A stretch of 64,000 nt of DNA, from assembly GCA_950097015.1 (NCBI GenBank), contig CATNEN010000026.1, positions 1,426,001-1,490,000 of the forward strand, in the 5' to 3' direction. This stretch comes from Macrostomum hystrix (Eukaryota; Animalia; Platyhelminthes). The notes under the pieces were generated by a model. That model had not been told where the DNA came from, ran no database searches, and saw only the letters and a program-made list of their open reading frames with translations. Positions 1-64,000 of this stretch are shown here, piece by piece; positions within the stretch are counted from its first letter, which is position 1, and each line of letters begins with the position of its first letter. The position numbers and the translations under genes were made by a program.

Positions 1-3000
1 AGCAGCGCCAGCAGCAGCGGAGGTGGTACCGCCGGCCCGACAGCAGCCGATTGGTCTCGTCGACACGATGACAAGGCGCAAGCCTGCTCTAGTACAGACG
101 TCGCATCGTCGCATTACCAGCAGCAGCGGCAGCGGCATCAGGAGTTGCTGCTACTAGAGGAAGGCGGTGGCTCGTTTGGCCAACCAGCCGCTAAGCGGTC
201 TAAGCGATGCCTCGATCAGGTGGGTGTTCAATGCACCTTTTTATTCTGCCTTAATTTATTTGCATCGGTATGCCCTTTTTATAGTTTACATTGCCTTCAA
301 GGATTTACCTCAATTTCTTGAGTTAGCAGTTTCCTCAGGCCTCTCTCTTATCTTCAGGACCCTCAGGCCTCTCTTTATTATCTTGAGGAGTTTCCTCAGG
401 CCTCTCTATTATCTGCAGGAGTTTCTTCAGGACTCTATTATCTTCAGGAGTTTCCTCAGGCCTCTCTCTTATCTTCAGGACCCTCAGGCCTCTCTTTATT
501 ATCTTGAGGAGTTTCCTCAGGCCTCTCTATTATCTGCAGGAGTTTCTTCAGGACTCTATTATCTTCAGGAGTTTCCTCAGGCCTCTCTATTATCTTCAGG
601 AGTTTCCTCAGGCCTCTCTCTTATCTTCAGGACCCTCAGGCCTCTCTTTATTATCTTGAGGAGTTTCCTCAGGCCTCTCTATTATCTGCAGGAGTTTCTT
701 CAGGACTCTATTATCTTCAGGAGTTTCCTCAGGCCTCTCTATTATCTTCAGGAGTTTCCTCAGGCCTCTCTATTATCCTCAGGAGTTTCCTCAGGCCTCT
801 CTATTATCTTCAGGAGTTTCCTCAGGCCTCTCTATTATCTTCAGGAGTTTCCTCAGGCCTCTCTTTATTATCTTCAGGAGTTTCCTCAGGCCTCTCTTTA
901 TTATCTTCAGGAGTTTCCTCAGGCCTCTCTTTATTATCTTCAGGAGTTTCCTCAGGCCTCTCTTTATTATCCTCAGGAGTTTCCTCAGGCCTCTCTTTAT
1001 TATCCTCAGGAGTTTCCTCAGGCCTCTATTTATTATCTTCAGGAGTTTCCTCAGGCCTCTCTATTATCTTCAGGAGTTTCCTCAGGCCTCTCTATTATCT
1101 GCAGGAGTTTCTTCAGGACTCTATTATCTTCAGGAGTTTCCTCAGGCCTCTCTATTATCCTCAGGAGTTTCCTCAGGCCTCTATTTATTATCTTCAGGAG
1201 TTTCCTCAGGCCTCTCTATTATCTTCAGGAGTTTCCTCAGGCCTCTCTATTATCCTCAGGAGTTTCCTCAGGCCTCTCTTTATTATCTTCAGGAGTTTCC
1301 TCAGGCCTCTCTTTATTATCTTCAGGAGTTTTCTCAGGCCTCTCTATTATCTTCAGGAGTTTCCTCAGGCCTCTCTATTATCTTCAGGAGTTTCCTCAGG
1401 CCTCTCTATTATCTTCAGGAGTTTCCTCAGGCCTCTCTATTATCTTCAGGAGTTTTCTCAGGCCTCTCTATTATCTCCATCAGTTTCCTAATGCAATATA
1501 ATTATATTAGGCATTATAAATTGCACCACTGTAATTGCAACACACGAATACGGCACAGAAGGCGGTGCATTTGGAGCAGCTACCGCGACTATTGTCGAGA
1601 TTGCCAGGTAGTTGCATCATCCACAGTTCAGCATTTTCACTATCGCATAATTGCATTCTGACCCAAGAAACCAATAGTGTGTACAACCATGCCTAACTAT
1701 GTGCAGTATAACATGTGTTATGTTTTGTACATTGAAATTTAAATCCAATAGACAGAGTCATCAACTCTCCTGTTTGTTATAATACAAATTTGTTTTATTT
1801 ATAACCTTGCAATAAATCTATAAAATAGTGTACTCGTAACATTTCGGTAATAAAAGAGTGAGAGAAATAGGGGATATTGTAAGGGAAAAATAACTATTGT
1901 GGGTGGGATATTTAGATAGGGGAATATTTAGGTTTGGGATATTTAGATAGGATAAGAGTTAGGGTAGGGATATTTAGATAGGGAAAAAATTGGGGTTGGG
2001 ATATTTAGATAGGGGAAGAATTTAAATTGAGATAAATTCAGAGTATGAATATTTAGTGAGGCAAATAATCATTTTTGGGAGGACGAGTAAGCCGAAGATT
2101 CATAAGATAACTTTCACAGTGGCAGCTCCGGACAGAATAGTCCGCAAATCAGCAATAAAATCTTTAACCAAAAATGCGTTCACAAACGGCTGTCAGCTGA
2201 CTCCAGCCAATCAGCAGGTGTGCTTCACTGTAACTGCGGCCGTCCTGCCGCCCAGGCATGACGATTGCCTTCTGGTTCAACAGCAGTGCGACTGCTGCAG
2301 CTGCCGACGCCTTAGTCGTAGGCGATGTGACCACCGTCGTTGCTGCTGCTGCGGTGGCAGTTCAGCAGCCTGCACAGCCAGTTCGCCGCTTCCCCGTAAA
2401 GCTTCAGAGCAGGCTAAAATATTTCACAATTTGATTTAGATTGAAAATTTCTTGGATTTCCTTTGCCAAAAGTAGCCGAAAATATTAATAAATTTTGATT
2501 ATGCTTTCCAGCATTAGCAGCGTGTTGTGCTGTCAATTAAGGCAGTGTTTAGACGATGCACAATGGGATAGTTTATGTGTGATTTAGAATCTTTGATTTC
2601 TTGTTTCTCCATTGCTGCAACTTCCAAATAACTAACGGTGACGGATTTGTACAAGCGAGAAACCGATATAGAGAAGGAGAATAGAGATGGGAGATAATGA
2701 GAATGGAGATGGGAGATGATGAGAATAGAGATGGGAGATAATGAGAATAGAAATGGGAGAGAAGGAGAATAGAAATGGGAGAGAAGGAGAATAGAAATGG
2801 GAAAGAAGGAGAATAGAGATAATGATAATGAGAACATGGATGGGAGATAAGGAAAATGCACATAGAAGATAGCTAGTGAATATATAGAATTTAGATGGGT
2901 AAGAATAGAGATAGGAGACAACAAATAAAAGTACAGATTTTAGCAAAGGGAGAATGGAGATAAAAGAATAGAGCCAAGTTAAATTGAATATGTCGATCTG

Positions 3001-5693
3001 AGTAGGAAATATTGACCGTAAAACTGGGATTTAGCCGCTGAAATCAATCCTACCTTGATTTCACTCGACTTCCCTCTGTGCGTTGAAGCTTTTCCGATTA
3101 CACGCTATTTATAAACAGACCGTCTCGTTATTCAGCGCTGCGTAGTGCTTTTAGTTGTCTAATGAGCCACACGACTATGGAGTCACAAGCCATTGTTGTT
3201 CATTAAGTTCCTATTTTTAGCTCTTTGTTATTTTCTCCATCATGCGACACCCATTGATAGAAGCAGACAATGCTTGTTGCATAAGCAATTTGAAACAAAG
3301 TGATGCATAGCACTTCATTTAGCCAAGAAAACTGTTGGATTGATTCGCCGATGGCACACTCGCTAAATTTGTGTTTATGTGTTGTTATCCTCTCTTGCAT
3401 ACTTTAGTTTATATTTTTCGTTACCGTTATTTCCTACTTTATTAAACTGAAATATTGTGTCTTATTACTTTCAGTAGAGACTGCAACATTTTTTCGATAT
3501 GTATTGAAAAGGCTTTGGAAGGCAAAAACAGTCGCCTGAATTAATATTTTTTTATCTCTTTGCTGGATGTTCAGGATTTCAAGTGAAAAACTGTCTAAAA
3601 TTATAAAAAATTACCGATATGTATAGAAAAAATTGAAATAGTTCAAAAAATGTATCAACGATATGTATCGAAAAGCATTTTTATGTGCAAATTTATTACA
3701 TTCTCCTTTTATAAGGACTTTTTGTCTATCATCTACATTTTTTCTGTTATTAAAAAGCTTTATTACTTTTTAAGCAAATCAGATTGCCAGAAAATCAATC
3801 AGCTTAGAATTCGAACTCTGGCTCACCCTCCACAGACGACGCCGACGAGATTTACGTCGACCCTGGAGCGTTCAGCAACGGATGCGGCGCTGTCGACGGA
3901 GTCGAGTGCCAGCGCTGCGGCCGCCGGCCTCGCCTCGTCGCGTCTAGCGCTGTCTGACACGCCAATTCACACTGTCATCAGCGCCGGCACCTGCCTGGAG
4001 GGCCCGGCCTCGGACAAAACCGTCGACATCATTGCCCAGCTGCTGGACAGCGGCTACCCGGCCGAGGCCCAGTCCGAGCTCTGGCAGGAGACGCCGCTTC
4101 ACCTGGCTGCTCGCTACTGCCGCGCCGACGCAGTTCAGAAGCTGCTTGAGGTCGGCAGCGCCGATCCAAACAGGCGGGACAGATCCGGTCGGACGCCGCT
4201 GCACGTCGCGATCGCCTCCGGCGCCAACGGCGTCTGCCACCTGCTGATGAGGGACCGGCGCACCGACCTTAACGCAAAGACTGATGAGGGCCTCACGCCG
4301 CTGATGATGGCTTCGATTTATCTGGCTGGCGAGGTGGCAGTTTCGCTCACCGCTGAGCCGCAGGTTGGTCACCGCAGCAGCACCTTCTGGGTTCTAGAAA
4401 TGGAGTGACAGACTCTAGGAATGGGGTGACAGATTTTAAGAATGGAGTGACAGACTCTAGGAATGGAGTGACATTCTAGGAATTGAGTGACAGATTCTAG
4501 GAATGGAGTAAAGGATTATAAGAATGGAGTGACAGATTCTAGGAACGGAGTGACAGATTCTAGAAATGGAGTGACAGATTCTAGAAATGGAGTGACAGAT
4601 TCTAGGAACGGAGTGACAGATTCTAGGAATTGAGTGATAGATTTTAGGAATGGAGTAAAGGATTATAAGAATGGAGTGACAGATTCTAGGAACGGAGTGA
4701 CAGATTCTAGAAATGGAGTGACAGATTCTAGAAATGGAGTGACAGATTCTAGAAATGGAGTGACAGATTCTAGAAATGGAGTGACAGATTCTAGGAATGG
4801 GGTGACAGATTTTAAGAATGGAGTGACAGACTCTAGAAATGGAGTGACAGATTCTAAGAGTGCAGTGACAGATTCCAGGAACGGAGTGACAGATTCTAAG
4901 AGTGGAGTGACTAGGAATGGAGTGACAGATTCTAAGAATAGAGTAACAAATTCTAGAAATTTATTGACCAATTCTAGAAGCCAAACGATAAATCTTAAGG
5001 TAATTGAGCCGGACTTAAGGATTGGAGTGATAGACTTTTAGAATGGGAGTGCCAGGCTTTAGGAGTGCCAGACTTAAGAACGGAAGTGCCAGATTCTAAG
5101 ATGAGAGTGCCAGACTTTAGGATGAGAGTGACAGACCTTAGAATGGGATTGATAGGTAGAGTGGCTGGCAGTTCTAGTTCCCAACACAGCCCGCTCAATC
5201 CGCACCAGGTTGACGTCAACGCAGTGGATCAGCGAGGCCGAACCGCGCTGCACTGGGCCGCCGCGGTCAACGCCGAGCGCGAAGTGGCCCTGCTGCTGCG
5301 CCGCGGAGCCAATCGGGACGCGCAGGACTTCTCCGAGCGGACCCCGCTTTACCTGGCCGCACTGGAGGGCAGCGCGCGCGCTGTCGCCCGCCTACTCGGC
5401 GCCGGCGCTAATCCGAACCTGCCCGACTCCGCGCTGAAGACGCCGCTGGATGTGGCCCGCGAACGACTGCACGGCGACATCGAGGCCATGCTGCTTGAGG
5501 CCGCGGCCGCCTCCACAGCAGCCGCTGCCTCCGGCTATTCAAAGCAGGCAGCCGCGGCGGCCACCGCTGTCGCCTCGCTTCTAGGCGACCTGGAGCGCTA
5601 TCCGACTCCCCCGGATCCACCGCCGCTGACTGAAGCATCTTCGTCTACCTACGCTGACTCTCCGCCACATTGGCTGCAGCAGCAGCAGCAACA

Positions 5694-5728
<35 letters not shown>

Positions 5729-5958
5729 GCTACAACTATTTGACACCATCGCCAGACAGCGCCCCGGCTTCCTCCGGCTCCGCAGTTGTCAGCGTGTCCA
5801 GTCCGCCTCAGCAGCATCGATATCAGCAGCTTCATTGTCAGCAGAAGCAGCAGCAGCAGCAGCAGGAGCAGTGTTCGTTGCCTCCGCCGCCTCCGCAGTT
5901 TTCCAACAGTCAGGTGCCGATGCTGATGCTGAGTTCTATTAAGGCAGACCTCGTGTGA
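1..5958 (+). CDS. Notch: Notch receptor, intracellular 3' portion (NLS region, ankyrin repeats, polyQ, PEST); 5' part lies outside the window
   Basis: Phase-consistent GT-AG exons <1-219, 1559-1607, 2256-2395, 3836-4363, 5209-5958. Ankyrin repeats [68 protein letters not shown] match the Notch ANK domain. YLTPSPDS matches the Notch PEST motif. PAAKRSKR is NLS-like. The exons at 1559 and 2256 rest on phase logic only. Confidence 0.88.
330..1475. repeat. Intronic minisatellite, ~28-31 bp unit TCTTCAGGAGTTTCCTCAGGCCTCTCTATTA
   Basis: Dozens of tandem copies inside a Notch intron; explains the 444-aa ORF 167..1501. Confidence 0.95.
2665..2970. repeat. GA-rich degenerate minisatellite (GAGAATAGAGATGGGA-type)
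   Basis: Tandem purine-rich units in a Notch intron; same family as 6130-7445. Confidence 0.85.
4400..5150. repeat. 21-bp minisatellite GGAGTGACAGATTCTAGAAAT
   Basis: Fills the intron between the two ankyrin exons; gives spurious VTDSRNG-repeat ORFs. Confidence 0.95.
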
Positions 5959-6129
5959 ACAGCCGCTTCATTCCCTGTGTGCCTTTGCTTGCATTCTCAA
6001 CCTGTTCTGTCTGCAACTCATTTTCAGTCTCTCTACTAAGCTCTAACAATGAGTTCGCACTCACACAGCTCACTAGAAATGTTTCACTTCTGTCTACCTC
6101 CGCTAATTCTTAATAGTAACTGGTAATAA

Positions 6130-7445
6130 TGAGAAAAGAGAATTGAGATAATGAGAATAGAGATGGGAGATAATGAGAATAGAGAATTGAGATAATGAGA
6201 ATAGAGATGGGAGATAATGAGAGTAGGGATGGGAGATAATGAGAATAGAGATGGGAGATAATGAGAATGGAGATGAGAGAGAAGGAGAATAGAAATGGGA
6301 GAGAAGGAGAATAGAGATGGGAGAGAAGGAGAATAGAAATGGGAGAGAAGGAGAATAGAGATGGGAGAGAAGGAGAATAGAGATGGGAGAGAAGGAGAAT
6401 AGAAATGGGAGAGAAGGAGAATAGAGATGGGAGAGAAGGAGAATAGAAATGGGAAAGAAGGAGAATAGAAATGGGAGATTGTGAGAATGAGAGAGAAGGA
6501 GAATAGAGATGGGAGATTGTGAGAATGAGAGAGAAGGAGAATAGAGATGGGAGAGAAGATTAATAGAAATGGGAAAGAAGGAGAATAGAGATGGGAGATT
6601 GTGAGAATGAGAGAGAAGGAGAATAGAGATGGGAGATTGTGAGAATGAGAGAGAAGGAGAATAGAGATGGGAGATTGTGAGAATGAGAGAGAAGGAGAAT
6701 AGAGATGGGAGATTGTGAGAATGAGAGAGAAGGAGAATAGAGATGGGAGATTGTGAGAATGAGAGAGAAGGAGAATAGAGATGGGAGATTGTGAGAATGA
6801 GAGAGAAGGAGAATAGAGATGGGAGAGAAGATTAATAGAAATGGGAAAGAAGGAGAATAGAGATGGGAGATTGTGAGAATGAGAGAGAAGGAGAATAGAG
6901 ATGGGAGATTGTGAGAATGAGAGAGAAGGAGAATAGAGATGGGAGAGAAGATTAATAGAAATGGGAAAGAAGGAGAATAGAGATGGGAGATTGTGAGAAT
7001 GAGAGAGAAGGAGAATAGAGATGGGAGATTATGAGAATGAGAGAGAAGGAGAATAGAGATGGGAGATTGTGAGAATGAGAGAGAAGGAGAATAGAGATGG
7101 GAGATTGTGAGAATGAGAGAGAAGGAGAATAGAGATGGGAGAGAAGATTAATAGAAATGGGAAAGAAGGAGAATAGAGATGGGAGATTGTGAGAATGAGA
7201 GAGAAGGAGAATAGAGATGGGAGATTGTGAGAATGAGAGAGAAGGAGAATAGAGATGGGAGATTGTGAGAATGAGAGAGAAGGAGAATAGAGATGGGAGA
7301 TTGTGAGAATGAGAGAGAAGGAGAATAGAGATGGGAGATTGTGAGAATGAGAGAGAAGGAGAATAGAGATGGGAGATTGTGAGAATGAGAGAGAAGGAGA
7401 ATAGAGATGGGAGATTGTGAGAATGAGAGAGAAGGAGAATAGAGC
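6130..7445. repeat. GA-rich compound minisatellite downstream of Notch
   Basis: Tandem GAGAAGGAGAATAGAGATGGGAGATTGTGAGAATGA units. Confidence 0.95.
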
Positions 7446-8294
7446 CACTTCTTTAATTCATAAAATTATGAATTGCTTGAATTGAAAATTCTTGTTTATT
7501 TTATAAGCCTTGTAAATATGTTTTCGGATGTACACACTTCCAGACGCATCTGCTAATGCCATTTGATACTGTATTTAAACATTATTCATGTTTGAGAGAT
7601 ACGAATTAAGAGTAAAATGAATGACTGTTTTCTGGTAGTGTCATCACTTTTTTTACGCGTGTGCAAGTATTTTAACACCTGCACTACACTATATACAGCT
7701 TAAACCCGTTCGATTTGAAATTTTAAACATTCATTTGCATCATAATTCATCATTGATTTATATCCAGTTGAATCCTGCGATTTTGGCAATACTAGCTTCA
7801 TAACTCCCCGCCAATATTATCCCTAACACGTTATTTTTGTCTGCACAACATGCAATGTTTTGATTGGTTGCACTTGATTTTACAAATTGGCTAATTTATT
7901 ATTTTTCTTCAATAGAAAAAATCACTATCTAAAATTACGAATCTGTATTTCTTCTTTGAATTTTGTGTTTTTTTGCTCTCTTGCTAAAATTCTCGCAAAT
8001 TTCACAATGTCCTACTTTAAAAAGCATATTAGGACTGTTTTATGTAAATCTTCTAAATTATTGTGGATAAATTGATTCAGATTTGAAGTCCAATTGTCGG
8101 TAAAAAATTAAATCTTTATTATACTCGAAATTAAAAAACTAAAAATGAAGAAGTTTTTAGTAAAGCAGTTCAATTCACTAGATCATCATTCACTGCGCTA
8201 AAATATGACGGTTATTTAAATAGGGCTCATAGCAATACTGGGGCGCGTCATCTGTGTACCAGGGGGTCAGTTTTATTTAAAAACTCATTGTTAT

Positions 8295-9170
8295 AGCAAG
8301 GGCTTATTGGTAATGCAAGGCTCATTGGTAATGCAAGGGCTCATTGGTAATGCAAGGGCTTATTGGTAATGCAAGGGTCCATTGGTAATGCAAGGGCTCA
8401 TTGGTAATGCAAGGGCTTATTGGTAATGCAAGGGCTTATTGGTAATGCAAGGGCTTATTGGTAATGCAAGGGCTTATTGGTAATGCAAGGGCTTATTGGT
8501 ACTGCAAGGGTTCATTGGTAATGCAAGGGCTCATTGGTAATGCAAGGGTTCATTGGTAATGCAAGGGCTCATTGGTAATGCAAGGGCTCATTGGTAATGC
8601 AAGGGCTTATTGGTAATGCAAGGGCTCATTGGTAATGCAAGGGCTCATTGGTAATGCAAGGGCTCATTGGTAATGCAAGGGCTTATTGGTAATGCAAGGG
8701 CTTATTGGTAATGCAAGGGCTTATTGGTAATGCAAGGGCTCATTGGTAATGCAAGGGCTCATTGGTAATGCAAGGGCTCATTGGTAATGCAAGGGCTCAT
8801 TGGTAATGAAAGTGCTTATTGGTAATGAAAGTGTTTATTGGTAATGAAAGTGTTTATTGGTTATTAAAGTGTTTATTGGTAATGCAAGGGCTTATTGGTA
8901 ATGCAAGGGCTTATTGGTAATGCAAGGGCTCATTGGTAATGCAAGGGCTCATTGGTAATGCAAGGGTCCATTGGTAATGCAAGGGCTTATTGGTAATGCA
9001 AGGGCTCATTGGTAATGCAAGGGCTTATTGGTAATGCAAGGGCTCATTGGTAATGCAAGGGCTCATTGGTAATGCAAGGGCTTATTGGTAATGCAAGGGC
9101 TTATTGGTAATGCAAGGGCTCATAGGTAATGCAAGGGTTTATTGGTAATGCAAGGGCTTATTGGTAATGT
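8295..9170. repeat. 19-bp minisatellite ATTGGTAATGCAAGGGCTY
   Basis: More than 40 tandem copies visible. Confidence 0.95.
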
Positions 9171-9199
9171 GCAAATTGAACTCTGGGACTTTGTTGGTA

Positions 9200-9345
9200 G
9201 AGTCTTGAAAGTCTGGGGTTCGATTCTCGGCTCCAGTGAAACAAATTGTGTCATTTAGCAAGACACTTTTAACTCCCGCTGTTCAGTCCATGGACTGAAC
9301 AGCCGTACACAGCCTTCAGATTCAGATAGCTGCGGCTGTAATTAC
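9200..9345 (+). mobile_element. Internally deleted copy of the CORE-like tRNA-derived SINE
   Basis: GGTTCGATTC B-box, GCAAGACACTTTTAAC, then the palindrome GCTGTTCAGTCCATGGACTGAACAGC shared with the 18.4-18.7 kb copy. Confidence 0.65.
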
Positions 9346-9548
9346 GAGCTAATTATTTTAATTTTAGAAATTATTGTACCTAGCTTTGAAAAGCATTTTT
9401 GCTGGAGCTCTGCGTCAAAATAAAAAGTTATTTATTTTATTTAGCGCACTTTAAATAATTAGCGTGACGATTTGGAAGACCAAATAGAGAGTAATCGAAG
9501 GTGCATAGACGAAACAGTAGAAATGTTTTTTCTTCCTGGTTCCTGGCA

Positions 9549-9836
9549 TCAGTTGGCGATGGCGCCAGCGACATCCTTGATGTTCCTGATGACGCGAATG
9601 ACCTTCCTGACGCGGATGCCCTTTTTGGCCAGGTGCTCAGCTCCCTCCTCCTCCTCCATGTTGGACTCGTCCAGGGCCGACATCGCCTCCAGCACCGCCA
9701 GGGTGTCGGCCTCCTCGCTGGCTCCATTCGCAGCCGGGTGCGCGTTGCTATGGTTACGGCGTCGACTCTGGTGATTGGCGGTGGCCGAGACCAGGGCGGC
9801 GCACAGTAGGAGTCCGAGAGCGAGCTGCCACTTCAT
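9549..9836 (-). CDS. Secreted cationic peptide precursor, copy 1 (95 aa; putative antimicrobial peptide)
   Basis: Intronless ORF: signal peptide MKWQLALGLLLCAALVSA, acidic pro-region, KK, then GIRVRKVIRVIRNIKDVAGAIAN. High GC3; paralogous to copies 3-5. Confidence 0.85.
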   Translation of the reverse strand: MKWQLALGLLLCAALVSATANHQSRRRNHSNAHPAANGASEEADTLAVLEAMSALDESNMEEEEGAEHLAKKGIRVRKVIRVIRNIKDVAGAIAN

Positions 9837-9933
9837 GTTTGAGTCGGGTCTGAGCTCTCTCTTGATGAGGCTGAGAGTCTGCGTTTGACTGTTGGTCGTT
9901 GGATTGTCCTCCTTGCACAGTCGGGGGCTCCGA

Positions 9934-9961
9934 ATTTAAACAAGAATGGGCACGTGTTTCC
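9934..9961 (-). promoter_or_regulatory. Promoter module of peptide copy 1 (GGAAACACGTG plus TATA-like TTTAAAT)
   Basis: CACGTG at 9951-9956; same module and similar spacing upstream of copies 3, 4 and 5. Confidence 0.55.
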
Positions 9962-10834
9962 GATCTGTCCTCTAATTTGTTTGACTTCGCCCAGAATTGT
10001 AGAACTTAACCGGCTTTTAATTTGCTTCACCGAATAATTCGGCCCATGCAAACAAGCGAGATAGTTTGCTCGAGAACATTTTCAAGTCTTGATATGTTTT
10101 TCCAGCTTCGCTGCACATGCAGCGTATATTCTCAGTACAAATAAATTACAGTGTCGGCATGCGAATTGTATGACTGAGTTTCTTGTGCCAACATTCTCAG
10201 GCGGTTAATTCTATCTCGTAGCTCGTGAAACTGATATGTTAGATGGTGCTTGACATTATCTAAATTTATTCATTCTTTTGATATTTTCTATAATTCGAAA
10301 ATAAAAAATCCAACTCAATACCATTGTTCGTGGGTGTGTTTGATGCTTCTAAACCTATTCCAGTTATAATTTTTTTCGTAGAAGATACATTGATGAAATA
10401 TGAGACTACGAGTTTGGCTACTTAGAAAGTAGTAAATGCTACACGAAGAGAATAATGAAATAACACTTTAATAATACTGGTTCAAGCAACATAATTGGTT
10501 GAAAACCTGATCCCATAATTTTCTAGATCCAAGCTGGTGTGACAAAGGTAAATTAGTAGATGTTGTGACTTAAGTATTCAACCGGACTTGAATGTACTCT
10601 ATTAACTTATCGTTGCGCAATGCAAGTCCATTTTCCTATGCGTGCGTAAGCCGAGTGTGTCACTTGCGCGTGCGACACAACGTGCTCTGTTCTTACTCCT
10701 TGCTCTCCACGTGCCATTGTCACCCCCAGCCATATTTTGTTAGTATAAATATATCGACTTTCCTTTGTACGTTGTTCGTGGCCTTTGCGCTATCTAAAGA
10801 ATTCCTGGTCTACAAAAGTAGAGCCACAAAACTT

Positions 10835-11095
10835 TGCAGGTACAGGTGACTCCTGAGCACAAACGCACACCGAGACTGTACCCAGGCATACACTCACACT
10901 GCAGGTGTGTACACCTGTGTACACCTACACACATTCACTATGCCTGGGAGGTTGACCGTCAAGAGCGTAAATTGCACAAGCCTCCAAGCCTTCTCTCCGC
11001 GGCTCCGCCCCAAATGAATGCGGCCTCGCCGAGGAATCGAGCTCAGGGACCTTGGTGCTAGAGGCAAATGCGTTAACCGCTCTGCCACTGACCCC
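10835..11095 (-). mobile_element. tRNA-derived SINE family A, copy
   Basis: Reverse complement reads GGGGTCAGTGGCAGAGCGG (A-box) and GAGCTCGATTCC (B-box); body matches 21504-21860. Confidence 0.8.
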
Positions 11096-11221
11096 TCGAT
11101 GCAAATGTTCGATTCATTGTTTCCGCAGATGCAGACTGCACTTAACCTTTTTATTCTAATGGAAGCAATTAGCGTTGCATTTGAATGTGTGCACAGTTTA
11201 CTATAATTTTCGCTAAATATA

Positions 11222-11329
11222 TCGATGTTGGACAGGGCCTCCAGGGCGGCCAGGGTGTCCGCCTCCTCCGACTGCTGGCTGGGGCTGGCGGCGGCCAGGG
11301 CGGAGTCCGAGAGCGAGCTGCCATTTCAT
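11222..11329 (-). pseudogene. Peptide precursor copy 2, pseudogene
   Basis: ATGAAATGGCAGCTCGCTCTCGGACTC is followed by an 11-bp deletion in the signal-peptide codons (frameshift). Homology stops after AACATCGA, so the KK site and mature peptide are lost. The upstream promoter module is absent. Confidence 0.88.
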
Positions 11330-13469
11330 GGTTGATTCGGGTCTGAGCTGTCTTTTGATGAGGCGGCGATTCATTTCTGGTCGTCGGATTGTTGTGTGAC
11401 ACCCAGAGGTTGTCAGTGGCACAATGGGCTAATTTTGGCGTTAGGGTTAGCGGCGGAGCGCTAACACGTCTAAATCTTGCCCCACATGCAGTCCTGGGTT
11501 CGAATCCGCACCGCACACACACACACGCACACACACGCACACAGAGTTAACAGTAGAACTACCAGGGGGTGGGGAATTCTCCCAACCTGACAATTTTTTG
11601 TGCTGCACCCGAACGGAGCAATACAAGCACACGAAACTCAAGAACACGGGCCAATTTTTTGTTGCGTATCTTCTGAAACAATAATCAAGTCGCCAGCTCT
11701 TCAGTCCTTCGAGATATTCAATGGTTCTGGCCGAAGGTCAGATAGGCGCTAGTGTATTTCACACACCACTATACACTAATTTGCACTGCGCCTCAGTGCG
11801 GCCTTGCCAGGCCTTCAAACTTTATCAGCATGTCACCCGAATGTGCCTGCATTATCTCCGTCTTCGGTTGTCACCTACCTTTATCTAGACGGACTGCGGG
11901 ACCTTCGAATGCAAAAAATGTGGAATTAGGCCACTCTGGACAACCTGACGCGAATTTCTAAAATTTCACTGCTGAAGCCTAAATATTAGGCGCAGCTCAA
12001 CTACAGTACACCATCGCCTGGTCTGTCAACCAATCAGTCATCGGTCCAATCAGAACCGATTTCAGGTCCGCTTCTCAAACCAAAAATACCCTCGGCGGTC
12101 GATTTTGAGTTATAAATTTTTCAAACGACACCTTTTTCCGAGGTAGAACGTTTCAATGTGCTTGGAATTATATGTCATTCTAGTAATTTGTACTTGAAAA
12201 GAGTTAGTAAATCACAGAAAGCTTCGTGTTTGCATTAATGCTCGTACTTAGTTTATAGCTTGGTGAGTATATATCTATACCTTACCTTATATCTAAGTCT
12301 ATACCTTTTTGCATAGCATTGCTTTGCCAGAAATACTCGTGCTTCCATAGTTTCCTTCTGGAGAGTTAAAACTGTACGATCGATGATTAATGGAAATCAG
12401 AGCTCGGCGTTCTCAGACAATTTTATATATCTGTGATTAATATTTTTTTTCACGGCTGGGACTCGATGTTGGTGAGTCTCACCGTCCCCGGCGCCACCCG
12501 GCAGAGCCGCTGGGGCAAGGGCCGGCAGTTCTGCATTGCCAGCAGCTCGATGGAGGCGTCCACGCCGATTGCGTTCCCGACGACGCTCGATGCGACACCG
12601 AAGGCTTCGCTGTCCTCGCCGACTCCCTGTCCAGCTGCAGTTAGCAGCCGCAGCACAGGCAACAGCAGGGCGCGGCTCACCGTCCTTATCTGGACGAGCC
12701 TGGTGACCAGTATCGCCCGGCATATTTGCACCGGAGCGCGTTTTACTGAGACGGCCTTCCGACCTGCTGAGACAGCGGCGCCTGCGGCTGGCTGGGCACG
12801 TGATCAGGGCTGAAGCCGACTGCCCTGAGCCGCTGCAGGATGTGCTTCTAGTGGACTCTGCAGGGACCGCGCAGGCGCGGACAGGGACGATCGGCCTGCT
12901 CTTCTCCGACGCGCGCGCCACCGAGCCAGGCTGACGGAGTAAAGCAACTGGCCCTTAGGCGCGCGTTTTGAAGCTTCCCCCTTTTTCAGACCACTGCGTG
13001 GTCGGCGAGTTGCGTTTATTATTAAAATTTGACAGTATATGACAGCTAGTGGGTTCCGGGTTCGAAACATTGGATAGATATTTTTTCACGGCAGATATCT
13101 CTGTTGAAACTGTAGTAGAAATTGCTGAGCTTTGCAGAATTTCGCATCCTCTGTCTCCAGTGTCCTAGGAAATCTCACTGAAAGTTTTCCCTGTGAATTT
13201 TAACTGACTTTGTCTTTGAGCTCAAAGAACAGTTTCGCAATATACAACAATACTCTTTCTTGTTGCTATGCCTACTTCGCTGCATTCGAGATTGAGGCCC
13301 GCGTGTGGTCCTTCTACCATGGATGCCTTGGAGCGAGCGGTTCGGGCCTTCTAGACAATAAAGGGGCCTGAGACAACGTGTTGTTTGAAGCATTCTGCAG
13401 AACTCTTGAGGCCAGGACGACGCTGCCTCACCCGGTCAGCTGGATCATGTACCGGATCCGGAATCACTG

Positions 13470-13720
13470 TATCGCGGCCCACGCGGACATTTCTACACGC
13501 TAACATTAAATCTACCTTCGGTGTCCGGTGAGCTCATCCGCAAGCTGAGTGTTCGACAATGGTCCGGTGTTCGTCGGCCAGGACTTCATCGGCTTTTGCA
13601 AGTCCAACTGGATCCGGTGCACAAAGAGCAGTCCGTACTACGCCAAGTCAAATGGGCTGGTCGAGCGGCTGACGAAGTCATTCAAGACTGCGATGGAGGC
13701 GTCTCGGAGCAGCCAGTCCG
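13470..13720 (+). mobile_element. Gypsy/Ty3 integrase fragment
   Basis: FDNGPVFVGQDFIGFCKSNWIRCTKSSPYYAKSNGLVERLTKSFKTAM matches the integrase core (second Asp through the catalytic Glu region). Confidence 0.75.
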
Positions 13721-14234
13721 CATGCGACGACCGACCGGACTCCGGCCGAGCTTTTCCTGAAACGCCCGCAGCGGACCAGGGATGGATCTGCTGCGACCGT
13801 CGGCACGCGACAGGGTTTTGGGGGCGCAAGCGCCACAGAATGCCCTTGTCCCTCCACTGCCCTCCGCAAATCCACGCTGGGAATTAACCGCAGGGACATC
13901 AGGACCCGCGCCGTCCCTCGGAGAAGCCGCGCTGTGAACAGATGGCGAGCTGTTCAGTCATGAAATACAACGGATTTGGGCTGGCTTTGAGTAGAAATCC
14001 GGTTTAAGCCGTTTTGACTTAAACCCAAATGACCAGAGGTACATACATACGATGGTAGTCGGGCTTTCGACCGACTCCAAAACCACCCTTGACTCGAAGA
14101 ACTAGCTCATGAGAAGCTAGGGAGAGATGCCACGAAAGAGATGGATCAGTACCCGGAACCGTCGGGCGCAATGGCAGCAGTCTCCTCTCCTTTGCATCAC
14201 CAATCAGGACATCAGCTTCGATACCGCCAACTTA

Positions 14235-14440
14235 TTGACGAGATGTACACGCCTGTGTGAGCGTGTGCCTGTGTACAGAATATGTACTGCATAGTACCTG
14301 TGTGTGTGCTCAGCAGGAGTCAGCGAAATGGACAGAATTGTCTCCTTGCTGGCGGTGTGTCTAGTGTGACCGAATGATGTACCAGTGCACACAATTAGTT
14401 AATCATCTTAATCTAAATCTTAATCTTAATCTAATCTAAA
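14235..14440 (+). mobile_element. SINE family A, 3' fragment with AT-rich tail
   Basis: GTGTGCCTGTGTACAG...GGAGTCAGCGAAATGGACAGAATTG matches the SINE A 3' half; followed by a TTAATCT-type tail. Confidence 0.65.
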
Positions 14441-14702
14441 CAATGACACGTTAAAATGACATTTTGATCTAGTTCATATCGATTTAAAATAGGATTTGTA
14501 CTTGCTACAGTGTATTTAAATTCTTAAATCAGCGATAAGTAAAATAGGAAGCTACTTAAAACTTCGTAACAGTGGCCTGAATTTTCGCAAGTCATGGAAG
14601 TCCTTATAGATCACACTGACCGAGCTCTGCAAAGAAACTGATTGAGGTCGGGAATAGACGATCTTGTAACAAACTGTAGCGATTGAAGTTCTATCCGCAA
14701 CT

Positions 14703-14921
14703 TCACAGGTATTGTCCTATAGGCATTCTGCGAAAGCGATATCCAGCAAGGCGGAAGCGCTTCTTGGCCAGGTGCTGGACAGATTCCACCAGCTCGGACT
14801 CGTCCATGTTGGACAGGGCCTCCAGGGCGGCCAGCGTGTCCGCCTCCTCCGCCTGCTGGCTGGGCCTGGCGGCGGCCAGGACGGCGCACAGCAGGAGTCC
14901 GAGAGCGAGCTGCCACTTCAT
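14703..14921 (-). CDS. Secreted cationic peptide precursor, copy 3 (72 aa; different mature peptide)
   Basis: Same signal peptide and propiece as the paralogs, then KK followed by RFRLAGYRFRRMPIGQYL. Start assigned to the MKWQ ATG shared by all copies. Confidence 0.75.
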   Translation of the reverse strand: MKWQLALGLLLCAVLAAARPSQQAEEADTLAALEALSNMDESELVESVQHLAKKRFRLAGYRFRRMPIGQYL

Positions 14922-14981
14922 GTTTGAGTCGGGTCTGAGCTGTCTCTTAATGAGACTGAGAGTCTGCGAATGAGGCTCCAA

Positions 14982-15012
14982 ATTTATATTCGCTTACTTA
15001 GCACGTGTTTCC
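14982..15012 (-). promoter_or_regulatory. Promoter module of peptide copy 3 (TATAAAT plus GGAAACACGTG)
   Basis: TATAAAT at 14982-14988 and CACGTG at 15002-15007 on the coding strand. Confidence 0.6.
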
Positions 15013-16090
15013 GTGTTTGAGTAGCACATGCCTCAAGAGCAGAGCACATTATCATTGTTTGAGTTCAGCAAACAAATTTCAGTGTTTCAAGTATTTGCAC
15101 AGTTCAATTTATCATTACTCATTCGCAACAGTGGCTAAATTGAATCGTTTTGCATTAAAAATCCATGTTTAATTCTGGATTCACCTACTAGTAGTAGTAT
15201 GCGGTCCCAGTCGAAACAAAAATCTAACGTGGCAGGGACTCCGATGCTACGCCTCTCACCTTGTTTAGGATGCTCTAGTTAGTGCTGAGAAATAAGGACT
15301 ATCGTAGAAGCTAGGATCTCTGCACAGGCATTGAACATTATAGGAGCATTATATTATGGTTACCGCTCACCAGTCCATATCTGTATCCGTTTCTTTTGAA
15401 AGCGTTTTTTGTCCGTTTATTTCCGGTTCTGTGTCCACTATTTAGTACATTACGTCCGGTCTTAAAAAAAGGATACAAGCGTTACAATTTTGTCCGTTTC
15501 TTAAGCACTAAAAAACCCAATCCGGACACATTTCCGGAGTAAATTTCCGCTATTTCCGAATAACCGAATTGTTGCCCCTACGAAATGGACAAAAACACAT
15601 GCATTTTCCCAGGGTATAGGTAGTGGAGTCGGACTTAACCAGAGGATGCAGCTGGGCGTTGTGATGACCTTTCTTGACACTTCAGAGCCTATTTGTCATG
15701 ATAACAATGGGCCACATAGAGTCGCCATGTCAATAAGTCGAACATATCATATCAGGAAACCAAAGGATGCCCGGACTAAATATGTGATCACGTAGGTTTT
15801 CAAGTAAATATGAAGTCACTTATATTTTTCAGGAACTGGACATATAGTCTGGTGAGCAAGCTTGGAACTAAACTTGTGTAGACATATCAGCGCACTTTAC
15901 CGTGAGTGAGGAATCGTTCAAAGATTGTGTAAGTGTTTAAGGTTTTCAAGCGTACCAGTGACCTCATCTCATATTTGGAATGGAATCGCATTGATGCCAT
16001 GCAAAAATATAATAACAATTTTTCTATGCGCAATTCATATCACTATTGTTGCTTTATTCAGTCTAGTTAAAATGTATGATTCACTTAAGG

Positions 16091-16525
16091 CAGCGGTAGG
16101 CAAACTTATTTGCCGGCGGGCCAAAGAGAGAACCTAAAAGACGACAGCGGGCCGCATCGACTGTATAAATATGAGATAGGGGAGAGATGAGACACGGGAG
16201 AGATTAGACACGGGAGAGATGAGACACGGGAGAGATTAGACACGGGAGAGATTAGACACGGGAGAGATTAGACACGGGAGAGATGAGACACAGGAGAGAT
16301 TAGACACGGGAGAGATTAGACACGGGAGAGATTAGACACGGGAGAGATGAGACACAGGAGAGATTAGACACGGGAGAGATGAGACACAGGAGAGATTAGA
16401 CACGGGAGAGATTAGACACGAGAGAGATGAAACAGGACACTGTAGATGTCAGAAGGGGCAACGGGCCGGATTTGGGAGCTTCGAGGGCCGCATCTGGCCC
16501 GCGGGCCGGAGTTTGCCGACCCCTG
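16091..16525. mobile_element. hAT (Buster-type) MITE carrying an internal minisatellite
   Basis: TIRs CAGCGGTAGGCAAAC / GTTTGCCGACCCCTG; perfect 8-bp TSD ACTTAAGG; internal GAGAGATTAGACACGG repeats; second copy at 41152. Confidence 0.92.
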
Positions 16526-17524
16526 ACTTAAGGAAAGTTTATTATGAATAGACAGTTAAACCTTCGAAAGACCCTAGCTGAAATATTTTCTATTTTCTCG
16601 AATCTAGTTTCTTAGATTAAATAAAGCATATCTAGACAAACAAGGACTCATTTTACAGAAAATCAAGCAAGCAATTATCGAAGGGCTTTATGCTTTCATA
16701 TCTTGGGAGATACCACAGAATACACGGGAGAGATTTGTGTATTCTGTGGGAGATACATTTGTTAGATTATGTTAAATTAATTGTCTATGGTCGAAACAGT
16801 CGGAAAAATTAATGACCGGCCAGTAATCATTCTAGTGTAGCGGTTTTGTGATCGCGAGTTCGCGAGTAATTAAGAGCTAGGCTGTGGTTTTAGTATTGTT
16901 TGTTGAGTCTCGTATGAGATCAGAAAGGTTTGATTATTGCTGTATCGGGTGAAGTATGTTTATAGTGTATTTTAGTGTTTCCGGAAGTTTCTAGAAATTT
17001 TCTGTACGGTAAATTAAACAAATTTAATTAAGCTATTCATTATTAGATGCAAGCGCATGAGGAGTTTGTGTTAGATATACAATAACTTATGGTGAATAAT
17101 GCAATTATTGTACTAAAGGAATATTCTGAGAAGAATGGCGAAGTTTAATTTGTACTACATCGAAGAATTTTCTAGAAATAAATGTTTTCGTACTGTATAG
17201 AATGTTCTCGAAGGTCAATTGGATATCGTACAGAAGTTTCGCGAATTAAGGTCACTACACTAGCACAAAGGGAAATTTCGACCAATTTTGCCCATCTGTG
17301 GTAAATTGTTTCATAAAAACTTTAAAGTACATTCGAAATTTTTATGCAGAGCTCTGTATTTGTATTTTAGGATTGTATAATATATTTTTATTTCGTGGTC
17401 TGTGTGAATTTTTCAATGTACTTAGGCATACGAAGTATAAGGGCTGATAAATATTTTGTGGGAAGAGAGTTCGGTCGAATCAATTTCAGTCCAGGTCAGT
17501 TTGTCCGTTTTCCCAATTTGTTCT

Positions 17525-17755
17525 TCAGTTTGCGACGGCGCCAGCGACGTCCTTGACGTTCCTGATGATGCGGATGACCTTCCTGATGCGGATGCCCTTC
17601 TTGGCCAGGTGCACGGCTCCCTCGTCCGACAGACCCTCGATGTTGGACAGGGCCTCCAGGGCGGCCAGGGTGTCCGCCTCATCCGACTGCTGGCTGGGGC
17701 TGGCGGCGGCCAGGGCGGCGCACAGCAGGAGTCCGAGAGCGAGCTGCCACTTCAT
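17525..17755 (-). CDS. Secreted cationic peptide precursor, copy 4 (76 aa)
   Basis: Signal peptide, acidic propiece, KK, GIRIRKVIRIIRNVKDVAGAVAN; AATAAA downstream near 17387-17392. Confidence 0.87.
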   Translation of the reverse strand: MKWQLALGLLLCAALAAASPSQQSDEADTLAALEALSNIEGLSDEGAVHLAKKGIRIRKVIRIIRNVKDVAGAVAN

Positions 17756-17843
17756 GGTTGAGTCGGGTCTGAGCTGTCTCTTGATGAGGCCGAGAGTCTG
17801 CGTTTGACTGTTAGTCGTTGGATTGTCCTCATCGCCCTGCAGG

Positions 17844-17878
17844 TTTTTATAGCCGAATATTCGGCTCGTGTTTCCGGT
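17844..17878 (-). promoter_or_regulatory. Promoter module of peptide copy 4 (TATAAAAA plus ACCGGAAACACGAG)
   Basis: Canonical TATA about 90 nt upstream of the ATG; E-box variant CACGAG at the same spacing as in the paralogs. Confidence 0.6.
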
Positions 17879-18394
17879 CAGTGTTTGAGCTACTGGCAGC
17901 GTCTTGAACAGAGTACACAATGTTTCGATTTCCACAGACATTATTCTAGCTCATTTATTTGAGAGATTCTGTGCGACTTTCAGCCCAAATAAGCAAATAT
18001 TGTAAGGTAAACTTTGTGTTTGCTGAGAACTAAATTTATTGTCTGTTAACTTTACCCCAATTAGTGGAAAAGGTCAGCCGCTACAGTAGCACCGAGAAGC
18101 CTTTTTCAATTTCTATGTAGACATTTTTTCTACCTCGCAAACAAACCAGTTCAGTTCGCATGCTCGCAAGAGTCCACGAGCCTTTTCTCTAGCACATTTA
18201 TTGCATCTTGCAGCCGCATGACGAAGACTTTCTTTTGTCCTTAGGGTCCTGAAGACATGATCAGTGATTGGTTTTATTACGTGATCGGTAAACTAAAACA
18301 AGCTTAAGTGTTTTTTTCGACTTCGAATATCATCATTTAGCAGTCCAATGTTTTAGGCCTATGATCTTATTCTAAAGAAAATAATTGATCACAC

Positions 18395-18675
18395 CTGCCT
18401 CAATTGCGCCAAATGTGCAGCCGACTGCACAGCCGCAGCTATTGCGCGGCGCATCTGAAGACTGCGTACAGCTGTTCAGTCCATGGACTGAGGGCGCGAC
18501 ACCTGCACTTAATTACCCCAGCTGATGCTGGCACCCATTTAACAGTTTGGTGAACTGAAGCATTGCAGAGTTTAAGTGTCTTGCTAAAGGATACAAATTG
18601 TTCCAGTGGAGTTGGGAATCGAACCTCCGACTTTCTTTTAAGTCATGAGTCCGACGCTCTAATCACAAGGCAACA
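18395..18675 (-). mobile_element. tRNA-derived SINE with CORE(MIR)-like central domain
   Basis: tRNA-like head with GGTTCGATTCC B-box; GCAAGACACTTAAACTCTGCAATGCTTCAGTTCACCAAACTGTTAAATGGG aligns by eye to the MIR CORE consensus recalled from memory. Confidence 0.72.
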
Positions 18676-19024
18676 ACATCCTATGTTCATGTAGATACAG
18701 GGTCATTAATTTCCTGACAAACACTGTTCTTAGTTGTACATCGCTTAATATTCACGAGTAAATACTGTAGTTGCCAAATACACGCCCTGTTGTGCCTTCT
18801 CCGGGAAGTTGCTGAAAATCTATGTTTCTAGGAAACGGTAAAATAATGGATATTGTTGGTTGATAAATAGCTCCTCATGAAAGCAAGAATTATCATTACT
18901 CGGTGAGTGACATTATACATGTGCAACTAGGCTACAACCCCAATTTTTAGACTTGTGGTTAGAGCATCTGAGAATTAAGTCTGCATTGCTTGAGTTCACG
19001 CAGCTGTTAAAAGTGTACCAGCAT

Positions 19025-19130
19025 TATCAGGGGTAATTGAGGGTGGGTATGGCGCCCCTCCCCCAGTCCATGGACTGAACAGCCGTACGCAGCCTTCAGA
19101 TGCTCCACGCAGTAGCATTTGGTGCGCAGA
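19025..19130 (+). mobile_element. CORE-like SINE 3' fragment
   Basis: CAGTCCATGGACTGAACAGCCGTACGCAGCCTTCAGATG shared with the 9.3 kb and 18.5 kb copies. Confidence 0.6.
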
Positions 19131-19550
19131 GCACATTTTGAATATAGCCTTTAAAAAAGCTTAAACTTGAGTAGCACTATTCGGATTTCTACAATTTTCA
19201 ATTCAAATTTCAACCAACGAAATACTGAACTCGTGCGTTGCTTTGCGTCTTCAGATTAAAAAACTCGAAGTTAATTTAATCTTCGAAGATGATAAAATGT
19301 CAGGAAAAAAGGCAGTACGATTAGTGAATACAGATTTAACGGTATTACACAGGTCTCTTCAGTGTAACAATCATGTATTTGAAAAGAACGAGTATTTTCG
19401 GGCTTCTGTAAGATCCTTTGACTGCTAAAGTTCTCAAGGGAAATTCAATTTAATTGAGGGTGTAGACAGGTGTCATAAATATGGAGTCCAGAGAGTTCGG
19501 TGCGATCCACTTCAGGCCAGGTCAGTTAGTCCACGATCCTGATTCGCTCT

Positions 19551-19781
19551 TCAGTTGGCAATGGCGTTAGCAACGTCCTTGACGTTCCTGATGACGCGGA
19601 TGACCTTCCTGATGCGGATGCCCTTCTTGGCCAGGTGCACGGCTCCCTCGTCCGACAGACCCTCGATGTTGGACAGGGCCTCCAGGGCGGCCAGGGTGTC
19701 CGCCTCCTCCGCCTCCTGATTGGGTCTAGCGGCGGCCAGGGCGGCGCACAGCAGGAGTCCGAGAGCGAGCTGCCACTTCAT
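19551..19781 (-). CDS. Secreted cationic peptide precursor, copy 5 (76 aa)
   Basis: Signal peptide, acidic propiece (8 D/E), KK, GIRIRKVIRVIRNVKDVANAIAN. Confidence 0.87.
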   Translation of the reverse strand: MKWQLALGLLLCAALAAARPNQEAEEADTLAALEALSNIEGLSDEGAVHLAKKGIRIRKVIRVIRNVKDVANAIAN

Positions 19782-19878
19782 GTTTGAGTCGGGTCTGAGC
19801 TGTCTCTTGATGAGGCCGAGAGTCTGCGTTTGACTGTTAGTCGTTGGATTGTCCTCCTTGCACAGTCGGGACTCCGAA

Positions 19879-19911
19879 GTTATAGCCGAGTTTTTTGCAC
19901 GTGTTTCCGGT
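19879..19911 (-). promoter_or_regulatory. Promoter module of peptide copy 5 (TATAAC plus ACCGGAAACACGTG)
   Basis: CACGTG at 19898-19903, 13 nt from the TATA-like element, as in copies 3 and 4. Confidence 0.6.
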
Positions 19912-21031
19912 CAGTGTTTGATAATAGTCCCGATCGCAACGTGTGAAGAGCACACAGAGCACACTTCTCACATTTTTTCGCCTTCGTTAAGGAGTTAAAG
20001 CCTATTTCTTGAGTAGATTGACTCAGCAACAGGGCTACATTTAAATTTGTTTACCCAAGCTGAAGTGTGACAAGATTGTGCACTATTTGCTGAAGCTTTT
20101 GCACTTCGACCATATTTAAACAAAAATAATTCGTGGCATCCAGTGCAATGGCAGATGTTGAGTTTTCTGCTGATCTTTTAAACTAAAACGACTCCAATAA
20201 GTTGGTATTCGGAGATCAATATTTGTACAAAAATAAATAATAATGGTAAAAGCGAGATTGATATTGAAGATGTTGATGCAAATTTCAACTTTCAGTGTCT
20301 ATGAACAACAAACGGTAAGCGGCCATCACAAAACACATAAAAATGTATTTTTAGTTTGCTACGGCGACAACTCACACTTCGAAGAAATTGCAAAACCTTT
20401 TTAAGTACGGTTACATTAGGACAAGACAGCTTGTCAGAAATGCTGAATACTGAGCTGCTGCTAAGCCGAGTTTACAAAAATACCTGCATAATTGGTCTCA
20501 TCTAATCTACGCTCGTATTAGCAACATTTAGTGCCTTGCAAATCCACTTTTTTCCTAGCGTAATTAGCGGCCTACGACAATCTACGAGTATTAGGAGATT
20601 AAATTGTCAAGGGCCGAACCTTCTTAAAGTACACACTCAACTACACAATCGACAAAATCATGGGGTACATAGAATTTCTCAGAATCTGCAGCTTAATTAA
20701 GAGATGAGTATAGACGACAAAGGCACAGTTGAGCCTTCTTTCTACTCAGCTAAAAGAGGTCGATGGATTTTGATATTCTACACAAATGAAGATGAAAATT
20801 TGAGTCATTATTGTCAGCAGGGTATGATTGGAAATAAACAGAATAACCAAACAAATGAGGGGCAAAGTTAACAAAAAGTTCAACAAATCATCAAAGTAAC
20901 CAAATATTTGCATCCTTAATTGAGCAGCTGGTCAACAGGCTCAAACTGATAAAATAGAAAACTCAAGAAGCAAAAGCAACGTTTTCTCGTTGGAAAGAAG
21001 CGGTAGAAAATCAAGCAAATTTGCAGGTAAC

Positions 21032-22713
21032 TTAGGCCAGCTCTTTAATCTTGGCCCGGATGTTCGCGAAGTACCTGAGCCGGTAAGTGAGCTCTTTGGC
21101 CAGCTCGAGGTCGTTGGCTTCGTCAAACGCCCTGGTGAGTTCATCAGTGAGCTGGGCAGTATCGGCTTCGACACGCTCGGCGATGTTGCCGATGGTGCTT
21201 CGATCGGCCTCCATCAGGGCCTCGTTGAGGTCCAGCATTTCGGCTAGGAACTCCTGCGGCAGCGACAGATCCCCGGAGCTGCTTGACGTCTCTTCGGTTA
21301 GCATGGCAACGCCGCGCAAGTTAAGCAGGTAAACGGCCCGATTAACGGGATCTGTTAAGCAGCCATAGGCCGCGTTCACATTGGCCGACTGTTGCTGGGC
21401 TAGATTGCGCTCCTGCGGGTGTTCAGGTGCGGCTAAATGTGTCCCATTGTGTCCTTGCTAGCTCATCGCTAAATACATAAACACTCAGATAGGCCGTTAC
21501 AAAGGGGGTCGGTGGCAGAGCGGTCTAACGCGTTTGCCTCTCGTACCAAGGTCCCTGAGCTCGATTCCGCGGCAAGGCCACTTTCATTTGGGGCGCAGTC
21601 GCGGAGGGAAGGCTTGGGGGCTTGTCGTGCAATCTACGCCATTGAGGGCCAGCCTCCAAGGCACAGTGAAAGTGTAAACTGCCTGACGATGAGAAGGTCA
21701 TGGCAGATGTACACACCTTTGTGAGTGTGTGCCTGTGTACAGTATCTGTGCATGTGTGCTCAGGAGTCAGCGGAAAGAGCAGAATTGCCTCCTCGCTGGC
21801 TGCGGGACTAGTGTCACCAAATGATGTGCTGCTGCACGCGGTCCTTCTTATTATCATTATAGGTCGTTACACGAAATGTAAATGTCATTTTCGTTTTGGA
21901 TTGGCAGTGCTTTTCAGTCAGTCTACATCCTCCGAGCGCTTCACACGTCCTGTTGCTAACAACTCATAAAAACGTACAGATGAAATTACAATCGTTAAGT
22001 TGCTAGCTTTCAAACAGCTCGTGCTACATTTTCAGTCAAATCCTGTGCTTTGTGCTCCCCTTGCCTAGCAACCAGTCAATCATCATTCATTGTCTATTTG
22101 ATGAATCCTTCAATGCGGTAGTTTAATCCACTTGATTTTTCACAAACTCGAAGTGCATAAATATACTACTATTTACTGCTCTTGTCTTTTTACTGCTAAG
22201 CCTCTGATTAAACAGACTTGTAAAGCAGGCGCCAACCTCTTCAGTTGAGTTGGAAAACTTGTCCGGATGCAGCTGCCACTGCAGCTGTCGCATAGCGGTA
22301 GCCAATTTAGCCGAATCCACCCGATAGGTAGGCTTTGCACCTGGGCCAAACAATAGCTGATAATAATTAATGCTGATTCCGCTGTCAGGGCTTTGTATTG
22401 TGCCGCAGGCGGTGCAGAACAAGCCGCCACCAGACGGTTTAGAGCACTTCCAACAGGCGTGGCCACCGCTATTGTTATTATTATTATTATTATTGTTAAT
22501 ACTAGCCTTTCTACTACAAAGGCACCGACATGGAGAAGGAAACGCAACACCGCGTGTCGGCAACATCAAAGGCGCTCTAGTTAAATTTGCGGCGCCGCCA
22601 GTTGGAGGAGTCATAAAAGCGGCTGGCTTTGATGTTGATGACAAATTAATTGCACAGGTGGCATAGCGGCCAATAATTAGGCAGGTGGCGGTACAGGCCC
22701 TTTTCGGCAACAT
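21032..22713 (-). CDS. HSCB: Mitochondrial Fe-S cluster co-chaperone HscB/HSC20
   Basis: Exons 22713-22237 and 21412-21032 (phase 0). CWKC...CTAC tetracysteine motif, J-domain HPDKF, QQQSANVNAAYGCLTDPVNRAVYLL, C-terminal helical domain. The exact start ATG is uncertain. Confidence 0.92.
21504..21860 (+). mobile_element. tRNA-derived SINE family A, near-complete copy in the HSCB intron
   Basis: A-box TGGCAGAGCGG, B-box GCTCGATTCC, about 350 bp, TTATTATCATTAT tail; at least seven related copies in the window. Confidence 0.85.
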
Positions 22714-23059
22714 TTTTGTTGGGCCAAATTTTACAAAATAAAAAAATTAACCTTCGATAGGCGAGTGGCAGCCTTTCGCTGCAAAACTATTTGGCTGATT
22801 AGTCGACTCTGCAGTGCAAGGCTGAAATGAATCAAGGATATCATTTATAAACCAAAGTCTAAAGAGACTAAAGTCTAAGATGATGATATTGTACGGACCA
22901 GTATGTACACAGGTCGGATAAAGACTATTATGCGACATTAGGAATTAACCTTGACGTTATCGGCTTTGGCTAAGATGACTGGTCTACATTTTTTTGCTTT
23001 AAATAAAACAGGTTAGCTGTAAACCAAGTGTTTAGGTTCTTTGCTGCTAATAAAAAAAC

Positions 23060-23369
23060 AATAATAGTAATATTAATAATACTAATAATCTTGATTGCAG
23101 CCTTGCAGGAGGCACAGATACACAGATACCGTACGCAGGCACACACTCACACAGGTGTGTACATCTGCCCTCCCTTTCTCAGCGTCAGGCAGTGTACACT
23201 CTCACTGTGCCTAGGAGGTTGGCCCTCAAGGGCGTAAATTTCACGACAAGAACCCAAGACCTGTCTCCGCGGCCTCTCCTAAATGTGGCCTCGCTGCGGA
23301 ATCGAGCTCAGAGACCTTGGTGAAATAGGCAAACGCGTTAGGCAAGCCACTCTGCCACTCACTACCCCT
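23060..23369 (-). mobile_element. SINE family A copy between ATP23 and HSCB
   Basis: Reverse-complement match to 21504-21860 with an (ATT)n-like tail at 23060-23090. Confidence 0.8.
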
Positions 23370-23742
23370 ATCTGCCGCTAAAATTAAGTGTAAGCTAAAC
23401 TAAAAAAAACGTTCGAAAAAGCCTCCACAGTTAAAGAATCTTACTATACTACTTAAAATAGGTGAAAAATGAAATGTAACATAACGAATCTTGCTTTTCG
23501 TGGTTACATTATATACTTGCTTAACAGAATAACAAAACACAATTGCCAATTCTTAGGCAATTACGAATGCATGCGCTGTAATTATTTTCTGTTCTAGCAG
23601 GCACAAATGTGACATAATATTCAAGAAATACTATACGCAACAAACAGTTCTTATTTGAACAGTTATTAAATAAGCAGTTTCTAAAATCGAAGAAATGATT
23701 AACTAGCACTATTATAACAGAAGTCAAGTGATCCATCATATC

Positions 23743-25704
23743 TCAGGTAGGCGAATTCAAGGTAGACCCGGAAGTAGCTCCTGTGCGCTCTCGGGCCGCG
23801 CTCAGCGTATAGCCATACCTGGCGCCATCGATGATGAATCTGTCGCAGTCCGATCTAAACGACTTTAAAGAGGCCGGAATGCGGCCGAACGGCTCCAGAT
23901 CGGCGTAGCAGCGGTCGAACACCCGCTCGATGGAGGCCTCACCCTCCTGGCGGCTGATTCGGCGAGCTGCCAGCACCGACATCAGCGCCTTGGACTTGAC
24001 GCAGTGCCGATGCTGACCGGCGTAGCTGAATGCCTGGGTGTAGCCCTCAAGCTTGGCCGCGCCCAGGAAGCAGTGGTTCAGGCAGGCGGCGCGGATCTGA
24101 GGGTTCATTGGTCGGCGCACGATATACAGTGTCGCACAATGAATTAAGACCACCTAACGAAAAAGTTAACTTTTTATTTCATAACCTGCACATATTGGGG
24201 AAGCATCCTAATCTAAACAGTTATCGATAACGATGGTATCGAACAATTAAATTAATGATGTCTTGGGTAATTAGTCGCTATTCAGTATGTTTAATTGGAG
24301 TCGCATATCTCGCTTTAGAATTTGAAAAGTCACAGAGTAATAAGACCACTTCATTATTTCGGCTAAAATGTGCTATACAAGTGGCCCTGTTGACTCCAAG
24401 TCCAAAGCATAAAATTCAAAACTACTCCAAGCAAAAATTATCTTGAAATTCCTAGAATGGTTAAAGGCAGAGCTCTGTCGTCTGAGTCATGTAGGAAAAT
24501 CAAGACCCTGTTTGACCAAGGAGATTCTCAGCGTGCCATGGCCACGCAGCTGGGAAAGTCGAAGGCTTGCATCCAGCAAGCACTCAGGCGCCTCAGCAGC
24601 ACTGGCAGCACAGACTATGCCCCGAGCAGGCAGGGCACCGAAAACTGACCACCGACTGGATCGACGAATTGTGCGAATGTCCGAGTCCAACCGTTGGCTC
24701 ACTGCTGTGGACATCAGCCGTGAACTGCTCGTATCCTGCAATGTCCAGCTGCACCCCATGACTGTCCGCCGCCGCCTGGTAGCTGCTGGACTGCATGGCC
24801 GCATCGCTAGAAAGAAGCCATTCATCTCCGACAAAAACCGGAAACATCGCTTGAACATGGCAAAGCAGCATGCCAGCTGGACACCAGGGGACTGGACCAA
24901 GGTCATCTGGAGTGACGAGAGCAAGTTTCCCGCACCGGTTCTGATAGCCGCCGGTATGTGCGCTGCCGAGCTGGTGAGGAATTCGATCCCAGGTGCACCA
25001 TTGGTACCATGAAGCATGGAGGCGGCAGTGTCATAGTGTGGACTGCGTTCTCCAGAGCTGGACCTGGGCCAATAACTCGCATTGAGGGCATCATGGATAG
25101 TCAGCAGTACTCATCCTTAGCAGCCACCTACCAGAGGCAGTAGATGCACGGCCACTGAGTGCAGTGAACAGCTGGCAGTTTCAACAGGACAACGATCCCA
25201 AGGACACCTCCAAGGTTGTGTAGGCATGGCTTGCTGAGAACAACATTCGCACCATGGACTGGCCAGCGCAGTCACCAGACCTCAACCCGATTGAGAACCT
25301 ATGGAACTGGGTTGAGCGGGACATCCAGAGGCAGCAGCCAGCTTCCACTGACCAGCTGTACCGTATCATTGAGCACTCGTGGGCTGCTATCTCGCCAGAA
25401 GTGTGCAAGAAGCTGGTGGACAGCAAGCCTAGGCGGTGCCATGCCGTAATTGAGTCGAAAGGACATGCCACAAAGTATTAGAGAAGTTAGTTGTGTAATC
25501 AGTGACATTTTCTTTACTTATTTCCCTAATATATATATGTGGTCTTATTTCAATGTTATGCTTTAAAATGTACTTCCCACTCAAATATCTGCTTTTTGAA
25601 CTAAAAACAGTGAACAGTGAATCAAAACACTTATAAAACTAACTTAATGTAATGTTCTAACAAGTTTTGCATTCAATTTACTGCTTGAATTAAGCTTAAG
25701 GACC

Positions 25705-25761
<57 letters not shown>

Positions 25762-27618
25762 GGAAGACAGACAGACAGCCAGACAGAGAGACAGACAGAC
25801 AGAGAGACAGACAGAGAGACAGACAGACAGACAGGATGGCAGACATACAGACAGAGATATAGACAGACAGACAGACAGACAGGAAGACAGACAGACAGGA
25901 TGGCAGACATACAGACAGAGATATAGACAGACAGACAGACAGACAGGAAGACAGACAGACAGGATGGCAGACATACAGACAGAGATATAGACAGACAGAG
26001 AGACAGACAGACAGACAGACAGACAGGATGGCAGACATACAGACAGAGATATAGACAGACAGACAGACAGACAGGAAGACAGACAGACAGGAAGACAGAC
26101 AGACAGGAAGACAGACAGACAGGAAGACAGACTGATAGAGAGACAGACCAGACAGACAGTAGGGAAAAACCAACCTCGGTGCAGGCCAGCCTGTCAAGCG
26201 ATTCAGTCGGCTCTTTCATCTCCTCGGCGGCGCCTTTAAACATGACGGCGCGGCAGTCGTCAAAGGCGTGAATCAGCTCGTGACGCATCACGCTGCAAAT
26301 GCCGGGCTTGGACCAGAACTCATTTTCGCAGATGGCCACCTGTGTGTTGAGATTGACATTTTAACTAATAATAAAACTAATGCTGATTATATTAAAATGA
26401 CTGTAAAATAGCAATAAAAGTTTTTTTGAGGATGCGATTATCACAAATTTCGACGTGTAACATCTTCACAGATCATAAAAATTTTGCAGGAGATTATTTC
26501 AGGTTAGAAGAGAGATTCTCATGGGTTAGAAGAGAGATTCTCATGGGTTAGAAGAGAGATTCTCATGGGTTAGAAGAGAGATTCTCATGGGTTAGGAGAG
26601 AGATTCTCATGGGTTAGGAGAGAGATTCTCATTGGTTAGAAGAGAGATTCTAATGGGTTAGGAGAGAGATTCTCATGGGTTAGAAGAGAGATTCTCATGG
26701 GTTAGAAGAGAGATTCTAATGGGTTAGGAGAGAGATTCTCATTGGTTAAGGAGAGAGATTCTCATGGGTTAGAAGAGAGATTCTCATGGGTTAGGAGAGA
26801 GATTCTCATGGCTTAGAAGAGAGATTCTCATTGGTTAGGAGAGAGATTCTCATGGGTTAGAAGAGAGATTCTCATGGGTTAGAAGAGAGATTCTCATGGG
26901 TTAGAAGAGAGATTCTCATGGGTTAGGAGAGAGATTCTCATGGGTTAGGAGAGAGATTCTCATGGGTTAGAAGAGAGATTCTCGGGTTAGGAGAGAGATT
27001 CTCATGGGTTAGAAGAGAGATTCTCATGGGTTAGGAGAGAGATTCTCATTGGTTAAGGAGAGAGATTCTCATGGGTTAGGAGAGAGATTCTCATGGGTTA
27101 GAAGAGAGATTCTCATGGGTTAGAAGAGAGATTCTCATGTGTTAGGAGAGAGATTCTCATGGTTTAGGAGAGAGATTCTTAAGGTTAAAATATCGAGAAT
27201 GTGATCGAGAATCTAAAGAGGCAGGTGAGACATTTCCAGGTGAAATTGATGGCATAGCCAGCTGTTGCACCTGTTTCCGCAACGGGTCATAGCCGCCACT
27301 GAAGCTAAAGCGGCACCGCTCGCAGGACAGATTGTCGGCTAGCCGAAAATTGCAGCCCCTGCTGCGTAAGGCCACTATGAGATAGCGCACAAAAGGATCC
27401 GTCAATGAGCAGTCCAGCACATTCTTCAGGCAGCGATTGTGTCGCCACGCCCTGAAGCCAATGAATCTAGAAGGCGGCTTGTACTCGGAGTCCGGGTCTC
27501 GCTTGGGAAACACCGAGTAACTAAAATCTTCATCGGACTTTGCAGTCTTTGCGGCTCCTGACGCGTCGCTTCGACTGTCTGGCGTCGGCTGAACTGGAGG
27601 CTGACGCTCCGACGGCAT
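23743..27618 (-). CDS. ATP23: Mitochondrial inner membrane protease ATP23
   Basis: Exons 27618-27271, 26339-26175, 24096-23743, all phase 0 (about 288 aa). HELIHAFD metalloprotease motif, LACTEIRAA across the intron, C-terminal EPFGRIP. Confidence 0.93.
24127..25572 (+). mobile_element. Decayed Tc1 transposon in ATP23 intron 2
   Basis: Transposase 24457-25481 with frameshifts and stops: HTH, WSDESKF, FQQDNDPK, WPAQSPDLNPIENLW. Left end TA-CAGTG...TAAGACCAC; degenerate right TIR GTGGTCTTATTTCAATGT at about 25539. Confidence 0.9.
25702..26160. repeat. (GACA)n compound microsatellite
   Basis: Inside ATP23 intron 2. Confidence 0.95.
26500..27180. repeat. 22-bp minisatellite GGGTTAGRAGAGAGATTCTCAT
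   Basis: About 30 tandem copies in ATP23 intron 1. Confidence 0.95.
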
Positions 27619-27679
27619 GATGTCAGAGCTGCGGGTGGCATTGACGGAACGACCTCTTTTTTAATCTTAAGGAGTGACT

Positions 27680-27850
27680 TTTGACGTTTTGGGGCGCAGC
27701 CGCGGAGAGAAGGCATTGGGGCTTGTCGTGCAATTTACGCCTTTGAGGTCCAACCTCCACTAGGCGCAGTGAGAGTGTACACTGCCTGACGATGAGAAAG
27801 TGTATGCCAGCGTACAGTATCTAAGTGCGGGTGCGTGCTAAGGAGCTGTC
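27680..27850 (+). mobile_element. SINE family A, internal fragment
   Basis: TTTTGGGGCGCAGCCGCGG...GCTTGTCGTGCAATTTACGCC...CTGCCTGACGATGAGAAAG matches SINE A. Confidence 0.65.
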
Positions 27851-28449
27851 CATGGACTTAAATTAAATTTGTACCCCAGCAAATGAGCAGAAGCACTAGG
27901 GAATCAAGTGTCTTGCTTGCAAGAATCAAGTGGCTTAAGGATACAGACTGTCTTCCTTGGGCTGGGATTCGAACTGCGTACCTCTCCGCTAGAAGCTGCT
28001 CCTCGGGGGACAGACGTGACTGAACATGTCTAATATAAAATGAACTCGACCAACAACGATTTTGATATCAGAATTATCATTTATTTTGCAACTATCTGTT
28101 AAATAAAAAAGCAAACAAATCAAAGAAAATCAAAACACAAGTAAACGGATAAGTGCAAAACATAAAGTATCAAGTCAGCCGACGACAGCAATGGATTTTC
28201 TGTAGAAAAAAACGGAAAAGACAAAATGAAAGGTAGCTGAGCATTGGGCACTAGTCTGTCCGTGATTATGCACAAAAATTGTTCTGCGCACACACAATAC
28301 TATTGTGCCCAGGCTACCAGCGCCACCATGGTCTGATGGCTATGAACCCTGCATTGCTTGAGTACATTCACGTAAGAAATCAGTTTGAGCAGGAATGCAA
28401 ATGCACAACATTGTTTTAGAATGGTTTTGTCACATCAGTATCAAGGAAG

Positions 28450-28925
28450 TAGAGCGAGAGTAGATGGGTAGTAGGGAGAGAGTAGTGGTTGTAGGGTAAG
28501 AGTGGAGTGGTTGAAGGGTAAGAGTGGATGGGTAGTAGGGTGAGAGTGGAGTGGTTGTAGGGTAAGAGTGGTGGTTGTAGGGTGAGAGTGGATGAGTTGT
28601 AGGGTGAGAGTGGATAGGTAGTAGGGTGAGAGTGGAGTGGTAGTAGGATGAGTGTTACGTAGGGTGTGAGTGGATGGGTAGTAGGGTGAGAGTGGATGAG
28701 TTGTAGGGTGAGAGTGGATGGGTAGTAGGGTGAGAGTGGAGTGGTTGTAGGGTGAGAGTGGATGAGTTGTAGGGTGAGAGTGGATGGGTAGTAGGATGAG
28801 TGTTACGTAGGGTGAGAGTGGATGGGTGAGAGTGGATGAGTTGTAGGGTGAGAGTGGATGGGTAGTAGGGTGAGAGTGGAGTGGTAGTAGGATGAGTGTT
28901 ACGTAGGGTGAGAGTGGATGGGTGG
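28450..28925. repeat. ~22-bp G-rich minisatellite GGGTGAGAGTGGATGGGTAGTA
   Basis: Tandem degenerate copies between SEPSECS and ATP23. Confidence 0.9.
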
Positions 28926-29505
28926 CATGGCAGATATTCTAAGATATAAAGGTGATATAGTGGATGAGTATATGTTTCTTATTCGCAACAGAAACATTTT
29001 AAACGGCAATAGATCTGTGTGCACAAGGACTGAAAGCCTACGAAAAATTATTTAAACATGTGACATAACCAAAATAATATGGCGTCACGGGAAAAGCCGA
29101 ACTTGCTGATTATGTTATGAAGCCTTAGAAAACACACATGATTAAAAGCCATGGCAACTAAAAAAGACAAGCTATTGAGTGAAAAACAACAGCAAACTTT
29201 ATATACAGGGTTCACTTATTTTTAGTAACTTTAACATCATATACTGTATAATAATATACTAACAGTTAAGTTGAGATTCTAATCAAACTATAAAATAAAA
29301 ATCGTGTAGTGTAACTGAATAAAGAAATTTAGAAGGGAATGGTGATTTAATGCGGCTTGTTAATTCTAGCACCCATATACTTTAAGATGTCATATGCAGG
29401 ACATTGTATGAGGGGATCATTATTAGAAGATTCTGAGAGGTAGATGGCGCTGACTGTTGGTATGGACCATTTATTGTGCTAATATTAGATTAAAAATTGG
29501 GCTAG

Positions 29506-32500
29506 TCATTCCTCATCCAGACCGTTATTGTCCGCGTCAGAGTCAGCGTCGCCGTTAGTAGGGCCGTCACCGACGCCCCGCCGAAGCTCCTTAGCAAGCA
29601 GGCTGTCTAGAAGGTCAAGAAAGCTGTCCACCTCGGCTAGGGACATGCCGAGGCCGGCGGCTGCGTTCAGGTAGGGAGCGGCCGGGTAGGTCGAGCAGTG
29701 AGCTCCGTAGCCCTGGGGATTTTGGGGATTTGAATCTGAATTAAATTTTGAAAGCTTATGTGTTAATAAGTCAAAATTGTTGTATTCCCGATCCTAAAAA
29801 ACCCAGGATCCCGAAAACCTGGGGTCCTAATCCCGAAAACCCAGGATCCCAATCCCGAAAACCCAAGGTCCTGAAAACCCGAATCCCATCCCGAAAACCC
29901 GGAGTCCCAATCCCGAAAACCCAAGGTCCTGAAAACCCGAATCCCATCCCGAAAACCCGGAGTCCCAATCTCGAAATCCCAGAATCCCGATCCCGAAAAC
30001 CCGGAGTCCCAATCCCGAAAACCCGGAGTCCCAATCTCGAAATCCCGGATCCCGATCCCGGAAACCCGGGGTTAATTCGATCTGTCACTGTTAATTCGAG
30101 ACCGCACTTTCTTTTATTCGTTACACCTAATTATCCCGAGCTCAAACGCCCGATCAATCAGAAGGCAGCCCACCTGCCCAGCAGACAGAAAATCCCCCAT
30201 ATCCAGTGAGTTAAATCCCCGAATCGCGCCAACTCGCACCTGAAACTCGAATCCTTCAACGCTGACAGGCTCGTCACCGCCGGCGACCACTCTAGCCCCG
30301 GAGCAGCCGCGGCGGAACAGCGCTGCGCCCAGTCGCCCCGGCTCTCGGATTGGCTGCGAACGAATCTGACCATCTCGACGCCCTTCAGACGCGTCTAGGC
30401 ACAATGCCAGCGAGATGGGATTCTTTCCAGTGTTGAGCAGTCTCAGACAGGTGTGCTTGCCAGCCAGCTTGCCCAGACCATCTCTTAGCCTAGCATAAGC
30501 GGCCACTCGCTGCTCCAACAGCCTAGCGTAGCCGCTTCGACCCAAATGTAGCAGCGTTAAAAGTGCATCGATAGACGGCGAAGCCGAAGCCCTACCCGGA
30601 TAGGCTGCGGACACGCGCCCGACCACGGCGGCGTCTGGACCGGCGACAATGGCTCCGCCGACTGGCACTAATAGGTTCTTGTCGCACGACTGAACAAATA
30701 GGTCTAGGCGACCCTTTGTGCTGGCATCGTTGATGAGGTTCATGCAGCGGCTGGCCTGCGTATCGGTGCGAATACAGGGAGAAAGGTTTTTTGTGCTTTT
30801 CGAAACATATCGGATAATCTCTTTCCCTGATAATCGAATCCAGGCTTCGATTGAGGACCAGAATCTAGACATTGATTGAGGACCAGAATCTAGATATCGA
30901 TTGAGGAACAGAATCTAGATATCGATTGAGGAACAGAATCTAGATATCGATTGAGGAACAGAATCTAGATATCGATTGAGGAACAGAATCTAGACATCGA
31001 TTGAGGAACAGAATCTAGATATCGATTGAGAACAAGAATCTAGACATCGATTAAGGACCAGAATCTATAATTCGATTGAGGAACAGAATCTAGATATCGA
31101 TTGAGGAACAGAATCTAGATATCGATTGAGGAACAGAATCTAGATATCGATTGAGGAACAGAATCTAGATATCGATTGAGGAACAGAATCTAGATATCGA
31201 TTGAGGAACAGAATCTAGATATCGATTGAGGAACAGAATATAGGCATAGATTGAGAACAAGAATCTAGACATTGATGTCTAGACACGGATGAAGGAACAG
31301 AGTGTAGACACGCATAGAGGACCAGAATTAAGAAACGGATGAAGGACTAGAGTGTAGACACGCATAGAGGACCAGAATTAAGAAACGGATGAAGGACTAG
31401 AGTGTAGACACGCATAGAGGACCAGAATTAAGAAACGGATGAAGGACTATAGTGTAGACACGCATAGAGGACCAGAATTAAGAAACGGATGGAGGACTAG
31501 AGTGTAGACACGCATAGAGGACCAGAATTAAGAAACGGATGGAGGACTAGAGTGTAGACACGCATAGAGGACCAGAATTAAGAAACGGATGGAGGACTAG
31601 AGTCTAGACACGCATAGAGGACCAGAATTAAGAAACGGATGAAGGACTAGAGTCTAGACACGCATAGAGGACCAGAATTAAGAAACGGATGAAGGACTAG
31701 AGTCTAGACACGCATAGAGGACCAGAATTAAGACACGGATGAAGGACTAGAGTGTAGACACGCATAGAGGACCAGAATTAAGAAACGGATGGAGGACTAG
31801 AGTGTAGACACGCATAGAGGACCAGAATTAAGAAACGGAAAGGACCGGAGTCTAGACACGCATAGAGGACCAGAATTAAGAAACGGATGGAGGATAAGAC
31901 TCTAAGCACTGATAAGGAACAGTATTCTACTAGCAGACCTACCTGGACTCCGTAAGCATTATTAACGATGTGCGGCAGATTGAACTCGGCGCACAGTTTA
32001 GCCACGTCGGCCAGACGGTCCGGAGCCCTGGGAGCGAAGCAGCTAGTAGTAGTCATGACAGCCGCAATGCTGTCAGGACCATGTTGCTCTATTAGCGCTC
32101 TGAGTCTGGCCACATTAGTCACTAGCTCATCGCCATCTAACACAGGTTCAATTGGAACTGGCACAAAACCGGCTGTGACTATGGCTTTGAAGCAGGACTT
32201 CTGATCGATGCGAGGCCATAGCACAAGGCGAGCGCCGGCGGGCCGACTCGAGCGCAACGACAGCAGACAGAGGCAGAGAGCCATGCCTGCGGGCCGCACA
32301 GTTGGCAGTGATGCCACCGTTCTATTTTTATCCATCATAATCTCACAGGTAGATAAGTATCATTTCTATATGTTAAATTATCGACTGTATCCCTTTCGCC
32401 ACTACCTTTCTCCACTCAGTAAATCCTGCCAACATTTCTCAACTCTGTTAATCCTATATCAACCTTCTCCACTGTTAATCCACTGTGTATCCATCTCCAG

Positions 32501-33216
32501 TCAGATAATCCGTTGTCTACCCATCTCCAGTCAGTTAATCCTCAGTCTACCAATCTACAATTCGTTAATCCTCTGTGCATCCATCTCCAGTCTGTTAAAC
32601 CTGTGTATCAATCTTCAGTCGGTTAATCCTGTGTATCCATCTTCAGTCCGTTAATCCACATTTTTCCACTCCGTTAATCCACTGTCCACTTTTTTCAAAA
32701 CGCGAATAAGGTTCTCTTTCTCTATTCCCTTACATCTTTCTCCAGTATATCGCCACCATAATACACGCACTGCTCACCAGTAGCTACCGGGATGAGCACA
32801 GCCGATCCGGCTGCTTTGGGGCAGCCAAACTGTCTCAGCCAATCGGCCAGCAGGCAGTTTGTGAGGCTATTCAGCACAGATGAGCCCGCAGCTTTAGGCT
32901 GTCCGGCGGTGACGTCGCCCGATCGGCCAATACCGTGCGCCAGGCCGTAGTGCCGCCTAGCAACCAGAGGACAGGCCACTCGACCCTCGCGTTCTCCGAC
33001 ACCCACACAGCCGGCAGGCGAATTGTTCATATCTAGGATAGCTAATTCTCTCAGCAGCAGTTCCAATTCCGGCTCGGACCAGCCGAGCTCAGGTAGGCGA
33101 CGCTGAGTCAACAGGTGATTGAGTCTATTCTCTAAGCTGCGACGCCAACATAGCGCCGGCTCCAGGTGCCGCCTGTCGGCTAGACGAGCCAGAGCAGCGA
33201 GGTTGTCCGGGTTCAT
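29506..33216 (-). CDS. SEPSECS: O-phosphoseryl-tRNA(Sec) selenium transferase (selenocysteine synthase)
   Basis: Phase-consistent exons 33216-32778, 32286-31943, 30755-30240, 29712-29506 (about 501 aa). Motifs GEREGR, HGIGRSGD, QPKAAGSS, WPRIDQKSC, HIVNNAYG, QSCDKNLLVPVGGAIV (PLP lysine), YPGRAS, YLNAAAGLG. Confidence 0.96.
29785..30070. repeat. Degenerate ATCCCGAAAACCC-type minisatellite
   Basis: SEPSECS intron 3. Confidence 0.85.
30845..31890. repeat. Adjacent 25-bp and 50-bp tandem arrays
   Basis: 25-mer GATTGAGGAACAGAATCTAGATATC (30845-31270) followed by a 50-mer (31270-31890); SEPSECS intron 2. Confidence 0.93.
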
Positions 33217-34559
33217 TTAAGGCGACTCTTCTGATTAGCAGTGAATTAATATTTGTGCAATTGTAGCTATCAACGACTGAGGCCTGCGGTGAGAAGTCAT
33301 ATTAAATGCAAGTCTTTTAAATTCGATGCTAACTTGACACATAAGCTCCGTTCTTCACAGTAGAAAGACCATGGGGGATTTTTCTAATGCCCACATTATT
33401 ATTTTTTCTGTATCTCCCAAAATATTCAACCAATCGCCATGAAAATCCATAAAACGGGCTCAAATTTTCCGCTCTATCCGATTAAACAACTTCTAGAATC
33501 ATAAAACACCGGCATCGTCCAGATATTCAACGATTCTTGTTGGAGTGTCTTGGTGACAAGAAGCACAAAAATAGGCCAATTTTTTATCACAAAATTTCAT
33601 CGTGTAACCATGTCGGCTATTATTTTTGACTATTTTAGATTGATTAAATTGTCTTTTGAACCAATACGGATTCGCCATAGATGCCTACACAGAGCAATGA
33701 TACTGGCTACTGGATACTGGGTCTTCGACAAGAATCGACAACATCGACGATGCTGACTTGGATGGCTTTGAAAGTCAGTTCATCGTTAAGGGCAATTTTT
33801 TTATCCAATTTGAGGACTTTCACGAAAATCGGTCGTTTGGTTTGGGAGCTATTGTGAAGTAGGCACTGGGTATTTGAAATACGCCAGTAGTTTTTCCCCA
33901 GTGGAAAAATAGTGTGGTCTTTCTACTGTTATAGTGTACAAGAGAATATTGTTTTTGATCTGACTGAGGTAGCTGTCGAATCGTTTATAAAAAAATTTAA
34001 TCCCTACACAGCCGCTCTATATAACCGAAACTTAGTTCTGATTCTACGAGACCTGAGATTCTGATTCATTTCTACCCAAATACTAAGCTATTATTAAACA
34101 CGCATTCTAAAATTAAATTCGATTAACTGGTCTATTAGAAAACATACTTTGTTAGTAAAAAATAAACGTTTTCTCTTTATTTTCAGACTTTGCGGAAACA
34201 AAATCATTTATTCTCTGTTTACTGCTCACAAAATACAACTTAAATACACTAAACACGTGCACTAACATGACTAGCTTTGAGAATTAGCAAAAGGAATGTT
34301 TGGCACAAGGTGTTGCGATGCAAGTCGAGCAGGAGGTAATATAAGCCCTCGATCGTGGGCTTGAGCTCAGCATAGTGTATTTCGCCTGCTGCCATAGACA
34401 AAATCAATAATTGTACAAATAAACAACATCTCTCTCTTTAAGTCAACAGTCCCATCTCCCCCTATCAAAACAAAAAGCTCTTAAGTGGATTATTTGTTTC
34501 GGGGGTCAACTTGGATTCTGTCTGAGAGTTTCCTAAGCCGCTGTCTTCTACCTTCTATC

Positions 34560-35690
34560 TCCCCAGTTCCTGGATAAGCGACTATTGACTTCGTGTTCTG
34601 CAGTGGGTCTAGCTTGCGGGTCTCAACCAGTACTGGTAGGCGTCTGCCAGATACCCCCGGTTTATTCGCTGGACTCGACCGCTGGCCATCCTCACCAATA
34701 AGTCGTAATTGCGCATTGCTTTAACAATCACACCGTTGCGATCCCACTTCCAGATCTGCGAGTCTCGAATTGCGACTCGATCAGCGATCTTTTACTTCGG
34801 CAATTTCTGCGCAGAGGCGTTGTTAGACAAAATCTTTGCCTAAGCGAATTGATCATTTTGTATGCCGAGACATAATGGAGCAAGTGAGCCGAGAGTGTCC
34901 AGTGTTACCCATCCAGATTTGTCGTCGAACCATGGAGAATCATAGTTTTGAGCTCTTGGTATTCTGAATCCTTTCTAGATATCTGCAGCACTTTGCTTTC
35001 AGAGACAGACGGCTAGAATGCTAGAATCAAACTCTTTTTGTGATCTTCGGCGATTTCATCATCACTTGAAGCCTGTTCAACTGGGGCCCTCGAGAGTGCG
35101 TCTGCGTCGTTGGGCATGCTGCTTTTGATCCACCACGCAGTATATTGGAAACAGTCTAGCTTCTGTCGTAATCGCTGCAACCATGGATTGTCAATCTGGT
35201 CCAATGTGTACCGGTTTAAGATTGGTTCCAGCTGTCTGTGGTCGATTACTATTTCGAAGTTCATCAGTCATTCGAGAAATAGACGGCACTTCTTTGCTGC
35301 CGACGCGACCGCCAGCAACTCCAACTCGATCATAGCGAATCTTCGCTCTGTTTCTGAAATAAATCATGAGCCGGCCTAGACGACTCTCCATGATCCATCA
35401 TTCTGCTTTTGCTTCAATGTAAAACCGAGACCTTTTAGTCTAGAGGAATTTGTTTGCAACGCAGTCTGCTTCGACTGATCTGGTTATCTCTGGATTGGTT
35501 GAGTGGCCTTTGGAATCCAGTAGAAATTTTCGCACATCTTCGCAATGCTCTTCAAAAGTCTTATTCTCAATCAGCACATCGTTCACAATGTGAAAAGTTT
35601 TCCGCAGATTCTCCAGGGCCTCATCAATTCTTCGATTGTAGTGCTCTGATAGGGACATTGGTAGCCCTGATTGGGGGGGGGGCAAGGGAT
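34560..35690 (-). mobile_element. Degenerate Gypsy pol remnant (RT, RNase H, start of integrase)
   Basis: YNRRIDEALENL...IVNDVLI (decayed YxDD), ETERRFAMIELELLAV, VIDHRQLEPIL, RLQRLRQKL-like PWLQRLRQKL, NDADALSR; multiple stops. Confidence 0.8.
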
Positions 35691-36345
35691 TATCGGTTCT
35701 CTGCTAACGGGGTATTTATTTTTCTGCAAATGGGGGGCATTGGTTGCCTGCTGTGAGGGAAAGATTTGGTTCTCTGCTGCTGCGGAAAGGCATTTCTCGT
35801 CTTCCTAGGGTTTCGCCTGCCTGCTGCTGTTGTTACCCGAGTGGATTATTTTTGTGCCACCCGTAGGGGGCCTAAAAGGCTTATCCGGTACTATATTTGT
35901 GACTGGGAGATTTTATGAGCCAATAATCTAGTCTTTTTCATGGATTTATTAGCATTCCATATTTTAATCCGGTGCTTGGTTGGGACCATAGACATAAAAA
36001 ATCCCGGAGTTTCATCTATGATTGATATCAGACTACACAAAACTTTTTTACGAGCTATTTTCATAAATCCTTTGCGGCTTCAGAAAACTTGTTTGATTAT
36101 ACTCGTATTTTTTACTAAGAATGAATCTAAAAAATATAATAAAGTGGCTGTACTGACGATAATACGGAGAGATCCAGCATATGCAATTACAATTAACTTT
36201 TAACAATTAACAAGCGTTTCATAGGCTCTTTCAGAAAGAGAATGCATCGAGTGTTGGCAAAGTTTGCTTGTTTAACTATTTAACTATTAACTATTAACTA
36301 GTTAAACACAACTATTGAGTAACTAGTTTTACTCTTATCAATAAT

Positions 36346-38000
36346 TCACAATTGGACGCTGAACAAAGTGAACCATTTGTGGCAGTAAATTCCCGTTAAA
36401 TTGTACGCTAAAGAATTCAGTCCATCTTTAGACATGCGCTTTCTGACAGCTACCAAAGCTGGCCATGCCATTTTGTTGACCATCAAATCATTGGCATGAT
36501 TCAGATTAGTGTAGCTCATATAAGGCTTAGCGTAGGTGATGCGCCAATTCTTCAGCCGCAATCTGACCGACAGCTCGTCATCCTCCCGACCCCAGCCATA
36601 GTAGAGATTGGAATTGCCATTCACCGATTCAAACTGCTGCTTAGTTAGGGCGACCACGCCGCCAAAGAAATGACGATAAAGCTGGCCTGGCGAGTACTTC
36701 TTAGTGGCCAGGTTAAGTAAGCGACTAACTAGATGACGGGGATGCTTGGCATTGCAGCTGTAGTTGGGCCAAAGCGGTTCGGGCAGCTTGTCTGCATCGT
36801 GAAACACGAAACAGTCACAGTTGTCATACCTTGATTCGGGTGGGCAATAGAGAAGCGAAGATTATTGGAGTAAGAAAAGAAAAGTACAAATTGAGGATAG
36901 CTACTATATTGGTCACTTTGGGAGGAAAGTAGATTGGTAGATTTGAGAAGAGGCCGGTAGAGTTGAGATGTGAGTAAAAAGAGCAGTACATTTGAAAAGA
37001 GATGGGGAATTTAGTGTAAAGTGGATTACTATATATGATTAGATATTACTATAGCTTAACTTATATTGCGAGATTCAGAAATATATGAAAAGGTTCGGAG
37101 TACATAGTTGGATTTTGATAGATTGCTAGCAGCGAAATCGAGGAATAAGGTGGAATGTATTAGGTACGAACTAGGCAGAAAGTATATTATAGCCCTTATA
37201 TAACTAGAGCAGTAAGGTGTGATATACGCCAAATTATATGAGGTGCTTAAGGCTAAATGGAGTTTAAAACACTTTTTACTCACTTTTTAGACAATTTATA
37301 GCCAATGTTGAGAAGCTTGGCTCGATTAAACTGTTTTGTATCATTCTGTTCAATAACATACAGACCATAGCTAATTGGCTGCCTCTGCAGCAGGTCATGC
37401 AGGTGATGCACTAATAATAGCAGGTTAGTTAGGCGATTGCGATAGGGCACTAAATATGGCTAAGCAAGACTTCGGAGTTGCACTGTCACTACAGGCTGGT
37501 GACACCTGCCACGAGCCGCATTTCATTCTGGATTGTTCAATGTACTTTGGACATCTTATATTCAAATCCTCCATAGTAAGTGGCACACAAGTTTCATTAC
37601 GTTGATTAGGCCGCCAGCAGCTACTATTAGTAGTATTAGATTTCTCCATATTGCGATAATCCACACTTGCAAGTTCATTGGAATGTGATTTCACTTGCTG
37701 CAGTGACCGCTGCTCTAACATTAACGTTAGGCCCTGAATAGAGTCAATCAATGGCTTATTGTCACCAGTTTCATGTTTAGGTGATTGCGTTGTGGATTGT
37801 ACACCTAGCTTGCCTGATTTGCTGAACAGAGGATTGAAAAATAATATTTTTCTAATTGGCACAGTGCGATGAGAGCAAAAAACAGCAATCATAAAAACAG
37901 TTAATCCACTGCTGAACATAAGTATCAACAATATTATGTGCTTGAATTTTGATATGAAAGGAAATGCTGGGCTAGTATTGATCCACATTATTGCTGACAT
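36346..38000 (-). CDS. Beta-1,4-galactosyltransferase-like (GT7) type II membrane protein; one +1 frameshift in this sequence
   Basis: Exon 1 38000-37284 with an N-terminal TM helix; removing one A at 37452-37454 gives LAILVPYRNR...FNRAKLLNIG. Exon 2 36829-36346 has FVFHDAD (DxD), FFGGV, YYGWGREDDE. Confidence 0.8.
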
Positions 38001-39399
38001 ATTTTTCAGTTTCGAAATTGTAATTCAAAGATGAATGTAGCTTGCACAGGAGCAAGAAACATATTTAGTGTGGAGCCATAGATAAAATGCCTGAAAATTG
38101 TTGCATGAGATAGGTTAAGCAAATTTTAGCTTACCAAATTCTCCTTTATCAGAGTAAGTGTCAATTGTTACAGACATCTACAGACTGCTAAATGATTCTG
38201 GGATTCTAGAGTCTTATAAAGTATATCTCTTACTTGACAAAATTTGGAAATTTCTAAGTAGTATTTCGTTTCTCTTATGATAACTTATTATTTTTTATTA
38301 GCATGCTTTTTGTAGTCTAGTTTTTTAATTACTTATACAGATTTATACCAATAAGCTCACCCACATGGCAAGTCTAGGTTGCAAGAAAAATCTTACATTA
38401 TATACTAAGTAAAATTCAAAAAAGTTTGCCTATGGATTCTCTTTGAGATTTGTGATTGCCAAAAATATTTTTGTTGATGCAGTAGAATGTTAAAACAAGC
38501 CACACACCTCTATATGTATCTATAGACAGATTTTATAAAAACTATGTCTTAGCATCAATATTGTCACTCCCAGTATACATATCAATGGACTAAAACAGAC
38601 TACACAGCTTCTTCAAATGACTATAACACAAACACTATCAATAAATACAAATTTATATTAATTTTACATTATTGCTTTTAGAATACCTATCTCAAAACTC
38701 TGACAGCCTAAAGTTTATCATTATAAGAACCAATTAAACCACTTATGATTTGAATAAAACAATATTATTCATTTTTTTTATTCAAGATACATAGTAACTT
38801 CTACTAAATCTACTATACTAAAAATGAAAAGTATGTCTTTCTTGTTCACTTGTTCAGAGAAAAAAATGGCTGAACCGATTTTCACCATTCTTTTGCCAAA
38901 ATATGCCAAATATGGGGACAATTCTACATGTATTTTTATTAAGCTTAACTTTATTGCTAAGGGGATTAAATATTTGAAAAACATGATTTTTTCAAAAGTC
39001 AAACCATCTTGGCCTATTGAGAATTTTACTCACTGCCACTGAATTAGAATTGCATCGTCAAATTGCGCAACAACCCCCAGCTGATTGAATTTGAAGCCTG
39101 CACTCTGGAAACAAATTGGAAATAAATGTACACAACCAACCGCGAGACTGAGTGTACTCTATTTTCTTACTTCATTGCACAAAGCCAGAACTTTGAGAAT
39201 TCATTTTATAAGGCTGATTTTTTGAACCCACTAACCAACAGTCGGAATAGCCTATGTGTAGACTCTATGTTCGACTCTGCACTGCGTCAAATCATTTAAA
39301 CTAATTGTCAGTCAGTAGTAATGGATGCAAAGCAATAAATTTTTATTTAATTTTTAAATTAGAGGGGAAACTTTTAATTCACTTTTGCATAGCAAAACC

Positions 39400-39830
39400 A
39401 GTGTCTGAATCATGGCAAAACCAGAGTTTGAATCATGGCTAAACCAGAGTTTGAATCATGGCTAAACCAGCGTTTGAATCCTAGCTAAACCAGAGTTTGA
39501 ATCATGGCTAAACCAGAGTCTGAATCATAGCTAAACCAGCGTCTGAATCATGGCTAAACCAGAGTTTGAATCATGGCTAAACCAGAGTTTGAATCATGGC
39601 TAAACCAGAGTTTGAATCATGGCTAAACCAGAGTTTGAATCATGGCTAAACCAGAGTTTGAATCATGGCTAAACCAGAGTTTGAAGCATGGCTAAACCAG
39701 CATTTGAATCATAGCTAAACCAGAGTTTGAATCATGGCTAAACCAGAGTCTGAATCATGGCTAAACCAGAGTCTGAATCATGGCTAAACCAGCATTTGAA
39801 TCATGGCTAAACCAGAGTTTGAATCATGGC
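39400..39830. repeat. 23-bp minisatellite GCTAAACCAGAGTTTGAATCATG
   Basis: About 18 tandem copies. Confidence 0.95.
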
Positions 39831-40259
39831 AAAATCATTGAAATGAATTCTCAACATTTTGAGTTTGTTATCTAATAATGTCACAATGATATATATTTGT
39901 ATCATACATGCACAACACCTGGCCGAACCAGCCGGGTGAAACTAGGGCTAAGCAAGGTAAGTCGCAAAAACCAATCGACCAAGCACAAAAAATCAAAGGG
40001 GGGACCAAGGGACAAAAAAGAAAGGCGTGAAGAAAAGGAAAAAGGGGAGAGAAAAAAAAGAGCAAATGAGAGCAAACTAAGTCGTAAATAGAACAATGAA
40101 ACAAACTAAGTCGCAAATGAGAGCAAAAACTAAGTCGCACTGCCGGCTAAGATTTGGGAGGTTGCGCATGTATGATTTGTATGATAAATATTTTGCCTAA
40201 TATTCATTTAATTGTTGTTCTTCTCAATTTTCTACATAAGAAGCTAATATAAAAATTCA

Positions 40260-41095
40260 ACTGGGCAACATTGTCAACTGGGCATCATCATCAATGGGGA
40301 GTCATCATCAAATGGGGGATCATTGTCAACTGGGAGATCATCAGCAACTGGGGGATCATTGTCAACTGGGGGATCATTGTCAACTGGGGGATCATTGTCA
40401 ACTGGGGTATCATTGTCAACTGGGGTATCATTGTCAACTGGGGATCATTGTAAACTGGGGGATCATTGTCAACTGGGGTATCATTGTCAACTGGGGGATC
40501 ATTGTCAACTGGGGGATCATTGTCAACTGGGGTATCATTTTCAACTGGGATATCATTGTCAACTGGGGGATCATTGTCAACTGGGGTATCATTGTCAACT
40601 GGGGGATCATTGTCAACTGGGGGATCATTGTCAACTGGGGTATCATTGTCAACTAGGATATCATTGTCAACTGGGGGATCATTGTCAACTGGGGGATCAT
40701 TGTCAACTGGGGGATCATTATCAACTGGGATATCATTGTCAACTGGGGTATCATTGTCAACTGGGGTATCATTGTCAACTGGGGGATCATTGTAAACTGG
40801 GGGATCATTGTCAACTGGGGTATCATTGTCAACTGAGATATCATTGTCAACTGGGGTATCATTGTCAACTAGGATATCATTGTCAACTGGGGATCATCAT
40901 CAATGGGGAGTCATCATCAACTAGGTGACCATCATCAATGGGGCGTCATTATCAACTGGGTGATCATCATCAACTGGGGGATCATTGTCAACTGGGGGAT
41001 CATTGTCAACTGGGGGATCATTGTCAACTGGGTGATCATCATCAATTGGGGGATCATTGTTGACTGGGGGATCATTGTCAACTGGGGGATCATTG
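40260..41095. repeat. 18-bp minisatellite GGGGGATCATTGTCAACT
   Basis: More than 40 copies; source of spurious IVNWGI-repeat ORFs. Confidence 0.95.
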
Positions 41096-41151
41096 TATGA
41101 GCGTAGCTTTATAAAGCTGTAAATTCAGCTGCTAAAAAGTATATACTAGAC

Positions 41152-41522
41152 CAGGGGTAGGCAAACTTATTTGCTAGCGGGCCAAAGAGAGAACCTAAAA
41201 GATGACAGCAGGCCGCATTGACTATAGAAATATGAGACATGGGAGAGATGAGACATGGGAGAGATGAGACATGGGAGAGATGAGACATGGGAGAGATGAG
41301 ACACAGGAAAGATGGGACACGAGAGAGATGAGACACGGGAGAGATTAGACATGGGAGAGATTAGACACGGGAGAAATTAGATACAAGAGCGATAAGACAG
41401 AGGAGAGATTAGACACGAGAGAGATTAAACAGGACACTGTAGATGTCAGAAGGGGCGACGGGCCAGATTTGGGAGCTTCGAGGGCCGGATCTGGCCCACA
41501 GGCCGGAGTTTGCCGACCCCTG
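41152..41522. mobile_element. hAT (Buster-type) MITE, second copy
   Basis: TIRs CAGGGGTAGGCAAAC / GTTTGCCGACCCCTG; perfect 8-bp TSD TACTAGAC; shorter internal repeat tract than the 16 kb copy. Confidence 0.92.
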
Positions 41523-43843
41523 TACTAGACAAATTTTAAAATATTTTTACTCCCCGAAGGGGGGCAAAACTTGCTAATAACTAGCTATATATCTTTATAT
41601 TGCTTGCCAAATAAATGTATACAATGAATACTAATAGGCCTACAATTAGCAAAACTAAAAGTCATGAATAAACTAACTAGTCAAACTAAAATGTAATGAC
41701 ATACAAGTTGACATACTGTAAGATTGATGTGCATATTTGACATGCCAAATTTTCAGGTATAATAAGAAGTAAAAAACAATAAACTAAGTCTCTATAGTCA
41801 TAGATAATAGACAAAGACCATAGCAGCACCCAAATATTCAGAATACAGCTTAATTTAAATTATTTCAGCTAAAAACAACAAAAAATTCTTTAAACTTTAA
41901 CTTTAGCAAATTCATATTTTCTATGAAACGTAGCTAAGATCTACAAAGCTATTTTACATGAATTTAGCTAATAATAGCCCCTATATTGCATGCAGATGCT
42001 GCTAGTTACAAAGGAGTCAATCAAGGACTTAGACAACAAAGGCTCATTCAAAAGTTTTTTTAGTGTAGAAAGGTATTTTTAAAATCAGTAAAAACAGATA
42101 AATTATATTTTACCTAGGCGTTAAGTGTAGCTATATCTAAAGACGGTATCGACCAACTACAAACATACCCGATACGATACATTGGTGCCAAGTCTACTCA
42201 CTGTATGGTACACACCGCGTGAAAAAAAGTTTATTTGCATTAGTGCGAGAAGAAATTTAATGTAACGACATAACAAGTTGCAACTTTCGCGTTACACTTA
42301 GGCCTCTTGAACACACAAAAGTATCATTAATATATATTTATTTATTTTAAAACGATATGTCTAGCACCAAAGCTAATGTTTCAAGTTTTTTATTTTAATT
42401 TTTTAACGGCTTTTAAATGTATTTAAATTTGTTAATTGTAATGAATTTATTGGTCGGTGGTCGCTATTTAAAATGAATTGTAAATCGTTTTGAAGGGCTG
42501 CAGCTTAATGTAATATAATTAGTAATAGGGCCTACTTCTGTTATATAAATTACGCCGCTTTGCTGACGCACGCGCTTACAATATAGAGCAAGATTAGTTA
42601 AAGGTGGTTATATTAATTATAATCTAATGTTCGAATATTCTAATTATCTAAACTTAGTGGCTAATCCCGATGCGCGCGCGCGAGTCAGAAAACCGGTTGC
42701 AACTGGTGTCACTTTATATTTAACTTGTCAAGCTTAGTTTAAACAAATACTAAATACATAATTAATACAAACATCCGTACGAAAATACCGGTTATATGAG
42801 AAGATGATTAGCATAAATTTAGTTGTAATAACAGTATACAATAAATATTTTGATTTTACCAACAATTTAAAATAGACGAATTATTTCATTACATCATCCT
42901 CCTCAACAAAAGTCAATGTCCTCATTGAAAATAACAATAAATAACGTACATATGGCATTACAATGGCTTCAATACATAGCTTCATATCGCGATCATACTA
43001 CTAGCAGTACAAATACAAGATTCGATAATATATACTCTATACGAAGCAATAGATACCATGCGACACCGTTCAACAGATACCGAGCAACACAAGACGAACA
43101 GCACAAAATGTACGCTTGGGAGCGGGGACTGCGAAACTGACCAACAAGAACCGACAAGAACTTGGGCGATCGAAAGCTGCACCACGCACCGAAAAGACGG
43201 GGTAGCTTCGAATCCCTAAGCCTCAGCGAGCCTCACAAAATTCTACCGAACCAACCTGCCGGGCGATGACAAGGAGGACATTTCAATGCCTCCTGCATGC
43301 CTGGCTGTGGCAGCGGCTAGAAGAAAACCACGACAAACTACTAAACATAACAGTAACTATGACAACGCGGATACAGTCTAAAATACAAAATTGCAAAGTC
43401 TAAAAATACAGTCAATACAGTCTACAGGTTTCTTACGGTACAAATAGACATTTAATGGATAACGAACATCACGACAAAACTTAAACACGATCAAACTTCG
43501 ACTAGTTATTTGGATTCATTCGACATCAACAATAACGAGGGAATAGTCAGTGGTAGGTCCATTCACAAACAATAACTCATTGAAATGCGCAAAATTGTGT
43601 AAACGCAAGAAAACATATACAAAACTTAACATTTGAAAAACACGATTTTGAAGAGTAACGAGTAACAACTAATCATATTGGGAATTTAAAATGCACTGAT
43701 CACGAATGGAGGTAAATTTAATTGCAAAGCAACCGATACACTTAAGGATATTGGAAGTGCAAACAGAAGATAAATAACTTCGAGATACAAGCAAACGAAA
43801 GAACTTTATTGCAGCGAAAAGCATTCGATTGACGACATATTGT

Positions 43844-44641
43844 TTAAATGTTAACGCATACGCATGGAAAATTAAAAAGTGCAATCAACCGAAAGTTTAC
43901 TTGTAGCTTATAGCAACACAGTCGGGCATCTGAAACAAAATCTGCATTAATTTCGGCCATAGCGACATAATTATTTATTAGATGAATACCTCTGGCAAGC
44001 AAGAGACCTGGGACATGGTGATTTGATTCAACAATGCCTGGAGCAAGTGATTGATCAGGAAGTTTTGGCTTAATAGAAATATCAAGAGTCTGGCCTGGTG
44101 GCACAGTTGTAGTTTCGGCCACAACAAGGACTTGAAACCTTGGGACTTCCATGGTTTTCCGAGTTGGAATTGATTTGTTATGAGCATTGAAAGTAATAAT
44201 ACCTTGTGCTGGGTGGATAGAAACATCAAATTGCTTTAAGAAATCTAAACCTATAATTACATTGTGCTGGATATTGCTACAGACATATACTTCATGTGAT
44301 AAATTGAGTTGGCCAAATGAAAAGGTAACTTTTTTCTTTCCTAAAACCTTTAATTCTTCGCCATTGGCAACTGTTAACTGAACTTCTGCCTTGATAAGAT
44401 TTAGTCTAGGTTGATTAAGGACATCAGTTGAAATGATTGTGACACTAGAGCCTGTGTCTATTAGGCAAGGTATTTTTTTAGACGCTACAACTGCATTTAC
44501 ATATATAGCATTATTAAAATCAAGATTTACATTAAGGATTTCCCCAGCTCCTTGCTTCTGGTGATCAGCTACAGTGGTGGGGCAGTTGGCACTCTTGGCT
44601 GGAATCTGCCCCGTGATCCAGCCTGATTGGCGTTTGGGCAA
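43844..44641 (-). CDS. Retroviral-type aspartic protease in the -1 frame relative to gag
   Basis: CLIDTGSSVTII active site and VIIGLDFL; overlaps the gag 3' end; ORF ends without an RT domain. Confidence 0.85.
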   Translation of the reverse strand: MPKRQSGWITGQIPAKSANCPTTVADHQKQGAGEILNVNLDFNNAIYVNAVVASKKIPCLIDTGSSVTIISTDVLNQPRLNLIKAEVQLTVANGEELKVLGKKKVTFSFGQLNLSHEVYVCSNIQHNVIIGLDFLKQFDVSIHPAQGIITFNAHNKSIPTRKTMEVPRFQVLVVAETTTVPPGQTLDISIKPKLPDQSLAPGIVESNHHVPGLLLARGIHLINNYVAMAEINADFVSDARLCCYKLQVNFRLIALFNFPCVCVNI

Positions 44642-45891
44642 TTCCTATTTATGTGCCCATGTTGACCACATCCATAGCATTTCCCTTGGTTCCTGCTCTG
44701 GTGCAGTTGGCGCTGTGGCTGGTTCAGTAGTGCTGGTTGATAAGGCCTTGTGTTTACAGCTGTTTTAGCAGTTGCTTGCATGTGGTTAGATTGAGAGTCT
44801 ATTGAATTGCATTGCTGACTTCCCATATGTGGGTAAATTGGCTTAGTGTTTCTTATTATATTGCTTCTTTGTGCACTATGTGTAGATTGACTTTGAAGTA
44901 GCAACTGTGTCTCTCGAACTTGTTGTGCCAGCTGTAGAGCTTGTTCTGGTGTCTCAAGGTGCAATTGGTTAGACAAATACTCTGTTACCTTTAAGTCACC
45001 AATACCTGCAATAAATTGGTCAAGCACCATAGTTTGGACTACTTCACTATTGGCATTTTCTGGATAAGCTTGAATGGCTAGATTTTGTAAGTTTGTCAAG
45101 AATTGCTCAAATGTTTCATTAGGCTTCCTAGTTAGGGTCCGAACTTCTCTTCTAAGAACAATACTAGTTTTCTCACCTTGTCTACTCTTTAAAAATTGCA
45201 CACATAAGTCATAGGTAGCATTTGGCAGTTGTTCAAGAGGTGTACCTAGAGGCATACCTGCTGATGCACATGCATTTGCCAACCAGGCTCTATAAGAACT
45301 AAAGACTGGACCTAAGAAAGCAACAAGTGTTTGAATTTTGATAGCATCAGTCAAGCTAGGGAATCTGCAAAGATAATTATCGATTCTAGCAATGAAATCA
45401 GAAAAGTCTTCCTTGCCATTAAATGGTGCTGGCTTAGGCACAGGAGGAATCTGGTAAGATGTTGGCATAGGCTCAATGCTAGTGTGCTTTTGTGCTTGAA
45501 AAATTTGAGGCACTGGGCCTAAGAAAAGGCTAGGATTGGTAGCATTGGTTGGCTCTGAATCGGCAATACATGATGCTTCATCTAAAAATGGATTAGTGCT
45601 TCTTGATAAATTGTGGTTTATCCACTCTTGAACTCTCATATTTTCTTGTGCAGATGATGATGGAACATATAGTTCTCTATGACCATAATCTATATGGAAA
45701 GGATTTGTTTGTATTGTTGGTTCAGTTCTATTGATTTGTTCTGGTGGGTTAAAGAATAAATAGTCTGCATTTGGGTTTGACTGGAAGTCACCAGATTGGC
45801 CTGGCCAAGGGTTGGATTGAATTGGCACAGGTGCTCTCTGAACTGATCGATTTCTTAATTCAATTGTGTCCATTAAGTGTTGAGACATCAC
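44569..45891 (-). CDS. gag: Gag of the LTR element
   Basis: 440 aa; capsid-like region (QKPNETFEQF-like RKPNETFEQF, MVLDQFIAG) and CCHC knuckle CYGCGQHGHINRNC. Confidence 0.88.
   Translation of the reverse strand: MMSQHLMDTIELRNRSVQRAPVPIQSNPWPGQSGDFQSNPNADYLFFNPPEQINRTEPTIQTNPFHIDYGHRELYVPSSSAQENMRVQEWINHNLSRSTNPFLDEASCIADSEPTNATNPSLFLGPVPQIFQAQKHTSIEPMPTSYQIPPVPKPAPFNGKEDFSDFIARIDNYLCRFPSLTDAIKIQTLVAFLGPVFSSYRAWLANACASAGMPLGTPLEQLPNATYDLCVQFLKSRQGEKTSIVLRREVRTLTRKPNETFEQFLTNLQNLAIQAYPENANSEVVQTMVLDQFIAGIGDLKVTEYLSNQLHLETPEQALQLAQQVRETQLLLQSQSTHSAQRSNIIRNTKPIYPHMGSQQCNSIDSQSNHMQATAKTAVNTRPYQPALLNQPQRQLHQSRNQGKCYGCGQHGHINRNCPNANQAGSRGRFQPRVPTAPPL
44579..44638 (-). promoter_or_regulatory. Candidate -1 ribosomal frameshift signal (slippery heptamer plus H-type pseudoknot)
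   Basis: C CCA AAC in the gag frame, 8-nt spacer, stem 1 GGCTGGA/TCCAGCC, stem 2 GGGGCA/TGCCCC. Confidence 0.7.
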
Positions 45892-46869
45892 AAATGAAAT
45901 GTTAAGCTAAGATCTCTATTTAACTTAACCTATTAAGACCAATATTACTAGTTTGAGTTTGAAATGTAGTTTGAAACAAAATAAATTATTAGGTCAATAC
46001 CAAAGGAGAAATAAGTCATTAATGAGATCTAGGCCTAGTTAAACTGTAGTTGCAACATGCAATAGGGCCAACAATCAAGAGACTAGCTCTAGACTAACTG
46101 AGATTTAGTGAGACAATATATAACCAGAAAATACAGATAAAGTGTATGTAGATATTAACAAATTTCGATATCAGAGAAGAGATTACTCAAAACTACACAA
46201 AGTAAATGAATATAAATCCAGATTATATTAAAATAGCTAATAGATTCCAGCAGAGTCTAACATTTAGAGTATGGTCCTGGCGTGGTCGCCATTTGTAATG
46301 AATTTATTGGTCGGTGGTCGCTATTTAAAATGAATTGTAAATCGTTTTGAAGGGCTGCAGCTTAATGTAATATAATTAGTAATAGGGCCTACTTCTGTTA
46401 TATAAATTACGCCGCTTTGCTGACGCACGCGCTTACAATATAGAGCAAGATTAGTTAAAGGTGGTTATATTAATTATAATCTAATGTTCGAATATTCTAA
46501 TTATCTAAACTTAGTGGCTAATCCCGATGCGCGCGCGCGAGTCAGAAAACCGGTTGCAACTGGTGTCACTTTATATTTAACTTGTCAAGCTTAGTTTAAA
46601 CAAATACTAAATACATAATTAATACAAACATCCGTACGAAAATACCGGTTATATGAGAAGATGATTAGCATAAATTTAGTTGTAATAACAGTATACAATA
46701 AATATTTTGATTTTACCAACAATTTAAAATAGACGAATTATTTCATTACATAATTTAACTCAACTCACTATAAAAGCACTGATAAAAAAGTGTTCTTAAT
46801 TTTCTAACCACAAAGTTTATCATAGTAAATATGTTAATGTAGAATTCGAGAAGTAAAAACTTAACGAAA

Positions 46870-49800
46870 ATGACCGATAGTGGAAGGCTTTTATTGCCTT
46901 CTGTGTTGTTTGCCATGTTACTACTTTTCAAGGATATTTCTAGCCCTTTAAATGTAGACTCTAACTCCCATGCCAATAAGCCTCTTGTACCAGAGGAAAA
47001 ATCATTGCCGAAGCCAAAGCTCTCAATTCCAACATTGAAAGTTCTCTACTGGTATGTAAAAAGTATTTAGTATTTGTAACTTTCTCACTATTTGTAACTC
47101 CTTTGTATTTACAATTGTTTTCGGATCCTAGACACTTCGTCATCTTACAACTTCGTCATCCACTTGGAAGGTAGGACACTTCGTCATCCAGCCAATTGGC
47201 ATGCTTTAAAGTTTGGTCAGTTCGTCATCTACTAATAACAAGCAATCAATTTCGTCATCAATAAAGTGAGGGTGGGGTGGTGGGGCAGAGGTTTGAACGC
47301 ACTTCACACTCTAAATTGTCAAAAAGAGGTGTCAAAACTGATTTCATTATAAGTGTTGAAAGATAGGTGCTAACACGATGTGAGGAGGGGTGGGGAGTGG
47401 TGGTTCTGTTGTAACTTTGAAAACTTTTGTTTTATAGATGACGAAGTGTTCTTAAGTCTAAGTCTCTTCGTCATCCACCCTCTAAGATATTGGACAGATC
47501 GTCATCTGGATGACAAAGTTGTAAGATGACGAAGTGTCCAGGTACCTTGTTTTCAATAGGTAGCTAAGTAGCTTGTGACTTGAGTTAGTGAGTAAAGGTG
47601 AGGTTGGAATTTCATGAAATTGGTGGGAGTCTAGGACATGTAGGGTTTTGACAGTGGAGTCAAGTAAGTATATTACAAGTTTAAATAGTTAATACTTTTT
47701 TTCTCAAATTTTTAGCTAGGTGCTTAGGCCTATCAATAATTTAATGTAGGCCCTATCCATTGTGGGCCTATTTATATATAGCTACAAGATATGATAGCCC
47801 CATAGTCCTGCAGGTGGCATAGTGTGTGCCTGAACATATTTTAGGAGTAAAATCTGTGCCCCAACTATACAAAAACTGTGCATCATCTGTACACCATTTA
47901 CTATTATTAAAATAATAATTATTAGGCTAAGGGAACTTAAATTAAGTTAGGCCTATATTTTGAAAGGTAAAGGTAATTGGGTTATGGAAGTTGATTCTTG
48001 TGTTTATTAATTGTCTATCACATTGATTACTGGCCTAGTATATAGACAATTCAGATTAGATTTTAATAATGTAAATGTAGTGATGACCCATTTTATTAAT
48101 GTTAAGCCTATATTGTGTAGCTTATCTCATGATGAATTACAAAGTTTGTTTAGATATTTAAAGAGTATTTTTAGGCAAATAAAAGTTGAGCTGGAGTCAC
48201 TTGCACTTGGTTATAACTTTAGGCTATTACAAATAGAATAACAATGAAATTTAGAATATTTCAATACATGAATATTTGTTGCATAAAAATACCTTATAAA
48301 GATAAAGATATATTGCATCATAAAGAAAAAAATGTAACACTAGGCTCCCTAAACCTTAATCCTATAATAAAAAATAAAAATGCTTTGCTTGCAAAGCAGG
48401 AAAAGTGTCAAGATGATTGCTAAGACTGGTACCACATGAAAATACTGTTGAGAAAAGCCTAAAAGCAAAGAAACAATGGCCATGCCACATGAAAAGTCTA
48501 TCGTGATATGCATAAAAGCAAAGAAACAATGGCCATGCTACAAGAACAGTCTGTCGTGATATGCATAAAAGCAAAGAAACAATGGCCATGCTGCACAAAA
48601 AGTCTGTCATGATATGCATAAAAGCAAAGAAGCAAAGGGTTTCTAAGATGCAAAGATTACAAAACAAAACCATTGATCATCTTTGCAGCAGCAATGTGGT
48701 GAAGTGGTGAAAGTGTTATTATTGAGCTGATTTGTCTGTTCTACACAATCTTTCGACTTCTACATGTATCTACCAGAATTCAGAAATGTTTCTGTATATA
48801 TGGCTGTTGTTCATGGCTGCTGCGAAGATGATCAATGGTTTTGTTGATGATCAAAGATGATCAAATGTCATTAATTATAACCATTAAAAGTAGAATACTC
48901 ACCACAAGAAAAATGTCTATGTCTTGAGATTGTTGATAATGAGTCAATACCTGTTCATGGTATCTTGTAAGCTAATATTTGAGATGTCAGGTGCAATTTT
49001 CATTATTGAATTCTTTGATGCAGACTGAATTGTCAACATGTTGCATAGCTAAAAAATACTGTTGTAACTCAACTTGCAATACTTCTATTATCAGAGACTC
49101 ATAGGGCAATGGCTCTCAAAGGTAGTGCAGTTGAAAATTTCAGCATTGCAGCTGATGAACAAATTGCAGTTTGCTTATGTAGCAAGAAATCTTTGTTACT
49201 ATCCGCACTATATGCAGAGTGGAATTAGTCACGGACTGGCAAAAAAAATGTGGCTGCAATACTTGCTCAGCAACAGTGCTCTTAAGCTGCGGGGTGGAGT
49301 TTCAAGTAGGCCAAGTGCTGTAGGTTGGTCTTAATAGATTGCATGTGCTGACAAGCGTGCATCGTGACTTTGGTTGTTTGAATGGTCGCTTGATTCGTTG
49401 CTTTCAGTAGGTCACAACATTAATTTATATTTCTTTTTTTCTGCTTGTGCTTGTGTCACAAGGTGTGACACTTGGTCTGGTGCTCGTTCACTTGAAAGTA
49501 ATTGAGTGACTGTCCCCATTGCTCCGTTATAAACGCCGTGTCCAACATCTGCGTTTCGCACAACCATAACTATGGCACCAACTCCTATCACAATATTATC
49601 TGCTAGGCCGGCAGTCTCTTTCGTTGGGCGACTTCCACAGACTAACTCTAGAAGCTCATTGCGAGTTACTGTTCTATTTTCATCTGATATTTCTCTTGAC
49701 AAAGGCATCATTGCTTTTGCCCTTCGTCGTCTTTCCATAAGCTGATCTTCAGCCTGCAGCACTTACCAATTGATTTTTCGTTCAATTAGCATAGCCACGT

Positions 49801-52800
49801 TGAGGTTATTTACGTCAGCCATGCAGTAAGAGACATACCGGCTGCTCTCCATGCAATTCCAAGTTTATGATGTACTTTGCAACGTCTTCAGGTGCAAGTG
49901 TACTTCCGTTTTCTATGATTCTGCATTTAAGTAGATCCATGTCAGTGTTCACATCGCCGACACGCAGTCGATTTACAAGATCAACCCAGGCTTGATTGCC
50001 CGCTTGACACATGTTCTCTGTCAGCTCGATGTAGTCGAATTTATGCCAGAGTCCATTTCCATAGTCCGCAATGGCACTAATATTGTCTGGAATGTATTGA
50101 ACTCTTCGTCGTGGTTGTACGGTGACATTCTCGAAGCAGTATGGTTCATTGACCGGAGGCAGCTGCAATAAGTCGCCGGTCAACATTACATTAACGCCAC
50201 CAAATGGTGCGTCTGCAGATGCCAGGAGCCCATGTAGGGATTTTAGTAGAGAGAGGTCCAAGTTGCGTCGTAAAAGGTAATCGGCAAGCGCATCCCTGTT
50301 ATTCTCCGCCTGACTGAGTGTCACAAACCACGGATGAGAGAGGTAAGAGGCATATACAAGTAGATGCATAGCAAATTCACGAAGTCTCACTTTTTCCTGT
50401 CGTTTCTCTTCAGAAATACCACCACGCCCAAGTGGAAAAAGGTCTGGAAACATTACTTCATCCAGATGTGGTGTCTGCTCAGAGATGGGAGGGCTTGTGA
50501 TTCTAGTCTGCATGAATTCAGCCAAGTCTGCATTCGCAGGAATTTTGTCTGTGTCGCGAGGGATGGTCGAAAATTGGCCTTCGATTAAATGTATATTACA
50601 CCTTCCGGCAGCTGCCGCTCTCAGTGCAGCCTCTTCGTCGGTAGCAGTTTGAGTAAGGATGCGCTGTTGTGGTTGCAAATTCGTAGGCAGGATGCGCTCT
50701 TGGTGGATGTCTTTATCAGGTTCAACGAACTCGGCTTCAGAGTCGGTACATTCTGTTAAATCGATAAGTTCATCAGCAATGTTGAGCCGAGTAAGAGCAG
50801 CCTCGTCAATGACGTAGTGCGCATAGTGTCGGTTGTTGAGCTTAAGAATTTTTAGCGCCTCGAGAATTGCGCCTAGATCGACAATTGAGCGCCACAGTTC
50901 GCCTTTGTTTGTCTTGACATCAGCGTAGATTTTGAGCACTGATGTTGGGTCCGCAATGAGCGGAACTGTCTCCAAGACATGCCTAACGGTCTCTTCTGTT
51001 GAAATGCATAGATTCACTGAGTTTCCCCGCATCGCCTTCATCAATAATCGGTCGGGAATATTCTTACCTGGCAACCCAACCGGTCGCAGTCGCACAACAC
51101 TAACAAAGAGATGTGCTTGTGCGACCAGCATTCTTTCGTAGGCATAAGTCGTTCAATCTGCTCTGGAATTGGGTCCACGAACATCCCGTTATCTGTCATG
51201 ACTCCACCAATTGTTCCTTTTCTTACATAATCCCAGCAGCGTCTACATGTCGTCTTTGGGAGATACACATTCACTTCCTCATTGGTTGCCGTAGGTATTA
51301 GTGAATGGCGTCGAATGATCGATAGTCGAAGACCTGTGCGAGAATCCCGAAATGTCACATCATCTAGTTTGTTATAAGCACGTACAAGCTTTGAATTACA
51401 GACAAGTTCATCACACCATGCACAAGCATTCAATGGATGATCGCGTTCCGTTTGTTTAAATTCTTCGGCCATATTTGAGTAATTGCGTACAAAATACTCA
51501 ATCGTTGTGTCTGGTCGCATTGTTTTGTCAACCTCAAAATCTTCAGGTTTATAGTGACTTTTTGATGCGCCAGAAATAGCAGCGATGGTTGCCTTGAGCT
51601 GATCCATGTTTCCGTGTTCAATTATTGAGTCCAATTGGAGGAGTAAAGTTACCAGGTGACGGAGCTCATACACTCGGTCCAGAAATGTTCGAAGAGTCGC
51701 TGAGTGAATAGCAATGAGTCGCATTAGTCTAATACCATCTTCACAATCCTTGCCCCAAGAACACCAGCTTTCTTCTGGTACACACCCACGGCAGCATTCT
51801 AAGCTGTCCAGCGCTTCCATGCAGTCAAGCAGATTGTAACCATCAAATGGCGGCAGACCTTCAAGGACGTCTCCAAGTTTCTCATCCCAGCGCACAGGGT
51901 CGATGGCCCTTCTGATCATAGGCTTCGTTTGGAGGCCTTGGCAAATACGCTGCCTCCATTCCTCGTCTGTTATATTTTGAATCATTAGGACGTAGCATTT
52001 CGCTCCATGGTCCAGGCACACCTTCGCTGGGGTTAAGACTTTTATTAGACTTCCAGGCTTCCACCCGTCGAGTCCATACCAATCCGTTGCTTCAAAGGCG
52101 TGTACAATCTTGCAAACGATCTGTAAAGGCAGGTCTTCGTGTTGATGATACTGCTTGCCTGAACCTTACACTCCATATGCAGCTTCTCAAGACATTCGCG
52201 AACTAGTATAGTCGGATTGGCAGTAAGAATATTTTTTACATGCTCTATTCGATTGGCTCCATAAAGCTGGTTTGCTAGAGTCTCTTGAAAGCATTCATGT
52301 CGGCTCTTGCACTCCTGCAGGGTGCCAGTCTGGATGCAACCTTCAGGTCCAGTCAACTGCACAAGTGTAGCTAAGCTAAGCATTTTATGCAAAACCTCAA
52401 GTGGTTGCCTATAACCAATTTTTTGAAGGCAACATTGCTTTGACTTATTTGTTTGTTTGGAATTGCGAGTTGAGAAGCCATACAATATCATTAGCCAAAT
52501 TGGTTGGAAGACATGCCCTTGTTTTTATAAAAAGAAAAGAATATTGCATACCACTAAGAAAAGAACATTTAGCCTGTTGCAATTGAGTAAATATTTTTGA
52601 AATATCAATGTTTACAGTACTAAGACTAGCAATGTTATGATTAGCAATGCAGAGAGAATTTTCTGACAATGTTTTGCCAGGCTGCTGTTGATCTTTATCC
52701 TGCTCTTGGCCAAGCAGATCTATTGCAGTTGATTCTAATGCAGATAGTTCATTGTCACTAGCAAAATCTTGTTGTCCTTGTTCAAATGAAGGTACACCTA

Positions 52801-54800
52801 AAATGTAATTAGCATTAAAACGACTATATCTAGCTATATATAGGCTTTGCATTTAATTATTTTCTTTTTCGTAAGAATAAACTATATAATGCAAAGATAA
52901 ATTAAATACATCAAATACTCGTTATAAAATAAAAAGCTAATTTAAAGGTGCTATTGCCATTAATAAGAAAATTGAATTAATTGACATCGTCACACCATGC
53001 CCCTGCCCGTGCCCTGGCGGGCCTGCAGCCCTTTGGAGGGAGGACAGGACAGTGGTGAGGGTGGGTGTAAGATGTGGCGGTCGGCGGGTCGGTGACCGGC
53101 AAGGTGGTCACCCCCTGGGGGTGGTGTTTGGTGGGCCAGGTGGTCATCCCCTGGAGGTGGTGAGGGGTGGTCACCCGGGGGCTACAGCCCCCCCGCCCCC
53201 CTCCTGCGTCGCCACTGAGTTGTTGGAATAGGTCTGGCCTCAACTCAGTTGATTCTTGCAGAACCACCTTCAGTTGATCTGCCAATCCTGCCAATTGTTG
53301 AGCAGGCTGCAGAGTGAGGATCGAGGTCGCTCCTCCAGTGTTTAGTCGCATTGCCGTTGGCTGTTTAGTTGCTTTTGTGGACCAATCAGATGGTGCTAGC
53401 AATGACATAATGGTAATACTAATGAGATCAGCTGCAGTTCTAGAAGCTATATATAGCACTACTATATTTCACGAGCTTCTTTAAGCTGTTTTGCATAATT
53501 TTGCTTGTTTTTTTATCAAATTTCAAAAGGCAACTTCAGAACAAAGTGTATTGCATAACTGAGTGTAGATGTGAAAATTACAGAAACATTGATTTTTTCT
53601 CAGAACTCCATATTTGATATCACTGAACAATGAACTAACCTCCCATCCAAACACTCAACAACATTTCTAACAGCTCCTCCTGAGGATACCGCCGGGTGTT
53701 CGAGGAATTTTCCCAAGCTCTGTCGCAGAAATATCCAGCTCTGCAGATAGAGGGGGACAATTATCCTCCACCCGCATGGCGACAAATCCTATGCAGCGCT
53801 CTCTCTTGGACTAAGCTGGGCCTAATAATGGCCATTGTAATGGGCATAGATCCGTTTCCCTATTTGGGAATCCAAACGCCGCAGATGTATCGCTGGGCAC
53901 AGCAGAACCGCATGTACGCCTGCATGATGCTGTTCTTCATCGCTAACGCTGTGGAGGGCCAGCTCATTTCCACTGGCGCCTTTGAAGTAACCTTCAATGG
54001 TGAGTGGCAACTTATGGACTGAACGGATGGTGTTGACTGAATGTAATGGTTTATTAATAGACTCAAAGGATAATTTTTGACTGAAGGGCTGATAATTGAT
54101 GAAGGGATGCTGGTTTGACTAAGGGATAGCGTTCCATATAGGATGGTGGTTAGACTGAAGGGATAGTGGTTGATGAAGGGATGTTGGTTAATAAAGGGAT
54201 GGGGGTTGATGAATGGATAGTGGTTGATGAATGGATGGTATTTAATGAAGCGAGGTTGGTTGATGAAGGCATGGTGATTGATAAAGGGATAGTGGTTGAT
54301 GAAGGCATGGTATTTGATAAAGGGATGGTGGTTGATTTAGGTATGGTGGTTGATGTAGGTATGGTATTTCATGAAAGGATAGTGGTTGATGAATGGATAG
54401 TGTTTGATGAAGTCATGGTATTTGATGAAGGGATGGTGGTTGATAAAGGGATGGTGGTTAATGAAGGTATGGTGGTTGATGTAGGAATGGTATTTGATGA
54501 AGGGATGGTGGTTGATAAATGGTTGGTGGTTGATGAAGGTATGGTGGTTGATGTAGGTATGGTATTTGATGAAGGGATGGTGGTTGATAAAGGGATGGTG
54601 GTTGATGAACGAATTGGATGGGAATGCACTATGATGGACTGCCCTAAGCTTTGCGCCCCCCTATTCCTGTCCCCGCAGGTATGACAGTATGGTCGAAGCT
54701 TCAAAACGGTCGGGTGCCATCAATCGGCGAGCTAACTGGCATCATTGATAGTCACATGCTGCCAACACTGAATGGCGGCAGCGAGTCTGTCCAGCTCTAG
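46870..54800 (+). CDS. SELENOT: Selenoprotein T, with in-frame UGA (Sec) at 53681-53683
   Basis: Exons 46870-47051, 53674-53999, 54679-54800, phase-consistent (about 209 aa). Signal peptide, then LKVLYC-S-S-U-GYRRVFEEF, IEGDNY, YACMMLFF, STGAFEV, VWSKL. The Cys codon is split TG|C by the intron. Confidence 0.93.
47123..47546. mobile_element. MITE with ~40-bp GG-initial TIRs and 8-bp TSD (Merlin-like)
   Basis: TIR GGATCCTAGACACTTCGTCATCTTACAACTTCGTCATCCA versus its near-perfect inverse at the right end; TSD TTGTTTTC; subterminal repeats of CTTCGTCATC. Superfamily is an inference. Confidence 0.8.
48440..48640. repeat. ~53-bp tandem repeat (TGCATAAAAGCAAAGAAACAATGGCCATG...), 3-4 copies
   Basis: Visible direct repeats in SELENOT intron 1. 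Confidence 0.7.
49412..52021 (-). mobile_element. Internally deleted Helitron-type Rep/PIF1-helicase coding region
   Basis: Cys-rich CAWC...CRRC region and DUF6570-like segment, MFPDLFPLGRGG, then abruptly PIF1 motifs PFGGVNVMLTGDLLQLPPV, FDYIELTENMCQ, NADVGHGVYNGAMGTV. Frameshifts present; no Walker A or HUH Rep motifs seen. Confidence 0.8.
54080..54610. repeat. 18-bp degenerate minisatellite GATGAAGGGATGGTGGTT
   Basis: SELENOT intron 2. Confidence 0.9.
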
Positions 54801-55551
54801 AGATCCTACTACAAGTAGTACTGCAAATTTTATTGCAGAAGCAGATTGTTCTTTTTAAAATCAATTAAATCATTATTGAAGTTTTTTCGGACGATAGTCT
54901 GAAAATCGTGGTTAATCCAAAACAAAGCCTATGCTCGTATATTTTATCTATCTTGTTCATATTGTTACGAGCTATTTTAACCGAAACTTCTAATTTAAAA
55001 CGATAATTGTCGAGTATATATTTCTGTGTTGTGATAGTGTTTATTCAGTGTCACTAACATACGCATAAAATGAGCTAATTAAACTACTACGAGTAGAGTG
55101 AGTAGTCATGTAGGCGTATTGCTTTTCAAATGAAATTCTGATACCAATAAAAACCTTGTTTCCTTTCTAAAAATCTAACAGATGCCTTTTGTTAATGCGT
55201 ACTTATTGTCACACATTCATTCCTATCTTTGGCTGGTTGCGTATGACGCCCTTCAGTTGCTAAGCCTTAAACTCCATGCAATGACTGGAGCGGGCGTTGG
55301 GCCGATGTTTAACAGCTTATTGCCAACATTTTTATCATTGGATTTTTCCTCTTGATATTAAATGCAATTTGCTGTCATGCCCAGACCAAGGATTTGAATG
55401 ATTGTGAAAAGTTTCAAAGAATTGCAAATAAGAACATTTTAAGTAAGCAAATAGTTCTTGAACAAAAAAGTGTTGTGCAATGGTGATTTTTTCTTTTTTC
55501 TTTTTCTAGTAAAAATATAATAGCAAAGAAAATAGAAAATGCTAGGCACGC

Positions 55552-57355
55552 AGTGACATGGATGGGAATACTGGAGTCACAATGACATGGATGGGAATAC
55601 TGGAGTCACAATGACATGGATGGGAATACTGGAGTCACAGTGAGATGGATGGGAATACTGGAGTCACAATGACATGGATGGGAGTACTGGAGTCACAGTG
55701 ACATGGATGGGAATACTGGAGTCACAGTGAGATGGATGGGAATACTGGAGTCACAGTGACATGGATGGGAATACTGGAGTCACAATGAGATGGATGGGAA
55801 TACTAGAGTCACAATGACATGGATGGGAATACTGGAGTCACAATGAGATGGATGGGAATACTAGAGTCACAGTGACATGGATGGGAATACTGGAGTCACA
55901 GTGAGATGGATGGGAATACTAGAGTCACAGTGAGATGGATGGGAATACTGGAGTCACAATGAGATGGATGGGAATACTAGAGTCACAGTGACATGGATGG
56001 GAATACTGGAGTCACAGTGAGATGGATGGGAATACTAGAGTCACAGTGAGATGGATGGGAATACTAGAGTCACAGTGAGATGGATGGGAATACTGGAGTC
56101 ACAATGACATGGATGGGAATACTAGAGTCACAGTGAGATGGATGGGAATACTAGAGTCACAGTGAGATGGATGGGAATACTAGAGTCACAGTGAGATGGA
56201 TGGGAATACTGGAGTCACAATGACATGGATGGGAATACTAGAGTCACAGTGAGATGGATGGGAATACTAGAGTCACAGTGAGATGGATGGGAATACTGGA
56301 GTCACAATGACATGGATGGGAATACTAGAGTCACAGTGAGATGGATGGGAATACTAGAGTCACAGTGAGATGGATGGGAATACTGGAGTCACAATGACAT
56401 GGATGGGAATACTAGAGTCACAGTGAGATGGATGGGAATACTAGAGTCACAGTGAGATGGATGGGAATACTAGAGTCACAGTGAGATGGATGGGAATACT
56501 AGAGTCACAGTGAGATGGATGGGAATACTGGAGTCACAATGACATGGATGGGAATACTAGAGTCACAGTGAGATGGATGGGAATACTAGAGTCACAGTGA
56601 GATGGATGGGAATACTGGAGTCACAATGACATGGATGGGAATACTAGAGTCACAGTGAGATGGATGGGAATACTGGAGTCACAATGACATGGATGGGAAT
56701 ACTAGAGTCACAGTGAGATGGATGGGAATACTAGAGTCACAGTGAGATGGATGGGAATACTGGAGTCACAATGACATGGATGGGAATACTAGAGTCACAG
56801 TGAGATGGATGGGAATACTAGAGTCACAGTGAGATGGATGGGAATACTAGAGTCACAATGACATGGATGGGAATACTAGTCACAGTGAGATGGATGGGAG
56901 TACTGGAGTCACAGTGACATGGATGGGAGTACTGGAGTCACAATGACATGGATGGGAGTACTGGAGTCACAATGACATGGATGGGAATACTAGAGTCACA
57001 GTGAGATGGATGGGAATACTAGAGTCACAGTGAGATGGATGGGAATACTAGAGTCACAGTGAGATGGATGGGAGTACTGGAGTCACAATGACATGGATGG
57101 GAGTACTGGAGTCACAATGACATGGATGGGAATACTAGAGTCACAGTGAGATGGATGGGAATACTAGAGTCACAGTGAGATGGATGGGAATACTGGAGTC
57201 ACAGTGACATGGATGGGAATACTAGAGTCACAGTGAGATGGATGGGAATACTAGAGTCACAGTGACATGGATGGGAATACTGGAGTCACAGTGATATGGA
57301 TGGGAATACTAGAGTCACAGTGACATGGATGGGAATACTAGAGTCACGGTGAGAT
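55552..57355. repeat. 29-bp minisatellite GTCACAGTGAGATGGATGGGAATACTAGA
   Basis: About 60 copies filling most of the SELENOT-MRPS11 spacer. Confidence 0.96.
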
Positions 57356-57429
57356 GCGTGGGAATACTCAATATTTTGTATTCCCTAACGACCTGCTTTC
57401 CAGCTGAGCGCCAGGGACTGAAGAGCAGT

Positions 57430-58186
57430 ATGCTTCTAGGCTCCCTATGCTCAAGCCTTGCCCGTCGGTGCATCATCAGTCCGGCTGCTTTGCTAACTAG
57501 ATCGCTCAGCAGTGGCGGCAGCGGCAGTTCCCAACCTCCCGCGAACTGGGATCGCAGCGTCGATGAAAGCGACCCCACGAAGTCCCGCTCGGATGGCAGC
57601 CTAGTGTCTATGGCTGCAGCTACGCCAGCGCCCCAAGGTGTAGCTCTTGCTACTCACATGCTGCTCAATCAGCCTACGTACAATGTTCTTGGCGACGTTG
57701 TCCCGGTGAATGAGTATCACCTGTCTGAGGAGACCGCAGCCGGTGTGCCCTATCACACCTTGCCAATAGTTTATTTTGCTGCTAGGCGGAACAATTGCAT
57801 AGTTACTATTGCTGATTGTTTAGGTCGGCCAATGGCCACCACCTCTACTGGTGTTGAAGGCTTTCTAAACGCCAAGAAGTCTACGACTGTGGCTGCCCAG
57901 GTGAGCAAAGTGTTTGTTGATCAGTTGATCAGGGGGTAAGTTACTGTGTAACGGAGGGGATTAATTCTCGAGCTTCTCACAACAGGTAGTCGGCGTATCT
58001 ACGGCGCTGAAGGCCAAGAAGCTGGGCATCACGCACGCCCGCGTGGTGATTCGCGGTATGAACCAGCTCCGATTGGCCTGTCTGAAGGGCATGGCTAGCG
58101 GGGGCCTGCAGATTGTGTCCCTCACTGACAATACCAGAATTCACTACGGCAAGGGTCGCAGGCCAAGGAAGCCGCCAAGGAAATGA
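57430..58186 (+). CDS. MRPS11: Mitochondrial ribosomal protein S11 (uS11m)
   Basis: Exons 57430-57900 and 57986-58186. Mitochondrial presequence-like N-terminus, RRNNCIVTIAD, STGVEGFLNAKKSTTVAAQ, GLQIVSLTDNT, RPRKPPRK. Confidence 0.92.
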
Positions 58187-58392
58187 TAAGCAAGGACTGC
58201 AATTGTCTCCGTTCAATACCTAATGGAACTGCTATCTTATCCTATGCATTAGTTACATTTGTATAGTGCTATCTTCTATAGCAATCGAGTAGCCAGCATG
58301 TTAAATAAATTGATTGTTTGGTACAAACCAATCCTATAGCAACTGTTTTCAGGTGAGAAGCAAACTGTTCGATTTTGTTTATTAAAAACGAA

Positions 58393-58910
58393 AGTGGCAG
58401 AGCGGTTATCGCATTTGCCTCTCGTACCAAGGTCCCTGAGCTCGATTCCGCGGCGAGGCCACATTCATTTGTGTCGCAGCCACGGAGGGATGGCTTGGGG
58501 GTTTGTCGTGCAATCTACGCCATTGAGGGCCAGCTTCCAAGTCACAGTGAGAGTGTACACTGCCGGACGATGAGAAAGTCAGGGCAGATGTACACACCTG
58601 TGTGAGTGTGTGCCTGCGTACGGTATCTGTGTGCGTGTGTGCTCAGGAGTCAGCGAAATGGGCAGAATTGCCTCCTCGCTGGCTGCGGATCCACTGCCAA
58701 CAAATGATGTGCCATTCCACAGCTAGGCGCACATCTAACGAGGAAGCAATTCTGCCGATTCCACTAACTGCCGAACACACACCCAGGCACACGCTCACAC
58801 AGGTGTGTACATCTGCCCCGACTTTCTTGTCATCGTCCGGTGTACATTTGTACATTTTCACTGTGCCTAGGAGTTAGGCCCTCATGGTCGTAAATTGCAC
58901 GAACTACTAC
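58393..58910. mobile_element. Tail-to-tail inverted pair of SINE family A copies
   Basis: Plus-strand copy 58393-58700 with A- and B-boxes, then a reverse-complement partial copy at about 58735-58910. Confidence 0.8.
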
Positions 58911-59487
58911 AAGTATAAAAGTAGTTTTCGAAATGACTCGGAAGGAAAATTTAATACCAGGTAGTTTTACAATCCCTGTAGTTTTGAATTAAAAGTATGT
59001 CTTCGACGAAAAAAATATTCTAATCTGACGTGCACCTCCGTCAACGAACCAAGAAACGAACTACCAATTAAATGCTTCAATAAGTACTATGAACTCATTC
59101 AGAACAGCAGTGTACATGCAGTTTTTCTGTGCTCTAAAACGTCCGTGTGCCAGGTGTTTAAACTAATTCTTGCAATCGGGGAGGTGACCTTTCTAACTGC
59201 AGGTAAATAAATTAGACTTATTTGTGGAGAAAATTAATGGATCGGACATGCTATGTTTAAACTGCTGCAAATGCATAGTCCTTTCTGTCTATAGTTGGCA
59301 TTGCTTAGTTTAATAGCTCTTAATTTGGCTTTTGAGATAAGCTGTAACAGCTCTAAAAAGCGAATAAAGATAAAGTAACGATGTACTTTCATCGGAACTC
59401 ATCAAGTTGCCAAAAGATCGTGAGTAGAAATTGTCATCTTATGATGGTCGCATGACTAGAATTTGTGTTTATATGTTATTTTTCACA

Positions 59488-60140
59488 CAGATCACAGATC
59501 CTCATCGAATCAGATCCTCATCGAATCAGATCCTCATCGAATCAGATCCTCATCGATTCAGATCCTCATCGAATCAGATCCTCATCGAATCAGATCCTCA
59601 TCGACTCAGATCCTTATTGACTCAGATCGTAATCGAATCAGATCCTCATCGAATCAGATCCTCATCGATTCAGATCCTCATCGATTCAGATCCTCATCGA
59701 TTCAGATCCTCATCGATTCAGATCCTCATCGACACAGATCCTCATCGAATCAGATCCTCATCGATTCAGATCCTCATCGATTCAGATCCTCATCGATTCA
59801 GATCCTCATCGACACAGATCCTCATCGAATCAGATCCTTATTGACTCATATCCTCATTGACACAGATCCTCATTGACACAGATCCTCATCGACTCAGATT
59901 CAACGACACAGATCCTCATCGATTCAGGTCCTAATCGACACAGATCCTCATCGACAACCTCCACGACACAGATCCCCATCGACACAGATCCCCATTGGCA
60001 AAGATCCTCATCGACGCTGATCCCCATCGACACAAATCCTCATCGAATCAGATCCTCATTGACTCAGATCCCCATTGGCACAGATCCTCATCGACTCAGA
60101 TTCTCATCCAAATAGATCATCGACTGAGATGAGATCCCAT
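59488..60140. repeat. 16-bp minisatellite CAGATCCTCATCGAWT
   Basis: Directly upstream of the MGAT1-like gene. Confidence 0.93.
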
Positions 60141-60219
60141 CGAAAAATCCAAACTCTAAACATTCGTAGTGTCACAGCTCCTTCAAATCCTTCTTGAAGG
60201 TTGTTTTGCCATCGACAGC

Positions 60220-62008
60220 ATGTTGAGCTGGCCAGTGAAGTCTTTGACAGCGTCAGGGCAGGTGCTGCACTGTCTGTGCCGCCGGAGTCTAAGAAGCGCA
60301 TCGCGCCCCGCCTGCTTTAGCCTCCTATTGCTGACTGTGCCACCGCTGCTGATGGGACTGCTGAGCCAATGGCGACAGCCTCCTCCTGCACACCTGCTCG
60401 TTGGTCACAGCAACAGGACTGGCAATGCCGCCGCTGTTGCAGTGCCAGAAGAATCGGCAACTGCGGTGCTGATCATGGCCGCCAGCCGACCGGAAGTGCA
60501 GCTGGTGGCTCGTCAGGCGCTGGCCTACCGGCCCAACGCGGCCGAATTTCCAGTGATCGTCTCGCAGGACTCCGACGACGCTATGACATCAGCGGCGCTG
60601 GCGCCACTAGCTGCGGCCGGCGACATCGAATGGCACCGGCACCTGCGGGCCGAAGACGACGCCATGCTGCCACCGGTACCCGACCGGGTGTCGCAGATCA
60701 CCCGGCATTATCGACGCGCGCTTGACTACGCGCTGCTGGTGCGTCGCTTCCGACGGGTCATTGTGCTGGAGGACGACCTGCTGTTGGCTGCGGACTTCTT
60801 TCAGTATTTTCAGGTGCGACCTTTTGATAATCGAGGTAAATGTTTAGTACACAGACATCTGCATGGGTTTAGGGTTGTGGGTTCCAGGACCCCAAGTCAG
60901 GGCTTAACCCAAACCTCATCGGAAACCAACCCAAAACGGAAACCAAAACACAACTGAACCCAAACCTCACCGGAAACCAACCCAAAACGGAAACCAAAAC
61001 ACAACGGAACCCAAACCTTAATGGAAACCAAACCACAGTGGAAACAAAGCCACACCGTAGAACCCAAACCGCACCCGGCAGTCGCTGGCGCCCGTCCTCG
61101 ATCGCGATCCCAGCGTCTTCTGCGTCTCCGCCTGGCACGACAACGCCATGCTCGGCTTTGTGGACGTCGGACGCCGGGGAGCCGCCGCCGTTCATCGGAC
61201 GGACTTCTTCCCGGGCCTCGGCTGGATGATGCGACGCGAGGCTTGGCCGGCGGCGAGGGCCAGCTGGCCGGACCGCGAGTTCGACAGCTACCTGCGCCGC
61301 TACATGCTGAGAGCGGGCCTGGTCTGCCTGCGCCCGGAGGTGCCCAGGGTGTTCAACACCGGCCAGAGCGGAGGCAACCTGATGCCGGGCTGGTGAGCTG
61401 GACCTGGATCAGCCTGAATCCATCCCGAATCTCTGAATCCGAAATCATCCCGAATCTCTGAATCCAGCAACACTGGCGCATCCCAAATCTAGCCTACCTT
61501 GAACCACAGGTACGGCCGCACCTTCCATCGCCGATTCCTGAGTCGCATGGCGTTCAACCTGCTGCCCGACATCCGCATTCCGCAGACCGTTATCCGACGA
61601 CTCGGTCGGGGCCCGTCGGCCGACGCCGAGTTTGTCAAACGAGTCTCCCGCCTGCCGAGAATCTCTCGCCGTCGTCTGCTCCGTCTGGCCGTCTTGAGAG
61701 TGAGAGCTGCTGGTAGCGATGCCGACACAGATGCGGATGATCTGGCACCGTCCGATGTGCAGTTCGTCTACCGCACCGCGCAGGAGTTCACTGGCATCGC
61801 CCTGCGACTGGGCATCATCCCGGACTTCTGGTACGGCCGGCCACGCTGCTCTCGCCGCGGCATCGTCGGACTGCGGCTGCGGCGAGGCACCGTTCGAGTG
61901 TTCCTGCGACCGGCGACGGAGCCGACCTTCAACCGGCTGGTGCGCATGGATCTCCGGACTCCGCCGCCGCTGTCACCGATGCAAAATTTATTAAGCGAAT
62001 TCAGTTGA
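60220..62008 (+). CDS. MGAT1: GT13 family alpha-1,3-mannosyl-glycoprotein beta-1,2-GlcNAc transferase (GnT-I)-like
   Basis: Exons 60220-60813, 61082-61392, 61510-62008, phase-consistent (about 467 aa). TM anchor, YRPNAAEFPVIVSQD, RHYRRAL, VLEDDL, FCVSAWHDN, RTDFFPGLGWM, CLRPEVPR. Orthologue versus divergent paralog is uncertain. Confidence 0.85.
60900..61075. repeat. AAACC-rich degenerate repeat
   Basis: MGAT1-like intron 1. Confidence 0.75.
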
Positions 62009-62059
62009 ACTTTCAGCCCGACCACTGATAAAAAACATGGCCGGGGGTCAATTGCAGAC

Positions 62060-62330
62060 CGGTCGCCTCTCGCACCAAGATCCCTGAGCTCGATTCCACA
62101 TTAAATTGGGGCACAGCCGCGAAGGGAAGGGCTTGGGGCTTGTCGTAAAATTTGTGCCCTCGAGGGCAAACCAATAAGGCACAATGAGAGTATACACTGC
62201 CTGACGATGAGAAAGTCAGGGCAGATGTACACACCTGTGTGAGTGTGTGCCTGCGTACGGTATCTATGTGCGTGTGTGCCCAGGAGTCAGCGAAATGGGC
62301 AGAATTGCCTCCTCGATTGCTGCGGGTCTA
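62060..62330 (+). mobile_element. SINE family A copy in the MGAT1-like 3' flank
   Basis: CGCCTCTCGCACCAAGATCCCTGAGCTCGATTCC...GGAGTCAGCGAAATGGGCAGAATTGCC. Confidence 0.78.
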
Positions 62331-62344
62331 GGATCACAAACACC

Positions 62345-62862
62345 TATCACCTCAAATTACCCACCACCTCAAATCACCCACCACCTCAAATCACCCACCA
62401 CCTCAAATCACCCACCACCTCAAATCACCCACCACCTCAAATCACCCACCACCTCAAATCACCCACCACCTCAAATCACCCACCACCTCAAATCACCCAC
62501 CACCTCAAATCACCCACCACCTCAAATCACCCACCACCTCAAATCACCCACCACCTCAAATCACCCACCACCTCAAATCACCCACCACCTCAAATCACCC
62601 ACCACCTCAAATCACCCACCACCTCAAATCACCCACCACCTCAAATCACCCACCACCTCAAATCACCCACCACCTCAAATCACCCACCACCTCAAATCAC
62701 CCACCACCTCAAATCACCCACCACCTCAAATCACCCACCACCTCAAATCACCCACCACCTCAAATCACCCACCACCTCAAATCACCCACCACCTCAAATC
62801 ACCCACCACCTCAAATCACCCACCACCTCAAATCACCCACCACCTCAAATCACTCACCACCT
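62345..62862. repeat. Near-perfect 17-bp minisatellite CCACCTCAAATCACCCA
   Basis: About 30 essentially identical copies starting at the SINE 3' end. Confidence 0.96.
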
Positions 62863-63117
62863 GGGAACAACCAATGTTTGGTTTAAGCTGTCTAGTTTTC
62901 ATACTTTTTTCACTTTAATCGAATACAAACGGCTAAGCAGAAGTTTTAAAAAAATATAATAAGCTGATTAAAAGAGTGCAGAATGCAGTTGAACTATAAT
63001 TGAAAAATGCTTTTTTGTTAAAATGTTAAATGTTGAACATAAAGTTAAAGATTTAATATTTTTTCATTTTCTTTTAGTTCAGCACCAATATATTTTGTTA
63101 ATGATCTGATCGTGGTC

Positions 63118-63800
63118 TTCCACCCCTGATCCTTCAGAGCATCCGCCCTTCTCCCCTGATCCTTTAGAGCATCCGCCCTCCTCCCTTGATTCTTCAGAGC
63201 ATCCGCCCTGCACCCCTGATCCTTCAGAGCATCCGCCCTGCACCCCTGATCCTTCAGAGCATCCGCCCTTCACCCCTGATCCTTCAGAGCATCCGCCCTA
63301 CACCCCTGTTCTTCAGAGCATCCGCCCTCCACCCCTGATTCTTCAGAGCATCGGCCTTCCACCCCTGATCCTTCAGAGAATCCGCCCTTCACCCCTGATC
63401 CTTCAGAGCATCCGCCCTACACCCCTGATCCTTCAGAGCATCCGCCCTTCACCCCTGATCCTTCAGAGCATCCGCCCTACACCCCTGTTCTTCAGAGCAT
63501 CCGCCCTCCACCCCTGATTCTTCAGAGCATCGGCCTTCCACCCCTGATCCTTCAGAGAATCCGCCCTTCACCCCTGATCCTTCAGAGCATCCGCCCTACA
63601 CCCCTGTTCTTCAGAGCATCCGCCCTCCACCCCTGATTCTTCAGAGCATCCGCCCTACACCCCTGATCCTTCAGAGCATCCGCCCTCCACCCCTGATTCT
63701 TCAGAGCATCGGCCTTCCACCCCTGATCCTTCAGGACATCGGCCCTCCACACTTGATCCTTCAGGGCATCCGCCCTCCACCTCTGATCCTTTATGGCATT
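63118..63800. repeat. 29-30-bp minisatellite CACCCCTGATCCTTCAGAGCATCCGCCCTY
   Basis: More than 20 tandem copies. Confidence 0.94.
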
Positions 63801-64000
63801 GGCCTTCCAACAAGTACTTTCTTCGATGCGAATTCATAGACCAGTTCTCACAGATTGCTATTGTAGTGCTCCAACTCGTGGGGAACAATGAGCAGATACA
63901 GAACTTCCAGGACCAACGCAACAGCTAGTAGCTTTGGAGAGCATTGTGAGCATTGGCCAAGCTTCCCGAATCCCGTTGTCTGCAGACTATTGACATAGCC

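Follow-up and report, generated by a model that had tools for sequence, protein, structure and literature searches.

A Family of Clustered Genes, So Far Known Only from Macrostomum, for Predicted Secreted Cationic Peptides with a Conserved Prepro Region and Candidate Host-Defence Function

Gene Organization of the Cluster

The 64 kb stretch of Macrostomum hystrix DNA analyzed here (the window) contains five co-oriented, intronless paralogs, all on the minus strand and at the coordinates given in a preliminary description of the locus. Four of them are intact (copies 1, 3, 4 and 5), while copy 2 is a pseudogene. The coding regions, the peptides they encode and the blocks of homology are as follows.

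9549-9836, minus strand: copy 1, intact coding sequence, 95 aa (open reading frame, DNA and protein alignments)
9552-9620, minus strand: region of copy 1 encoding its 23-aa cationic peptide
about 11222-11372, minus strand: copy 2, pseudogene (blastn, 85% over 162 nt; alignment; motif scan)
14703-14921, minus strand: copy 3, intact frame, 72 aa from the conserved Met
14706-14759, minus strand: region of copy 3 encoding its 18-aa cationic tail
17464-17888, minus strand: block of copy 4 homologous to copy 5
17525-17755, minus strand: copy 4, intact coding sequence, 76 aa
17528-17596, minus strand: region of copy 4 encoding its 23-aa peptide
19490-19921, minus strand: homology block of copy 5, roughly the whole transcription unit plus the core promoter
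19551-19781, minus strand: copy 5, intact coding sequence, 76 aa
19554-19622, minus strand: region of copy 5 encoding its 23-aa peptide

The mechanical open reading frame of copy 4 extends upstream to 17941 through the 5' UTR. Copies 4 and 5 are 88.7% identical over 432 nt, and homology between paralogs is limited to about 430 bp that comprise promoter, UTRs and coding sequence; DNA comparison within the window found no terminal repeats or flanks shared outside the transcription unit. In copy 2 homology is restricted to the 5' UTR, the signal and the early propiece. One frameshifting deletion has damaged this copy, the 3' half is gone and with it the last part of the propiece, the KK site and the peptide, and the motif scan shows that its promoter motif is lost. 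Between the copies there are repeats and what may be a fragment of a retroelement. An HscB-like gene is a neighbour of the cluster in the window; a homology search with this gene returned no hits.

Purifying selection acts on the window genes. All four frames are open at dS values of up to 0.45 with dN/dS below 1 (0.4-0.6 for whole genes, 0.29-0.42 for the 23-mer). Between copies 1 and 5, dS is 0.32 and dN/dS is 0.40 with the frame open, and comparison of copy 1 against copies 4 and 5 gives dN/dS of 0.4-0.5.

Promoter and Transcript Signals

Each intact copy has a promoter motif upstream of its start codon.

9950-9962, minus strand: copy 1, CGGAAACACGTGC (E-box), starting 126 nt upstream of the ATG; TATA-like TTTAAA at -104
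15001-15013, minus strand: copy 3, CGGAAACACGTGC, starting 92 nt upstream of the ATG; TATAAA at -67
17864-17876, minus strand: copy 4, variant of the motif with CACGAG replacing CACGTG, 121 nt upstream of the ATG; CTATAAA at -97
19897-19909, minus strand: copy 5, CGGAAACACGTGC, starting 128 nt upstream of the ATG; CTATAA at -104

The CGGAAACACGTGC E-box sits about 20 nt upstream of the TATA-like box, and the 5' UTR of copy 3 is shorter than those of the other copies. The combination of CGGAAACACG(T/A)GC with a TATA-like box occurs in 4/4 intact window copies and in all seven genes of Macrostomum lignano for which upstream sequence is available. The string GGAAACACG is found four times in the 64 kb, each time at the promoter position. 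Poly(A) signals are located 96-133 nt past the stop codon in copies 1, 4 and 5 (ATTAAA in copy 5, 97 nt after the stop), while copy 3 has none within 300 nt of its stop.

Precursor Architecture and Mature Peptides

Alignments bear out the preliminary reading of the intact copies as precursors with a signal peptide, an acidic propiece, a KK site and a cationic amphipathic tail. The KK site is present in copies 1, 3, 4 and 5, and each tail has a net charge of +5. The acidic propiece is long in copy 1, where it carries a 19-aa insertion; in copy 5 it contains the eight Asp/Glu residues counted earlier and has a net charge of -7. The 23-mers of copies 1, 4 and 5 read as first quoted, with a net charge of +5, every Arg, Lys and Asp invariant, variation confined to Ile/Val swaps plus one Gly/Asn difference, and no C-terminal Gly. 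The tail of copy 3 differs: it is an unrelated cationic 18-mer (+5), rich in Arg, Tyr and Phe, with Pro-Ile-Gly within it and Gln-Tyr-Leu at its C-terminus, and is without an amidation signal. The BLASTP alignment of copy 3 with the protein P0006 covers the prepro region only. KK is a convertase site less favoured than KR or RR. Within the 23-mer, an RK pair at residues 5-6 is a potential site of additional cleavage.

The amphipathic helix that had been proposed for the 23-mers stands in a weaker form, since the amphipathicity is real but moderate only. Over the best 18 residues the hydrophobic moment is 0.57-0.59, a value that 1-2% of shuffled sequences reach (p about 0.01-0.02), whereas the moment of the whole 23-mer is matched by 6-9% of shuffles (p 0.06-0.09) and is less exceptional, since its first six residues follow a strand-like alternation. 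In an AF2 model of copy 5, helices are predicted at residues 4-17, 26-37 and 47-75, with low confidence (mean pLDDT 63, pTM 0.28).

Homologs and Family Extent

A search of 5.8 billion proteins gave 11 matching M. lignano proteins, with E-values from 7e-12 to 6e-5. When 1.84 billion cluster representatives were searched with a profile, 12 clusters came up in total, of which the named ones are all from M. lignano and one further is a contig from run SRR31628392; exhaustive as it was, this search returned no homolog outside Macrostomum. The likeness among the copies and to the M. lignano homologs is far beyond chance, and the gene family is so far known only from Macrostomum flatworms. It comprises more than 30 distinct M. 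lignano "hypothetical proteins". Exact matches to the copy 1 and copy 5 proteins were looked for in the assembly collection and are not recorded there.

The M. lignano members (with the MKWQLALGLLLC signal) are true homologs with a near-identical signal peptide. Like the window copies, they have an acidic propiece with a LEAL-type motif, a basic (usually KK) site and a cationic tail, and are encoded by single-exon clustered genes with an E-box and TATA promoter, although nucleotide identity between the window coding sequences and the M. lignano genes is only 75-81%, which points to another Macrostomum lineage or a very divergent cluster as the origin of the window. The signal peptide is near-identical across members, and the acidic propiece and the basic site are common to all. 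In a 15-sequence alignment, W3, Q4, L7-A13, L15 and A18 of the signal and both Lys of the site are invariant; in a wider set of 17 sequences the invariant positions are M1, W3, L7-L10 and L15 only. BLASTP alignments between members end at the basic (KK/EK) site, and therefore the prepro region is conserved while the mature part is not. The 23-mer of copies 1, 4 and 5, itself without an amidation Gly, has no significant match among the M. lignano tails. Five M. lignano members lie in one 20 kb stretch and pairs are found elsewhere; the flanking genes at six M. lignano loci (L001-L004, L006 and L007) have none in common with the window.

Pfam was scanned, at E-values up to 10, with the four window precursors and with one homolog, and gave no meaningful match. 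The one near-threshold hit, PF22991 on P0004 (27.1 bits; cut-off 27), falls inside a duplicated acidic repeat and was judged spurious. Sequence searches of solved structures, many antimicrobial peptides (AMPs) included, found no match to the 23-mer or to the family profile.

Several M. lignano members had already been catalogued as candidate AMPs. Irvine et al. 2023 (PMC10414684, S5 File) list fAMP-LP-116, -142 and -544 with the family signal. By eye, the signal of fAMP-LP-142 differs from that of copy 5 at one residue in 18 (Thr for Ala at position 13). In that file (PMC10414684 S5), these entries are SignalP positive and positive in 73-100% of AMP predictors. At least three M. lignano subgroups were flagged as AMP-like, and were dropped before testing as single-genome hits (Irvine et al. 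2023, PMC10414684); the flagged peptides were never synthesised there, nor seen as one family (PMC10414684). Literature searches by topic, gene IDs and peptide strings found no characterisation of the family past the supplement of Irvine et al. and no gene-encoded antimicrobial peptide described for Macrostomum. Nor did a search of openly available neuropeptide work on M. lignano turn up an account of the family. The term "unrecognised" in the preliminary description needs qualification: M. lignano annotation has these genes as hypothetical proteins, and the candidate list contains three subgroups, although it does not treat them as one family.

Tail Diversity and Charge Balance

Across the family all tails are cationic, with charges from +1 to +14 and lengths of 9-38 aa. 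They are of at least six types: helical, (V/I-R)n alternations with a terminal Gly, Pro/Arg repeats, two-Cys, His-rich and Tyr/Arg-rich. Many M. lignano members have terminal peptides of 8-10 residues followed by Gly or Gly-Lys. The charge of the propiece, from -4 to -14, tracks that of the peptide (Spearman rho -0.71, n = 31, points that are not independent). A conserved prepro region combined with a hypervariable mature part is the signature that would be expected of defence or offence peptides.

Comparison with Known Systems

In precursors of the frog-skin dermaseptin superfamily, which many paralogs encode, a conserved signal and acidic propiece are joined through a dibasic site to a C-terminal peptide that is hypervariable, cationic and often helical. 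The likeness to dermaseptin-type precursors drawn earlier holds for the layout, in which a signal and an acidic propiece precede a dibasic site and a cationic peptide, but as analogy only, homology being absent: the Pfam family of the frog signal-propeptide has no match in any of the four window precursors (E up to 10), the window site is KK rather than KR, and the window genes are intronless. Cathelicidins, like the Macrostomum family, join a conserved pro-region to C-terminal peptides of many structural classes. Their pro-domain is cathelin-like with four conserved Cys, whereas the Macrostomum propiece has no cathelin domain (no Pfam match) and is acidic, Cys-free and about 33 aa long. The arminins of Hydra are lineage-restricted as well and combine a signal with an anionic N-terminal region and a strongly cationic C-terminal region that is antimicrobial; here the likeness is one of layout, by description, and the profile search returned no non-Macrostomum homolog.

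Proposed Function and Alternative Explanations

With the genes, their homology, architecture, conserved promoter and charge balance as the starting point, the window copies probably belong to a lineage-restricted family of host-defence-type or other membrane-active secreted peptides. In the proposed mechanism, small intronless genes in tandem, each with its own promoter, would yield precursors that an 18-aa signal peptide is predicted to direct into the secretory pathway and so to secretion. The acidic and probably helical propiece may mask the cargo electrostatically until the KK site is cut, presumably by a protease of the prohormone-convertase type, whereupon copies 1, 4 and 5 would release the +5, 23-residue peptide. 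Residues 4-21 of this peptide could form an amphipathic helix in membranes, and the peptide would be expected to bind and disturb anionic (microbial) membranes; it is this expected disturbance that leads to its reading as a host-defence or membrane-active secreted peptide. The host-defence or cytolytic role suggested earlier gains partial support from the architecture, the conserved prepro with a hypervariable mature part, the charge balance and the AMP-predictor positives for the M. lignano relatives, whereas "antimicrobial" is what we infer from them. Tentatively, and somewhat short of an even chance, the family may be a cathelicidin-like or dermaseptin-like cassette of Macrostomum's own, in which one conserved promoter, UTR, signal and propiece serves dozens of clustered genes with several classes of cargo. 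The proposed mechanism already treats the family as a cassette system: the E-box and TATA promoter, 5' UTR, signal and propiece are retained, and the cargo would diversify through substitutions and through slippage of repeated short hydrophobic-Arg units.

The identical prepro cassette could serve another extracellular role, with the products acting as seminal-fluid or reproductive peptides or as toxins against predators or prey. Restriction to a single lineage, tandem expansion and a hypervariable mature region, which typify reproductive proteins and toxins (conopeptides, for example), fit this explanation as well, and the sequence holds nothing to separate it from an antimicrobial role. We nevertheless regard it as unlikely: extreme cationicity matched by a charge-balancing propiece, together with the AMP-predictor positives for the relatives, fits membrane-active defence best. 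That the genes encode precursors of neuropeptides or peptide hormones, in which signal, spacer, dibasic site and (in M. lignano) C-terminal Gly lead to short signalling peptides, is distinctly improbable. The many M. lignano members that end in an 8-10-residue peptide plus Gly or Gly-Lys, the classical amidation signal, speak for it. However, the mature peptide is the conserved part of neuropeptide precursors, and here conservation is reversed, the prepro being kept and the peptide hypervariable in length, composition and charge; moreover, paralogs number dozens and the window 23-mers are without an amidation signal.

It is very hard to credit that the copies are non-functional, either as decaying duplicates or as frames riding on a repetitive element. 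The pseudogene state of copy 2, the lack of a poly(A) signal within 300 nt in copy 3 and the repeats and possible retroelement fragment between copies would agree with decay, but against it stand the four open frames at the dS and dN/dS values given above, the conservation of promoter motif, TATA box, 5' UTR and signal across species, and the end of homology between copies at the borders of the transcription unit. Transposon-borne frames were rejected because homology ends at these borders.

Significance

Very little is known of gene-encoded antimicrobial peptides in flatworms. The family provides a candidate effector set, with more than 30 members in M. lignano and at least four in the window, and a natural experiment in which one secretory cassette is joined to cargo of very different types. 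It also points to a blind spot in AMP mining: grouping by mature peptide broke the family up into unrelated singletons, and these were discarded. Should the peptides prove antimicrobial, this would be the first description of a gene-encoded linear AMP arsenal from a free-living flatworm. The short, sharply defined promoter element could account for co-regulation of the family, and if the cassette interpretation is true, a bHLH-type factor would co-regulate the arsenal, which could be studied in a genus that offers a transgenic model. Since M. lignano is both transgenic and transparent, a direct description of the expression and regulation of these genes should be possible.

Gene copies and transcription unit

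The window contains five paralogs of a small prepropeptide gene, all on the minus strand. An ORF list, a BLAST of the window against itself and a DNA alignment of all five copies confirmed the co-oriented, intronless cluster of the preliminary description, with one copy (c2) being a pseudogene.

Copies of the prepropeptide gene in the window
c1: 9549-9836, minus strand, ends in a 23-residue peptide (23-mer)
c2: ~11222-11372, minus strand, pseudogene
c3: 14703-14921, minus strand, ends in an 18-residue +5 peptide
c4: 17525-17755, minus strand, ends in a 23-mer
c5: 19551-19781, minus strand, ends in a 23-mer

One frameshifting deletion has damaged c2, and its 3' half and promoter motif are gone. 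A tblastn search of the 64 kb with all family members as queries found no further copy. The 23-mers of c1, c4 and c5 read as originally quoted, with a net charge of +5, every R, K and D invariant and no terminal Gly. The signal, propiece and KK site are kept in c3, and its tail, the peptide after the KK site, is a different one. The dN/dS of the 23-mer between window copies is 0.29-0.42, which, with the counts being small, suggests that the 23-mer itself is under constraint.

Homology between copies is limited to ~430 bp. In c4 and c5, which share 88.7% identity across 432 nt, the block runs from ~140 nt 5' of the ATG through the uninterrupted CDS to ~60 nt past the stop; the spacers separating the copies (1.5-3.5 kb) are mutually unrelated. 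In every intact copy a TATA-like box precedes the ATG by 67-104 nt. Poly(A) signals lie 96-133 nt past the stop in c1, c4 and c5, and none was found within 300 nt of the c3 stop. About 20 nt 5' of the TATA-like box is CGGAAACACG(T/A)GC. The E-box CACGTG is part of this block and is adjoined by what we take to be an ETS-like GGAA core. In the entire window the core of the block, GGAAACACG, has four occurrences, all at this position 5' of an intact copy. The block is also invariant 5' of all seven Macrostomum lignano family genes with fetched upstream sequence, and is the longest invariant stretch of an otherwise loosely conserved promoter alignment. Taken together, these features describe small transcription units, each ~430 nt long, whose promoter has been conserved between species, providing strong indirect evidence that the window genes are real and co-regulated.

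Relatives in Macrostomum

With c5 as query, 11 M. lignano "hypothetical proteins" were retrieved (E 7e-12 to 6e-5). A 15-member profile, searched without a word filter through 1.84 billion cluster representatives, returned only 12 clusters. All those with a name are from M. lignano; an unnamed contig of 929 bp accounts for one. The 33 proteins fetched gave 31 distinct parseable precursors, and the M. lignano family exceeds 30 distinct proteins when the paralogs in the list of Irvine et al. (PMC10414684) are counted. Family coding sequences of the window and M. lignano share 75-81% nucleotide identity. The M. lignano members are also clustered, with five in one 20-kb stretch and pairs in others; no flanking genes are common to the window and the M. 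lignano loci. The nucleotide identity and the differing flanks place the window in a different lineage of Macrostomum or in a strongly diverged cluster; a search on this question with the HscB-like neighbouring gene gave no hit.

Several M. lignano entries are unusual. P0002 (73 aa) has the UniRef name 'SERPIN domain-containing protein', yet is a family member; the acidic propiece of P0004 is duplicated; and P0020 (634 aa), probably a fused gene model, carries the family propiece and tail at its C-terminal end without the signal. The only fetched member outside the M. lignano assembly is on a 929-bp genomic contig from run SRR31628392; a Pro/Arg repeat of five units forms the tail, and the promoter has the degenerate motif GGAAAAACGTGG followed by the TATA-like GCATAAAT.

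Conserved prepro-region and variable tails

The signal is almost invariant across the family, and the acidic propiece is moderately conserved. In the first alignment, of 15 sequences, neither lysine of the KK site varies; a handful of remoter members carry EK there, or RK with a run of Arg after it. Pairwise BLASTP alignments stop exactly at the basic site. The tails beyond it belong to unrelated types, but each has a net positive charge (+1 to +14).

Tail types in the family
23-mers of the window: periodicity fits a helix
9-11-mers of alternating (V/I)-R ending in Gly: hydrophobic moment peak at 180 degrees, strand-like
33-mer of Pro/Arg repeats
25-mer with two Cys
His-rich octamer ending in Gly
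Long Arg/Trp/Tyr-rich peptides ending in Gly-Lys

Among cleavage sites KK is one of lower preference, and further cutting at an internal RK of the 23-mers could give a shorter product. Net charges of propiece and tail are correlated (Spearman -0.71, n=31), but charge matching is suggestive only, since paralogs are not independent data points. Tandem Repeats Finder located an 18-nt repeat of 1.9 copies at 17566-17600 in c4 and at 19592-19626 in c5, in both cases where the 23-mer is encoded; it specifies a repeated six-residue hydrophobic-Arg unit. Together with the five-fold Pro/Arg repeat of the family protein P0014, this suggests that tails diversify partly through slippage of short hydrophobic-Arg units.

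For the best 18-residue window of the 23-mers (residues 4-21), the helical hydrophobic moment is 0.57-0.59 on the Fauchere-Pliska scale, against a shuffled average of 0.31 +/- 0.11 (p ~0.01-0.02). The whole 23-mer is less striking (p 0.06-0.09, Eisenberg scale); its residues 1-6 alternate between hydrophobic and basic. AlphaFold2 with a 17-sequence alignment predicted three helices in the c5 precursor, at residues 4-17, 26-37 and 47-75, at low confidence (mean pLDDT 63, pTM 0.28), which we take as no more than a hint that the chain tends to be helical.

Genomic neighbourhood

The cluster is flanked by ordinary eukaryotic housekeeping genes.

Exons of neighbouring genes
5065-5958, plus strand, ankyrin-repeat protein
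21032-21379, minus strand, HscB C-terminal domain
27157-27618, minus strand, M76 peptidase (below the Pfam cut-off)
32722-33216, minus strand, SepSecS
36346-36807, minus strand, galactosyltransferase
57325-57939, plus strand, ribosomal protein S11 (below the Pfam cut-off)

By eye, the first half of an ORF between c2 and c3 (13549-13887, plus strand) is retroelement-integrase-like, with no Pfam match at E up to 0.01; long minus-strand ORFs resemble a retrotransposon Gag with aspartic protease (43844-45891) and a Helitron/PIF1-type helicase element (49412-52021). Tandem-repeat arrays (167-1501, 4634-5041, 7029-7448, 40294-40928, 54166-54684, 59431-59876 and 62243-62959) yield long spurious ORFs in several frames, and a 19-bp repeat of 8.9 copies (9000-9169) lies ~380 nt downstream of the c1 stop codon. 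Downstream of c4, at a distance of ~1.1 kb, is a 16-bp minisatellite (15.6 copies, 16180-16428). A 32-bp minisatellite ~0.5 kb downstream of the M. lignano P0031 (fAMP-LP-142) gene (10705-11241 of fetched locus L006) is similar to it, and the relative orientation is the same. The likeness may be a shared-ancestry remnant of the two loci or reflect a common repeat family.

Previous records of the family

No Pfam family matches the window precursors, nor did any solved structure match in sequence. Full-text literature searches by peptide strings, gene IDs and topic found no characterisation of the family except in Irvine et al. 2023 (PMC10414684), where three M. lignano groups of candidate antimicrobial peptides (AMPs) in S5 File bear the family signal: fAMP-LP-142 (BOX15_Mlig024774g1 and g2; 100% of AMP predictors positive), fAMP-LP-116 (Mlig008283g1 and Mlig025063g1; 73-91%) and fAMP-LP-544 (Mlig001477g4; 82%). 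Every entry is marked SignalP-positive. The entries fell into three groups because that pipeline grouped by predicted mature part, and were dropped at the steps "Same genome" or "Ungrouped", since the pipeline kept no group that occurred in one genome only; none was synthesised (PMC10414684). In M. lignano, part of the family had thus been picked out earlier by computation.

Functional interpretation

The window genes probably encode secreted membrane-active defence peptides. Families of host-defence peptides, among them the dermaseptin superfamily, cathelicidins and arminins, are typified by a conserved prepro-region whose cationic cargo is hypervariable, by an acidic propiece matched to the cargo in charge and by numerous paralogs in clusters, and the family pattern favours this reading. 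The AMP-like proposal of the preliminary description is partly supported. Its likening to dermaseptin-type precursors is one of functional analogy only, since a test of membership gave a negative result.

A secreted product with a reproductive or toxin role is a distinctly less probable alternative. A neuropeptide role is less likely again, since neuropeptide genes show the reverse of the conservation pattern seen here. That the genes are non-functional is very unlikely. Read as a probable host-defence family, the system is a lineage-restricted example of a well-known kind. The present analysis adds an E-box promoter that is conserved and the insight that a single cassette family carries cargo of many types.
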